From: Escherichia coli
GTDB lineage: Bacteria; Pseudomonadota; Gammaproteobacteria; Enterobacterales; Enterobacteriaceae
Assembly: GCF_051903065.1 (NCBI RefSeq)
Contig: NZ_CP178438.1
Length of the DNA stretch: 64,000 bases
Strand: one strand, 5' to 3'
Both the position numbers and the translations under genes were made by a program. The stretch's first letter is position 1. Each line of letters begins with the position of its first letter. This document shows positions 1-64,000 of the stretch, piece by piece. Under the pieces are notes generated by a model. It was given only the letters and a program-made list of their open reading frames with translations, searched no databases and was not told where the DNA came from.

Positions 1-518
1 TGCTACAACAGTCTCTGCGCGGCGAACCGCTCAACCTGCGGGTGTTGATTCGCCAGCCGCTGGTGTTCCCGGAAACCTTGCCGTTGTTACCTGCCCTGGA
101 GCAGTTCCGTAATGCCCGCACGCACTTTGCTTTTGTGGTGGATGAGTTTGGCTCGGTGGAAGGGATTGTGACATTAAGTGACGTCACTGAAACCATTGCC
201 GGTAACTTACCGAACGAAGTGGAAGAGATCGACGCCCGCCATGATATTCAGAAGAATGCGGACGGTTCCTGGACGGCGAATGGTCATATGCCGCTGGAAG
301 ATCTGGTGCAATATGTGCCGCTGCCGCTGGATGAAAAACGTGAATATCACACCATTGCCGGGCTGTTGATGGAGTATTTGCAGCGTATTCCAAAACCTGG
401 CGAAGAAGTTCAGGTAGGGGATTATTTGCTTAAAACGTTGCAGGTAGAAAGCCATCGCGTGCAGAAGGTGCAGATTATACCGCTGCGTAAGGATGGCGAG
501 ATGGAGTACGAGGTGTGA
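1..518 (+). CDS. yegH: YegH-like membrane protein, C-terminal part (CBS pair + CorC/HlyC transporter-associated domain); 5' end lies outside the window
   Basis: Frame open from window start to stop at 516-518; the track ORF 42..518 is only the part after an internal Met. Translation ends in a CorC_HlyC-type domain. Position convergent with asmA matches the E. coli locus. Confidence 0.75.
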   Translation, partial: LQQSLRGEPLNLRVLIRQPLVFPETLPLLPALEQFRNARTHFAFVVDEFGSVEGIVTLSDVTETIAGNLPNEVEEIDARHDIQKNADGSWTANGHMPLEDLVQYVPLPLDEKREYHTIAGLLMEYLQRIPKPGEEVQVGDYLLKTLQVESHRVQKVQIIPLRKDGEMEYEV

Positions 519-689
519 TGGTATCGGTCATTTTACCCGATGCTGCGTAACGCCTTATAACTTCAGCAATGAAGCGTTGTCTGTGGTACATGGACATTAC
601 AGCGGGGGGGTGGGTCCGGCTGTAAATCGCCGAATCGTTTCCTGTGGCCGGGGCAGCCCACATGGATGTGGGCTGAGGGCGCGTTTTAC

Positions 690-2095
690 AGGGATAATGA
701 GATGGACGCTCCAGATTTTACGGTATCAAAGTACCAGACTGGATCGTTGCAATACGTCCTGAAAAATTAGGAGCGTCCACATGAAAGTATCAACTCTTGG
801 TATCGACCTGGCAAAGAACGTTTTTCAGCTTCATGGTGTCGATCATGAAGGCCATACTATTTTGCGTAAAAAGCTCACCCGGGCTAAGTTTGTTCAGTTT
901 GTGATTCAACTGGAACCTTGTCTGATTGGCATGGAAGCCTGCTCATCCAGTCATTATTTTGCGCGATTATTCACCCGCTATGGTCATGAGGTAAAACTCA
1001 TACCTCCGCAGTATGTGAAGCCTTATGTGAAAACGAACAAGACGGATGCAGCAGATGCTGAAGCAATCTGCGAAGCGGTAACCCGTCCGAATATGCGTTT
1101 TGTTCAGATAAAAAACGAAGAGCAGCAGGCCGTTTTAGCGTTACACACTGAACGGGGAATACTTATCCGTGAGCGGATTGCCTGTGCCAATAGTTTAAGA
1201 GCCACACTTGCTGAGTTTGGTATTACGATTGCGGCCGGACAAAGCCATTTAACCCGTGAGCTGCCAGCCATTCTGGAGGATAGCGAAAATGGTTTATCTC
1301 CCTTTGTCAGAACCAGCATCTACAGACAGTCTAAACATATCCGGGAACTTGAAGAACAAGTTAAACAGGTAGAAGAAGCTCTGGCCTCCTGGTATAGAAC
1401 GCAGGAAGCCTGCCAGAGAATGGCCAAAATCCCGGGGGTTGGCATGCTAACGGCCACTTATGTGGTAGCAGCAGTGGGTAATGCCCGACAATTCAGTACC
1501 GCAAAGCAGTTCGCTTCATGGCTGGGGCTGACACCAAAGGAACATTCCAGCGGCGGGAAACAGCAACTGGGAGGGATCAGCAAACGTGGAGATGGATATT
1601 TCCGATACCTGCTGGTTCACGGCGCACGCGCACTTACCGCCTGGGTCAACCGAAACGGCGCGGTTGAGGAGAATTCCTGGCTTCAGGGACTCCTTGAGCG
1701 GAAGCACTACAATGTAGCTGTTGTCGCCATGGCGGCAAAAACAGCGAGGATCATGTGGTCAATGTTGTCACACAATACTGAATATCAACCTCGGCAGCTC
1801 GCCTGACACAAGGTCAGTCAATCTGACGAGGTGCTGAAAAAAAGTTAACGTCCTGGTAGGTGCAGGTGACTTCAGAAGATGGCAAAACAGGTAAGACCGC
1901 AGGCAGGATACACCGAGAGGTAACAAGGGCAAGTTAGCCCGTAGAGGATGATTGGTACCTGCCTGGCGGATTTCATCATGGTTCGGGATAAAAATCCCAT
2001 CAGAAACCGGATATATGGCTGCACCTACCCGTTTTATTACATAACTGAAGAAAGCATTGCATTCCGGGAGCGTCCATATATGTTACCTCGTGCCC
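690..2095 (+). mobile_element. IS110/IS1111-family insertion sequence (boundaries approximate)
   Basis: Single transposase ORF with short 5' and ~280 bp 3' non-coding regions. A 10-bp motif GGAGCGTCCA occurs at 770-779 and 2067-2076, with its inverse TGGACGCTCC at 703-712. A REP element lies immediately to the right. Exact termini cannot be fixed without an empty-site comparison. Confidence 0.5.
781..1806 (+). CDS. IS110-family (IS1111-group-like) DEDD transposase, 341 aa
   Basis: SD AGGAG (769-773) 7 nt before the ATG. N-terminal LGIDLAKN...D and C-terminal IPGVG...LGISKRG motifs are typical of IS110/IS1111 transposases; overall resemblance to IS4321/IS5075-type proteins is from memory. Confidence 0.8.
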   Translation: MKVSTLGIDLAKNVFQLHGVDHEGHTILRKKLTRAKFVQFVIQLEPCLIGMEACSSSHYFARLFTRYGHEVKLIPPQYVKPYVKTNKTDAADAEAICEAVTRPNMRFVQIKNEEQQAVLALHTERGILIRERIACANSLRATLAEFGITIAAGQSHLTRELPAILEDSENGLSPFVRTSIYRQSKHIRELEEQVKQVEEALASWYRTQEACQRMAKIPGVGMLTATYVVAAVGNARQFSTAKQFASWLGLTPKEHSSGGKQQLGGISKRGDGYFRYLLVHGARALTAWVNRNGAVEENSWLQGLLERKHYNVAVVAMAAKTARIMWSMLSHNTEYQPRQLA

Positions 2096-2289
2096 GTACC
2101 CGATAGCCGCAAGGAATAAGATGAGGGAACCGCGCCAGCGGCGATTTACCGCCGGGAGCCCGGGTTGCCAGGGTGGTGGCGATTGAGCCACCCTGGCACG
2201 TTCACCGGCTTGAGCCTTCCATAGTAGCGAGGAACATCAAGTGAACGGAACAGCCTTCGATCTTACATATTCAGAATATAATGGTGCCG

Positions 2290-2335
2290 CCGCGAACGCC
2301 TGATGCGACGCTTTACGCGTCTTATCAGGCCTACA
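2290..2335. repeat. REP (repetitive extragenic palindrome) element
   Basis: GCCTGATGCGACGCTTTACGCGTCTTATCAGGCCTAC is a canonical E. coli REP palindrome, between the IS and the asmA stop. Confidence 0.7.
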
Positions 2336-2354
2336 GGACAGCTCACCAGGTAAC

Positions 2355-4208
2355 CTACATCTTCTCCAGCAACTTCTTCACATCTTTGCCATTGCGGGAA
2401 TCTTTATTCCGCTCGGCCCAGTCATTCAGGCGACGTTTCGCTTCGTCCTGTAGATGTTTGCGCAGCAGCTGGTCCACTTGCAGGCTGTAATTGAGTTGCT
2501 GCCAGTTGCCATAAACCCGCAGCGGTACTGGCGTTTCTTTGAGGAAATCAATCAGTTTACTTTCCCCGTTCCAGCCACCCACGACCCGAATATCAAACTG
2601 GGTGTCGCAGGTTTGATCTGCCAGATTCAACATGCCTTCCCCTGTCAACGCCAGCACAGGCGATTGACCTTGCATGTCGTTTAACGTCACGACGCCATCC
2701 TTCAACGTCAAATCGGTGGTAAAGCGGTCAAGACGCGTTACGTTATCGAAGTTTTCAGCGGCCTTCACATCACCACCATTACGTTCTACCGCTTGCTGAA
2801 TCATCTGCTGGAAGTTCATCCCTTGCATGCGCGTATCGGCCATTTCGACATGCGCCGTCCCCTGCCAGTTGTGGCGGAATGCGTCGGCATCTATGTCAGC
2901 ACCGGAGAAATCACCAGCCAGTGACATCTTTCCGGTCAACGAAATCGGATAGTTAAACGCCTTCAGAATGGTGCCAATCTCAACGTTTTCCAGCCGTGGC
3001 TGAAAGTTTATCCGCGGATTTATTGATGTCGCGTCCAGCGTGCCCGGCAGTGAAACCTGTCCACCGTTAAGTTTGCCCTGCAGTTGAGTAATTTCCAGCA
3101 AACCCGACTTGTTGGTCATTTGCGTGGCAACATCTGTAAAATTCATTCCGCGCCAGCGCACGTTACTGGCCTGCAACAAAATATCAGCCGTAAAGCCTTG
3201 CAGTCCCTGATAGGCCGGTTCATCAATACGCGAAGAAATAACCGGGCGCGGCAACGTTGATTGGCTCTGCCCCTGCTGCGCGGCACCGTTTTCACCATTC
3301 GCGGTTTCATTAAGCGGGATGAGGTTGTCAAGATTCAGTTGCGGGAATTGCAGTCTCAGCTGCCATTCCGGTTTCTCTGTCAGCGTGACCTGTGCTTGCC
3401 CGCTCAGCGTACTATCATTGGCGGTCAAACTAATTTGGTTAAATGAAAGGCGTTTATGTGACTCCTGCCACTGGGCCAGGAAACTCCCCTGCCCCTGAAT
3501 ACCTTGTTTTGGTAAATCGGCACCCTGCAACTGCCAGTTAATTTGTTCAATAGCCGCCGTTAAATCATGCGGATAATCAGAAGCATCTACCGTACCGTTA
3601 AGGGATATCGTGAGATCGCGCTGATCGCGATTAACCCGCCCGGAGAACTCAAATGAGCCACGATGTTGGGGATCTTGTTCCATTTGCAGGCGGATATTGC
3701 GGATTGTCACCTGCTCGTCATCTTCATGCTGGAACACCAGAACGCTGTCCGCCACCTTAAGACTGGATATATCAAACGACCATCCGCGATCGTCTGACAG
3801 ATCCGGCAAGGTATTGTCGCGCGGTGCAACCGGAGCGTCTTCACTGCGCACCGCTTCCGTCTGCGGCGTCAGTTGGATCACTGCCCCTTTTAGCATCACC
3901 TGCTTAACGCTCAGTTGATGACTCAGTAGTGGTAAAAGCGCCACGTCCAGACGCATGTTATCGGCGCGAACCAGTGGCTGGCTTGCGCCCTGGGCGGTGA
4001 GAGACATTCGCCCGGAGAGGATACTAAGCTGCGGCCAGACGTGCCAACGCAGTGGCCCGTCGAGCTGCAATTGATAACCGCTACGTGCAGCAACTTGCTT
4101 GACCATATAGTCGCGGAAATCATTCGGATTCACCAGCAACACTAACGCAGATAACCCGGCCACCAGCACGACCAGGAGTATCATCAGCGTCGTCAGAAAT
4201 CGTCTCAT
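2355..4208 (-). CDS. asmA: Outer-membrane assembly protein AsmA, 617 aa
   Basis: 617-aa ORF with N-terminal signal-anchor; recognised as AsmA by sequence and by position before dcd-udk. Confidence 0.9.
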   Translation of the reverse strand: MRRFLTTLMILLVVLVAGLSALVLLVNPNDFRDYMVKQVAARSGYQLQLDGPLRWHVWPQLSILSGRMSLTAQGASQPLVRADNMRLDVALLPLLSHQLSVKQVMLKGAVIQLTPQTEAVRSEDAPVAPRDNTLPDLSDDRGWSFDISSLKVADSVLVFQHEDDEQVTIRNIRLQMEQDPQHRGSFEFSGRVNRDQRDLTISLNGTVDASDYPHDLTAAIEQINWQLQGADLPKQGIQGQGSFLAQWQESHKRLSFNQISLTANDSTLSGQAQVTLTEKPEWQLRLQFPQLNLDNLIPLNETANGENGAAQQGQSQSTLPRPVISSRIDEPAYQGLQGFTADILLQASNVRWRGMNFTDVATQMTNKSGLLEITQLQGKLNGGQVSLPGTLDATSINPRINFQPRLENVEIGTILKAFNYPISLTGKMSLAGDFSGADIDADAFRHNWQGTAHVEMADTRMQGMNFQQMIQQAVERNGGDVKAAENFDNVTRLDRFTTDLTLKDGVVTLNDMQGQSPVLALTGEGMLNLADQTCDTQFDIRVVGGWNGESKLIDFLKETPVPLRVYGNWQQLNYSLQVDQLLRKHLQDEAKRRLNDWAERNKDSRNGKDVKKLLEKM

Positions 4209-4229
4209 GGTATCCTCAATGGGCCTGAA

Positions 4230-4811
4230 TTAGTCTTTATCGATTCGGCTGGCTACCGCGCCCTGCTGGTTGCGATATTTCGCATCTTCACGGCGGTTGT
4301 AAGGTCGCGCCGCCGGGCCGGAAAGCGGCTCAAAGCTCAGCGCACCAATTAACATGCCCGGACGTAGCGCCAGCGGCAGCTTACCGGAGTTGTAGAACTC
4401 CAGCACAATGCAGCCAGACCAGCCCGGATCGATGCGGTGCGCGGTGACGTGCACCATCAGCCCCAGACGCGCCAGTGAGGAACGCCCGTCCAGCCAGCCC
4501 ACCAGATCGGCTGGCAGCGTCACCGACTCCAGCGTCACCGCCAGCGCCAGCTCTCCTGGGTGAAGATAGAACGCCTCGCTTTCATCGAGAACGATCTCAT
4601 CGCTCATCACGCGGTCAAGCGCGGCGCTCACTTCATCTTTGGGACCGCTCAGATCGATAAACGCTGCCGTGTGACCACGGAAGGTACGAAATTTATTGCC
4701 CAGGCGCACATCCACCGTCGCGCCGTTAATACGCTCCACTGGCGGACGTGGGTTGATCGACAAACGGCCTTCATCAAGCCAGGCTTCAATATCTCGGTCA
4801 CACAGACGCAT
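4230..4811 (-). CDS. dcd: dCTP deaminase, 193 aa
   Basis: 193-aa ORF; dCTP deaminase family; conserved dcd-udk pairing. Confidence 0.9.
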
Positions 4812-4902
4812 GGCATTTTCTCCTTTCGCGCATCACTCCCTTAACGCCAATTACGTCAAGGGCATACCAGGTTATCACTGAACGGTACACAATTTATCAA
4901 GC

Positions 4903-5544
4903 TTATTCAAAGAACTGACTTATTTTCGCTTTCAATATATCGATCGCGATGCGGTTTTTCCCGCCGCGCGGCACGATAATGTCCGCATATTGTTTAGAAG
5001 GCTCAATGAATTGCAGGAACATCGGGCGCACGGTTTTTTGATATTGCGCCATCACGGAATCCATTGAACGCCCACGCTCGTTAACGTCACGCTTGATGCG
5101 GCGCATCAGGCAGATATCCAGCGGGGTATCAACGAAAATGGAGAAGTTAAGTTCGTCACGCAAACGCGCATCCGTCAGCAACAAAATGCCTTCGAGAATG
5201 ATGACCTTCTTCGGCTCAACCGTCACCGTTTCTTTCATACGCGTATGTTCAACATAGCTGTAAACCGGCAGGTCAATTGCCGAGCCGCGTTTCAACGCTT
5301 GTAAATGCTCAAGCAGCAGGCTGTGATCCATCGCGCTGGGATGGTCGTAGTTGGTCTTAACGCGTTCTTCCATCGACAGATGGCTTTGATCTTTGTAATA
5401 GCAGTCTTCGGGAATTACGCCGATGTGTTCATCACCGACTTGCTCACGTAATTCACGATAAAGGGTACTGGCAATAAGACTCTTGCCGGAAGCCGATGCG
5501 CCAGCGATACCGATAATGACGCACTGATGAGACTGATCAGTCAT
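4903..5544 (-). CDS. udk: Uridine/cytidine kinase, 213 aa
   Basis: P-loop [11 protein letters not shown]; start taken at MTDQSHQ (track ORF extends 21 codons further upstream to 5607). Confidence 0.9.
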
Positions 5545-5861
5545 ATATTTAGCGACCTGATTAACCTGGATGTTAGGAAGGGGGCGACGAAGCGCCAAAC
5601 GCGGCAATTATAGGGATTTCATCCGCCTGATACCAGTCGAATAGCGTTGCCGCGCGCTCAGAGTTAATTGTTGACAAAGAATTCCTGGTGGCAAATTACG
5701 TTGATTAGTTTTATGTAAGGTAAAAAATGTTATACGCAGTTGCGCAAATTATCCGCCTTTACGTCACTTTATGAGCAATTCGCATATAAAATGTAAAACT
5801 TTTGTACTAGCATAAACACAGAAACGAATACTGGCGACCTGGCCTTGCGGATAAAGCGGTA

Positions 5862-8800
5862 ATGAGCAAACAATCACAGCATGTATTAATTGCCCTGCCC
5901 CACCCGCTGCTTCACCTGGTCAGTTTAGGTTTAGTCTCGTTTATCTTTACCCTTTTCTCGCTTGAGCTTTCGCAGTTTGGCACCCAACTCGCCCCACTGT
6001 GGTTCCCGACGTCCATCATGATGGTGGCGTTTTATCGCCATGCCGGGCGCATGTGGCCGGGAATTGCGCTGAGCTGTTCGCTGGGAAATATCGCCGCATC
6101 CATCCTGCTTTTTTCCACCAGCTCGCTGAACATGACCTGGACGACTATCAATATTGTTGAAGCCGTGGTCGGGGCAGTGCTGCTACGTAAATTGCTGCCG
6201 TGGTATAACCCCTTGCAAAATCTGGCTGACTGGCTGCGTCTGGCACTCGGCAGCGCCATTGTTCCACCTCTGTTGGGGGGTGTTCTGGTTGTCCTGCTGA
6301 CGCCCGGAGACGATCCTCTCAGGGCATTTTTGATATGGGTACTGTCAGAATCCATCGGCGCTCTGGCACTGGTGCCGCTGGGATTGTTATTTAAACCACA
6401 CTATCTGCTGCGCCATCGCAACCCACGGTTGCTTTTTGAGTCGCTGCTCACGTTAGCCATCACACTGACGTTAAGCTGGCTTTCGATGCTGTATCTGCCG
6501 TGGCCTTTTACTTTCATTATTGTGCTGTTGATGTGGAGCGCCGTGCGCCTGCCACGAATGGAAGCCTTTTTGATCTTCCTTACCACGGTGATGATGGTGT
6601 CGCTGATGATGGCCGCGGATCCCTCCCTGCTTGCTACGCCGCGTACGTACCTGATGAGCCATATGCCGTGGCTACCGTTTTTGCTGATCCTGCTGCCCGC
6701 CAACATCATGACGATGGTGATGTATGCCTTTCGTGCGGAACGCAAACACATTTCCGAAAGCGAAACCCGCTTTCGAAACGCCATGGAATATTCCGCTATC
6801 GGCATGGCGTTAGTGGGCACCGAGGGACAATGGCTGCAATCCAACAAAGCACTCTGCCAGTTTCTCGGTTACAGTCAGGAAGAGCTGCGCGGACTCACCT
6901 TTCAGCAACTGACCTGGCCGGAGGATCTCAATAAAGATCTCCAACAGGTTGAAAAGCTGATAAGCGGTGAAATAAACACCTATTCAATGGAAAAACGTTA
7001 CTACAACCGCAATGGCGATGTTGTCTGGGCGTTGCTTGCCGTCTCTCTGGTGCGCCACACGGATGGCACGCCGCTCTATTTTATCGCTCAGATTGAAGAC
7101 ATTAACGAGCTAAAACGCACCGAACAGGTGAATCAGCAACTGATGGAGCGCATCACGCTGGCTAACGAAGCGGGCGGGATTGGCATCTGGGAGTGGGAGC
7201 TGAAGCCGAATATTTTTAGCTGGGATAAGCGGATGTTCGAACTGTATGAAATTCCTCCGCATATCAAACCGAACTGGCAGGTGTGGTACGAGTGCGTGCT
7301 GCCGGAAGATCGTCAACACGCCGAAAAAGTGATTCGTGATTCGTTGCAATCACGCTCGCCCTTTAAGCTGGAATTTCGCATTGCCGTGAAAGATGGCATC
7401 CGCCATATCCGCGCCCTCGCCAACCGGGTACTGAATAAAGAAGGCGAAGTCGAACGCCTGCTCGGCATTAATATGGATATGACCGAGGTTAAACAGCTTA
7501 ACGAGGCATTGTTTCAGGAAAAAGAGCGCCTGCACATTACGCTGGACTCCATTGGCGAAGCCGTAGTCTGTATTGATATGGCGATGAAAATTACCTTTAT
7601 GAATCCGGTGGCGGAGAAGATGAGCGGCTGGACGCAGGAAGAAGCATTAGGTGTTCCGCTCCTGACGGTGTTGCATATTACTTTTGGCGACAACGGGCCA
7701 TTAATGGAGAATATTTACAGTGCCGACACCTCACGTTCCGCGATCGAACAAGACGTGGTGTTGCACTGTCGGAGCGGCGGCAGCTACGACGTGCATTACA
7801 GTATTACGCCGTTAAGTACTCTGGACGGCAGCAATATTGGTTCGGTTCTGGTGATTCAGGACGTTACCGAATCACGCAAAATGCTGCGCCAGCTGAGCTA
7901 CAGCGCCTCCCATGATGCACTGACGCATCTCGCCAACCGCGCCAGTTTTGAGAAACAACTGCGTATCCTGCTGCAAACGGTAAACAGTACGCATCAGCGA
8001 CATGCACTGGTGTTTATCGATCTTGATCGCTTTAAAGCGGTGAATGACAGCGCCGGGCATGCGGCGGGCGACGCTTTGCTGCGCGAACTGGCGTCGTTGA
8101 TGCTGAGTATGCTGCGCTCCAGTGACGTGCTGGCGAGGCTCGGCGGTGATGAATTTGGTCTGCTGCTGCCAGACTGCAATGTTGAAAGCGCTCGTTTTAT
8201 CGCTACACGTATTATCAGTGCTGTGAATGACTATCACTTTATATGGGAAGGCCGGGTACATCGGGTAGGTGCCAGCGCCGGGATTACCTTGATCGATGAC
8301 AACAATCATCAGGCGGCAGAACTGATGTCGCAGGCTGATATCGCCTGTTATGCCTCCAAAAATGGTGGCCGGGGCCGGGTGACGGTTTACGAACCGCAGC
8401 AAGCTGCCGCACATAGCGAACGGGCGGCGATGTCGCTTGATGAACAGTGGCGGATGATTAAAGAGAATCAGTTGATGATGCTCGCCCACGGTGTCGCTTC
8501 GCCACGGATCCCGGAAGCGCGTAATTTGTGGCTGATTTCACTTAAGCTCTGGAGTTGCGAAGGCGAGATTATTGATGAACAAACATTTCGTCGTAGCTTC
8601 AGCGATCCGGCGCTTAGCCATGCTCTTGACCGCCGGGTATTCCACGAATTTTTCCAGCAGGCCGCAAAAGCGGTTGCCAGTAAAGGCATAAGCATCGCCC
8701 TCCCCCTTTCCGTTGCCGGTTTGAGTAGCGCCACGCTGGTGAATGATCTGCTTGAGCAGCTGGAAAATAGCCCTCTACCACCACGGTTATTACATCTGAT

Positions 8801-9179
8801 TATTCCGGCTGAAGCGATTTTAGATCACGCAGAAAGCGTGCAAAAACTGCGGCTGGCGGGATGTCGGATAGTGCTCAGCCAGGTGGGCCGCGATCTGCAA
8901 ATCTTCAACTCGCTGAAAGCGAATATGGCAGATTACCTGCTACTTGATGGTGAGTTATGCGCCAACGTGCAGGGTAATTTGATGGATGAGATGCTGATTA
9001 CGATTATTCAGGGGCACGCTCAGCGACTCGGGATGAAAACCATCGCCGGGCCAGTCGTTTTACCGTTAGTGATGGATACGCTTTCTGGCATCGGCGTCGA
9101 TCTGATTTATGGTGATGTGATTGCCGATGCCCAACCGCTGGATTTGCTGGTGAATAGTAGTTATTTCGCGATTAACTGA
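5862..9179 (+). CDS. dgcE: Diguanylate cyclase DgcE (YegE): MASE1 membrane domain, PAS domains, GGDEF, degenerate EAL; 1105 aa
   Basis: 1105-aa ORF with a hydrophobic N-terminal third, then PAS-like repeats and GGDEF-type motifs (RLGGDEF). Confidence 0.85.
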   Translation: MSKQSQHVLIALPHPLLHLVSLGLVSFIFTLFSLELSQFGTQLAPLWFPTSIMMVAFYRHAGRMWPGIALSCSLGNIAASILLFSTSSLNMTWTTINIVEAVVGAVLLRKLLPWYNPLQNLADWLRLALGSAIVPPLLGGVLVVLLTPGDDPLRAFLIWVLSESIGALALVPLGLLFKPHYLLRHRNPRLLFESLLTLAITLTLSWLSMLYLPWPFTFIIVLLMWSAVRLPRMEAFLIFLTTVMMVSLMMAADPSLLATPRTYLMSHMPWLPFLLILLPANIMTMVMYAFRAERKHISESETRFRNAMEYSAIGMALVGTEGQWLQSNKALCQFLGYSQEELRGLTFQQLTWPEDLNKDLQQVEKLISGEINTYSMEKRYYNRNGDVVWALLAVSLVRHTDGTPLYFIAQIEDINELKRTEQVNQQLMERITLANEAGGIGIWEWELKPNIFSWDKRMFELYEIPPHIKPNWQVWYECVLPEDRQHAEKVIRDSLQSRSPFKLEFRIAVKDGIRHIRALANRVLNKEGEVERLLGINMDMTEVKQLNEALFQEKERLHITLDSIGEAVVCIDMAMKITFMNPVAEKMSGWTQEEALGVPLLTVLHITFGDNGPLMENIYSADTSRSAIEQDVVLHCRSGGSYDVHYSITPLSTLDGSNIGSVLVIQDVTESRKMLRQLSYSASHDALTHLANRASFEKQLRILLQTVNSTHQRHALVFIDLDRFKAVNDSAGHAAGDALLRELASLMLSMLRSSDVLARLGGDEFGLLLPDCNVESARFIATRIISAVNDYHFIWEGRVHRVGASAGITLIDDNNHQAAELMSQADIACYASKNGGRGRVTVYEPQQAAAHSERAAMSLDEQWRMIKENQLMMLAHGVASPRIPEARNLWLISLKLWSCEGEIIDEQTFRRSFSDPALSHALDRRVFHEFFQQAAKAVASKGISIALPLSVAGLSSATLVNDLLEQLENSPLPPRLLHLIIPAEAILDHAESVQKLRLAGCRIVLSQVGRDLQIFNSLKANMADYLLLDGELCANVQGNLMDEMLITIIQGHAQRLGMKTIAGPVVLPLVMDTLSGIGVDLIYGDVIADAQPLDLLVNSSYFAIN

Positions 9180-9194
9180 GGCGTGCTTCCCCAT

Positions 9195-9280
9195 CGCCTG
9201 ATGCGACGCTAACGCGTCTTATCAGGCCTACAAATCGCTCATTCCCCAGGCCGGATAAGGCGCTCGCACCGCATCCGGCG
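9195..9280. repeat. REP/BIME cluster (two REP units)
   Basis: GCCTGATGCGACGCTAACGCGTCTTATCAGGCCTAC and GCCGGATAAGGCGCTCGCACCGCATCCGGC between dgcE and alkA. Confidence 0.7.
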
Positions 9281-9287
9281 ACCAACG

Positions 9288-10136
9288 TCATGCTTTGTCT
9301 GGTTGCCAGCCTTCCGTATACCAGATATGCAACAGCGCATAAGAACGCCAGGGCTTCCAGCGTTCAGCATAACGGCGGATTTGTGCCGGTGTCATTCCCG
9401 GAAATCGCTGTTTAATCAGATAATCATCCGGCAGGAAAACATCTTTCGCCTGCCAGCCACGCAAAGCGAAATAATTCGCCGTCCAGCGCCCGATACCCGG
9501 AAAAGTTTGCAGCGTTTTCATCGCCTGCTCCACATCGCCCGGAATTGTCATTGGTAAGCTGCCCTCCAGCGCCGCATTTGCCAGATGAATCAGTGCCTCT
9601 GCCCGTTTCAACGGCATGCCTAACGCTTTTAATGCCTGCGGGTCGGCTGCTGCCAGCCGCTGAGGCGTGGGGAAGCAGATATACTCCGGAAAATCATCCA
9701 GCCGTTCGCCATAAAGCTGTGCCACTCTGGCGGTCAATTTTGCCGCCATCGCCACGCTCACCAGTTGGCCTAAAATCGCCCGCACGCCCTGCTCAAAAGC
9801 ATCAACACTGCCGGGTAAACGCAATCCGGGCCGCGCCGCGCCTAACTTGCCCAACGCACCGTTAACAATCTGCGGGTTACATTGCAGATCAAGCAGGCGG
9901 CTCATTTTCGCCAGACACTCAGCGGCAACGGGTTCTAAATCTGCACTTAAATTTATGTGCAGAGTATGGCGGGCTATATCCGGAATAGCAGTCACCACGC
10001 CGCGATATTCGCCCACCGCCAGACTACGGGCATAATAATCGTCAGCGACCGTTTCCACACCACTCACTGCACGGGCGGCGAGAAATCCCAACATCCACGA
10101 CCAGTCATACGGCGGCTGCCAGTTCAGGGTATACAT
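9288..10136 (-). CDS. alkA: 3-methyladenine DNA glycosylase II, 282 aa
   Basis: 282-aa ORF recognised as AlkA (HhH-GPD fold, e.g. LQTFPGIGRWTANYFALRG). Confidence 0.9.
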   Translation of the reverse strand: MYTLNWQPPYDWSWMLGFLAARAVSGVETVADDYYARSLAVGEYRGVVTAIPDIARHTLHINLSADLEPVAAECLAKMSRLLDLQCNPQIVNGALGKLGAARPGLRLPGSVDAFEQGVRAILGQLVSVAMAAKLTARVAQLYGERLDDFPEYICFPTPQRLAAADPQALKALGMPLKRAEALIHLANAALEGSLPMTIPGDVEQAMKTLQTFPGIGRWTANYFALRGWQAKDVFLPDDYLIKQRFPGMTPAQIRRYAERWKPWRSYALLHIWYTEGWQPDKA

Positions 10137-10269
10137 CGCATCTCCTTATTCATCCGCTTTCAGCATAAACGTTATTCAGACGCTGCGCTTTGCTTTCATA
10201 TTCCGGTTGTCGCGACGGCAACATTTCGCTAAAGTCACGCCCCTTCTTCACCGGCATGGGGATTATTTC

Positions 10270-11622
10270 GTGTTTATTGGTTTTGATTACGGTACAGCAA
10301 ACTGTTCAGTGGCGGTCATGCGTGACGGTAAACCGCACTTGCTAAAAATGGAAAACGACAGCACGCTGCTGCCTTCAATGCTTTGCGCGCCAACGCGTGA
10401 AGCGGTAAGCGAATGGCTGTACCGCCATCATGATGTTCCGGCAGACGACGATGAAACGCAGGCGCTGTTACGTCGGGCGATTCGTTATAACCGTGAAGAA
10501 GATATCGATGTTACGGCGAAAAGCGTGCAGTTCGGTCTTTCCTCACTGGCACAGTACATTGATGATCCGGAAGAAGTGTGGTTTGTGAAATCACCAAAAT
10601 CGTTCCTCGGTGCCAGCGGCTTAAAACCGCAGCAGGTAGCGCTGTTTGAGGATCTGGTCTGCGCAATGATGTTGCACATTCGCCAGCAGGCGCAGGCACA
10701 GCTGCCAGAAACGATTACTCAGGCGGTGATCGGTCGCCCGATCAACTTCCAGGGGCTTGGCGGCGATGAAGCAAACACCCAGGCGCAGGGGATTCTGGAA
10801 CGCGCGGCGAAGCGTGCCGGGTTTAAGGATGTGGTATTCCAGTACGAGCCGGTCGCGGCTGGGCTGGATTACGAAGCCACCTTGCAGGAAGAAAAACGGG
10901 TGCTGGTGGTGGATATCGGCGGTGGTACGACTGACTGTTCATTGCTGCTGATGGGGCCGCAGTGGCGTTCGCGTCTCGATCGTGAAGCCAGCCTGCTGGG
11001 TCACAGTGGTTGCCGTATTGGCGGTAACGATCTGGATATCGCGCTGGCGTTTAAAAACCTGATGCCGTTACTGGGCATGGGTGGCGAAACCGAAAAAGGC
11101 ATCGCCCTGCCGATTCTGCCGTGGTGGAATGCGGTTGCCATCAACGACGTACCTGCGCAGAGTGATTTCTACAGTAGTGCCAACGGTCGTCTGCTTAACG
11201 ATCTGGTACGCGATGCCCGCGAACCGGAAAAAGTGGCCCTGTTACAGAAAGTCTGGCGTCAGCGTTTAAGCTATCGCCTGGTGCGTAGCGCAGAAGAGTG
11301 CAAAATTGCTCTTTCAAGCGTAGCGGAAACCCGCGCCTCACTGCCGTTTATCAGCGATGAACTGGCTACGCTGATTAGCCAGCAAGGGCTGGAAAGCGCC
11401 CTCAGCCAGCCACTGGCGCGGATTCTGGAACAGGTGCAACTGGCGCTGGATAACGCCCAGGAAAAACCGGACGTTATCTACCTGACCGGCGGAAGCGCCC
11501 GTTCTCCGCTGATTAAAAAAGCGCTGGCAGAACAGTTGCCGGGCATTCCGATTGCAGGCGGCGATGACTTTGGCTCCGTCACCGCCGGGCTGGCACGCTG
11601 GGCGGAAGTGGTGTTTCGTTAA
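10270..11622 (+). CDS. yegD: Hsp70-family (actin-like ATPase) protein YegD, ~450 aa
   Basis: Phosphate-1 motif IGFDYGTANCSVAV directly follows a GTG at 10270; there is no in-frame ATG just upstream of this conserved N-terminus, so the track's upstream extension to 10207 is unlikely to be the real start. Confidence 0.8.
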   Translation: MFIGFDYGTANCSVAVMRDGKPHLLKMENDSTLLPSMLCAPTREAVSEWLYRHHDVPADDDETQALLRRAIRYNREEDIDVTAKSVQFGLSSLAQYIDDPEEVWFVKSPKSFLGASGLKPQQVALFEDLVCAMMLHIRQQAQAQLPETITQAVIGRPINFQGLGGDEANTQAQGILERAAKRAGFKDVVFQYEPVAAGLDYEATLQEEKRVLVVDIGGGTTDCSLLLMGPQWRSRLDREASLLGHSGCRIGGNDLDIALAFKNLMPLLGMGGETEKGIALPILPWWNAVAINDVPAQSDFYSSANGRLLNDLVRDAREPEKVALLQKVWRQRLSYRLVRSAEECKIALSSVAETRASLPFISDELATLISQQGLESALSQPLARILEQVQLALDNAQEKPDVIYLTGGSARSPLIKKALAEQLPGIPIAGGDDFGSVTAGLARWAEVVFR

Positions 11623-11634
11623 TTGAAAAATGGC

Positions 11635-13584
11635 TCAGCAGCGGCTTAAATCTGCCTGCGCCTGAGCCAGTTTTTCTGCCGCCTGACGTAACGGTTCCAT
11701 CAACGGCATGGTCCGTGCTGGAGCATGAAGGCGGAATCGCTGCAACTCTGTCGCGCCGACAGTCAACGCCGATTCCAGCCGATGTCGTTTGGCGGCCATT
11801 TTCGCCATTACCGCTTGTCTTTCTGCAGGCGTTACCGCTTCGTTCGGCCTGAACACAAAACGGCGTTCACAGCTCGCTTTCCAGTCGATGACCGCCTGGG
11901 TCAGATGATCACCAAACCCTTTAACTTGCTTAACCCCACGACGGGTAACATCCGCGGCTGTTTCAATACCAAAAGACCGTAACGCCGCTTTACGCGCAGG
12001 GCCAACGCCGGGAATAGAGGCAGCATCAATAAAAAATCCCTCCAGAAACTTCTGCTTCTGCCGTTCCCTTGCAGTGTCGTGAAGTGCTGCCAGAGCACGT
12101 TTTTCTTCTTCCGGTAACCCGAGAATTTCGTCCTTCATTTTTTCGAGCATCGTCCGTTTGGCGATAAAACCTTCCAGCCCGCCCAACTGTTGGATCTGGT
12201 TGACTAAATGGTCATAGTCCATTTTCGCGCGATTAAATGCCTCACGGCGTTGCTGGATTTCTGCTTTATAAGCTTTGCTTGTCAGACTGCCAATAATCCA
12301 GATAGCCGCCAGCACAGGAACCAAAATAATATAACGCGGTTCTGCCTGAAGGCCGCAAAGCAACAGCGATAACGCTGACAGTGCGATCTCAATCAGAATG
12401 ATGTATTCGCGCCGTAACAGGCCTAAAGGAAGCGGCCTGCCAGTCGGTTGGAAATGATCGGGTAATGGCAATTGCAATGCTGGCGGTGCTACTGACGCCA
12501 TCACCATCGCCCAGACTTTCGCCAGCACAAAATCACCGCCGGTGGTAATGACCTCTTCACCGAGATCAATAAAATAGATAACGCCTTGATTATCCAGCGT
12601 ACACCACGGGCAGTCAGTCAAATGAGCGGGGTAAACATGCATTGCTGAAACGGTACATTTCTTTAACTGTTGGCGTAGAGAGTCCAGTGCCGCTACCCAC
12701 GCTTTAGCCGTCGGACGCCCCGTTGCCACGCCACTTTCCGTGAATGCCTGCTGAAACATGGCTTCAACATCGCCCGGTAACATCGACAGCGGAATAGATC
12801 GTGGCGGCGGTTTTAAACCACGCCGCTGATTATCTGACGCGTAGGCATAACGGAAATGGGCAATATCCGTCTCCAGCGCATTACCCGCATCAGAGATAAG
12901 CGGCACACCAGAATAAGGATGCCGCCCACCAAACAAGACGTGAAAAATCAGCAACGCAAGGCCAAAATTATCGTGATTTTCTGTGCGTTCAAAACCGACA
13001 AATGATGGCAAGGTTTGTAGCTCTGGCGGCGTAAAATGCGACACGCCAACTTCGCATAAATGCAACGTTCCATTGGCGTTAATCTGAAAGGAGTCGCTGT
13101 CGATCAACACCACTTTGCTGTCGCGACCTACCATAAAGCTGTTCTGGTTTACGTCACCCACGACGTGCCCGTGCTCGTGAACCGTAGCAAAAGATGAAGC
13201 AATATTACGCGCAACATAGAGTAGAAAATCCCACGCACAATGAGGGTAACTCTGGCGACGATGTGCCGGGCTATAGATCATATGAATCGGTTCTTTACCA
13301 GAAACTTTTGGCATCATAAAACCGATAACTTTTCCGCCTCGTCCACCGTGAAGCGTTGCCTGCGGCCAGGCGACATAATTCAGCAACTGTGCATCAGCTG
13401 TCGCAGCCATAAAGGCAAGTTTGTCCTGTTTTAAGGCGGGTGGCGGCGTGTGATAAATCTTAGCGACGCTATCGACAAACTCCTCGATATCATAAACCGC
13501 GCCTTCGCCACCTTTGCCCAGTTCACGGCCTGGCGTAACGCACTCACCAGTAGCAGTATATAAAGTGGGTTTCATGGTAACCAC
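11635..13584 (-). CDS. yegI: Membrane-anchored eukaryotic-like Ser/Thr protein kinase YegI with C-terminal tandem helix-hairpin-helix motifs, ~648 aa
   Basis: Gly-rich loop GKGGEGAVY and VAKIY lysine motif; two hydrophobic helices mid-protein; C-terminal IPGVGPARKAALRSFG and VKGFGDHLTQ HhH-like motifs. Alternative start 3 codons downstream (MKPTLY). Confidence 0.8.
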   Translation of the reverse strand: MVTMKPTLYTATGECVTPGRELGKGGEGAVYDIEEFVDSVAKIYHTPPPALKQDKLAFMAATADAQLLNYVAWPQATLHGGRGGKVIGFMMPKVSGKEPIHMIYSPAHRRQSYPHCAWDFLLYVARNIASSFATVHEHGHVVGDVNQNSFMVGRDSKVVLIDSDSFQINANGTLHLCEVGVSHFTPPELQTLPSFVGFERTENHDNFGLALLIFHVLFGGRHPYSGVPLISDAGNALETDIAHFRYAYASDNQRRGLKPPPRSIPLSMLPGDVEAMFQQAFTESGVATGRPTAKAWVAALDSLRQQLKKCTVSAMHVYPAHLTDCPWCTLDNQGVIYFIDLGEEVITTGGDFVLAKVWAMVMASVAPPALQLPLPDHFQPTGRPLPLGLLRREYIILIEIALSALSLLLCGLQAEPRYIILVPVLAAIWIIGSLTSKAYKAEIQQRREAFNRAKMDYDHLVNQIQQLGGLEGFIAKRTMLEKMKDEILGLPEEEKRALAALHDTARERQKQKFLEGFFIDAASIPGVGPARKAALRSFGIETAADVTRRGVKQVKGFGDHLTQAVIDWKASCERRFVFRPNEAVTPAERQAVMAKMAAKRHRLESALTVGATELQRFRLHAPARTMPLMEPLRQAAEKLAQAQADLSRC

Positions 13585-14333
13585 AGCGCCAGTGCCAACG
13601 TTTTATCATCATCGGTACGCTCGTTTACCGCCGGGCTGGACAAAAACTGCTTTAACAATTCAGGTAATAAATCGAGCTGTTCCTGCGTTGCTGCCGCCAG
13701 TCCATTGAAAAAAGGGGTAAAGAAAGGCACATGCGGAGAATTATCCAACATATTTAACGCCAGTCGCTGGATACCATCCGTAAATGCTGCAACTTTATGC
13801 ACACGCTCAGTGCTGGTGAAAGTTTCCAGTCTGGAAACAGCATCTTCATCGCTAATGAAATGCGTCATATTGGCATATTCACCCACCATCGGCGTGAGCG
13901 GCAGTTCCAGACCACGACCAAAATCCACCACTACACCGCCGTCGCCAATTTGCATAATCAATGTGCCGTTAGCCGATGAAATCAATCCCAGAAACGTGCA
14001 GGCAAAATCGCGAACTGCTAATGCTTTGGCTTCTGCCTCGGCAAAAAGTCGTTGACGAATGGTCAGTACCATATTTGTGGCGAGGACATCATTAAGCCCC
14101 AATTCACCGTCCTGTACTTTTTGCACCATAAACGCCATCGCTTCATTGACGGCGAGCTTCGCGCCTTCTCCTCCCTGCGAAACGCTACCTGCGCCATCAG
14201 CAAGGAACATCACCAGTAATGGCTGCTGGTCATTTAGCCAGGCAACCTGCATCTGGCAGGCATCCTGACAAGGTAAATCAGCGCTAATGTGCGACGTTCC
14301 AACAGCGGATGCATAAACCAGACGCCAGCTCAC
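13572..14333 (-). CDS. yegK: PP2C-family Ser/Thr phosphatase YegK, 253 aa
   Basis: 253-aa ORF, stop overlaps the yegI start by 13 nt; PP2C-like Asp-rich motifs ([15 protein letters not shown]). Confidence 0.8.
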
Positions 14334-14989
14334 ACTGACGTCCAGCCTTTTGGCGCTTCCAGCACAACTTCCGTTCCCGGCGTGGAGCGGGAAACCGAAC
14401 GCAGCGAACTGGATAACCAGCTAAACAGTTCACGGAATTGTAATCCCTGCAGTGGCAAAGGCTGACGAACGCTGATTTGTGCCAGAGTCTTCATATCCGC
14501 CCCCTGAACACCGATGGAAAAGAAGGCAAACTTCTTATCTTCTTCCCCCTGAAACACTTTGTTGGCGGCAGCCTGCCACTCATCGGTTGGTGCACCATCG
14601 GTGATTAGGAAAATCCACGGGCGATAATACGAAATACCATTTGCGCGGTACTCACGTTTCCTCTTTTCAACCATATCCAGGGCTTTGGTAATGGCGGCCC
14701 CCATAGGCGTATCCCCTTGGGCAAACAGGATGGGCGGGAAAAAGTTAGCGGCGCTGGTAAAGGGTTGTTCCACATGCACCGGGCCGAACGTCACAATGCC
14801 GAGTTCCACTCTTTTTAAAGCCAGCGGATCAGCAAGCAGTTCATCACGAAAGGTAACCAATCCGGCGTTAAGTTCATTAATGGGTCTACCGTTCATCGAA
14901 CCAGAAACATCCAGCAGCAGAATGCAGGGGCAACGTGGTTCCGGGTTACTGGCAGAATCGCTGGTGGCAAACATGATTTGTTCGCTCAT
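14330..14989 (-). CDS. yegL: von Willebrand factor A (vWA) domain protein YegL, 219 aa
   Basis: MIDAS motif DVSGS (DxSxS) near the N-terminus; 4-nt ATGA overlap with yegK indicates an operon yegL-yegK-yegI. Confidence 0.8.
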
Positions 14990-15170
14990 AAGAAATCATT
15001 TCTTAGAGAATTATTGAGGTCCGGTATCATACCGACTGCAATAATGAAATAAGAGCAAACGAAGAAACTTTCAGAATTAGTCCCGGCGGCGCAGAAAATT
15101 TTGCTATTCGCCTCGCAAGAACGGAGAGCCGTCGATTGACACTAAGGGCGGAGTGACATAATTTCAGGAG

Positions 15171-15310
15171 TGAGGGTTAGGGAAAGGTTTCCCCCTCCCC
15201 CTGGTGTTCTTAGTAAGCCTGGAAGCTAATCACTAAGAGTATCACCAGTATGATGACGTGCTTCATCATAACCCTTTCCTTATTTAAGGCCCCTTCCTCG
15301 GGAGGGGCTT
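15171..15310 (+). ncRNA. sibA: SibA antitoxin sRNA, antisense to ibsA (ends approximate)
   Basis: Sigma70 promoter TTGACA (15136-15141), 17-nt spacer, TAATTT (15159-15164). Transcript fully overlaps ibsA on the opposite strand and ends at a GC hairpin plus T-rich tract near 15285-15310. Confidence 0.6.
15210..15269 (-). CDS. ibsA: Type I toxin IbsA, 19-aa hydrophobic peptide MMKHVIILVILLVISFQAY
   Basis: Hand-translated minus-strand ORF; too short for the ORF track. Matches the Ibs toxin family. Confidence 0.75.
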   Translation of the reverse strand: MMKHVIILVILLVISFQAY

Positions 15311-15504
15311 TCCCGTTTCAGCATCCCGCTGAAATCGTCGGCTTACCTCCTTTCGCCATGCATGCAGTCTATCGCTGACTTGCGGATAAAATAGTTTCCA
15401 GTGTGATTATTGCGTAACGTCTCGCAAAGAATATTTGCTGGCAGGATCGCAGACTGCAAAGCCTGCAGATTGACAATCTGACCGTGAAGGCATACTTTCA
15501 GGAG

Positions 15505-15640
15505 TGAGGGTTGAGCGGGGTTTCCCCCGCCCTGGTAGTCTTAGTAAGCTGGCCAGCTAATGACTAAGAGCACCACGATGATGAGTAGCTTCATCATGAC
15601 CCTTTTCTTATTAAAGGATGACAAAATAATACAAATCACT
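15505..15640 (+). ncRNA. sibB: SibB antitoxin sRNA, antisense to ibsB (ends approximate)
   Basis: Second copy of the Sib repeat. Promoter TTGACA (15470-15475), 17-nt spacer, TACTTT (15493-15498). Overlaps ibsB. Confidence 0.55.
15541..15597 (-). CDS. ibsB: Type I toxin IbsB, 18-aa hydrophobic peptide MMKLLIIVVLLVISWPAY
   Basis: Hand-translated minus-strand ORF in the second Sib/Ibs repeat unit. Confidence 0.75.
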   Translation of the reverse strand: MMKLLIIVVLLVISWPAY

Positions 15641-15763
15641 TAAAAATCATCGCATTACACGAATTTGCGGTTAAATAATAGACTACAAAGTGCGACAAAA
15701 CGCAACATATGCAGTCACTATGAATCAACTACTTAGATAGTACTAGTGACCTGTAACAGAGCA

Positions 15764-15806
15764 TTAGCGCAAGGTGATTTTTTGTCCTCTTGCGCTAATT
15801 TTTTGT
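15764..15806 (+). terminator. Candidate rho-independent terminator
   Basis: 10-bp inverted repeat TTAGCGCAAG / CTTGCGCTAA (15764-15773 / 15789-15798) followed by TTTTTTG. The 15-nt loop is long, so confidence is moderate. Confidence 0.4.
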
Positions 15807-15961
15807 CATCAAACATGTCGTTCTCCAGAGAAGCATAAAGCCTTGCAATCAAGTGCAAAGCTTTGTGTACCAGAGTTTTTCCTCATCAACTACCACAAGT
15901 ATCGATCGATTGAGACTTGGATGATAGACTTCATGCCTTTCAGAACTCATTGATTACATAA

Positions 15962-16324
15962 ATGTTAAAGCTATTTGCAAAGTACACCTCGATTGGTGTG
16001 CTGAACACACTTATACACTGGGTGGTTTTTGGTGTATGTATCTATGCCGCGCATACCAATCAGGCTCTGGCAAACTTCTCAGGTTTCGTTGTGGCTGTGA
16101 GCTTTAGCTTCTTCGCGAATGCAAAATTCACATTCAAAGCATCGACTACAACGATGCGCTACATGTTATATGTCGGGTTCATGGGAACACTGAGTGCTAC
16201 TGTTGGATGGGCTGCTGATAAGTGCTCGCTTCCTCCAATTATCACTCTTATCACCTTCTCCGCCATCAGCCTGGTGTGCGGTTTCGTCTATTCAAAGTTC
16301 ATTGTCTTTAGGGATGCGAAATGA
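15962..16324 (+). CDS. gtrA: GtrA-family bactoprenol-glucose flippase, 120 aa
   Basis: 120-aa four-helix membrane protein; near-identical to phage P22/SfV-type GtrA as I recall it ([20 protein letters not shown]...). Confidence 0.9.
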
Positions 16325-17241
16325 AAATATCTCTGATTGTTCCTGTCTTCAATGAAGAAGATGCGATACCAATTTTCTATAAAACGGTACGTGAATTCGA
16401 AGAGTTGAAGCCTTATGACGTCGAAATTGTATTCATAAATGACGGAAGCAAAGACGCCACGGAATCAATTATTAACGTTCTGGCTGTTTCAGATCCGCTA
16501 GTTGTTCCGCTGTCATTTACACGAAACTTTGGTAAAGAACCAGCATTGTTTGCAGGGTTAGACCATGCAACGGGCGATGCTGTTATTCCTATTGATGTTG
16601 ACCTGCAAGACCCGATTGAGGTTATTCCTCATCTGATTGAAAAGTGGCAGGCAGGTGCCGATATGGTGCTGGCAAAACGTTCAGATCGTTCAACTGATGG
16701 AAGATTAAAACGGAAAACCGCTGAGTGGTTCTATAAGCTTCACAATAAAATAAGCAATCCAAAGATTGAAGAGAATGTCGGCGATTTCCGCCTGATGTCT
16801 CGAGAGGTGGTAGAAAATATCAAACTACTGCCAGAGCGTAACCTGTTTATGAAAGGCGTTTTATCTTGGGTTGGCGGTAAGACGGATGTTGTTGAATACA
16901 TCCGTGCTGAACGCGTTGCCGGAAGCACAAAATTCAATGGCTGGAAGCTATGGAACCTGGCGCTTGAGGGAATTACAAGTTTCTCGACCTTCCCCTTACG
17001 CGTGTGGACTTACATCGGCCTACTTGTTGCGGGACTCTCGTTCCTTTACGGGGTGTGGATGATTTTCGACACATTGGTGTTCGGTAATGCTGTCCGCGGA
17101 TATCCTTCTATTCTTGTATCTATTCTCTTTTTAGGTGGCATTCAGTTAATTGGTATTGGGGTGCTGGGAGAATACATCGGCAGAATTTACGTAGAAGTTA
17201 AAAATCGTCCTAGATATGTACTTAAAAAAATAAAAGGTTAG
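16321..17241 (+). CDS. gtrB: GtrB bactoprenol glucosyltransferase (GT2 family), 306 aa
   Basis: GT2 motifs (DGSKDAT, DVDLQD) and C-terminal TM helices; 4-nt overlap with gtrA. Confidence 0.9.
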
Positions 17242-17246
17242 AGAAT

Positions 17247-18623
17247 ATGCGCATTTCAAAAAATGAAAAATACCTTTCATTGATTATGATAGCATTTTAC
17301 TTGCCATTTTTATTATCTGATTTACCTTTTAGGGACGATCTAAGCAGGACTTATTGGGGTTTTGTTGGGTTGTCTCAATTAGGTAGACCATTGGCAGACA
17401 TTGTTTATAGTTTGGTTGGATTTGGCTATGAGGGTGTTAACCTCAGCCCTATGCCTAAAATTATAGCGCTATTAATAATATTATCGTCTGCGATATTTTC
17501 ATACAGAACGCTATTCAACTCAATAGGAGCAACCGGGTTACTCTCTTTATCTATTTTCTTTGCAAATCCATTTATTATTCAAAATTTTGCATATCAGTAC
17601 GACTGTTTTCCAATGGCTTTATCTATTTTATTGGCGACATTATCTGTATTATATAGACCAAGATCAAGCTATTTTTATTTTCTTAGCGCATCATTTTTAT
17701 TAACTAGCGCAATATCACTTTATCAAGCATCTATATTTATTGCGGCATCTTTATATTTATGTAAGATCACTATTTATTTCGTTAACGATAGAAATCGCAG
17801 AGATGTTTTTATAGAATGCATGCTTACTCTTTTGTCTTCTTTTTTCTCTATTGCATGTTACATGGTGATTTTACTTTTTGTAGAAAATGGCGTGTCAAAA
17901 CGAGCTAGCATTACAGGGCCAAGTGGCGTTATTAGCAATATCGAGTTCCTTTTGGATAGGTTAAATAGCCTTTACCACTCGGTTTATATTTTTTTTATTA
18001 TTTTGTCATTAGTATTAATATTCTCTCTCTTGAGGATTTTTATCCTAAAAAGATATATCAATTTATGCGTGATATTACTAATACTTGTTGCGCTGCTAGT
18101 CTCTTCCCTACTCCCATCTGTCATCCTTAAGGAAGGGTTCGCCGGACCAAGAGTTTTAATGTCTATTTGTTCGGTATTTATATTTATATCTATCATTGCA
18201 ACCGGAAAAGAAAAATACGTATACGCCATGGTGTTATCTGTTTTAATGATGCATTCCATGTCTATTTCATACGCATTTTCAGGTGACATTAAGGCACAAT
18301 ACGATAGATACTCGATGATATCATCTCTTGTTTATAAAGATATTGATAATTACGTGTCGTCAAATACAGCAAAAATATACATTTCTTGCAAATCAACCCC
18401 ATCACAAAGAGAGTACGTTTTCTATAAATTCAACAATCACATAGCATGGCTCAACCCAGAAGAGGCTTGGGCTATCAGGTTTTTCATAAGAAATAATGGC
18501 GAGAGCAGGGTGGTGCACTCATGGGATGAATGCTTTGATATAAATGGAGGTAAGATCGTTAAAGAAAATGCATTTTATAAAATGGTTGAAAATAAAAATT
18601 CTTACTATTTCATAATGAAATAA
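17247..18623 (+). CDS. gtrC: GtrC-type serotype-specific O-antigen glucosyltransferase (polytopic membrane protein), 458 aa
   Basis: Third gene of a gtr operon; highly hydrophobic and AT-rich with strong codon bias relative to its neighbours, typical of horizontally acquired gtrC-type genes. Target specificity cannot be called from sequence. Confidence 0.7.
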   Translation: MRISKNEKYLSLIMIAFYLPFLLSDLPFRDDLSRTYWGFVGLSQLGRPLADIVYSLVGFGYEGVNLSPMPKIIALLIILSSAIFSYRTLFNSIGATGLLSLSIFFANPFIIQNFAYQYDCFPMALSILLATLSVLYRPRSSYFYFLSASFLLTSAISLYQASIFIAASLYLCKITIYFVNDRNRRDVFIECMLTLLSSFFSIACYMVILLFVENGVSKRASITGPSGVISNIEFLLDRLNSLYHSVYIFFIILSLVLIFSLLRIFILKRYINLCVILLILVALLVSSLLPSVILKEGFAGPRVLMSICSVFIFISIIATGKEKYVYAMVLSVLMMHSMSISYAFSGDIKAQYDRYSMISSLVYKDIDNYVSSNTAKIYISCKSTPSQREYVFYKFNNHIAWLNPEEAWAIRFFIRNNGESRVVHSWDECFDINGGKIVKENAFYKMVENKNSYYFIMK

Positions 18624-18630
18624 ATATAGG

Positions 18631-18662
18631 CGGGGGGGGGGGTAACAATCCCCCGTCTTTTT
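18631..18662 (+). terminator. Rho-independent terminator after gtrC
   Basis: CGGGGGGGGGGG-TAACAAT-CCCCCG hairpin (G11 run pairing with C5) followed by TCTTTTTT. Confidence 0.6.
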
Positions 18663-18849
18663 TGCTACGGCAAGTGATTAATCGCAACAATTGATTATTA
18701 TTTATAACAAATGCGTCATCTACCGCTATTCGGGTGACATTTTCATTCCTTATCTAAAATACAATTAAATAATTAACAAATAATTAAACGAATTGCATGA
18801 AAAATACATTACCGAAAAGTTAGAATAGTGTGCGATTGAAAGTTAATAA

Positions 18850-21381
18850 CTATATAACGGATAGCGTTCTTATGTCATTGCTAGCTGGTGATGCCATAAC
18901 TATCTGTGTTACGTTAGCGCCAGACACCGTATACGTCAGAATTACGTTACCAACGGCTCCTATATTAAAGTTTTGTTTAGCTCCTGAGGTACCTATAGCT
19001 CTGGCATTCGTTAAAGTATACGTGCTTCCCGCAGTGAATCCTGTAGCAATTACAAATTGTTGACCAACTTTAAAAGGAACTGTCATTGTTGCGGATGTTG
19101 ACTCGACAGTAGCAAACGGCAGGCCAGGCTGTTTAACCCCCGTCACATCCCAGAACTCACAGTTACGCACCAATGCTCGACCAATTAAATCGCGAGTTAC
19201 AGGGAATGTTGTCTGGTCCTGTGATAAGAATGCTCCAACAATTTGCACGTTATCGAGCGTAATATCGTGTACTGTGGCCCCATCTATAGGACTTAACGTT
19301 GGTGATGCACTCCATAATTTACCACCCTTCATTTTGATACTTACAGGCCCGTTAGGGTCTGTCCCTCTAAAAGCGCGAATACTCTCAAATTTGCAATCTG
19401 TAAATTCATAGCTGCCGCGTTGGTTAGTTTCGAACAATGTATACGCCTCACCTGACACTCCGTGTCTTACATCACTGGCAACAACGCGCGGATTATGGCG
19501 GAATGATGCAGACGTGACAGAGAAAAATGGCGCGCAGACATCGTTAATAAGAATGTCTGTTGTATAACGCCCTGTAACAGCGCTCTCAGAGTCACTCATA
19601 TCCGAATATAGCGCTTTGAAGCGGGAGAAGTCTATGTTTAGACCTATTCCTGCACTTTTTGGTAATTGTCCAAAATCAAGCCCGTCAATAACAATTTTCT
19701 TAGGGAAATAAAGGGTGTTATCTCGAGCTACAGTTATTAATGTACCCGGATAAGTCAAGACGAAACCTGGATACATTTTAACATCTTTCAAGGTAACATT
19801 ATTGAATAACGTGGGGCTTATAGGCGACCCGCTACTAGGCCCTTGCCCAGCAGTAACAGCTGCGTTTATGATACCATTTCCGGGTGCGCCGCTGCGCAGG
19901 CCAGTTAACTTAATATTCTCCATGTATAAATCACCATCGAAGCCCCCCCCCAGCGTCAGAGCGAGTCGAAATAATATTACCAGGCTTATATGGTGAAGCA
20001 TTAAATATTGAATTGGTTACATACAAATCCCCGATACCAGAAGCGACGACACCATAAGTCCCAATATTACAGTCATTTATCTTTAAGTAGTTTTGGAAAG
20101 GTCTGTGGAAATCAATTCGACTAAGATCGCATCTTTCAAACCTTATATTGGCGCAATTATTGCTGCCTGTTGCCCCCCAGCCTTTACCATTTGCCGTTGC
20201 GTTTTTGATAGTGACATCCATAGAGTTAGATAGGGTTAAGGCGTATGCGTAGCTATCAACACCATCTATTAAGGCGTTTGCTATGGCTGGCGTGTATAAA
20301 CCATCAACTGTAACATCATAGCTTTCGTTAATTTCTATCCTGATATCATTAAAGTTTTGCGTTATCGGTCTGTTAATAAATGTCGTATTAACCAAGCGAA
20401 CTCGTGATGCTTGATTAATATAAATAATTCGATAATTCTTTGTAAGACTTTCGTCTATAGTCAATCCCTTAAGGTCTGCACATCTTTGCGTATTTTAAGT
20501 GCTTTAATTGATGTTGCGTTAGTTCCTAGGGCGTACTTAAGCGGGTTTTCAATGTATCCACGGTTATATACCCTGTTGAAATCTACGCGAGTTTGATTAA
20601 CGCCATCGAAAATAAACATAGGTTGAGATGTCGATAACTGAATGAAGCAACCGTCAAGGTCGGTATTAGAAGCCAAACCATCAAGATAGTTGCTACCTAT
20701 GTCGCGAGAGCCACTGGTGGACGTATTAACTCCATTAACTGGAGCCGAACCAGAACCGTATGTAACAGGGGCGACAGGCTGGCTAATAACAATTTGCCCT
20801 TTCCATGTAGCCGATGGTTTAAGCACACACCCGGTTAAATCCACATTTAAACTTTTAATATCAAGATAAGTATCACCATCTAGTAGAAAAGTTCCGTCAG
20901 ATTGCCTAACGTCTAAATTATTTGAATAAGCATAGTTCAGTGCCTTAGCTATGGCGGGAGCGTCATTTGTTACTCCATCACCAATAGCGCCAAACTCCTT
21001 CAACGTTACCCAGTATTTTACTTTCTCCAAGCTCTTTTGATATTGATCTGGGTCGTACTTCAGCACATTAGGAAAATAGAACTGCTGCGCACCATATGCA
21101 TCATAAACAGCCATAGAGTGGCCTTGCACAGTTACGAACTTGGCAATCTGTCCGTTATATACCGGATATCCAGCAGCGTTAATGATGATTGGTTGTGAAA
21201 CAGGAACGTGAGAACCATCCTCATTCTCCACATAAATCTGAATCTGGTTTTCAGGATTTACCGGGTCAGTGTCAATTTTTCCTATATAAATTTTGCCATT
21301 GGCAACCGCTTTAAAAGAACGTGCCATAGTGAAGAGTTGCGAAGGCATGCTTACCACAACATTTGCGGTGATATCTGTCAT
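18850..21381 (-). pseudogene. P22-like phage tailspike gene broken into three reading-frame segments (306 + 177 + 383 aa)
   Basis: The N-terminal ~120 aa ([34 protein letters not shown]...VLKYDPDQY) is the conserved P22-family tailspike head-binding domain. Downstream segments are beta-helix-like. Frames switch near 20461-20464 and at a G9 run (C9 on + strand, 19943-19951). Confidence 0.7.
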
Positions 21382-21438
21382 TTAATTTGCTCCAGATTCA
21401 AGGAATCGCCGCAGCATGGCTACGGTGAATTTTGTGCA

Positions 21439-21462
21439 TAAAAAACCCAGCCGAAGCTGGGT
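21439..21462 (-). terminator. Candidate rho-independent terminator upstream of the tailspike gene
   Basis: On the minus strand: CCCAGC-TTCG-GCTGGG hairpin followed by TTTTTTAT. Confidence 0.4.
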
Positions 21463-21522
21463 CGTTGCGTTGGTTATCTGTAAGTAGTTATGTGCTTAGG
21501 TAATTTGTATTAGCTCAGACCT

Positions 21523-22690
21523 GATCTGACAGTTACCGGTTATTTATACAGGTATCTGTCAGATTACATCCGGCTTAAATTTTTCTCGGCCCAGATGCGC
21601 TTTCCATCAAGTAACGTTTCCATTGGCGTCCGCCCATTGCGCATTTTTCCCTGATGGGTTCGTTCATTATTATAGTGAGCCAGCCACTCATCAAGATCCG
21701 ATTGCAATGTATCGAGAGCTCCATACAACTTTTTACGGAACGTCACCTGATAAAATTCGTTCAGTATCGTCTTATGGAACCGCTCGCAGATGCCATTTGT
21801 CTGCGGTGACATCGCTTTAGTTTTCGTGTGGTCTATATCATTTATTGCCAGATATAGCTGGTAGTCATGCTGTTCCACCTTACCGCAGTACTCTGTTCCT
21901 CTGTCGGTCAGTATTCTCAGCATTGGCAGGTTTTGCGATTCGTAAAATGGCAACACACGATCATTCAGCAGGTCAGCAGCCGTGATCGGTGTTTTGGTTA
22001 CATACAGTTTACAGTGTGCGACCTTCGAGTAGGTGTCAACGAACGTTTGCTGATAAATGCGTCCGACTCCTTTCAGATTACCCACGTAGAACGTATCCTG
22101 AGAGCCCAGATAACCGGGATGTGCGGTTTCGATTTCACCACACGCTTCGTCATCGCTGGCTTTACGCTCCAGAACGACTATCTGTGCTTCTGTCAGCTCG
22201 ATACCGTCACGGGCTACTTTTTCCTCCAGTGCTTTCAGCCGCTTTTTGAAGTTCTCAAGGTTATGCCGCAGCCAGACAGAACGTACACCCCTTCCTGAGA
22301 TGAAGACACCTTGCTTACGTAGCTCATTGCTGGTCCGGTGCTGGCCATGCGCAGGGTACGCGATGGCATAATCAACAACGGCCCGCTCAGTTGCATCATC
22401 GGTACGATTTTTTAGATTGGGCGTTCGTCGAGTGCGGTTAATCAGTGCATCCACCCCACCTTCATCAGCCAGTTCGCGATAACGGTAAAACGTATCACGC
22501 GAGACGCCCATGATTTTGCAGGCCTTCGAAACATTGCGGAGTTCTTCAGCCAGATTGAGCAAACCGGCTTTGTGTTTGATGACGGGATTGTTAGTATGAA
22601 GCATGAGAGTTACCTCGTGTTTTGTATAAGGATTCGACACCCATATCAAAACCGGTAACTCTCAACCTTTCAAGGCTCAGTGTCAGATCA
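21523..22690 (-). mobile_element. IS481-family insertion sequence (~1.17 kb)
   Basis: Terminal inverted repeats TGATCTGACA at 21523-21532 and, as reverse complement, 22681-22690. Single DDE transposase gene inside. No obvious target-site duplication. Confidence 0.6.
21564..22604 (-). CDS. IS481-family DDE (rve) transposase, ~346 aa
   Basis: N-terminal HTH region plus rve-type catalytic core ending in the IS481-family signature SPQTNGICERFHKTI. Start taken at MLHTNN; the track ORF begins 15 codons upstream at 22649. Confidence 0.75.
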   Translation of the reverse strand: MLHTNNPVIKHKAGLLNLAEELRNVSKACKIMGVSRDTFYRYRELADEGGVDALINRTRRTPNLKNRTDDATERAVVDYAIAYPAHGQHRTSNELRKQGVFISGRGVRSVWLRHNLENFKKRLKALEEKVARDGIELTEAQIVVLERKASDDEACGEIETAHPGYLGSQDTFYVGNLKGVGRIYQQTFVDTYSKVAHCKLYVTKTPITAADLLNDRVLPFYESQNLPMLRILTDRGTEYCGKVEQHDYQLYLAINDIDHTKTKAMSPQTNGICERFHKTILNEFYQVTFRKKLYGALDTLQSDLDEWLAHYNNERTHQGKMRNGRTPMETLLDGKRIWAEKNLSRM

Positions 22691-22755
22691 AGTCGCGACT
22701 AATACATGTACCCGTCATTCAGACGATTCCCGACAGTGTTTCATAATTCCTCCAT

Positions 22756-22773
22756 TTTTCTCCCTTATTGGCT
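22756..22773 (+). promoter_or_regulatory. BaeR-binding box in the mdtA promoter
   Basis: TTTTTCTCCCTTATTGGC matches the BaeR consensus TTTTTCTCCATDATTGGC as I recall it, ~55 bp upstream of the mdtA start and ~65 bp from the IS481-family end. Confidence 0.55.
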
Positions 22774-22825
22774 GGCTACACTAGTATCATTCCGCGAAAC
22801 GTTTCAGGAAGAGAAACTCTTAACG

Positions 22826-24073
22826 ATGAAAGGCAGTTATAAATCCCGTTGGGTAATCGTAATCGTGGTGGTTATCGCCGCCATCGCCGCATTCTGGTTC
22901 TGGCAAGGCCGCAATGACTCCCAGAGTGCAGCCCCAGGGGCGACGAAACAAGCGCAGCAATCGCCAGCGGGTGGTCGCCGTGGTATGCGTTCCGGCCCAT
23001 TAGCCCCGGTTCAGGCGGCGACCGCCGTAGAACAGGCAGTTCCGCGTTACCTTACCGGGCTTGGCACCATTACCGCTGCTAACACCGTTACGGTGCGCAG
23101 CCGCGTAGATGGTCAGTTGATGGCGTTACATTTCCAGGAAGGCCAGCAGGTCAAAGCAGGCGATTTACTGGCAGAAATTGACCCCAGCCAGTTCAAAGTT
23201 GCATTAGCACAAGCCCAGGGCCAACTGGCAAAAGATAAAGCCACGCTTGCCAACGCCCGCCGTGACCTGGCGCGTTATCAACAACTGGTAAAAACCAATC
23301 TCGTATCTCGTCAGGAACTGGATGCCCAACAGGCGCTGGTCAGTGAAACCGAAGGCACCATTAAGGCTGATGAAGCAAGCGTCGCCAGCGCGCAGCTGCA
23401 ACTCGACTGGAGCCGCATCACCGCACCAGTCGATGGTCGCGTTGGTCTCAAGCAGGTTGATGTTGGTAACCAAATCTCCAGTGGTGATACCACCGGGATT
23501 GTGGTGATCACCCAGACGCATCCTATCGATTTGCTCTTTACCCTGCCGGAAAGCGATATCGCTACCGTCGTGCAGGCGCAGAAATCCGGAAAACCGCTGG
23601 TGGTAGAAGCCTGGGATCGCACCAACTCGAAGAAATTAAGTGAAGGCACGCTGTTAAGCCTCGATAACCAAATCGATGCCACAACCGGTACGATTAAAGT
23701 GAAAGCACGCTTTAATAATCAGGATGATGCGCTGTTTCCCAATCAGTTTGTTAACGCGCGCATGTTAGTCGACACCGAACAAAACGCCGTAGTGATCCCA
23801 ACAGCCGCCCTGCAAATGGGCAATGAAGGCCATTTTGTCTGGGTGCTGAATAGCGAAAACAAGGTCAGCAAACATCTGGTGACGCCGGGCATTCAGGACA
23901 GTCAGAAAGTGGTGATCCGCGCAGGTATTTCTGCGGGCGATCGCGTGGTGACAGACGGCATTGATCGCCTGACCGAAGGGGCGAAAGTGGAAGTGGTGGA
24001 AGCCCAGAGCGCCACCACTCCGGAAGAGAAAGCCACCAGCCGCGAATACGCGAAAAAAGGAGCTCGCTCCTGA
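22826..24073 (+). CDS. mdtA: RND multidrug efflux membrane fusion protein MdtA, 415 aa
   Basis: Start taken at MKGSYKSRW (signal-anchor); the track ORF extends 40 codons upstream. Confidence 0.9.
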
Positions 24074-27000
24074 TGCAGGTGTTACCCCCGAGCAGCACAG
24101 GCGGCCCGTCGCGCCTGTTTATTATGCGTCCTGTGGCCACCACGCTGCTGATGGTGGCGATCTTACTCGCCGGGATTATCGGTTATCGCGCCCTGCCCGT
24201 TTCGGCGCTGCCGGAAGTGGACTATCCGACCATTCAGGTGGTCACGCTCTACCCAGGTGCGAGCCCGGATGTCATGACCTCTGCCGTTACCGCGCCGCTC
24301 GAACGCCAGTTCGGGCAGATGTCTGGCCTGAAACAGATGTCGTCGCAAAGTTCCGGCGGTGCGTCAGTTATCACCTTACAGTTCCAGCTAACATTACCGC
24401 TGGATGTCGCCGAGCAGGAAGTGCAGGCCGCGATTAACGCTGCGACCAACTTGTTGCCGAGCGATCTGCCTAACCCGCCGGTTTACAGCAAAGTGAACCC
24501 GGCAGATCCGCCGATCATGACGCTCGCCGTCACCTCAACCGCCATGCCGATGACGCAAGTGGAAGATATGGTGGAAACCCGCGTCGCGCAGAAAATCTCG
24601 CAGATTTCCGGTGTCGGTCTGGTGACGCTTTCCGGCGGCCAGCGTCCGGCTGTTCGCGTCAAACTTAACGCTCAGGCGATTGCCGCCCTCGGCCTGACCA
24701 GCGAAACCGTGCGAACCGCCATTACCGGCGCTAACGTTAACTCGGCAAAAGGTAGCCTCGACGGCCCTTCCCGTGCGGTCACGCTTTCCGCTAACGACCA
24801 GATGCAATCCGCCGAAGAGTATCGCCAGCTAATCATCGCCTACCAGAACGGCGCGCCGATTCGTCTGGGCGATGTCGCAACTGTAGAGCAAGGTGCAGAA
24901 AACAGCTGGCTCGGCGCGTGGGCGAACAAAGAACAGGCCATTGTGATGAATGTTCAGCGCCAGCCCGGTGCTAACATTATCTCCACCGCCGACAGCATCC
25001 GGCAGATGCTGCCACAGCTCACCGAGAGTTTGCCGAAATCGGTGAAGGTGACGGTACTTTCTGACCGTACCACCAATATCCGCGCATCCGTCGACGATAC
25101 CCAGTTTGAGCTGATGATGGCTATCGCGCTGGTAGTCATGATTATCTACCTGTTTTTGCGCAATATTCCGGCGACCATCATTCCCGGTGTTGCCGTGCCG
25201 CTGTCGTTAATCGGCACTTTTGCGGTTATGGTGTTTCTCGATTTTTCAATCAATAACCTGACGCTGATGGCGTTAACTATCGCCACCGGGTTCGTGGTCG
25301 ATGACGCCATCGTGGTGATCGAAAATATTTCCCGCTATATCGAAAAAGGCGAAAAACCGTTGGCGGCGGCGCTCAAGGGCGCAGGTGAAATCGGCTTTAC
25401 CATTATCTCGCTGACCTTCTCACTGATTGCGGTGTTGATCCCACTGCTGTTTATGGGCGATATCGTCGGGCGACTGTTCCGCGAATTTGCTATTACCCTG
25501 GCGGTAGCGATTTTGATCTCAGCGGTGGTGTCGCTGACCCTGACACCGATGATGTGCGCGCGGATGCTCAGCCAGGAGTCGCTGCGTAAACAGAACCGCT
25601 TCTCCCGTGCCTCGGAGAAAATGTTCGACAGGATAATCGCCGCCTATGGACGTGGACTGGCGAAAGTGCTGAATCATCCGTGGCTGACCTTAAGCGTGGC
25701 GCTCAGCACGCTGCTGCTTAGCGTTCTATTGTGGGTGTTCATTCCGAAAGGTTTCTTCCCGGTACAGGACAACGGCATTATTCAGGGCACTTTGCAGGCA
25801 CCGCAATCCAGCTCCTTTACCAATATGGCCCAGCGGCAACGCCAGGTCGCGGACGTGATTTTGCAGGATCCGGCAGTGCAAAGTCTGACCTCATTTGTTG
25901 GCGTTGATGGCACTAACCCGTCGCTGAACAGTGCGCGTTTACAGATCAACCTCAAACCGCTGGATGAACGTGATGATCGGGTGCAAAAAGTCATCGCCCG
26001 TCTGCAAACGGCGGTGGATAAAGTGCCGGGCGTCGATCTCTTCCTGCAACCAACGCAGGACCTGACCATCGATACTCAGGTCAGCCGCACCCAGTACCAG
26101 TTTACCTTGCAGGCCACGTCACTGGATGCGCTCAGTACCTGGGTGCCACAGTTGATGGAAAAACTCCAGCAGCTGCCACAGCTATCTGATGTCTCCAGCG
26201 ACTGGCAGGACAAAGGGCTGGTGGCGTATGTCAATGTTGATCGCGACAGCGCCAGCCGTCTGGGGATCAGCATGGCGGACGTCGATAACGCCCTGTACAA
26301 CGCGTTTGGTCAGCGGCTGATTTCCACTATTTATACTCAGGCTAACCAGTATCGCGTGGTGCTGGAGCACAACACCGAAAATACCCCAGGGCTTGCGGCG
26401 CTGGATACCATTCGCCTTACCAGCAGCGACGGCGGCGTGGTGCCGTTAAGCTCAATTGCCAAAGTTGAACAGCGTTTTGCGCCGCTTTCCATCAACCATC
26501 TGGATCAGTTCCCGGTAACGACCATCTCTTTTAACGTGCCAGATAACTATTCGCTGGGCGATGCGGTGCAGGCGATTATGGACACCGAAAAGACGCTGAA
26601 TCTGCCGGTGGATATCACCACGCAGTTCCAGGGCAGCACCCTCGCCTTCCAGTCGGCGCTGGGCAGCACTGTCTGGCTGATTGTCGCGGCGGTGGTGGCG
26701 ATGTATATCGTGCTCGGCATTCTGTACGAGAGCTTTATTCACCCGATCACCATTCTCTCGACGCTACCCACCGCAGGGGTCGGCGCGCTGCTGGCGTTAA
26801 TGATTGCCGGTAGCGAACTGGATGTGATTGCGATTATCGGCATTATTTTGCTGATCGGTATCGTGAAGAAGAACGCCATCATGATGATCGACTTCGCGCT
26901 GGCTGCTGAGCGCGAGCAAGGCATGTCGCCGCGCGAAGCTATTTACCAGGCTTGTCTGTTGCGTTTTCGTCCGATCCTGATGACCACCCTGGCGGCTCTG

Positions 27001-27195
27001 CTTGGCGCGCTGCCGCTGATGTTGAGTACCGGGGTCGGCGCGGAACTGCGTCGTCCGTTAGGTATCGGCATGGTCGGCGGCCTGATTGTCAGCCAGGTGC
27101 TGACGCTGTTTACCACGCCGGTGATTTATTTGCTGTTCGACCGCCTGGCATTGTGGACCAAAAGCTGCTTTGCCCGTCATGAAGAGGAGGCGTAA
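24073..27195 (+). CDS. mdtB: RND efflux transporter MdtB, 1040 aa
   Basis: 1040-aa 12-TM RND permease; start overlaps the mdtA stop. Confidence 0.9.
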
Positions 27196-30100
27196 GTGAA
27201 GTTTTTTGCCCTCTTCATTTACCGCCCGGTGGCGACGATTTTACTGTCGGTTGCCATTACCCTGTGCGGCATACTGGGTTTCCGTATGCTGCCGGTCGCC
27301 CCGCTGCCGCAGGTCGATTTTCCGGTGATTATGGTCAGCGCCTCGCTGCCCGGTGCGTCGCCGGAGACAATGGCGTCTTCCGTTGCCACGCCGCTGGAGC
27401 GTTCACTTGGGCGCATTGCCGGGGTCAGTGAAATGACCTCCAGCAGTTCGCTCGGCAGCACGCGTATTATTTTGCAGTTTGATTTTGACCGGGATATCAA
27501 CGGCGCAGCGCGTGATGTGCAGGCGGCGATCAACGCTGCACAAAGTTTGCTGCCCAGTGGGATGCCCAGCCGTCCGACCTATCGCAAAGCGAACCCGTCG
27601 GATGCGCCAATTATGATCCTCACGCTGACATCCGATACTTATTCGCAGGGTGAACTGTACGATTTCGCCTCGACGCAGCTGGCTCCGACGATTTCGCAAA
27701 TCGACGGTGTCGGTGATGTCGATGTCGGCGGCAGCTCGCTGCCCGCCGTGCGCGTCGGGCTGAACCCGCAGGCGCTGTTTAATCAGGGCGTGTCGCTGGA
27801 TGACGTACGCACTGCCATCAGCAATGCCAACGTGCGTAAACCGCAGGGGGCGCTGGAAGATGGCACTCACCGCTGGCAGATCCAGACCAACGATGAACTG
27901 AAAACCGCCGCTGAATATCAGCCGCTGATTATTCACTACAACAACGGCGGCGCGGTTCGTCTGGGCGATGTGGCGACGGTGACCGACTCAGTGCAGGATG
28001 TGCGCAACGCCGGGATGACCAACGCCAAACCGGCTATTTTGCTGATGATCCGCAAGCTGCCGGAAGCCAATATTATCCAGACGGTTGACAGCATCCGGGC
28101 AAAATTACCGGAGTTGCAGGAGACCATTCCGGCGGCGATTGATCTGCAAATTGCTCAGGATCGCTCCCCCACCATTCGCGCCTCGCTGGAAGAAGTCGAG
28201 CAAACGCTGATTATCTCGGTGGCGCTGGTGATTCTGGTGGTGTTTTTATTCCTGCGCTCGGGTCGCGCCACTATTATTCCCGCCGTTGCGGTGCCGGTTT
28301 CGCTGATTGGTACGTTTGCGGCGATGTACCTGTGCGGATTCAGTCTCAATAACCTGTCGTTAATGGCGCTCACCATCGCCACAGGCTTTGTGGTGGATGA
28401 CGCCATCGTGGTGCTGGAAAACATTGCCCGTCATCTGGAAGCGGGGATGAAACCACTACAGGCCGCGCTACAAGGTACTCGCGAAGTCGGTTTTACGGTG
28501 CTGTCGATGAGTCTGTCACTGGTGGCGGTGTTCCTGCCGCTGCTGTTGGTGGGCGGATTGCCGGGCCGACTGTTACGCGAGTTTGCCGTGACGCTTTCTG
28601 TCGCCATTGGTATTTCGTTGCTGGTTTCCCTGACGCTAACGCCGATGATGTGTGGCTGGATGCTGAAAGCCAGCAAGCCGCGCGAGCAAAAGCGACTACG
28701 TGGTTTTGGTCGCATGTTGGTAGCCCTGCAACAAGGCTACGGCAAGTCACTGAAATGGGTGCTCAATCATACCCGTCTGGTGGGCGTGGTGCTGCTTGGC
28801 ACCATTGCGCTGAATATCTGGCTATATATCTCGATCCCGAAAACCTTCTTCCCGGAGCAGGACACTGGCGTGTTGATGGGCGGGATTCAGGCGGATCAGA
28901 GTATTTCGTTTCAGGCGATGCGCGGTAAGTTGCAGGATTTTATGAAAATTATCCGTGACGATCCGGCAGTGGATAATGTCACCGGCTTTACCGGCGGTTC
29001 ACGAGTTAACAGTGGGATGATGTTTATCACTCTGAAGCCACGCGACGAACGCAGCGAAACGGCGCAGCAAATTATCGACCGTCTGCGGGTGAAGCTGGCG
29101 AAAGAACCGGGGGCGAATCTGTTCCTGATGGCGGTACAGGATATTCGCGTTGGCGGACGTCAGTCGAACGCCAGTTATCAGTACACGTTGTTATCCGACG
29201 ACCTGGCGGCACTGCGCGAATGGGAGCCAAAAATCCGCAAAAAACTGGCGACGTTGCCGGAACTGGCGGACGTGAACTCCGATCAGCAGGATAACGGCGC
29301 GGAGATGAATCTGGTTTACGATCGCGACACCATGGCACGGCTGGGAATCGACGTACAGGCCGCCAACAGCCTGTTAAATAACGCCTTCGGTCAGCGGCAA
29401 ATCTCGACCATTTACCAGCCGATGAACCAGTACAAAGTGGTGATGGAAGTGGATCCGCGCTATACCCAGGACATCAGTGCGCTGGAAAAAATGTTCGTCA
29501 TTAATAACGAAGGCAAAGCGATCCCGCTGTCGTATTTCGCTAAATGGCAACCGGCGAATGCCCCGCTGTCAGTGAATCATCAGGGATTATCGGCGGCCTC
29601 GACCATCTCGTTCAACCTGCCGACCGGAAAATCGCTCTCAGACGCCAGCGCGGCAATCGATCGCGCAATGACCCAGCTTGGCGTGCCTTCCACCGTGCGC
29701 GGCAGTTTTGCCGGAACGGCGCAGGTGTTCCAAGAGACGATGAACTCGCAGGTGATCCTGATTATCGCCGCCATCGCCACGGTGTATATCGTGCTGGGTA
29801 TCCTTTACGAGAGTTACGTGCATCCGCTGACGATCCTCTCCACCCTGCCCTCGGCGGGCGTTGGAGCGCTGCTGGCGCTGGAGCTGTTCAATGCCCCGTT
29901 CAGCCTAATCGCCCTGATAGGGATTATGTTATTAATCGGCATCGTGAAGAAAAACGCCATTATGATGGTCGATTTTGCGCTCGAAGCCCAACGGCACGGT
30001 AACCTGACGCCGCAGGAAGCTATTTTCCAGGCCTGTCTGCTGCGTTTTCGCCCGATTATGATGACTACCCTGGCGGCGCTGTTTGGCGCGCTGCCGCTGG

Positions 30101-30273
30101 TATTGTCGGGCGGCGACGGCTCGGAGCTGCGGCAACCCCTGGGGATCACCATTGTCGGCGGTCTGGTGATGAGCCAGCTCCTGACGCTGTATACCACGCC
30201 GGTGGTGTATCTCTTTTTCGACCGTCTACGGCTGCGTTTTTCGCGTAAACCTAAACAAACGGTAACCGAATAA
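27196..30273 (+). CDS. mdtC: RND efflux transporter MdtC, 1025 aa
   Basis: Second RND permease, paralogous to MdtB, immediately adjacent. Confidence 0.9.
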
Positions 30274-31689
30274 ATGACAGAGCTTCCCGACAGCACCCGC
30301 TGGCAATTGTGGATTGTGGCTTTCGGCTTCTTTATGCAGTCGCTGGACACCACTATCGTTAACACCGCACTCCCCTCAATGGCGCAAAGCCTGGGGGAAA
30401 GCCCGCTGCATATGCACATGGTCATCGTCTCTTATGTGCTGACCGTGGCGGTGATGCTGCCCGCCAGCGGCTGGCTGGCGGACAAAATCGGCGTGCGCAA
30501 TATTTTCTTTACCGCTATTGTGCTGTTTACCCTCGGTTCACTGTTCTGCGCGCTTTCCGGCACGCTGAACGAACTGTTGCTGGCACGCGCGTTACAGGGC
30601 GTTGGCGGCGCGATGATGGTGCCGGTCGGCAGATTGACAGTGATGAAAATCGTACCGCGCGAGCAATATATGGCGGCGATGACCTTTGTCACGTTACCCG
30701 GTCAGGTCGGTCCGCTGCTCGGTCCGGCGCTCGGCGGCCTGCTGGTGGAGTACGCGTCGTGGCACTGGATCTTTTTGATCAACATTCCGGTGGGAATTAT
30801 CGGCGCGATCGCCACACTGATGTTAATGCCGAACTACACCATGCAGACGCGGCGCTTCGATCTCTCCGGCTTTTTATTGCTGGCGGTTGGCATGGCGGTA
30901 TTAACCCTGGCGCTGGACGGCAGTAAAGGTACAGGTTTATCGCCGCTAACCATCTCCGTGCTGGTAGCGGTTGGCGTGGTGGCACTGGTGCTTTATCTGC
31001 TACACGCCAGAAATAACCACCGCGCTCTTTTCAGTCTGAAACTGTTCCGCACTCGTACCTTTTCGCTGGGCCTGGCGGGGAGCTTTGCCGGACGTATCGG
31101 TAGCGGCATGTTGCCCTTTATGACGCCGGTTTTCCTGCAAATTGGCCTTGGCTTCTCACCGTTTCATGCCGGACTGATGATGATCCCGATGGTGCTTGGC
31201 AGCATGGGAATGAAGCGAATTGTGGTACAGGTGGTGAATCGCTTTGGTTATCGTCGGGTACTGGTAGCGACCACGCTGGGTCTGTCGCTGGTCACCCTGT
31301 TGTTTATGACTACCGCTCTGTTGGGCTGGTACTACGTTTTGCCGTTCGTCCTGTTTTTACAAGGGATGGTCAACTCGACCCGTTTCTCCTCCATGAACAC
31401 CCTGACGCTGAAAGATCTCCCGGACAACCTGGCGAGCAGCGGCAACAGTCTGCTGTCGATGATTATGCAATTGTCGATGAGTATCGGCGTCACCATCGCC
31501 GGGCTGTTGCTGGGACTTTTTGGTTCGCAGCATGTCAGCGTCGACAGCGGCACCACACAAACCGTCTTTATGTACACCTGGCTTAGCATGGCGTTTATCA
31601 TCGCCCTTCCGGCGTTCATCTTTGCCAGAGTGCCGAACGATACGCATCAAAATGTAGCTATTTCGCGGCGAAAAAGGAGCGCGCAATGA
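30274..31689 (+). CDS. mdtD: MFS transporter MdtD, 471 aa
   Basis: 14-TM MFS-type protein following mdtC. Confidence 0.85.
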
Positions 31690-33089
31690 AGTTCTGGCGA
31701 CCCGGTATTACCGGCAAACTGTTTCTGGCGATTTTCGCCACCTGCATTGTCTTGCTGATCAGTATGCACTGGGCGGTGCGTATCAGTTTTGAGCGTGGCT
31801 TTATTGATTACATCAAGCATGGTAATGAACAGCGATTACAACTGTTAAGTGATGCGCTTGGCGAGCAGTATGCGCAGCATGGTAACTGGCGCTTCCTGCG
31901 CAACAATGATCGCTTTGTCTTTCAGATCCTGCGTTCATTTGAACACGATAATTCGGAAGATAAACCCGGCCCGGGTATGCCACCACACGGCTGGCGTACT
32001 CAGTTCTGGGTGGTTGATCAAAACAACAAGGTGCTGGTTGGTCCGCGAGCGCCGATTCCACCTGACGGTACACGGCGACCCATTCTGGTCAACGGTGCGG
32101 AAGTGGGCGCGGTGATTGCCTCCCCTGTTGAGCGGCTGACCCGCAATACTGATATCAATTTCGATAAACAACAGCGGCAAACCAGCTGGCTGATTGTCGC
32201 CCTGGCAACGTTACTCGCGGCGCTCGCCACCTTTCTGCTGGCGCGTGGTCTTTTGGCCCCGGTCAAACGGCTGGTGGACGGCACGCACAAACTGGCGGCG
32301 GGCGATTTCACTACCCGCGTAACGCCCACCAGTGAAGATGAACTGGGCAAACTGGCGCAAGACTTCAACCAGCTCGCCAGCACGCTGGAGAAAAACCAGC
32401 AAATGCGGCGCGATTTTATGGCCGATATTTCTCACGAACTGCGTACGCCATTAGCGGTGCTGCGCGGTGAACTGGAAGCCATTCAGGATGGCGTGCGTAA
32501 ATTCACGCCGGAGACGGTGGCGTCTTTACAGGCGGAGGTCGGTACACTGACCAAACTGGTTGACGATCTTCATCAGTTGTCGATGTCTGATGAAGGCGCT
32601 CTCGCCTATCAAAAAGCACCGGTAGATTTGATCCCACTGCTGGAAGTGGCGGGCGGCGCATTTCGCGAACGATTTGCCAGCCGTGGCCTGAAACTGCAAT
32701 TTTCCCTGCCAGACAGTATCACCGTATTTGGCGATCGCGACCGTTTAATGCAGTTATTCAATAACTTACTGGAAAACAGCCTGCGCTACACTGACAGCGG
32801 CGGCAGCCTGAAAATCTCTGCCGAGCAGCACGACAAAACGGTGCGCCTGACCTTTGCCGACAGTGCGCCAGGTGTCAGTGACGATCAGCTACAAAAATTG
32901 TTTGAACGTTTTTATCGCACCGAAGGTTCCCGCAACCGCGCCAGCGGCGGTTCCGGGCTGGGGCTGGCGATTTGCCTGAACATTGTTGAAGCACATAATG
33001 GCCGCATTATTGCCGCCCATTCGCCTTTTGGCGGGGTAAGCATTACAGTAGAGTTACCGCTGGAACGGGATTTACAGAGAGAAGTATGA
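31686..33089 (+). CDS. baeS: Envelope-stress sensor histidine kinase BaeS, 467 aa
   Basis: HAMP plus HisKA H-box (SHELRTPL) and HATPase motifs; overlaps the mdtD stop. Confidence 0.9.
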
Positions 33090-33808
33090 CCGAGTTACCA
33101 ATCGACGAAAACACACCGCGTATTTTGATCGTGGAAGATGAACCGAAGCTGGGGCAGTTGCTCATTGATTATCTGCGTGCTGCGAGCTATGCGCCGACGC
33201 TTATCAGCCACGGCGATCAGGTACTGCCGTATGTGCGCCAGACACCACCGGATCTGATCCTGTTGGATCTGATGCTCCCTGGCACCGATGGCTTGACGCT
33301 GTGCCGGGAAATTCGTCGTTTTTCTGACATTCCTATCGTGATGGTGACAGCAAAAATCGAAGAGATCGACCGCCTGCTGGGGCTGGAGATTGGCGCAGAT
33401 GACTACATCTGCAAGCCGTACAGCCCACGGGAAGTGGTAGCGCGTGTCAAAACCATTTTGCGCCGTTGCAAACCGCAGCGTGAGTTGCAGCAACAGGATG
33501 CTGAAAGCCCGTTGATTATCGACGAAGGTCGTTTTCAGGCTTCATGGCGCGGTAAAATGCTTGACCTGACGCCTGCGGAATTTCGTCTGCTGAAAACGCT
33601 CTCTCATGAACCAGGAAAAGTGTTCTCCCGCGAGCAATTGCTCAATCATCTTTATGACGACTACCGCGTAGTAACCGACCGCACCATCGACAGCCACATT
33701 AAAAACCTGCGCCGCAAGCTGGAATCTCTCGACGCCGAACAGTCATTTATCCGCGCCGTTTACGGCGTTGGTTACCGCTGGGAAGCCGACGCCTGCCGCA
33801 TCGTTTAG
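33086..33808 (+). CDS. baeR: OmpR-family response regulator BaeR, 240 aa
   Basis: Receiver domain plus winged-helix output domain; overlaps the baeS stop. Confidence 0.9.
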
Positions 33809-33998
33809 TTTTAGCGACATTACTTTGTTAGCCGGAGATGGCGTTCAGACCAGATCCGGCAACATTATCCCACGCATGGTCAGCAAACTGACATTATCTC
33901 TCCGCCCTGGCAGGCATCAGAAAATCGCTCATACTTTACTCGGTAAACAGCACCTTTAGATGCTGTTTTCGATAAGCAATTTCAATCAAGGAGTCATT

Positions 33999-34331
33999 AT
34001 GGCTGGTTGGTTTGAACTCAGTAAGAGCAGTGATAATCAGTTCCGGTTTGTGCTAAAAGCGGGCAATGGTGAGACTATCCTCACCAGCGAGCTGTATACC
34101 TCAAAAGCCTCTGCGGAAAAGGGCATCGCGTCGGTGCGTAGCAACAGCCCGCAAGAAGAACGCTATGAGAAAAAAACGGCAAGCAACGGCAAATTCTATT
34201 TCAATCTGAAAGCCGCCAATCATCAAATTATCGGCTCCAGCCAGATGTATGCCACCGCGCAATCTCGTGAAACCGGAATTGCCTCCGTTAAAGCCAATGG
34301 CACAAGCCAGACGGTGAAAGACAATACGTAA
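33999..34331 (+). CDS. yegP: YegP, tandem DUF1508/UPF0339 small protein, 110 aa
   Basis: Start taken at MAGWFELSK; internal duplication of two ~50-aa repeats. Confidence 0.8.
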   Translation: MAGWFELSKSSDNQFRFVLKAGNGETILTSELYTSKASAEKGIASVRSNSPQEERYEKKTASNGKFYFNLKAANHQIIGSSQMYATAQSRETGIASVKANGTSQTVKDNT

Positions 34332-34478
34332 TTACGATGCCGGGCGTGGATTGTTGGCGTCCGGCGCTTTACCAGATCCCCCCTACAGCGCTACAATGCC
34401 CGCCCTTAAAGTGGGGGCACTCCCCTAACCGCTTCATCAGGTGAAGCGGATCTGACCTGTCATCAGAACGAGAGAATT

Positions 34479-35840
34479 ATGTTTAAACCGGAACTCCTTT
34501 CCCCGGCGGGAACGCTGAAAAATATGCGTTACGCTTTCGCTTATGGCGCAGATGCTGTTTATGCGGGCCAGCCGCGTTACTCCCTGCGTGTGCGCAACAA
34601 CGAATTCAACCACGAAAATCTTCAGCTCGGCATCAATGAAGCCCACGCGCTGGGGAAAAAGTTTTATGTCGTGGTCAACATTGCACCGCACAACGCTAAG
34701 CTGAAAACCTTTATCCGTGACCTGAAACCGGTGGTGGAAATGGGGCCGGATGCGCTGATTATGTCCGATCCAGGGCTGATTATGCTGGTGCGTGAGCACT
34801 TCCCTGAAATGCCGATCCACCTCTCGGTGCAGGCTAACGCCGTAAACTGGGCGACGGTGAAATTCTGGCAGCAAATGGGCCTGACCCGCGTGATCCTCTC
34901 TCGCGAGCTGTCGCTGGAAGAGATTGAAGAGATCCGCAATCAGGTGCCGGATATGGAGATCGAGATCTTCGTTCACGGCGCACTGTGCATGGCCTACTCC
35001 GGTCGCTGCCTGCTCTCTGGCTATATCAACAAGCGCGATCCGAACCAGGGTACCTGCACCAACGCCTGCCGCTGGGAGTACAACGTCCAGGAAGGGAAAG
35101 AAGATGACGTTGGCAACATCGTACACAAGTACGAGCCGATTCCGGTGCAAAATGTTGAGCCGACGCTGGGTATCGGCGCGCCAACCGACAAAGTGTTTAT
35201 GATCGAAGAAGCCCAGCGTCCGGGCGAGTATATGACCGCGTTTGAAGATGAGCACGGCACTTACATTATGAACTCGAAAGATCTGCGCGCCATCGCCCAT
35301 GTAGAACGCCTTACCAAAATGGGCGTGCATTCGCTGAAAATCGAAGGTCGTACCAAATCTTTCTACTATTGCGCACGCACCGCACAGGTTTATCGTAAAG
35401 CTATCGATGATGCCGCTGCGGGCAAACCGTTCGATACCAGCCTGCTGGAAACTCTGGAAGGTCTGGCGCATCGTGGCTATACCGAAGGTTTCCTGCGTCG
35501 TCATACTCACGACGATTATCAGAACTACGAATACGGTTATTCGGTTTCTGACCGCCAGCAGTTTGTTGGTGAGTTTACCGGTGAGCGCAAGGGGGACCTC
35601 GCGGCGGTAGCGGTGAAAAATAAATTCTCCGTTGGCGACAGCCTTGAGCTGATGACGCCGCAAGGCAACATTAACTTTACCCTTGAGCACATGGAAAACG
35701 CCAAAGGCGAAGCTATGCCGGTAGCACCAGGCGATGGTTATACTGTGTGGCTCCCGGTGCCGCAGGATCTTGAGCTAAATTACGCGCTGCTGATGCGTAA
35801 TTTCTCCGGGGAAACCACGCGTAACCCCCACGGTAAGTGA
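34479..35840 (+). CDS. yegQ: Peptidase U32 family protein YegQ, 453 aa
   Basis: 453-aa ORF of the U32 collagenase-like family; the long antisense ORF 34437..35690 is treated as spurious. Confidence 0.85.
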   Translation: MFKPELLSPAGTLKNMRYAFAYGADAVYAGQPRYSLRVRNNEFNHENLQLGINEAHALGKKFYVVVNIAPHNAKLKTFIRDLKPVVEMGPDALIMSDPGLIMLVREHFPEMPIHLSVQANAVNWATVKFWQQMGLTRVILSRELSLEEIEEIRNQVPDMEIEIFVHGALCMAYSGRCLLSGYINKRDPNQGTCTNACRWEYNVQEGKEDDVGNIVHKYEPIPVQNVEPTLGIGAPTDKVFMIEEAQRPGEYMTAFEDEHGTYIMNSKDLRAIAHVERLTKMGVHSLKIEGRTKSFYYCARTAQVYRKAIDDAAAGKPFDTSLLETLEGLAHRGYTEGFLRRHTHDDYQNYEYGYSVSDRQQFVGEFTGERKGDLAAVAVKNKFSVGDSLELMTPQGNINFTLEHMENAKGEAMPVAPGDGYTVWLPVPQDLELNYALLMRNFSGETTRNPHGK

Positions 35841-35872
35841 TTAATTTCGATTATTTTTCCCGGATGGAAAAT

Positions 35873-35888
35873 TCTTAGAAACCGATCA
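35873..35888 (+). promoter_or_regulatory. Candidate CRP site of the cyaR promoter
   Basis: TTAGAaaccgaTCACA is a half-consensus CRP site ~45 bp upstream of the inferred cyaR start; a -10 TATCAT lies at 35912-35917. Confidence 0.4.
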
Positions 35889-35924
35889 CATACAGCTGCA
35901 TTTATTAAGGTTATCATCCGTTTC

Positions 35925-36011
35925 GCTGAAAAACATAACCCATAAAATGCTAGCTGTACCAGGAACCACCTCCTTAGCCTGTGTAATCTCCCTTACACGG
36001 GCTTATTTTTT
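35925..36011 (+). ncRNA. cyaR: CyaR (RyeE) Hfq-dependent sRNA, ~87 nt
   Basis: GCTGAAAAACATAACCCATAAAATGCTAGCTGTACCAGGAACCACCTCCTTAGCCTGTGTAATCTCCCTTACACGGGCTTATTTTTT matches CyaR as I recall it, including the terminator hairpin and U-tail. Confidence 0.85.
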
Positions 36012-36169
36012 ATGCATAAGCCCTATCCCTGGTCACCGTCTTCCATTGACCACATCGATAGAATCTCCCTTCATAGCACGATGCCTTTCACATAACGGCA
36101 TCGTGCTCGCCCAGGTTCCGGCTACGCACAGCCAGAACGCGCATGTTTGACGCTTACCAAAAAATATTC

Positions 36170-36487
36170 TCACTCTCCACATTTGAATGTCAGGCGAGCG
36201 ACACCATGTAATCCTGCACCTTCTGTCTTCAGGTCAACTATCTGCATTTTTTTGCCCTGAGTAACACAGAAATGGGCTGCATCATTTTTTACTATATTTT
36301 CTGCACCAGAAATTCTGCCCCTGGCTAAAGAAGCTTCGGCTTCGGTGTAGTATTGGTTATCGAGTTTACGCTGAATATTACTTTTATATGCAAGGCCAAA
36401 TTTACCAATACTTGTCTCATCATTATGCACAGCACAACCAGACATAATAAAAATACTAATCAATGATATAGCAGCTATCTTTTTCAT
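36170..36487 (-). CDS. yegR: YegR, small putative lipoprotein, ~105 aa
   Basis: Start taken at MKKIAAISLISIFIMSGCA (lipobox); AT-rich; track ORF extends 35 codons upstream. Confidence 0.7.
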   Translation of the reverse strand: MKKIAAISLISIFIMSGCAVHNDETSIGKFGLAYKSNIQRKLDNQYYTEAEASLARGRISGAENIVKNDAAHFCVTQGKKMQIVDLKTEGAGLHGVARLTFKCGE

Positions 36488-36900
36488 CTCACCTTTCCCC
36501 ATTAAATACCAACGACACTCTCTAGTGTTTAAATATAATAATGGCTGATTATTATATTTGAATAGGATTATAATAAATGTTCTGTACAACATTTCCTACA
36601 TAAGTAGGAATTACAGACATGAAGGCCCTTTCCAAGTAACTCCATGGGGCTTTAATATATTTGGAATAGTATATTTAAGATGCCACTGTTTGGTTGAATA
36701 TTAGGCATATGCTCTTTTTTGAAATTTATCGGTGGCTGCCGTTAGTATTCGCTGTCCCCATTGCAAGCTCCTGGTGGTAACCACTGAATCCCCCATACTT
36801 GAACTGACTTTTTATCCTCCGACTTTCATCCTGTTCTGACTCCACCTTTTCTTTTCTGCTCTACACTATCTACAGACCAATCATAAAGGCACATACGATC

Positions 36901-37800
36901 ATGGCAGAATTTCCCGCCAGCTTACTGATTCTTAATGGCAAAAGTACTGACAATTTACCATTGCGCGAAGCAATTATGCTGTTGCGTGAGGAAGGAATGA
37001 CGATCCATGTGCGGGTCACCTGGGAGAAAGGCGATGCCGCACGATATGTAGAGGAGGCCCGGAAGTTGGGCGTCGCAACGGTGATTGCCGGTGGTGGCGA
37101 TGGCACCATTAATGAAGTTTCTACAGCGTTGATTCAGTGTGAGGGGGATGACATACCCGCGCTGGGAATTTTACCATTAGGAACCGCCAATGATTTTGCC
37201 ACCAGTGTAGGGATTCCTGAGGCACTGGATAAGGCGCTGAAACTGGCAATTGCCGGTAATGCCATTGCGATAGATATGGCGCAGGTCAACAAACAAACCT
37301 GTTTTATTAATATGGCGACAGGCGGGTTTGGGACGCGTATTACCACAGAAACACCGGAAAAATTAAAAGCCGCGCTGGGTGGCGTCTCTTACATCATTCA
37401 TGGCTTAATGCGCATGGATACTCTGCAACCGGACCGTTGTGAAATCCGCGGTGAAAACTTTCACTGGCAAGGTGACGCCCTGGTCATTGGTATTGGTAAC
37501 GGGCGTCAGGCCGGTGGCGGTCAACAATTGTGCCCGAACGCGTTAATTAACGATGGCTTGCTGCAACTGCGCATTTTTACCGGCGATGAAATTCTTCCGG
37601 CTCTCGTATCAACCTTAAAATCTGACGAAGATAACCCGAATATTATCGAAGGCGCTTCGTCGTGGTTTGATATACAAGCCCCACACGAAATCACTTTTAA
37701 TCTTGATGGCGAACCGTTGAGCGGACAAAACTTTCATATTGAAATACTTCCGGCGGCGTTGCGTTGTCGATTACCACCAGATTGTCCATTATTGCGTTAA
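36901..37800 (+). CDS. yegS: Lipid kinase YegS (DAG-kinase-like fold), 299 aa
   Basis: GGDGT nucleotide-binding motif. Confidence 0.85.
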
Positions 37801-37835
37801 TCAAACTATTCTCTCTTGAACCAGGGAGAATTCGT

Positions 37836-37872
37836 AATGCCGGATGCGGTGTAAACACCTTATCCGGCATAC
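37836..37872. repeat. REP element
   Basis: GCCGGATGCGGTGTAAACACCTTATCCGGCAT between yegS and gatR. Confidence 0.65.
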
Positions 37873-37881
37873 AGAACAATA

Positions 37882-38661
37882 CTACACCGTAATTAATTTC
37901 ACCCGTGTCTTCTGCAATGCCAGTTTATCCACATCTGACACGGCATCATCGGTAATAATAATGTCAATTTTTTCGATTGGCAGTACCTGATTAAAACCGC
38001 GACGATTAAATTTCGATGAATCGAGAACGGCAATCACTTTATTTGCGGCGGTGACCATCGCCCCGCTAATCGAATAACCTTCATTAAAGGTCGTAATACC
38101 ATTAACCGCATCAATACCATCAGCACCGACAAACATTAAATCGGCATTAATATCCTGCAATGAACGCTCGGCAATGGAACCATGCATCGAGCGCGTTTTA
38201 TGGCGGACCGTGCCACCGCAGACGACCAGAGTAATGTCTTTATTTTCGGAAAGGGCAAACGCTGCCGGGAGACTGTTGGTAATCACCGTGATATTTTTGG
38301 CGGTCATTAATCCTTCGGCGATAAGCATTGTCGTACTTCCGCTGTCGAGAATAACGGTCATCCCTTCGTGGATCATTTTGACTGCCGCCTGCGCTATTCT
38401 GTTTTTTGGCGCGCTGGCGAGCTGAAATCGCTCTTTAAACCCGACTTCCTGGGTCTCGGTTTCACTATTACCGGACATTATTTTCGCCGCACCGCCATGA
38501 AAGCGCGTAACCACGCCTTTTTGTTCGAGAAAGCGCAAATCGGCACGGATTGTCGCTTCCGAGGCAGCAAATACTCCCGCCAGATCCTGAACAAGCACGG
38601 TTCCCTGTTCATTCACTAATTGGATGATCTTATTCCTTCGCTCGAATGAATTCATCGTCAT
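37882..38661 (-). CDS. gatR: DeoR-family galactitol operon repressor GatR, intact
   Basis: ~257-aa DeoR-type HTH plus sugar-binding domain, uninterrupted here. Alternative start MNSFERR at 38655. Confidence 0.85.
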   Translation of the reverse strand: MTMNSFERRNKIIQLVNEQGTVLVQDLAGVFAASEATIRADLRFLEQKGVVTRFHGGAAKIMSGNSETETQEVGFKERFQLASAPKNRIAQAAVKMIHEGMTVILDSGSTTMLIAEGLMTAKNITVITNSLPAAFALSENKDITLVVCGGTVRHKTRSMHGSIAERSLQDINADLMFVGADGIDAVNGITTFNEGYSISGAMVTAANKVIAVLDSSKFNRRGFNQVLPIEKIDIIITDDAVSDVDKLALQKTRVKLITV

Positions 38662-38760
38662 TTACCCATATTCAATTGTGGCTAGTGTAAACGAAGGGGG
38701 ACCATTGGTGAATGATCTGTTTTGCACAATACCGGGCCAGCATCACGCTGGCCCGCGGTT

Positions 38761-39801
38761 TCAGGGAATGAGCAACACTTTGCCCGGCATAGCATTACGA
38801 GCGATGTCACGCACCGCCTGGGCGAAGCTTTCAAAGCTTCCACGGTGAGCGATTAATGGCTCCAGGCTTAACTTACGTTCTGTCAGCAACCGGCTCGCCG
38901 TTTCCCACTCCTGCCCCGGCCAAGGGCTGGAATAGTTCATCCAACTGCCGATAACTGTCAGCTCTTTACGCAATATTTTGCCAAACGTTGCCGATGTTAA
39001 ATGCAGATCCTGATGCAACGTCCCCACCAGCGCCAGTTGGGCATGAGGACCGGCAATCTCTACCGCCAGTTCGACAGTTTGCGGTACGCCAGCCGTCTCG
39101 AGGATAAGCTGATTAAAGCGCAGTTCGCGTAAAACGCTCTGCATTTGCGGCGCGCTCATTTCGCTACTGTTAAATGTTTGCATCGCACCGAAAGATTTTG
39201 CCAGTGCCAGTTTTTCTGAACTAATGTCGATAGCCGTCACACTCTTTGCTCCCAGCGCGACAGCGCACTGAATGGCCAGCAGGCCAATGGTTCCGGCACC
39301 AATAATAATAACGTTTTTATTCTCACAACCTTGCGCTAAATGAAAAGCATGCAGGCCAACGGTAATCGGTTCAATAAAAGCCCCATCCTCAATAGGCATA
39401 TCCGTGGGTAGAGCAAAGACATTTTTTCGCTTAACGACAATATATTCAGCAAATCCACCATCACGCCGCGAGCCAATAAAATCATATTTTGCGCACTGGG
39501 AATAAAACCCTTTCAAACACTCTGGACAAGTAAAACAGGGTAATAACGGCACACAGGCAACCGCATCGCCAGGGTGTAAATCATCAACACCGGATCCCAC
39601 AGCATCAATATAGCCGCTAAATTCATGGCCTAACGTTATTGGATAATAATGTGCACCATTTTTAAATATCCTGGGTAAATCGGAACCACATAAGCCCGAG
39701 CTGGCAATTTTTACCCGCACCTCATCCTGATGTTTAATTTCAGGAATGACGCTTTCTGCAACGCGCACGATACCATCAGTATCATTCACCACTGATTTCA
39801 T
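38761..39801 (-). CDS. gatD: Galactitol-1-phosphate 5-dehydrogenase, 346 aa
   Basis: Zn-dependent MDR-family dehydrogenase with cysteine ligands. Confidence 0.9.
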   Translation of the reverse strand: MKSVVNDTDGIVRVAESVIPEIKHQDEVRVKIASSGLCGSDLPRIFKNGAHYYPITLGHEFSGYIDAVGSGVDDLHPGDAVACVPLLPCFTCPECLKGFYSQCAKYDFIGSRRDGGFAEYIVVKRKNVFALPTDMPIEDGAFIEPITVGLHAFHLAQGCENKNVIIIGAGTIGLLAIQCAVALGAKSVTAIDISSEKLALAKSFGAMQTFNSSEMSAPQMQSVLRELRFNQLILETAGVPQTVELAVEIAGPHAQLALVGTLHQDLHLTSATFGKILRKELTVIGSWMNYSSPWPGQEWETASRLLTERKLSLEPLIAHRGSFESFAQAVRDIARNAMPGKVLLIP

Positions 39802-39848
39802 AAAAACTCCTGATTGTTAAGGGGGATAACCTCCCCCTCAGGTAAAAA

Positions 39849-41204
39849 TTATTCTGCGAGAACGGCTTTCTCTTGTTTAATAAAACCACGCGCTCTACGC
39901 CAGGTCATGAAAATACCGGTCAGATAAATTGCGCCGATAATAATGAAACCGGGAATATTTTGCGGGGAGAAAACCTGAATCAGTAACCAGGTAATGGGAG
40001 AACCGCCCTGATCCATTGAAGCCACCATACCCCCGGCTTTTAACGCCCCAGCATTAGCCGCCAGTTGGGTGTGCAAACCAATAGTTTGCGTCGCGATCCA
40101 CAGAGTGATGCTCATGATGATGACACCCGAGATTAAGGTGCGGAACAGATTTCCACGATGCACCGCGACCGCCATCGCCACAAAGAAGCCGATAGTGGCA
40201 AGATCGCCAAACGGCAGCACCTGATTACCCGGCACACAAACAGCAATTAAAATGGTGAGCGGGATAAAAATCAGGCTTGCCGATACCACCGCCGTATGCC
40301 CCAGCAGCAACGCCGGATCAAGGCCAATCAGGAACTCCTGACCGCCGAACTTCGCCTGTAAACGACTACGGGCCTGCTTAGCGATGGGCGTTAAACCATC
40401 CATGATGGGTTTAATCACCCGTGGCATCAGCAGCATCACCGCCGCCGTTTTTACCGCCAGCTGCAATACACCTTTGACATCGTAACCCGCGAGGATGCCG
40501 ATAATCAGCCCCATCACAAAACCCACGGTGACAGGCTCGCCAAACGGACCAAATTTGCGCTGAATATCGTCGGCGCTAAATTTAATACGGTTTATGCCTG
40601 GGATTTTCTCGATAATGGCATCGACCAGCACCGCAATCGGCCCCATATACGCCGACGTACCGTGCGGAATAGCAATGCCTTCCAGCTCAAAGAAATTTCG
40701 GGTATCGCGGGCAAACCAGTCGCCGAGCTTATAAACAAACGCCGCGTGAATTACCACACCCGCCATCCCTATCATCCATGAACCGGTTGCCAGATGCAGC
40801 AACGCGCCGGTGAAGGTCATATGCCAGATATTCCAGATATCAACATTTACCACCCGCGTCATACGGGTCAGTAACATCGCCACGTTAACCAGAATCGCAA
40901 TCGGAATCGCCACCAGCGCAATTTGCGACGCCCAGGTCATTGGTGAAGAGCCCGGCCAGCCAACATCGACCACATGCAGATTCAGGTCGAAATTTTCCGC
41001 CATCGCTTTCGCCGCCGGGCCAATGGAATCCAGCATTAAGCCAATCACAAGGCCAATGCCAACAAAGCCAATCCCGATATGCAGACCCGCTTTAAAGCAA
41101 TCGCCTGCCTTCATGCCTAATATTTTAGAAAAAATAATGATGACAATCGGCAGCATCACCGTAGGGCCGAGATCGAGAATATAACGCATGACTTCTGAAA
41201 ACAT
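39849..41204 (-). CDS. gatC: PTS galactitol-specific EIIC, 451 aa
   Basis: Polytopic membrane protein following gatD. Confidence 0.9.
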   Translation of the reverse strand: MFSEVMRYILDLGPTVMLPIVIIIFSKILGMKAGDCFKAGLHIGIGFVGIGLVIGLMLDSIGPAAKAMAENFDLNLHVVDVGWPGSSPMTWASQIALVAIPIAILVNVAMLLTRMTRVVNVDIWNIWHMTFTGALLHLATGSWMIGMAGVVIHAAFVYKLGDWFARDTRNFFELEGIAIPHGTSAYMGPIAVLVDAIIEKIPGINRIKFSADDIQRKFGPFGEPVTVGFVMGLIIGILAGYDVKGVLQLAVKTAAVMLLMPRVIKPIMDGLTPIAKQARSRLQAKFGGQEFLIGLDPALLLGHTAVVSASLIFIPLTILIAVCVPGNQVLPFGDLATIGFFVAMAVAVHRGNLFRTLISGVIIMSITLWIATQTIGLHTQLAANAGALKAGGMVASMDQGGSPITWLLIQVFSPQNIPGFIIIGAIYLTGIFMTWRRARGFIKQEKAVLAE

Positions 41205-41207
41205 AGG

Positions 41208-41492
41208 TCACCCCTGTAAGATAGTCAGAATTTTATTTTGTAATGCTTCGATACCGACACCAGAAACAAAAGGCATGCCGTGAACTAACGGAATATCGCC
41301 AAAACTACGGTCAACTTTGGCGGTAGTACATATCAAATGCACACCATCCATATAGGTTTCTATTTCATTAACCCGACACTGGATTAATTCAACAGGAATA
41401 TTATGACTCTGACACAACTCTTTAATTTCTTCCGCCGCCATCGTAGAGGTCGCAACCGCGCCTCCGCAAGCGACAATAATCTTGCGTTTCAT
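41208..41492 (-). CDS. gatB: PTS galactitol-specific EIIB, 94 aa
   Basis: 94-aa ORF with the active-site Cys region ([11 protein letters not shown]). Confidence 0.9.
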
Positions 41493-41522
41493 AAATAGTC
41501 CTTTTTATTGTTACAGAGGGAT

Positions 41523-41975
41523 TTATTCGTCTGAATCTAAAACATACTTTGTGAAGTATTCCTTTAACTGAGTTTCAGGAAGAGTGATTAGTGTCTCGAC
41601 GATATCGGGCTGTTGTAACTTGCCAAATAAACAGCGTAAAAGTTTCAATTGCTGCTGCGGATTTTCCACAATCAACGCAATAACCAACGATACCGCCACG
41701 TCATTATCATCATCCGCTTGCTGAAAATGAACTTTATTTGTTGGCCTTAACAGATAAATGGCTGACGACTTAGCATGAATCGCCTCACAATGCGGTATTG
41801 CAATGGCGTGCTGCTCAAGCATTATCCCGGTAGGGAATTCTGCTTCTCTGGCAATTAATGCCTGTGGCCAGGTATCATGAACCACACCTTTGGCGAGCAT
41901 CTCATTACCGATATGGGTTAAAACTTCGCTACGATCGACAAAAGAAATTCCGCTACGAACAAACAGGTTAGTCAT
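41523..41975 (-). CDS. gatA: PTS galactitol-specific EIIA, 150 aa
   Basis: 150-aa ORF of EIIA (mannitol/fructose-type) fold. Confidence 0.9.
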   Translation of the reverse strand: MTNLFVRSGISFVDRSEVLTHIGNEMLAKGVVHDTWPQALIAREAEFPTGIMLEQHAIAIPHCEAIHAKSSAIYLLRPTNKVHFQQADDDNDVAVSLVIALIVENPQQQLKLLRCLFGKLQQPDIVETLITLPETQLKEYFTKYVLDSDE

Positions 41976-41984
41976 ATACCGTCC

Positions 41985-44185
<2,201 letters not shown>

Positions 44186-44295
44186 TTAAATGTCGAGATA
44201 ACGATCACAAAAACGACAATATGAAAATTAATCCAGAATGACAGGCAAAAAAACGGCCTCCCGGGGGAAGCCGTAACGAAGTGTGCGTGTTTTTA

Positions 44296-44350
44296 TGCCG
44301 GATGCGGTGTAAACATACGTGGCAGTGCTATGTAGGCATGATAAGACGCT
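44296..44350. repeat. REP-like sequence, left part of a REP palindrome split by the IS
   Basis: GCCGGATGCGGTGTAAACA... then GTAGGCATGATAAGACGCTTCC abuts the IS left end. Confidence 0.5.
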
Positions 44351-44404
44351 TCCTGAACTGCACCCCAAATGTTGGACATAATCTGACATCTGAAGGTGCA
44401 GTTT

Positions 44405-44926
44405 ATGAAACATTCATTTGAAGTAAAACTTGCCGCTGTAAATCATTACCTGGCCGGTCATGCAGGCATCATTTCTACGGCAAAACTCTTTCAACTTTCT
44501 CACACCAGCCTCTCACACTGGATTAATCTTTTTCTTCTTCACGGTCCTCAGGCACTGGATTGCAGACACAAGCGTAGCTATTCTCCTGAAGATAAACTTT
44601 GCGTGGTTCTTTATGCTCTCGGGCATTCTGAGTCTCTACCCCGGGTAGCTGCCCGGTTTAACATTCCCAGCCACAACATGGTTAAAAACTGGATAAAAGG
44701 CTACCGCAAATCTGGTAATGAGGCCTTTATCAGGCGCAGGAAGGAGAAAAGCATGACCCGTTCTGATGATACCCATGAAAACGAGGCAAACATGACGCCG
44801 GAAGAGATGAAGAATGAGCTGCGTTATCTTCGCGCAGAAAATGCATATCTGAAAGCCATGCAGGAGCATCTCCTGGAAAAAAAGCGCCAGGAGCTGGAGA
44901 AAAAACGAAAGTCATCCAGAACCTGA
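44405..44926 (+). CDS. IS150-like transposase OrfA (HTH), 173 aa
   Basis: Start at MKHSFEVKLAAVNHY; C-terminal leucine-zipper-like region; an A6 run (44900-44905) near the 3' end is the probable -1 frameshift site. Confidence 0.75.
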   Translation: MKHSFEVKLAAVNHYLAGHAGIISTAKLFQLSHTSLSHWINLFLLHGPQALDCRHKRSYSPEDKLCVVLYALGHSESLPRVAARFNIPSHNMVKNWIKGYRKSGNEAFIRRRKEKSMTRSDDTHENEANMTPEEMKNELRYLRAENAYLKAMQEHLLEKKRQELEKKRKSSRT

Positions 44927-45030
44927 AGTGCGGACACTGCCAGTCTGACCTGTTAAAGGCTGCAGGGCTGGCCAGAAGCACGCTGTACTACCAGCTGTCA
45001 CTGCAGAAGGCTAAGGACAAGTATGCTGAT

Positions 45031-45774
<744 letters not shown>

Positions 45775-45787
45775 AGTTCAGTTCAGC

Positions 45788-45866
45788 CAGCGTCGCATCA
45801 GGCATAGGTTACCGGATGCAGTGTAAACGCCTTATCCGTCCTACGGGGTGGTGCTGTTCGTATGAG
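45788..45866. repeat. REP/BIME sequences (right part of the split REP plus a further REP)
   Basis: GCCAGCGTCGCATCAGGCAT... and CCGGATGCAGTGTAAACGCCTTATCCGTCCTAC immediately right of the IS. Confidence 0.6.
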
Positions 45867-45871
45867 GCGTA

Positions 45872-46924
45872 TCAGGCAATAGTAATTTTGCTATCGAGAT
45901 AAACGTCCTGCACGGCGTTAATCAGTTTCACGCCGTCAGCCATCGATTTCTTGAACGCCTTACGTCCAAGAATCAGCCCCATTCCGCCAGCGCGTTTGTT
46001 GATAACCGCAGTACGCACTGCATCGCTGAGGTCAGTTTCACCGCCTGCAGCACCACCGGAGTTTATCAACCCGGCCCGGCCCATATAGCAGTTAGCTAAC
46101 TGATAACGCACCAGATCAATCGGGTTTTCGCTGGTTAACTTGCTGTACACGCGATCGTCGGTATAACCGTAATTAATCGCTTTATAGCCGCCGTTATTTT
46201 CCGCCATTTTTTGTTTGACGATATCTGCACCTATGGTTGCTGCCAGATGGTTCGCCTGACCAGTCAGGTCGGCGGAAACATGGTAATCAACGCCATCTTT
46301 CTTAAAGGCGGAGTTACGCAAATAGGCCCACAGCACTGTCACCATGCCCAGCTCGTGCGCACGTTCAAAAGCCGCAGAAATTTCTTCAATCTGGCGACGT
46401 GACTCTTCCGAGCCAAAATAGATAGTCGCACCAACCGCCACCGCGCCCATGTTGAAGGCCTGCTCCACGCTGGCATACAGCGTTTGATCGTAGGTATTCG
46501 GGTAACTTAGCGTCTCGTTGTGATTAAGTTTGACGAGAAATGGAATGCGATGCGCATAGCGCCGCGATACCGACGCCAGCACGCCGTAAGTTGATGCCAC
46601 ACAGTTACAGCCCGCTTCGATCGCCAGTTCAACAATGTTTTTCGGGTCAAAGTAGAGCGGGTTAGCGGCAAATGAAGCTCCGGCAGAGTGCTCAACGCCC
46701 TGGTCAACGGGCAGAATAGAAAGATATCCTGTGCCAGCCAGACGCCCGGTGTTGTACAACGTCTGCATATTACGTAACACCGCTGGCGGGCGATTATTGT
46801 CAATCATCACGCGGTCTACGTAGTCATGTCCGGGGAGATAAAGCTGGTCAGAAGGAATAGTCATACAACGGTGCTGTAAAAGGTTGTCGGCGTCTTTGCC
46901 AAGCAACTGCGCAATATCTGTCAT
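45872..46924 (-). CDS. fbaB: Fructose-bisphosphate aldolase class I, 350 aa
   Basis: Start taken at [10 protein letters not shown]; DeoC/FbaB-type class I aldolase. Confidence 0.85.
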
Positions 46925-47180
46925 TACTATGCTCCCGTAAATTCCGATTGGATATCGGCTATGGATTGTCCTGGCCCGCCATTTGCGGGCAATCATAATC
47001 CTGGTCGTTACGGGCGAGTTTTTCCATCTTTTGGATGTTTTTTCAGCGTTTTCTGTTGGCTCGATTCATCAGAAAAAATGTTAGCGCGGTCAAGTTTTCA
47101 CCGCAAAGGTATTTAAAAGGTATTATTAAGTGGTATTGTCATCGCGTACCTTACATTACCTGTCATGAAGGAATTAAAAG

Positions 47181-48458
47181 ATGAAAACAACAGCAAAGCT
47201 GTCGTTCATGATGTTTGTTGAATGGTTTATCTGGGGCGCGTGGTTTGTGCCATTGTGGTTGTGGTTAAGTAAAAGCGGTTTTAGTGCCGGAGAAATTGGC
47301 TGGTCGTATGCCTGCACAGCCATTGCGGCGATCCTGTCGCCAATTCTGGTTGGCTCCATCACTGACCGCTTTTTCTCGGCGCAAAAAGTGCTGGCGGTAT
47401 TGATGTTCGCTGGTGCGGTGCTGATGTATTTCGCCGCGCAACAGACCACTTTTGCCGGGTTCTTCCCGTTACTGCTGGCCTACTCGCTAACCTATATGCC
47501 GACCATTGCGCTGACTAACAGCATCGCTTTTGCCAACGTGCCGGATGTTGAGCGTGATTTCCCGCGCATTCGTGTGATGGGCACTATCGGCTGGATTGCC
47601 TCCGGTCTGGCATGTGGTTTCTTGCCGCAAATGCTGGGGTATGCCGATATCTCACCGACTAACATCCCGCTGCTGATTACCGCCGGAAGTTCTGCTCTGC
47701 TCGGTGTGTTTGCGTTTTTCCTGCCCGACACGCCACCAAAAAGCACCGGCAAAATGGACATTAAAGTCATGCTCGGCCTGGATGCGCTGATCCTGCTGCG
47801 CGATAAAAACTTCCTCGTCTTTTTCTTCTGTTCATTCCTGTTTGCGATGCCACTGGCGTTCTATTACATCTTTGCCAACGGTTATCTGACCGAAGTTGGC
47901 ATGAAAAACGCCACCGGCTGGATGACGCTCGGCCAGTTCTCTGAAATATTCTTTATGCTGGCATTGCCGTTTTTCACTAAACGCTTTGGTATCAAAAAGG
48001 TATTATTGCTTGGTCTGATCACCGCTGCGATCCGCTATGGCTTCTTTATTTACGGTAGTGCGGATGAATATTTCACCTACGCGTTACTGTTCCTCGGTAT
48101 TTTGCTTCACGGCGTAAGTTACGATTTTTACTACGTTACCGCTTACATCTATGTCGATAAAAAAGCCCCCGTGCATATGCGTACCGCCGCGCAGGGGCTG
48201 ATCACGCTCTGCTGCCAGGGCTTCGGCAGTTTGCTCGGCTATCGTCTTGGCGGTGTGATGATGGAAAAGATGTTCGCTTATCAGGAACCGGTAAACGGAC
48301 TGACTTTCAACTGGTCCGGGATGTGGACTTTCGGCGCGGTGATGATTGCCATTATCGCCGTGCTTTTCATGATTTTTTTCCGCGAATCCGACAACGAAAT
48401 TACGGCTATCAAGGTCGATGATCGCGATATTGCGTTGACACAAGGGGAAGTTAAATGA
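47181..48458 (+). CDS. yegT: MFS nucleoside transporter (NupG/XapB family) YegT, 425 aa
   Basis: 12-TM MFS protein, first gene of a yegT-yegU-yegV operon with overlapping stops and starts. Confidence 0.8.
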   Translation: MKTTAKLSFMMFVEWFIWGAWFVPLWLWLSKSGFSAGEIGWSYACTAIAAILSPILVGSITDRFFSAQKVLAVLMFAGAVLMYFAAQQTTFAGFFPLLLAYSLTYMPTIALTNSIAFANVPDVERDFPRIRVMGTIGWIASGLACGFLPQMLGYADISPTNIPLLITAGSSALLGVFAFFLPDTPPKSTGKMDIKVMLGLDALILLRDKNFLVFFFCSFLFAMPLAFYYIFANGYLTEVGMKNATGWMTLGQFSEIFFMLALPFFTKRFGIKKVLLLGLITAAIRYGFFIYGSADEYFTYALLFLGILLHGVSYDFYYVTAYIYVDKKAPVHMRTAAQGLITLCCQGFGSLLGYRLGGVMMEKMFAYQEPVNGLTFNWSGMWTFGAVMIAIIAVLFMIFFRESDNEITAIKVDDRDIALTQGEVK

Positions 48459-49459
48459 AAACAGAACGTATTCTCGGTGCTCTTTATGGGCAGGCGTTAG
48501 GGGATGCGATGGGGATGCCCTCCGAGCTTTGGCCACGCAGCCGCGTTAAAGCACACTTTGGCTGGATTGACCGTTTTCTGCCTGGACCAAAGGAGAATAA
48601 CGCGGCCTGTTATTTTAACCGCGCCGAATTCACCGACGATACCTCGATGGCGCTGTGTCTGGCGGATGCGTTGCTGGAACGTAAAGGCAAGATCGATCCG
48701 GATCTGATTGGGCGTAATATTCTCGACTGGGCGCTGCGTTTCGACGCCTTTAATAAAAACGTACTAGGTCCGACCTCGAAGATTGCGCTTAACGCCATTC
48801 GCGACGGTAAACCCGTTGCTGAACTGGAAAACAATGGCGTGACAAACGGCGCAGCGATGCGCGTCTCGCCATTAGGTTGTTTGCTTCCGACGCACGATGT
48901 TGATTCCTTTATTGATGATGTGGCGCTGGCGTCCAGCCCGACCCATAAATCCGATCTGGCGGTTGCAGGCGCGGTAGTCATCGCATGGGCGATTTCTCGT
49001 GCCATTGACGGAGAAAGCTGGTCAGCGATTGTTGATTCACTGCCTTCAATTGCCCGACATGCCCAGCAAAAACGCATCACTACCTTCAGCGCCTCACTGG
49101 CGGCACGGCTGGAGATTGCGCTGAAAATTGTGCGCAATGCCGACGGCACCGAATCCGCCAGCGAACAGCTTTACCAGGTCGTTGGCGCAGGTACCAGCAC
49201 TATTGAGTCCGTTCCGTGCGCCATTGCGCTGGTTGAACTGGCACAAACCGACCCGAATCGCTGCGCCGTCCTGTGCGCTAACCTTGGCGGCGACACAGAC
49301 ACCATCGGCGCTATGGCAACGGCGATTTGCGGCGCGTTGCATGGCGTTAACGCTATCGATCCTGCATTAAAGGCGGAACTGGATGCGGTAAATCAGCTTG
49401 ATTTCAACCGCTATGCCACAGCGCTGGCGAAATATCGTCAACAACGGGAGGCGGTATGA
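48455..49459 (+). CDS. yegU: ADP-ribosylglycohydrolase-family protein YegU, 334 aa
   Basis: 334-aa ORF; ARH-family resemblance from translation. Confidence 0.75.
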   Translation: MKTERILGALYGQALGDAMGMPSELWPRSRVKAHFGWIDRFLPGPKENNAACYFNRAEFTDDTSMALCLADALLERKGKIDPDLIGRNILDWALRFDAFNKNVLGPTSKIALNAIRDGKPVAELENNGVTNGAAMRVSPLGCLLPTHDVDSFIDDVALASSPTHKSDLAVAGAVVIAWAISRAIDGESWSAIVDSLPSIARHAQQKRITTFSASLAARLEIALKIVRNADGTESASEQLYQVVGAGTSTIESVPCAIALVELAQTDPNRCAVLCANLGGDTDTIGAMATAICGALHGVNAIDPALKAELDAVNQLDFNRYATALAKYRQQREAV

Positions 49460-50421
49460 GCGGCGCTCGATTACACACGCTGCTGCCTGAATTAACCTCG
49501 CGTCAGCCGGTGATGGTCGTCGGCGCGGCGGTCATTGATGTGATCGCCGACGCTTATGCCCTCCCCTGGCGTGGGTGCGATATCGAACTGAAACAGCAGA
49601 GCGTTAACGTTGGCGGCTGCGCACTGAATATTGCCGTGGCGTTAAAGCGCCTCGGCATCGAAGCGGGTAATGCCTTGCCGCTCGGTCAGGGCGTGTGGGC
49701 GGAGATTATTCGCAACCGGATGGCAAAAGAGGGCTTAATCAGCCTGATCGATAACGCCGAAGGTGATAACGGCTGGTGTCTGGCGCTGGTTGAGCCGGAT
49801 GGCGAACGCACTTTTATGTCATTCAGCGGTGTGGAAAATCAGTGGAATCGCCAGTGGCTGGCGCGATTAACCGTTGCGCCTGGCAGCCTGCTCTATTTTT
49901 CCGGTTATCAACTGGCCTCGCCCTGCGGCGAATTATTAGTGGAATGGCTGGAAAAGCTGCAAGACGTGACGCCGTTTATCGATTTTGGCCCACGTATTGG
50001 CGATATCCCGGATGCATTACTGGCGCGGATCATGGCCTGTCGACCTTTAGTGTCACTCAATCGTCAAGAGGCTGAGATTGCCGCCGAACGTTTTGCTTTA
50101 TCCGCAGAGATAACAACACTTGGCAAGCAATGGCAGGAGAAATTTGCCACGCCGTTGATCATTCGTCTCGATAAAGAGGGCGCATGGTATTTCAGCAACG
50201 ACGCTTCTGGCTGCATTCCGGCATTTCCCACGCAAGTTGTCGACACCATTGGGGCGGGCGACAGTCATGCAGGTGGCGTACTTGCCGGGCTGGCCTCTGG
50301 TCTGCCACTGGCGGATGCCGTATTACTGGGCAATGCAGTGGCGTCGTGGGTTGTCGGGCATCGCGGCGGTGATTGTGCGCCAACGCGCGAGGAACTACTC
50401 CTCGCACACAAAAACGTATAG
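49456..50421 (+). CDS. yegV: PfkB-family sugar/nucleoside kinase YegV, 321 aa
   Basis: C-terminal PfkB signature DTIGAGDSHAGG. Confidence 0.8.
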   Translation: MSGARLHTLLPELTSRQPVMVVGAAVIDVIADAYALPWRGCDIELKQQSVNVGGCALNIAVALKRLGIEAGNALPLGQGVWAEIIRNRMAKEGLISLIDNAEGDNGWCLALVEPDGERTFMSFSGVENQWNRQWLARLTVAPGSLLYFSGYQLASPCGELLVEWLEKLQDVTPFIDFGPRIGDIPDALLARIMACRPLVSLNRQEAEIAAERFALSAEITTLGKQWQEKFATPLIIRLDKEGAWYFSNDASGCIPAFPTQVVDTIGAGDSHAGGVLAGLASGLPLADAVLLGNAVASWVVGHRGGDCAPTREELLLAHKNV

Positions 50422-51141
50422 ATCGCTGCGACAGTGGCTGATGCTGTATTCAATAGGCCGTTGCTGTTGGTCAAGCGCCACTTGCTTGATCACCAGCACC
50501 GGTATTTTGCTATCTAACTGAATATGTGACTGAAACTCGGCATCTGGCATCCGGGCGCTAACGCGGGAACGTGTACGTTGTGGGTAAATGTGCTGGCTGC
50601 GGAAATAGTCATAAAGAGAAATTCCGATGGCATCAACATCATGAATTAAATGCGCCGGAACCCACGATTCCTCAATCGATACCGCTTCTTCATCGACATA
50701 GCGAATACGCTTAAGCAAAAAGACATCACTTCCCGCTTCGACCGCAAGCTGCTGCGCGACTTCTTCGGGACATTTCACGACACGCTTGTTAACCCATAGC
50801 GTATCGGGCTTTTTCCCGCGCAATACCACCTGCTGAGAAAAACCTCGCGCTTCTTTCAACGAGTATTCGAAGATGTTGTTGATCTGCGTGCCGTAACCAC
50901 GCGAACGCGTCACCACGCCCTCTTCTTCCAGCGCCTGCATCGCCTTGCGCACCGTAATGCGCGAAACGCCGGTTAACTGACTTAAATCACGCTCACCGGG
51001 CAAAATATTGCCATGCTCCAGCACCCCGCTGCGCACGGCATTTTTTACCGTTTCGGCAAACTTAATATAAAGCGGCGTGTTATCCGCCGCTAAAATACGC
51101 TCGTTCAGTTGGGCAATCAGCTGGGTATGCGCTTGTTCCAT
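50395..51141 (-). CDS. yegW: GntR-family (HutC-like) transcriptional regulator YegW, 248 aa
   Basis: N-terminal GntR winged HTH (SGVLEHGNILPGERDLSQLTGVSRITVRKA) plus UTRA-like effector domain; convergent with yegV. Confidence 0.8.
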   Translation of the reverse strand: MEQAHTQLIAQLNERILAADNTPLYIKFAETVKNAVRSGVLEHGNILPGERDLSQLTGVSRITVRKAMQALEEEGVVTRSRGYGTQINNIFEYSLKEARGFSQQVVLRGKKPDTLWVNKRVVKCPEEVAQQLAVEAGSDVFLLKRIRYVDEEAVSIEESWVPAHLIHDVDAIGISLYDYFRSQHIYPQRTRSRVSARMPDAEFQSHIQLDSKIPVLVIKQVALDQQQRPIEYSISHCRSDLYVFVCEE

Positions 51142-51192
51142 TTGTCTTTTTCCTGCCAGGGAGTCTGGTGGGAGTATATCACTGCTTCTTAT

Positions 51193-52020
51193 TTAAGGCG
51201 TTTCTTTAATCCCATCAACGAATGCCTGCAACTCCTCCACCGTGCCATTAAATACATTAAAATCCACCGGACCATTGATGCCATCTACCTGTCCACGGTC
51301 GGAATGCTGCCAGAAACGCCAGGCCATGCCGTCATTGTCCGGACGACGTTGATAGTAGTGAGCCACCCACCACGGATATTCATTGAAATAGCCCGCCAGA
51401 TTGGTGTGATAAAAAACGGCTCCTGAGTAAATAATCGGCTTTTTTCCCGTACTTTTTTCGACCATTTTTAGCCACTGACTTACCCGCTTGCGTAATTCTT
51501 TTGCCGATAATTTTCCCCGTTCCTCTACGTCCAGCACGGCAGGGAAATCGCCTTGTGAGAAATCCACCGTTTGCAGAAATAATCGCGCCTGAACAAGCGC
51601 TGCTACCGACGGGGAGAAATAATGATACGCCCCGCGCAGCAGGCCATTTTCGCGGCTTAGTTGCCAGTTACGCGAAAAATAGGGGTCCACCAGCTTTTCG
51701 CCTTCCGTCGCCTTGATAAAGGCAAATTGTAAGCGGATACCGTTATCGCGCATTTTTGCCACCCGCTGCCAGTCGATCCGCTCCTGCCAGCGCGAAACAT
51801 CTATTCCGTGAATGGTGTAACTGGCAGGAATACGAATAGCGAAAGATTTAACCGGGCGATAACCGTAGAAGTGGATGTAGTCTGTAATCTGAACTGCTGT
51901 CGAATAGAAAAAATTCACCGTCTGACGCGGATAAATTGCAACGATGGAAATTAGCCCAAGAGCGCATAATAGAGCGGTGAGTTTTTTTCGACTGGTAATT
52001 CTTAGCTGCATTGGTTTCAT
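51193..52020 (-). CDS. yegX: Glycoside hydrolase family 25 (lysozyme-like) protein YegX, ~272-275 aa
   Basis: N-terminal signal-anchor; GH25-like motif (GIDVSRWQ). Alternative start MQLRITS at 52011. Confidence 0.75.
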   Translation of the reverse strand: MKPMQLRITSRKKLTALLCALGLISIVAIYPRQTVNFFYSTAVQITDYIHFYGYRPVKSFAIRIPASYTIHGIDVSRWQERIDWQRVAKMRDNGIRLQFAFIKATEGEKLVDPYFSRNWQLSRENGLLRGAYHYFSPSVAALVQARLFLQTVDFSQGDFPAVLDVEERGKLSAKELRKRVSQWLKMVEKSTGKKPIIYSGAVFYHTNLAGYFNEYPWWVAHYYQRRPDNDGMAWRFWQHSDRGQVDGINGPVDFNVFNGTVEELQAFVDGIKETP

Positions 52021-52075
52021 CCCTGAATGTCAGTGCCAAAGGCTGACAATAACCAAAGCAGCTATAGTACGGTGC

Positions 52076-52876
52076 TCACCACCAGGCGTGGAAGTGGTGA
52101 ACCGGACCAATACCGTGACCAACTTCCAGCGTGTCGGCCTGTGCTAACGCCGATGAAAGCCAGCTTTTTGCCTCCTGTACGGTGTCAGCCCAGTTTGTAT
52201 GGCGCGGGCGTAGTGCAGCCAACGCCGCAGAGAGCGTACAACCAGTGCCGTGGGTGTTTTTGGTCATAATGCGCGGTGCAGTAAATCGTTGTTCTCCCTC
52301 ACGAGTAAACAGCCAGTCCGGGCTTTGCTCATCATCCAGATGACCACCTTTCATTAGCACTGCGCCACAGCCCATCGCCAACAGCGATCGCCCTTGTTCC
52401 AGCATTTCCTGTTCGGTGCGCACGTGTGGCGCGTCGAGCAAGGCGGCTGCTTCGGGCAAGTTTGGCGTTATTAATGAAACCTGTGGCAATAATCGACTGC
52501 GTAGCGTGGCAACTGCCGAAGGTGAAAGCAGTGGGTCGCCGCTTTTTGCCAGCATAACGGTGTCGAGTACCACGTTTTGGATCTGATAACGTTGCAACCG
52601 TTCTGCCACCGCTTCAACAATATCGGTTTCCGCCAACATACCGATTTTAGTGGTATCGATTCGCACATCGCTGAACACCGAATCGAGCTGGGCGGCGACA
52701 AAATCAGGCTCAATGCGATACACCGACTGTACGCCACGGGTATTTTGCGCCACCAGTGCAGTAATAACTGAGCAACCATAAGCGCCAAGTGCCGAGAAGG
52801 TTTTAAGATCGGCCTGAATCCCCGCACCACCACTCGGATCAGTACCGGCAATCGTCAGAGCGTTAATTCGTTTCAT
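52076..52876 (-). CDS. thiD: Hydroxymethylpyrimidine/phosphomethylpyrimidine kinase, 266 aa
   Basis: PfkB-type kinase with GTGC motif; overlaps the thiM stop. Confidence 0.9.
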
Positions 52877-53661
52877 GCCTGCACCTCCTGCGTCAATTGC
52901 CAGAGCGCATCAAGGAAATGTGGAACAAAACTGCCTGGCCCCTCGCTTCTGGCGACTGCGCGTTCTCCGGCTTGTTTCATCCAGTGACAGGCAGATGCGA
53001 CATTTTCCAGCATATCGCCTGGTAACGCACAGCAGGCAGCGATAACTGCCGATAATGCACAGCCAGTTCCTACCACTTTGGCCATTAACGGATCGCCGCC
53101 GTGAATGCCAACGGTGCGACGACCATCGGTAACATAATCCACCTCGCCAGTGACCACGACGATTGCGCCAGTTTCCCGTGCCAGTGTTTGTGCAGCGGGT
53201 ATCGCGTTAGCTGCGGCGTCAGTGGTATCCACTCCCCGTCCACAATTAGCAACGCCAGCTAATGCCATGATTTCCGAAGCATTACCACGTATCGCTGCCG
53301 GTTTAAAAGATAAAAGTTCATGACAAAAATGGCGGCGATAATCGAGCGCACCAATCGCTACTGGATCAAGCGTCCAGGGGGTTTGAGAGCTTTTTGCTTG
53401 CTCAACGGCGGCACGCATCGCCTGTGCGCGTGGCTGCGTCAGCGTGCCAACGTTAATCAACAAGGCACTGGCGATAGCCGCAAACTGACTGGCCTCTTCG
53501 GTTTCGATAACCATCGCTGGCGATGCACCGAGCGCCAGCAAGGTATTGGCAGTAAAGGTTTGCACCACATCGTTGGTCATGCAGTGTACAAGAGGGGAAT
53601 GTTGGTGAAAAAGGTGTAACGTGTGCGCAGATTGCGCGGAACTCAGCAGGTCGACTTGCAT
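52873..53661 (-). CDS. thiM: Hydroxyethylthiazole kinase, 262 aa
   Basis: 262-aa ORF directly downstream of a TPP riboswitch. Confidence 0.9.
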
Positions 53662-53800
53662 AGTTTGCTCCTGCCATAACGTGAAGAAGCAATGACCTGG
53701 TGGTCCGTGACTTCCCTACGCTGGCATTATCCAGATCAGGTGATACGGGTATTTCTCAGCCTTCACGCAGAAGGGCACCCCGAGTCGTTTGGTTGCGATG
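53662..53800 (-). promoter_or_regulatory. TPP (thi-box) riboswitch in the thiM leader
   Basis: Minus-strand sequence ...GGGGTGCCCTTCTGCGTGAAGGCTGAGAAATACCCGTATCACCTGATCTGGATAATGCCAGCGTAGGGAAGTCACGGACCACCAGGTCATTGC... matches the thiM TPP aptamer as I recall it. Confidence 0.85.
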
Positions 53801-53883
53801 ATAAATCGCAGAGGAAGATGGTAATGTCCAGCGCACGCGTTGTAAACGAGGAAAAACCGCAGTTTTACAATCGCGTTAATAAA

Positions 53884-54156
53884 TTATTTGATATAAGAAT
53901 CCAGCACCTTCAGAACGACATCCAGATCTTCTTCACGCTTTAGTTCATCGCCCTGGTGAACAATGTGTTCTGTCAGATGACCTTTAATCACTTCCCGCAT
54001 CAGGCCGTTTACCGCGCCACGGATAGCAGCAATCTGTTGTAAAACTGCAGCGCATTCGTGCGGCTCGTCGAGCATTTTCTTGAGCGCCACGACCTGGCCC
54101 TGAATCTTACTGGCACGCGCTTTCAGTTTCTGTTTATCACGGATTGTATGAGACAT
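53884..54156 (-). CDS. rcnR: Ni/Co-responsive repressor RcnR (CsoR/RcnR family), 90 aa
   Basis: 90-aa all-helical ORF divergent from rcnA. Confidence 0.85.
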
Positions 54157-54204
54157 GGCAACACCTGGTTAACAAGAATATGAAAAATCATAGCACTATT
54201 AATC

Positions 54205-54239
54205 TACTGGGGGGTAGTATCAGGTACTGGGGGGGAGTA
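54205..54239. promoter_or_regulatory. Two RcnR operator sites (TACT-G6-N-AGTA)
   Basis: TACTGGGGGGTAGTA (54205-54219) and TACTGGGGGGGAGTA (54225-54239) in the rcnR-rcnA intergenic region. Confidence 0.7.
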
Positions 54240-54276
54240 GAATAAGATTGCCGAATTAATACTAAGAATTATTATC

Positions 54277-55101
54277 ATGACCGAATTTACAACTCTTCTT
54301 CAGCAAGGAAACGCCTGGTTCTTCATCCCCAGCGCCATCTTACTTGGTGCGCTTCATGGCCTGGAACCAGGGCACTCAAAAACGATGATGGCGGCGTTTA
54401 TCATCGCCATCAAAGGCACCATTAAACAGGCGGTGATGCTCGGACTGGCAGCAACCATTTCACATACTGCGGTGGTCTGGTTGATTGCCTTTGGCGGGAT
54501 GGTGATCAGCAAGCGCTTTACTGCTCAATCAGCAGAACCGTGGCTCCAGCTGATTTCCGCAGTGATCATTATTAGCACCGCGTTCTGGATGTTCTGGCGT
54601 ACCTGGCGCGGCGAACGCAACTGGCTGGAGAATATGCACGAGCATGATCATGAGCATCATCACCACGATCACGAAGATCACCAAGACCATGGACATCATC
54701 ACCATCACGAACATGGCGAGTATCAGGATGCCCATGCACGAGCCCATGCCAATGACATTAAACGACGCTTTGATGGTAGAGAGGTCACCAACTGGCAAAT
54801 TTTGCTATTTGGCTTAACCGGTGGCCTTATCCCCTGCCCGGCAGCAATTACCGTGCTGTTGATTTGCATTCAGTTGAAAGCCCTGACACTGGGCGCAACA
54901 CTGGTCGTCAGTTTCAGCATTGGCCTGGCGTTAACGCTGGTCACCGTAGGCGTTGGCGCAGCAATCAGCGTTCAGCAGGTCGCAAAACGCTGGAGCGGAT
55001 TTAACACTCTCGCTAAACGCGCCCCCTATTTTTCCAGTCTGTTGATTGGCTTAGTCGGTGTGTATATGGGCGTACATGGATTCATGGGCATAATGCGATA
55101 A
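54277..55101 (+). CDS. rcnA: Ni/Co efflux permease RcnA, 274 aa
   Basis: Membrane protein with a His-rich cytoplasmic loop (HEHDHEHHHHDHEDHQDHGHHHHHEHGE). Confidence 0.9.
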   Translation: MTEFTTLLQQGNAWFFIPSAILLGALHGLEPGHSKTMMAAFIIAIKGTIKQAVMLGLAATISHTAVVWLIAFGGMVISKRFTAQSAEPWLQLISAVIIISTAFWMFWRTWRGERNWLENMHEHDHEHHHHDHEDHQDHGHHHHHEHGEYQDAHARAHANDIKRRFDGREVTNWQILLFGLTGGLIPCPAAITVLLICIQLKALTLGATLVVSFSIGLALTLVTVGVGAAISVQQVAKRWSGFNTLAKRAPYFSSLLIGLVGVYMGVHGFMGIMR

Positions 55102-55319
55102 CTCAATCCTTTAGGCTTGCATGTTATCTTCAGCCCAGGATGATTCTTAAATCAGCTATTTCCGCTGACTCTCTGCTCGATAAGGATGCTTTTAGGGCAT
55201 CCTTTCATTTACACTTTTTACGAAATCATGGGATCACTAACAAAATATCGCTTGTCAGTTATATTGTATGGCATGAAAGATATGCGACTGATATTACAGA
55301 TCCCCAAAGTGGAGAATTT

Positions 55320-55658
55320 ATGACCATTAAATATAAGATGTTGCTGGGTGCGCTTTTGCTGGTTACCAGTGCCGCCTGGGCCGCACCAGCCACCGCGGGT
55401 TCGACCAATACCTCGGGAATTTCTAAGTATGAGTTAAGCAGTTTCATTGCTGACTTTAAGCATTTCAAACCAGGGGACACCGTACCAGAAATGTACCGTA
55501 CCGATGAGTACAACATTAAGCAGTGGCAGTTGCGTAACCTGCCCGCACCTGACGCCGGAACCCACTGGACCTATATGGGTGGCGCGTACGTGTTGATCAG
55601 CGACACCGACGGTAAAATCATTAAAGCCTACGACGGTGAGATTTTTTATCATCGCTAA
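55320..55658 (+). CDS. rcnB: Periplasmic RcnB (YohN), 112 aa
   Basis: Start taken at MTIKYKMLLGALLLVTSAAWA (signal peptide); track ORF extends 60 codons upstream. Confidence 0.8.
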   Translation: MTIKYKMLLGALLLVTSAAWAAPATAGSTNTSGISKYELSSFIADFKHFKPGDTVPEMYRTDEYNIKQWQLRNLPAPDAGTHWTYMGGAYVLISDTDGKIIKAYDGEIFYHR

Positions 55659-55660
55659 AA

Positions 55661-55690
55661 AAAGCCCCCTCATCATGAGGGGGAAATGCA
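55661..55690 (-). terminator. Rho-independent terminator between convergent rcnB and yehA (clearest for yehA)
   Basis: GCCCCCTCA-TCA-TGAGGGGG hairpin; on the minus strand it is followed by CTTTTTTTAG. Confidence 0.55.
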
Positions 55691-55739
55691 GACACCTTGT
55701 TATTTTTTATTATTAGCCACTTGCTCGTCTTGCTTGTTA

Positions 55740-56774
55740 TTAGTCGTATTTCACGTTGATTAGTGCGGTTGCCTCCAGTGCGCCAGATTTAACTTTGTTT
55801 GTATCGTAGACGTAGTAACTGGCTGTTATCGGAATTGAAACCGTTGTATCTGTAAGTTTTAACTTTGCCGCAATTTCTTTTAAATTTGTGTATCCTTTAC
55901 TGCTGTTAGTGATATTTAAAAGTGTGACTGGCGAACCATTACTTTCAAGAATAAATCCTACGCCATTATCTTCCGCACCTTTCAGTATTGTGTTGCTGTT
56001 GGTTAACAAGTCAGAACTTGATAAATACACCTGCATTTTCCGTGATGTTTGATTTTGTTGACCTAATAAATTTTTACAACGCAGAATAATATCCCCTTTT
56101 TTACTATTTACTGTTGCTTTGTTACCTGTGGCTGGTAATTGTGAAACGGGAATACTCTCTAAAGTAATTAATAAATCGTCCGGTTTGCAGGTTGTGGTTA
56201 TCGGGTTGTATGACAATGTCAGATTAAAGGAATAGACACCTGCATTTTGTGCCAATGCATTTCTGTAGCTATTTACACATGCATCCCATGACTTGCCACC
56301 TAATAAACACAGTAGAAATTGTACTGCGGCACTCCCGCGTGTCGATGATGAAGCACTGGATAATGTCGCAACACCATTAATCATCACTGAACCGCCGCCC
56401 CCCGCAGAAACATTCACTTTTGCATTACTGGCCGCAGGTGTCACCGTTACCGAATAACCACTGGTGAAACTGGTCTGATTATTTGACAACGTGATGTTAT
56501 TTTTATTGGTCCATTCAAAATGTAAATTTAATTTAATAGTATCGTTATAAAGTCCAACAATAATATCCGACGGGCTCATAGGGGTGATAGTATTTGTACT
56601 TACGCATGACGAATCATTAAAATTATGCTCATAGGTCGCCATTTGTGTTTGAGTAAGTGCAAAATCCCCCTGAACAACCAAATTGTGCTGAACAGATAAC
56701 TCACTATAACATGCTGCATAGCTCACTGGCATAACCATCATCATTAATATAAATAGCATTATGCGAATTTTCAT
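55740..56774 (-). CDS. yehA: Chaperone-usher fimbrial tip adhesin-like protein YehA, 344 aa
   Basis: 344-aa secreted protein, last gene of the yehDCBA cluster. Confidence 0.8.
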   Translation of the reverse strand: MKIRIMLFILMMMVMPVSYAACYSELSVQHNLVVQGDFALTQTQMATYEHNFNDSSCVSTNTITPMSPSDIIVGLYNDTIKLNLHFEWTNKNNITLSNNQTSFTSGYSVTVTPAASNAKVNVSAGGGGSVMINGVATLSSASSSTRGSAAVQFLLCLLGGKSWDACVNSYRNALAQNAGVYSFNLTLSYNPITTTCKPDDLLITLESIPVSQLPATGNKATVNSKKGDIILRCKNLLGQQNQTSRKMQVYLSSSDLLTNSNTILKGAEDNGVGFILESNGSPVTLLNITNSSKGYTNLKEIAAKLKLTDTTVSIPITASYYVYDTNKVKSGALEATALINVKYD

Positions 56775-56789
56775 AGAACCACCTGACTA

Positions 56790-59270
56790 TTACTGGCAAA
56801 TATAATTTCTACTTTCATCAATCTCTTTACCGAAGGTGATTGTGCATGAAAGTCCTTGTTGCTTATTAATTGCCACATTAACCGATGGCGGTACTTCATT
56901 GGTGCGAATAAATAACTGACTTCCCTGGCCGACAACGCCAATATTATGACCGTGGATATCATTGACTTCATAACCAAACGTTAATGGTTGCCCATCCGCT
57001 CTTAACGCTTTTATAAACCAGGGCTTGCGCTGATCGGTATCAAAATTAACCAGTACAACCGCGCCGCGATAAGGGGCGGCAATTTTCCGGTTGCCACGTA
57101 ATTCTGCTTCGCTATCGCTTTGCGACACATCCAGCATCAGGTGATTTTCCCGATAAGGTGTCATTCCGTCGTATACCACCACTCCATTACGGTTTGTTGT
57201 GCGATATTTTTGCCCATTGACATAGGCATCTTTAATTCCTGGCGCATTCATCACAGCAAACGTTTCGGAAAGACGGTTCGCCAGATTAACGCCACCCGAC
57301 CAGGCGACAATGCCCCCTGAAACACTGGCTCCAGCCTGTCGATAAGTACTCGACTGACTATAACTGCCATTCACTGTTGCCACCGGCGCGTTCCAGGTTA
57401 AATTCGCTCCAGCTGTCGTTTCATTTCCCTGATGTTGATGACTCAGGTTGACACCATAATTGAACTGTTCCCGACTCCCTACTGTTCCTGATAATCCCGT
57501 ATTATTTGAGGCAAACCCCTGATCATCAAACGTCGTTGAGTTAGACATATATATTTGCCGACGAGGCGTCGAAACGTCATCACCCCAATCAAAGGGAATC
57601 GATATAAAAATATTAAAACGTTTCTCTTCATGATGATTCTCGTCATAAGCCTGGCTTGCCGCGAGGGTATAGCTTATCCGTCGCAGGTTGTTGGAATAAC
57701 TCAACTGATAATCCTTACTACTGCCGCTACGCCCCCAGTAATCTCGCCATAACGTACTTAATGACACAGAACCCCAACCTTCTGGCAATGACTGGCTCAT
57801 ATTGGCGGAAAAGCTATTTTTGCGACCAAAATCATTCTGGTAATAATCGGCAATGTCATAGACATCGTTTTCATTACGGCGATAATTATCTTTATTGTTT
57901 GCCCAAACGTGATCATTAAATGTCCGGTAATCACGCGACGAATAACGCCAGGCCGCCAGACCAAAACGCGTCGACGTTTGGCTCACAAATTTGTTGTAGG
58001 CAATTTGATAACTTTGCCCGTCAAACACATCGCCGTTGTCTTGTTTACTATGCGACTTCGTGGCATCGACGGAAATGGCACCAATGCGTGTATTCCAGCC
58101 AGTCCCCAAAGTGAACGCGTAATAATTATTCGCGACCATCGAGCCACCATACAGCGTCAATAAGTTATTAAAACCACACTGATAACCCGCCTGGACAAAA
58201 TCACTTTGTTTGCTCGCCCCTTCAATATGGCTACGACCCGCCGCAAAATCATATTTCGACACGCCGGGTTGCAGCATATTTGGCACGGCTGCATAAGGCA
58301 CCAGATAGGTGGTTACCGAACCGTCCGCCTCTTTCACGCTGACATCAAGATCTGCTCCACCACCGGCCAACTGCAAATCTGTAATCGCAAACGGGCCAGG
58401 AGGAACCTCTTTCTGATAAACCACAAAACCATTCTGTTCAATAGTTATCAGCGCGTTACTCTGAGCAATCCCCTGCACCCGTGGCGTAAAATTTTGTTTC
58501 GAGTTAGGCAACATCTGCATATCACGAAACAACCGCACACCTCTGAAGCGAACAGAATCAAAAATATCGCTTGATGTGTACATATCACCCACGCGAAGCG
58601 TGCCGAGAAGTTGGGCAAATCCACGTTCCAGATACAGGGTATTGCTTTTCCACACCCCTGGATTGTTATTTGTTTTACTGAAACTGGCATCAGAATGCAG
58701 TTGCCACCCCAGTAAATTTAACCCGCTGTTAAAACGTACATATGTACTCTTACTATTACCCGACGCTTTATAGTCACTGTAATACTGACTCACATAATAA
58801 GAGGTATAAAACGCATTAATACCCCGCTCCCAGTTTTCCGGTGGAACATAGCCACTTTCCAGTTCTTCCACCCAGGCCTGCGGGACACTGAAATCGAGAC
58901 GAAAGACCCCGATATCCCAGGTATAGCTCCCACCCTGAACAAGTTGCTCAAATGTTAAACATTGCTTTCCACTGGCGAAGTTATCGGTGTTAATGCCTAA
59001 CCGCTTGATAATTTCCCTTGATAAACAAGTTTCTTGCGGGTTGTCTTTAACAATGATCTCATATTTCCCGCGCCATTTCTTATTGACATAAATATCGATG
59101 TCATACTGCCCCGGTAAGGGTTGATTATCATCAAGACGAATATTTGCAACCTGCTGGTCTTTCATTCCACCTATCATAAAATGGGTATCAAAGGTTTCTT
59201 CAGCTGCATAAGCTTCAATGCCGAGCAATAACGCTACGATTGCTGATGCAAGTGGGGTCATTCTCAACAT
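56790..59270 (-). CDS. yehB: Fimbrial outer-membrane usher YehB, ~826 aa
   Basis: Usher-family beta-barrel; start taken at MLRMTPLASA (track ORF 5 codons longer). Confidence 0.85.
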   Translation of the reverse strand: MLRMTPLASAIVALLLGIEAYAAEETFDTHFMIGGMKDQQVANIRLDDNQPLPGQYDIDIYVNKKWRGKYEIIVKDNPQETCLSREIIKRLGINTDNFASGKQCLTFEQLVQGGSYTWDIGVFRLDFSVPQAWVEELESGYVPPENWERGINAFYTSYYVSQYYSDYKASGNSKSTYVRFNSGLNLLGWQLHSDASFSKTNNNPGVWKSNTLYLERGFAQLLGTLRVGDMYTSSDIFDSVRFRGVRLFRDMQMLPNSKQNFTPRVQGIAQSNALITIEQNGFVVYQKEVPPGPFAITDLQLAGGGADLDVSVKEADGSVTTYLVPYAAVPNMLQPGVSKYDFAAGRSHIEGASKQSDFVQAGYQCGFNNLLTLYGGSMVANNYYAFTLGTGWNTRIGAISVDATKSHSKQDNGDVFDGQSYQIAYNKFVSQTSTRFGLAAWRYSSRDYRTFNDHVWANNKDNYRRNENDVYDIADYYQNDFGRKNSFSANMSQSLPEGWGSVSLSTLWRDYWGRSGSSKDYQLSYSNNLRRISYTLAASQAYDENHHEEKRFNIFISIPFDWGDDVSTPRRQIYMSNSTTFDDQGFASNNTGLSGTVGSREQFNYGVNLSHQHQGNETTAGANLTWNAPVATVNGSYSQSSTYRQAGASVSGGIVAWSGGVNLANRLSETFAVMNAPGIKDAYVNGQKYRTTNRNGVVVYDGMTPYRENHLMLDVSQSDSEAELRGNRKIAAPYRGAVVLVNFDTDQRKPWFIKALRADGQPLTFGYEVNDIHGHNIGVVGQGSQLFIRTNEVPPSVNVAINKQQGLSCTITFGKEIDESRNYICQ

Positions 59271-59285
59271 AGGCAGCTCCTGCAA

Positions 59286-59960
59286 TTAAATTTTGTCACT
59301 AATATAATTGCCGTGGTCATCGATAATGGTCAGATACCAGTTATTTGCATTATTACTTTTGACATTAACACTCTGACTTTCTAAGGGGGCAATCATAATA
59401 GTTTCATAATTGACTTTAACATTATTAGCTTTGACATCCGAAATCGTCACCCAATTAGCTGAGTCATTTTTTATCACCAATCCATTGCCACTGCGATTTA
59501 CCAGTAACTTTTTAAAGGTCGCTTTATTTACCGGAGCAATACCCGCCGGGCGGTAAAACAATTTGATTCTGTTTTGCATCGCAAACTTCAGTGCATTCTT
59601 ACCTTCTTGTTCTGGACTATTTGGTGGAATATCCAGAACATTCAGATAAAAAATGCTTTCTTTATTAGTGGGCAGTTTATTCGGCATAATTTTGATTTTT
59701 ACTTGCTGCCCGGAATTTGCCCCTATTTTTGCCACTGGTGGCGTTAACATGAAAGGAACCTGAATTTTTTCTGGTGGTAACGACGTATCGCCATCATCAA
59801 TCCACGCCTGCAGCAGCGAAGAACGGTTTCCCTGGTTCATCAACTGCACCATAACTTCTTTATTTTCTGCCGGGTAAATAATGCGCGTCCCGTAGATAAC
59901 AATTCCGGCATGTGCAGGAAGGACCATAGAAAAAATGAGTAAAGATAATAATCCTTTCAT
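59286..59960 (-). CDS. yehC: Fimbrial periplasmic chaperone YehC (PapD-like), 224 aa
   Basis: Signal peptide plus PapD-like fold; stop abuts the yehB start. Confidence 0.85.
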   Translation of the reverse strand: MKGLLSLLIFSMVLPAHAGIVIYGTRIIYPAENKEVMVQLMNQGNRSSLLQAWIDDGDTSLPPEKIQVPFMLTPPVAKIGANSGQQVKIKIMPNKLPTNKESIFYLNVLDIPPNSPEQEGKNALKFAMQNRIKLFYRPAGIAPVNKATFKKLLVNRSGNGLVIKNDSANWVTISDVKANNVKVNYETIMIAPLESQSVNVKSNNANNWYLTIIDDHGNYISDKI

Positions 59961-60040
59961 CTTAATGCCTCTTAAATTAAAAAGCCGCCATGGGGATAGC
60001 GGCCATGTTTATTACCTGGAGAAACTTGCAATTTTATTTA

Positions 60041-60583
60041 TTAATCCTGCGCCACACGCATAACCAGAGAAGATAACACATCACCTGATTGCACTGAGTT
60101 ATCTGTCAGTTTCAGGTATTTTGCTTTAAACGGAATAGCATATTGACCTTCCGCTGTTTTATAACTCTCAATATTAAAAGGTGCAGAAACATCCAGGACA
60201 TCGCTGTTATCACCTAAATAGAGATAGTAACCCACAGTATCGTTGCTACTGGCTATCGCCTTATCGTTACCAGTTATTTTATCGTTGGTAATCAACGAGA
60301 GTTTTACACCAGCAACTTCTTTCGGGCAGCTAATTTTTAACATGCTACTGGTTACACCGACTGCATCATCATAGGTAGAATATTTAGCTTTACCTTCAAA
60401 GACAGTGGTTGGTACAGTTGGCATATTAATACTTACTGAATCACCACCCGCTTCGAATTTACACGGAGATTCTGCAATATTTCCTTTAATGGTTAATGTT
60501 CCGGTATCAACGTCTGCAGCAAATACTCCAGCGCTCATAAAAAAAGAAGAAAAGACAGCGACAGCAATAATTGAACGTTTCAT
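60041..60583 (-). CDS. yehD: Major fimbrial subunit YehD, 180 aa
   Basis: Signal peptide and pilin-like C-terminal strand; preceded by a very AT-rich region. Confidence 0.8.
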   Translation of the reverse strand: MKRSIIAVAVFSSFFMSAGVFAADVDTGTLTIKGNIAESPCKFEAGGDSVSINMPTVPTTVFEGKAKYSTYDDAVGVTSSMLKISCPKEVAGVKLSLITNDKITGNDKAIASSNDTVGYYLYLGDNSDVLDVSAPFNIESYKTAEGQYAIPFKAKYLKLTDNSVQSGDVLSSLVMRVAQD

Positions 60584-60804
60584 AATATGTTCCTTAATAA
60601 AATTTATTTTTGGTTGTTAAGAGTCTGTATCTCTTGGAAACAAATTTCTCACATCAAAAAAGTTGCCGCAATGTAAACATATTGTTTTATTGATTTAAAA
60701 CAAATTAACCATTGCAATATAAATACAACAAATACTTAAGAGTATTAAATATTTATCGTATCTATTAATTAATGTAGATTTATGTAAATGGTATTGTTGA
60801 TATC

Positions 60805-60848
60805 AATAAAAAAGCCGAAATCATTTATATAAATGATTTCGGCTTTCT
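60805..60848 (-). terminator. Rho-independent terminator downstream of yehE
   Basis: Near-perfect 14-bp palindrome GCCGAAATCATTTA / TAAATGATTTCGGC; on the minus strand it is followed by TTTTTTATT. Confidence 0.6.
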
Positions 60849-60875
60849 AAATGCAATTAAAATCAGGTTGCCAAA

Positions 60876-61157
60876 TTAATCGTAGCGATTTAACACGATT
60901 CGACGTTTGCTATCACTACCTGCAACAACCACTTCTGTCGTTACACCTTTGACGGGCGAAGAAACCTGATGACGGGTATCGACATTATACGTTAACTGAC
61001 CACAATGCTGTTGAGGTTGACTATTAACCATAGCCATACTGCATGTTGGGGGACTGATCCTGCCATTAATCGTTAATGTGGCAGTCTCTGAAGAGAACGC
61101 GGGAGAAGCCAATCCATAGGCAAGAAAAATAATTCCTGACAGCCAATACTTATTCAT
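60876..61157 (-). CDS. yehE: Small secreted protein YehE, 93 aa
   Basis: 93-aa ORF with signal peptide upstream of the yeh fimbrial genes. Confidence 0.7.
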   Translation of the reverse strand: MNKYWLSGIIFLAYGLASPAFSSETATLTINGRISPPTCSMAMVNSQPQQHCGQLTYNVDTRHQVSSPVKGVTTEVVVAGSDSKRRIVLNRYD

Positions 61158-61346
61158 TGAACGTTATCCCTGTAGTAAAGGTTATGCCTGGATAGAATGA
61201 GTGCATAACAAACTATAGCTGTACATCCACTACACAGCACGAAGGATGATAATGAAGCATTGCCTGTACGATCAATCGACTTTGTAGAGTTTCGGACGAA
61301 GGTCCGCAGAATATTCGCAGTATTAAATAAGTGTTCATTAATGCGG

Positions 61347-61389
61347 CAAAAACAAATACACCGCATCAATGTAACATCTCTGCGGTGTA
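61347..61389 (-). terminator. Candidate rho-independent terminator downstream of apbC/mrp
   Basis: TACACCGCA / TGCGGTGTA stem (61357-61365 / 61381-61389); on the minus strand it is followed by TTTGTTTTT. Confidence 0.45.
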
Positions 61390-61418
61390 TGAAGAATAAC
61401 CAGAATGGTTAATAGGCG

Positions 61419-62528
61419 TTAGACCGCGCGGAAGGAAATCTCGCCTGGAATGACTTCACCCTGCCAGTAGAGCTGAGCTGCAACGCGGTCAGCCAGCTGG
61501 CGGTAGATAGCGGTAAATTCGCTCTCCGGACGGCTGATAACCGTTGGCGTGCCTTTATCGAGATCCTCACGTAAGGAAATATGTAACGGCATCTGCCCCA
61601 GCAGTTGTGTGTGGTATTTCTCTGCCAGTTTCTCTGCACCACCGGTACCAAAAATCGGTTCATGGTGACCACAGTTACTGCAAATATGCACACTCATGTT
61701 CTCGACAATACCGAGCACCGGAACCTCGACTTTCTCGAACATCACAATGCCTTTTTTCGCATCGATCAACGCGATGTCCTGCGGGGTGGTGACCACGACT
61801 GCACCAGTTACTGGAATGTTTTGCGCCAGCGTCAATTGAATGTCACCGGTGCCTGGCGGCATATCAAGCACCAGATAGTCGAGATCCGGCCACAAGGTTT
61901 CCTGCAACATCTGCATTAACGCCTTGCTCGCCATCGGTCCACGCCACACCATCGCATTGTCGTCAGTGACCAGATAACCAATTGAATTGGTTGCCAGGCC
62001 ATGAGACATAATCGGTGCCATATGGGTACCGTCCGGCGAAGTTGGACGCTGATTTTCTGCGCCCAGCATGGTGGGAATTGATGGGCCGTAGATATCGGCG
62101 TCCAGAATGCCGACTTTCGCCCCTTCCGCCGCCAGTGCCAGCGCCAGGTTTACCGCCGTGGAGGATTTACCCACGCCGCCTTTACCGGAACTGACCGCAA
62201 TGATGTTCTTCACGCCATTAATACCCGGCTGATTCTTCACGCGTTTTAAGGTGGCGATATTGTGCGACAGTTTCCAGTCGATAGCTTTCGCCCCGGTGAT
62301 ACGCAGCAGTTCGGCGCTACATTGCTCTTTTAACTCTTCAAACGCGCTATGCCAGACGAATGGCATAACCAGTTCCACATGCAACGTGTCGTCCATCCAG
62401 GCGACATGGTGCAACGCTTTCAGCGTGGTGAGGTTATGCTTCAGGGTTGGGTGCTGAAAATTGGCCAGTGTCCCGGCGACCATTGCGCGCAAGGCTTCTG
62501 GTGATTTGGCCTGGGATTGTTCGTTCAT
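61419..62528 (-). CDS. apbC: Fe-S cluster carrier ATPase ApbC/Mrp, 369 aa
   Basis: Deviant Walker A (SGKGGVGKSS) and CxxC motif (CSNCGHH); start taken at MNEQSQAK. Confidence 0.9.
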   Translation of the reverse strand: MNEQSQAKSPEALRAMVAGTLANFQHPTLKHNLTTLKALHHVAWMDDTLHVELVMPFVWHSAFEELKEQCSAELLRITGAKAIDWKLSHNIATLKRVKNQPGINGVKNIIAVSSGKGGVGKSSTAVNLALALAAEGAKVGILDADIYGPSIPTMLGAENQRPTSPDGTHMAPIMSHGLATNSIGYLVTDDNAMVWRGPMASKALMQMLQETLWPDLDYLVLDMPPGTGDIQLTLAQNIPVTGAVVVTTPQDIALIDAKKGIVMFEKVEVPVLGIVENMSVHICSNCGHHEPIFGTGGAEKLAEKYHTQLLGQMPLHISLREDLDKGTPTVISRPESEFTAIYRQLADRVAAQLYWQGEVIPGEISFRAV

Positions 62529-62659
62529 CCCGACTCCTTTTTTGTATAGATAAACCATCAGCTGATAGTTTACCTGAAGAATATAGAGAAGTACTTACTT
62601 AACATTTTCCCATTTGGTACTATCTAACCCCTTTTCACTATTAAGAAGTAATGCCTACT

Positions 62660-64000
62660 ATGACTCAAGTCGCGAAGAAAATTCTGGTGACGTGCGCACT
62701 GCCGTACGCTAACGGCTCAATCCACCTCGGCCATATGCTGGAGCACATCCAGGCTGATGTCTGGGTCCGTTACCAGCGAATGCGCGGCCACGAGGTCAAC
62801 TTCATCTGCGCCGACGATGCCCACGGTACACCGATCATGCTGAAAGCTCAGCAGCTTGGTATCACCCCGGAGCAGATGATTGGCGAAATGAGTCAGGAGC
62901 ATCAGACTGATTTCGCAGGCTTTAACATCAGCTATGACAACTATCACTCGACGCACAGCGAAGAGAACCGCCAGTTGTCTGAGCTTATCTATACTCGCCT
63001 GAAAGAAAACGGTTTTATTAAAAACCGCACCATCTCTCAGCTGTACGATCCGGAAAAAGGCATGTTCCTGCCGGACCGTTTTGTGAAAGGCACCTGCCCG
63101 AAATGTAAATCCCCGGATCAATACGGCGATAACTGCGAAGTCTGCGGCGCGACCTACAGCCCGACTGAACTGATCGAGCCGAAATCGGTGGTTTCTGGCG
63201 CTACCCCGGTAATGCGTGATTCTGAACACTTCTTCTTTGATCTGCCCTCTTTCAGCGAAATGTTGCAGGCATGGACCCGCAGCGGTGCGTTGCAGGAGCA
63301 GGTGGCAAATAAAATGCAGGAGTGGTTTGAATCCGGTCTGCAACAGTGGGATATCTCCCGCGACGCGCCGTACTTCGGTTTTGAAATTCCGAACGCGCCG
63401 GGTAAATATTTCTACGTCTGGCTGGATGCGCCGATTGGCTATATGGGTTCTTTCAAGAATCTGTGCGACAAGCGCGGCGACAGCGTAAGCTTCGATGAAT
63501 ACTGGAAGAAAGACTCCACCGCCGAGCTGTACCACTTCATCGGTAAAGATATTGTTTACTTCCACAGTCTGTTCTGGCCTGCAATGCTGGAAGGCAGCAA
63601 CTTCCGCAAGCCGACCAACTTGTTTGTTCACGGCTATGTGACAGTGAACGGTGCGAAGATGTCCAAGTCTCGCGGCACCTTTATTAAAGCCAGCACCTGG
63701 CTGAATCATTTTGACGCCGACAGCCTGCGTTACTACTACACTGCGAAACTCTCTTCGCGCATTGATGATATCGATCTCAACCTGGAAGATTTCGTTCAGC
63801 GCGTGAATGCCGATATCGTTAACAAAGTGGTTAACCTGGCCTCTCGTAATGCGGGCTTTATCAACAAGCGTTTTGACGGCGTGCTGGCAAGCGAACTGGC
63901 TGACCCGCAGTTGTACAAAACCTTCACTGATGCCGCTGAAGTGATTGGTGAAGCGTGGGAAAGCCGCGAATTTGGTAAAGCAGTGCGCGAAATCATGGCG
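62660..64000 (+). CDS. metG: Methionyl-tRNA synthetase, N-terminal part (3' end beyond window)
   Basis: ATG at 62660 opens [31 protein letters not shown] (HIGH motif); frame stays open to the window end. The minus-strand ORF 62717..63709 is antisense and spurious. Confidence 0.9.

Follow-up and report, generated by a model that had tools for sequence, protein, structure and literature searches.

A conserved, covarying hairpin as the predicted terminator between yehE and yehDCBA in the Yeh fimbrial locus of Escherichia coli

Chaperone-usher operons carry an intercistronic hairpin after the gene of the major subunit, as the pap operon does downstream of papA. The Yeh fimbriae of E. coli K-12 and O157, which are encoded by yehDCBA and correspond to Stc (stcABCD) of Salmonella, are cryptic, H-NS-repressed and core-associated (PMC5797941, PMC3559732, PMC7098969). 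Their usher belongs to clade gamma4 (PMC7098969), and Wurpel et al. described the locus as ancestral (PMC3559732). The H-NS regulon has been also reported to include yehDCBA, and SlyA, an antagonist of H-NS, raises its expression 3.6-fold (PMC5797941); the same paper cites Korea et al. for the repression by H-NS and the cryptic status. The spacer between yehD and yehE is listed among 78 'promoter islands' (Panyukov and Ozoline 2013), and it is described as bound by H-NS in the Kahramanoglou and Oshima data sets and transcriptionally suppressed (PMC3661553).

Positions 55740-61157 (minus strand) of the window, by which we mean the whole 64,000-nucleotide stretch of E. coli DNA analysed here, comprise the Yeh chaperone-usher fimbrial locus, yehA-yehB-yehC-yehD-yehE (Table 1). 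A preliminary description of this DNA had named it a yeh fimbrial cluster, and the five minus-strand ORFs, their Pfam matches and the RefSeq annotation of the same DNA (yehA-E, flanked by rcnB and apbC) all agree with this. The locus contains a full-domain usher, a PapD-like chaperone, a major pilin and an adhesin of two domains, the C-terminal one being a pilin domain. By annotation it occupies the fixed chromosomal position between rcnB and apbC/metG, and the apbC side is kept in all 13 orthologous loci of our comparison set, which covers Escherichia species, Citrobacter and Salmonella arizonae (alignment counts below are over 14 loci). Gene content, gene order and chromosomal position are the same as those of the Yeh fimbriae of K-12 and O157 and of Stc. 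When compared with K-12, the spacer and terminator match except for a few bases, and the terminator itself is identical. Two differences were observed in the genes: yehB is intact in this strain, whereas O55:H7 relatives carry an internal stop, and yehC starts here at the conserved ATG (224 aa) rather than at the upstream ATG annotated in K-12 (239 aa). The mechanical ORF of yehB begins at an upstream TTG and extends to 59285 (ORF 56790-59285), and the length in Table 1 is that of RefSeq. This arrangement is ordinary and agrees with published annotation, and the Yeh locus, its silencing by H-NS and the yehDCBA boundary were already known in substance. What we add is the covariation in three genera that argues for the yehE hairpin as a selected RNA terminator, and the finding that no segment of the locus is more conserved than the part of the yehD control region to which ArcA binds. 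The significance is modest and lies mainly in careful annotation, which may aid the search for the conditions that naturally induce a fimbria that is cryptic but retained universally.

Table 1. Features of the Yeh locus and its surroundings, in window coordinates
Feature	Position	Strand	Description and source
Hairpin + U7 after yehA	55665-55683	-	GC-rich, between convergent yehA and rcnB; terminator scan; fold centroid -14.4 kcal/mol
yehA	55740-56774	-	Two-domain fimbrial adhesin, 344 aa; Pfam Fimbrial (PF00419) at residues 184-344, E = 3e-23; RefSeq
yehB	56790-59270	-	Outer-membrane usher, annotated 826 aa; Usher PF00577 E = 2e-195, PapC_N/PapC_C (PF13954, PF13953)
yehC	59286-59960	-	PapD-like periplasmic chaperone, 224 aa; PapD_N + PapD_C (PF00345, PF02753)
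yehD-yehC hairpin + U5	59983-60004	-	GC-rich, GCCGCUAU/AUGGCGGC; terminator scan; fold -13.3 kcal/mol
yehD	60041-60583	-	Major fimbrial subunit, 180 aa; Pfam Fimbrial (PF00419)
yehD regulatory region	60584-60748	-	Conserved; putative promoter, 5' leader, Shine-Dalgarno UAAGGAA
ArcA-P site	60660-60702	.	Reported box of direct repeats, lying in the best-conserved block (TGTTTTAAATCAATAAAACAAnnTGTTTACATTGCGGCAACTT); supplement of Park et al. 2013 (PMC3798270)
Variable spacer part	60749-60807	.	Very AT-rich, poorly conserved; between terminator and yehD regulatory region, within the H-NS-bound island
yehE intrinsic terminator (predicted)	60808-60846	-	13-16-bp stem, 4-nt loop, then U6
yehE	60876-61157	-	Secreted DUF2574 protein, 93 aa; Pfam DUF2574 E = 4e-52
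yehE promoter region	61139-61288	-	RNA polymerase-sigmaS ChIP-seq peak assigned to yehE (PMC4447067), mapped to the window
apbC (mrp) terminator hairpin + U-rich tail	61346-61390	-	Inverted repeat; separates apbC from yehE

The cluster has 41.3% GC, compared with 50.6% on its left and 50.8% on its right, which confirms the earlier statement that it is AT-rich relative to its flanks. The GC3 values of the yeh genes are 0.30-0.44, while those of apbC and rcnA are 0.62 and 0.57, respectively, and the window holds one further stretch (about 15.2-21 kb) that is AT-rich to the same degree. An AT-rich intergenic region of ~290 bp had been noted between yehD and yehE, and it measures 292 bp (60584-60875) with 23.6% GC, which is the lowest value for its length in the window; 0.05% of 292-bp segments are as low. 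Other genera show the same pattern, with 41-46% GC in the locus against 53-56% in apbC. The locus was found in 5226-5283 of 5426 E. coli genomes, its neighbours are identical in Escherichia species, Citrobacter and Salmonella arizonae, and yehE invariably lies between apbC and yehD (13/13 loci). Since the locus is syntenic and AT-rich in all three genera, its AT-richness is no sign of recent acquisition. The YehD protein diverges fast: in most of the Citrobacter and Salmonella loci, only 32-39% of its amino acids are identical.

Between yehE and yehD, where the preliminary description had seen a near-perfect 14-bp palindrome, we found a perfect 36-nt inverted repeat (60811-60846), confirmed by an opposite-strand self-match and an inverted-repeat search. 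On the minus strand, the 5' arm GCCGAAATCATTT (60843-60831) and the 3' arm AAATGATTTCGGC (60826-60814) enclose the loop ATAT (60830-60827), and three additional A-U pairs lengthen the stem. Directly 3' of the stem lies UUUUUUAUU (60813-60805), which consists of the U-tract UUUUUU at 60813-60808 followed by AUU. The hairpin folds with -22.3 kcal/mol (z = -7.6), and none of 200 shuffles was equally stable. The site was absent from the output of a simple terminator scan of the window. The hairpin resembles canonical Rho-independent terminators in its GC-based stem, closed at the base by the G-C pairs of GCCG/CGGC, in its immediate U-run and in the short distance of its base from the yehE stop codon (29-32 nt). 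It also shares with them an A-run 5' of the stem, which extends the pairing in Escherichia. On the contrary, its stem is unusually long, the upper two thirds of the stem are AU-rich (5 G-C among 13 core pairs), and the sequence of its apex does not vary between genera. Nearly all 14 loci share the upper stem AUCAUU/AAUGAU and the loop-proximal AUG unchanged, unlike the covarying lower stem, and such a near-invariant upper stem and loop are more than a purely structural terminator requires. Unlike the pap-type hairpin, the yehE hairpin precedes the gene of the major subunit and parts a small gene without fimbrial annotation from the operon.

The hairpin was seen in 13/13 orthologous loci, being degenerate in one of them (L007), and a U-run of four to eight follows the stem in most loci, with interruptions in L007, L011 and L013. 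When stem pairing was counted over the 14 loci, 97.3% of cells were paired and 27 cells were altered on both sides. Five of the 13 pairs changed on both sides, and the covariation score was reached by none of 500 shuffles. As a control, partners slid by 1-3 columns paired in only 37-46% of cells. The lower stem GCCGAA/UUCGGC is replaced by GCCCCC/GGGGGC, GCACUC/GAGUGC, GCCUCU/AGAGGC, CCAUAU/AUAUGG or GCCCGC/GCGGGC in other loci; the lower arms are altered yet complementary, and therefore the constraint is structural and not sequence-specific. In addition, U-G at columns 22/27 (10 sequences) and G-U at columns 10/39 pair only in the yehE-sense RNA. Based on the compensatory covariation in three genera and these sense-strand-only G-U pairs, sequence comparison identifies the yehE hairpin as a selected, evolutionarily conserved and predicted intrinsic terminator, which would separate yehE from yehDCBA.

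The segment next to yehD (60584-60748) shows 73-77% identity between E. coli and Citrobacter/Salmonella, while the same comparison gives lower values for yehD (56-69%), for yehE (63-67%) and for the DNA upstream of the latter (51-56%). No other segment of the locus is as well conserved as these yehD-proximal 165 nt, which include the ArcA-bound part. Base-pair covariation was absent from this region in the orthologue alignment, and therefore the constraint acts on the DNA sequence. Park et al. (2013) reported an ArcA ChIP-seq peak in one of two replicates, an ArcA box at U00096.2 2190321-2190363 and a 5.4-fold increase of yehDCBA in an arcA mutant, and their supplement marks 'no TSS' for yehD (PMC3798270). 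The K-12 box maps to the window with 42/43 bases identical, and the site is near-invariant across genera. The 'promoter island' maps to 60568-60924, and although the spacer is a listed member of that class, its proximal half is strongly conserved and carries the mapped ArcA site, indicating that the spacer is more than degenerate AT-rich DNA. Promoter-like hexamers are numerous in the AT-rich spacer, at chance frequency. Finally, the proposal that this is a cryptic operon silenced by H-NS is supported by the AT-richness measured here together with the K-12 literature on H-NS binding and the H-NS regulon (PMC3661553, PMC5797941).

It had been also proposed that yehE is transcribed apart from yehDCBA, and this is supported by the conserved hairpin, by the sigmaS peak at yehE and by regulon reports that give yehDCBA or yehD/yehC but leave out yehE. 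The RNA polymerase-sigmaS peak covers the yehE start and the upstream region (PMC4447067), and a -10 element of yehE is predicted there (TATAGT at 61217-61212, preceded by GC), which aligns with CATAAT in Citrobacter and Salmonella. The SlyA table gives yehDCBA and yehE is unmentioned in the text (PMC5797941), yehD and yehC were induced in the BolA study, and yehE is absent from 13/13 supplement files of the ArcA study (Park et al. 2013, PMC3798270). Upstream of yehE, the apbC hairpin folds with -17.6 kcal/mol (z = -2.8) and is kept in all loci.

Putting the present gene identities, base composition and covarying hairpin beside the published ChIP and expression data, we think it very probable that this is an ancestral, core Yeh (Stc) gamma4 locus with three successive minus-strand transcription units, each terminated by a hairpin. 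Transcription of apbC would stop at its own terminator. The second unit would be yehE alone, from a promoter ~60 nt upstream of the ATG that is occupied by RNA polymerase-sigmaS at stationary-phase entry, and it would end at 60808-60846. The third unit, yehDCBA, would be controlled separately from the final ~165 bp of the spacer, where we infer the yehD promoter. H-NS on the AT-rich spacer would hold yehDCBA silent, ArcA-P on the direct repeats would repress it anaerobically, and SlyA and BolA would raise its expression. The terminator, whose efficiency we also infer, would keep transcription of yehE out of the silent fimbrial genes. A weaker second hairpin, downstream of yehD, is probably what makes the major subunit more abundant than chaperone, usher and adhesin.

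Here, we need to consider two points against this reading. The supplements of the Term-seq study by Adams et al. (2021) contain no yehE entry. In addition, a Ptet promoter was placed at the yehE ATG in a construct that reached across the terminator as far as yehA, and Yeh fimbriae were made only when it was induced (PMC7098969). Since the Ptet::yehE-yehA plasmid still gave Yeh fimbriae, the terminator is probably not absolute and some read-through is likely; either a useful share of the transcripts extends past the hairpin, or silencing is relieved by transcription from upstream. The hairpin might accordingly be a leaky or conditional terminator within a single yehEDCBA operon with regulated read-through, its invariant apex being a protein or RNA recognition element. 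The induction-dependent fimbriae, the name 'yehEDCBA' used in one recent study, the yehE-yehD synteny in 13/13 loci and the contrast between invariant apex and covarying lower stem are consistent with it. However, a strong synthetic plasmid promoter can yield enough read-through even past a good terminator, and a GC-based hairpin beside a U-run is the canonical constitutive form, though the run is interrupted in three loci. Moreover, no alternative anti-terminator fold was found in the 86-nt context, a separate, highly conserved control region that includes an ArcA site precedes yehD, and published regulon tables give yehDCBA without yehE. We regard a single operon as unlikely. It is still more doubtful that the apex (AUCAUU..AUGAAUGAU) is read by a factor that tunes read-through or transcript stability and so couples yehE to yehDCBA, with YehE as a pilin-derived mini-subunit acting on Yeh assembly; in that joint reading, YehE might for example cap fimbrial growth or occupy the chaperone.

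That the palindrome works chiefly as DNA, whether as the operator of a dimeric regulator, a cruciform or an H-NS nucleation feature, appears very improbable. A perfect 36-bp palindrome within an H-NS-bound 'promoter island', with the central ATCATT-N6-AATGAT invariant in sequence, would suit such a role, but the lower arms swap to unrelated sequences and stay complementary, and G-U wobble is tolerated on the sense strand only. Furthermore, the yehE-sense U-run is present in most loci while the opposite-side A-run is lost in Citrobacter and Salmonella, and the position past the stop codon fits a terminator. Finally, AT-rich composition and the flagging of the spacer by island-prediction tools (table columns A and B, PMC3661553) would suit a copy of a dispersed repeat, either of the REP/BIME kind or from a miniature mobile element, in a recently acquired island, to which we give almost no credence, as the spacer is single-copy with one locus per E. 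coli genome, the apparent 'second place' in each genome is a self-match of the palindrome with the opposite strand where many copies would be expected, and the locus is near-universal in E. coli, shares its neighbours across genera and is 'ancestral' per Wurpel et al. (PMC3559732).

Under the preferred reading of three hairpin-terminated units, the hairpin between yehA and rcnB is likely the end of the yehDCBA transcript. The hairpin between yehD and yehC has the same position as the pap-type hairpin after papA; a GC-rich hairpin is found there in 14/14 loci with a variable U-tract, and within the operon it probably terminates transcription in part or stabilises the mRNA.

The YehE family is tiny, with 33 clusters among 1.8 billion representative proteins. 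YehE was rejected as a full pilin, as it contains no complete Fimbrial domain (about 150 aa) and its sole Pfam match is DUF2574. The AlphaFold model of YehE has a mean pLDDT of 51 and is unusable. In an hhalign comparison, only YehE residues 1-43 align to YehD 1-45 (probability 96.5%), which corresponds to the signal peptide and a donor-strand-like segment. Both ends of YehE look pilin-like: the N-terminus is donor-strand-like (TATLTINGRISPPTC), and the C-terminal ...IVLNRYD resembles the YehA end ...INVKYD.

The minus-strand genes between apbC and rcnB (table below) were identified as the Yeh chaperone-usher locus of E. coli based on their domains, the RefSeq annotation and the E. coli matches. 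RefSeq names them yehA, yehB, yehC, yehD and yehE, with rcnB on one flank and apbC (mrp) and metG on the other, and a megablast search recovered the 7-kb stretch at a coverage of at least 80% in 5,226 of 5,426 complete E. coli genomes. The preliminary description had reported an AT-rich fimbrial cluster, consistent with H-NS silencing and interrupted by a terminator; the observation was confirmed and its interpretation is supported, and the biology of the locus as described here is in substance already known. For comparison, 13 orthologous loci, one per species, were found with a YehE profile in Escherichia (E. albertii, E. whittamii and cryptic clades), Citrobacter (C. koseri, C. youngae and others) and Salmonella arizonae, and all of them share the gene order apbC-yehE-yehD-yehC-yehB. 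While yehB is intact in the window, in O55:H7 strains it carries an internal stop and is a pseudogene (L001, the O55:H7 comparison locus, 3291-5771). Two genomes match the window at 100% identity, and in these the locus is broken by IS903B and IS1A insertions.

Genes of the yeh locus and their positions in the window
Feature	Position	Strand	Basis
Two-domain fimbrial adhesin (yehA)	55740-56774	minus	ORF + Pfam
Usher with PapC_N, Usher and PapC_C (yehB)	56790-59285	minus	ORF + Pfam
PapD-like chaperone (yehC)	59286-59960	minus	ORF + Pfam
Fimbrial major subunit (yehD)	60041-60583	minus	ORF + Pfam
DUF2574 protein, 93 aa (yehE)	60876-61157	minus	ORF + Pfam

The cluster is AT-rich as described, with 41.3% GC compared with 50.6% and 50.8% in the flanks, and GC3 ranges from 0.30 to 0.44 across the yeh genes compared with 0.62 in apbC. 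The yehD-yehE spacer (60584-60875, 292 bp) contains 23.6% GC, a value as low being reached in only 0.05% of windows of the same length. Low GC is shared by the orthologous clusters of all genera (41-46% compared with 53-56% for apbC), which lie at an unchanged chromosomal position, and Wurpel et al. 2013 (PMC3559732) place Yeh among the core-associated fimbriae, ancestral to both Escherichia and Salmonella, with the same locus in Citrobacter. These observations indicate that the low GC is a maintained trait of an old locus rather than a sign of recent transfer. When we searched the whole window for the H-NS 10-mer motif TCGATAAATT with at most two mismatches, 95 matches were obtained against 72 expected, which is not discriminating. 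A further AT-rich block, with GC as low as that of the yeh cluster, lies at about 15200-21000 (39.5-40% GC over 5.4 kb, 1-kb minima of 33% near 17250-18000) and contains several ORFs on both strands.

The palindrome after yehE had been described as a near-perfect 14-bp element; its position and context hold, and its extent was understated, since the inverted repeat at 60811-60846 is perfect over 36 nt. Its minus-strand sequence is AAAGCCGAAAUCAUUU-AUAU-AAAUGAUUUCGGCUUU, followed by UUUAUU. GCCG/CGGC closes the core stem of 13 bp, to which three A-U pairs are added, and the hairpin has a loop of 4 nt and is followed by a U6 run. Its fold has an energy of -22.3 kcal/mol (z = -7.6), and none of 200 shuffles was equally stable. 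The distance from the yehE stop codon to the stem base is 29-32 nt. The palindrome is single-copy, the apparent second place in each genome being the self-match on the opposite strand, and it is thus not a REP-like repeat. Rfam matches on it to plant miRNA and snoRNA models were sub-threshold chance matches. The sole real Rfam match lies outside the locus: a TPP riboswitch at 53696-53792 on the minus strand (RF00059, 71 bits, above the gathering threshold), an ordinary feature upstream of the ORF at 52873-53661. A consensus promoter/terminator scan listed the yehD-yehC and post-yehA hairpins and missed the yehE hairpin; since its sites also occurred at chance frequency, the scan is unfit for placing the yehD promoter.

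Comparison of the loci revealed that the yehE hairpin is under selection as RNA. First, a hairpin lies 3' of yehE in 13/13 orthologous loci, usually with a U-run, although it is degenerate in one of them (L007) and the U-run is interrupted in L007, L011 and L013. Second, the lower stem has repeatedly changed in sequence while its arms stayed complementary, as GCCGAA/UUCGGC, GCCUAA/UUAGGC, GCCCCC/GGGGGC and GCACUC/GAGUGC, and in the further variants GCCUCU/AGAGGC, CCAUAU/AUAUGG and GCCCGC/GCGGGC. In the alignment of 14 sequences, standard pairs occupy 97.3% of cells, 5 of the 13 pairs are changed on both sides (27 cells), and the covariation score was reached by none of 500 shuffles; when the partner was slid by 1-3 columns as a control, pairing fell to 37-46%. 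Third, the U-G at the top pair (10 sequences) and the G-U at the bottom pair (2 sequences) can pair only in yehE-sense RNA. Finally, the U-run stands on the yehE-sense side in most loci, and the 5' A-run is absent outside Escherichia. The compensatory stem changes, sense-only wobble pairs and one-sided U-run together indicate an intrinsic terminator that is under selection and acts in one direction. Neither the covarying lower stem nor the sense-only wobble pairs would be expected of a DNA operator or a chance palindrome. At the apex (60821-60836), the upper six pairs, AUCAUU/AAUGAU, and the AUG next to them hardly vary among the 14 loci of three genera, which is more sequence constraint than a purely structural hairpin needs; comparison by eye of the apex with the Fur, FNR, ArgR, IHF and CRP consensus sequences gave no convincing match. 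Small ORFs starting from the conserved hairpin-loop ATG or the leader ATGTTTACA were rejected on inspection of the aligned loci, as neither their length nor their presence is conserved.

The transcription evidence comes from K-12, whose spacer has the identical terminator. The yehD/yehE spacer belongs to a set of 78 'promoter islands', and the Kahramanoglou and Oshima data sets show H-NS bound to it (PMC3661553); the island maps to window 60568-60924. yehDCBA appears among the operons of the H-NS regulon, with a 3.6-fold induction by SlyA (PMC5797941), and Korea et al., as cited there, described it as cryptic and H-NS-repressed, yet functional. The proposed H-NS-silenced cryptic operon is supported in K-12 by this binding, listing and induction. 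In addition, BolA overproduction increases yehD and yehC (PMC4337573). An RNA polymerase-sigmaS ChIP-seq peak at 2190800-2190949 has been assigned to yehE (PMC4447067); it maps to window 61139-61288, covering the yehE start and 130 nt upstream. Within this peak, the -10-like GCTATAGT (TATAGT, 61217-61212), which is kept in Escherichia and has CATAAT as its aligned counterpart in other genera, is a putative yehE promoter element. yehE is mentioned neither in the supplement tables of the ArcA study (PMC3798270) nor in the text of the SlyA study (PMC5797941). apbC ends at a conserved hairpin terminator of its own (about 61346-61390) and, together with the K-12 evidence, this supports three transcription units, apbC, yehE and yehDCBA. 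That yehE is transcribed apart from yehDCBA, as had been suggested, thus finds support in the conserved covarying terminator, the sigmaS peak and the regulon listings of yehDCBA only.

There is also evidence that the insulation of yehDCBA from yehE transcription is not absolute. In O157 Sakai, PtetA::ECs2914-ECs2918 yielded Yeh fimbriae, which were visible only upon induction (PMC7098969). The primers used for cloning lie at the yehE ATG (61136-61157) and the yehA stop (55740-55765), so either the induced transcript must have crossed the terminator or upstream transcription must have relieved silencing of the native yehD promoter carried on the plasmid. One recent preprint calls the locus the 'yehEDCBA operon'. 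No Term-seq or long-read entry for the terminator site was found in the data consulted, the Term-seq supplements of Adams et al. 2021 among them, as is unsurprising for a poorly expressed locus, so that its strength is a prediction from structure.

In the alignment of the 14 loci, the distal part of the spacer is variable and AT-rich, and the yehD-proximal part of about 165 nt (60584-60748) is strikingly conserved. Between E. coli and Citrobacter/Salmonella, its identity is 73-77%, the highest of the whole locus, compared with 56-69% for yehD coding, 63-67% for yehE coding and 51-56% upstream of yehE. RNAalifold found no compensatory pair in this leader, which argues against a riboswitch or thermometer-like element and places the constraint on the primary (DNA) sequence. 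By eye, no convincing match to the CpxR, OmpR or CRP consensus was seen. An ArcA ChIP-seq peak, seen in one of two replicates, and an ArcA-P box of several repeats have been reported upstream of yehD (U00096.2 2190321-2190363, AAGTTGCCGCAATGTAAACACATTGTTTTATTGATTTAAAACA), with yehDCBA derepressed 5.4-fold in an arcA mutant and the yehD entry marked 'no TSS' (Park et al. 2013, PMC3798270). We mapped this site to window 60660-60702 with 42/43 bases identical, where it coincides with the invariant core of the conserved segment, and it would account for at least part of the conservation.

A GC-rich hairpin between yehD and yehC (59983-60004) is present in all 14 loci with differing sequences and varying U-tracts. 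Hairpins after the major-subunit gene of chaperone-usher operons are classically tied to differential expression of that subunit, and this one is probably a partial terminator or mRNA stabiliser setting subunit stoichiometry. In K-12, yehC is annotated as 239 aa with a start ATG inside this hairpin (L015, the K-12 locus, 5610-5646). In the corresponding stretch of the window (59961-60005), the loop carries CCCC compared with CCC in K-12, and the upstream yehC frame meets a stop, so the conserved start is the ATG further downstream, which follows AAGAGG and gives a protein of 224 aa. The longer K-12 reading seems to be an annotation artefact caused by a 1-nt deletion. The yehDCBA transcript probably ends at 55665-55683, between convergent yehA and rcnB, where the yehA-sense strand has the hairpin CCCCCUCAUGAUGAGGGGG and a U7 tract.

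The YehE family (DUF2574) is very small, forming 33 clusters among 1.8 billion representatives in a profile search that recovered no other family; low-complexity matches in giant repeat proteins were dismissed as compositional, since the same proteins match many unrelated Pfam families. Pfam gave no complete pilin domain in YehE, and the AlphaFold model (mean pLDDT 51) was unusable. Profile-profile alignment with hhalign matched YehE residues 1-43 to YehD 1-45 with a probability of 96.5%, comprising the signal peptide and TATLTINGRISPPTC of YehE against TGTLTIKGNIAESPC of YehD. The YehE N-terminus is donor-strand-like. The invariant YehE C-terminus, IVLNRYD, resembles the YehA end, INVKYD. YehE may be a pilin-derived mini-protein, and its gene lies between apbC and yehD in all loci.
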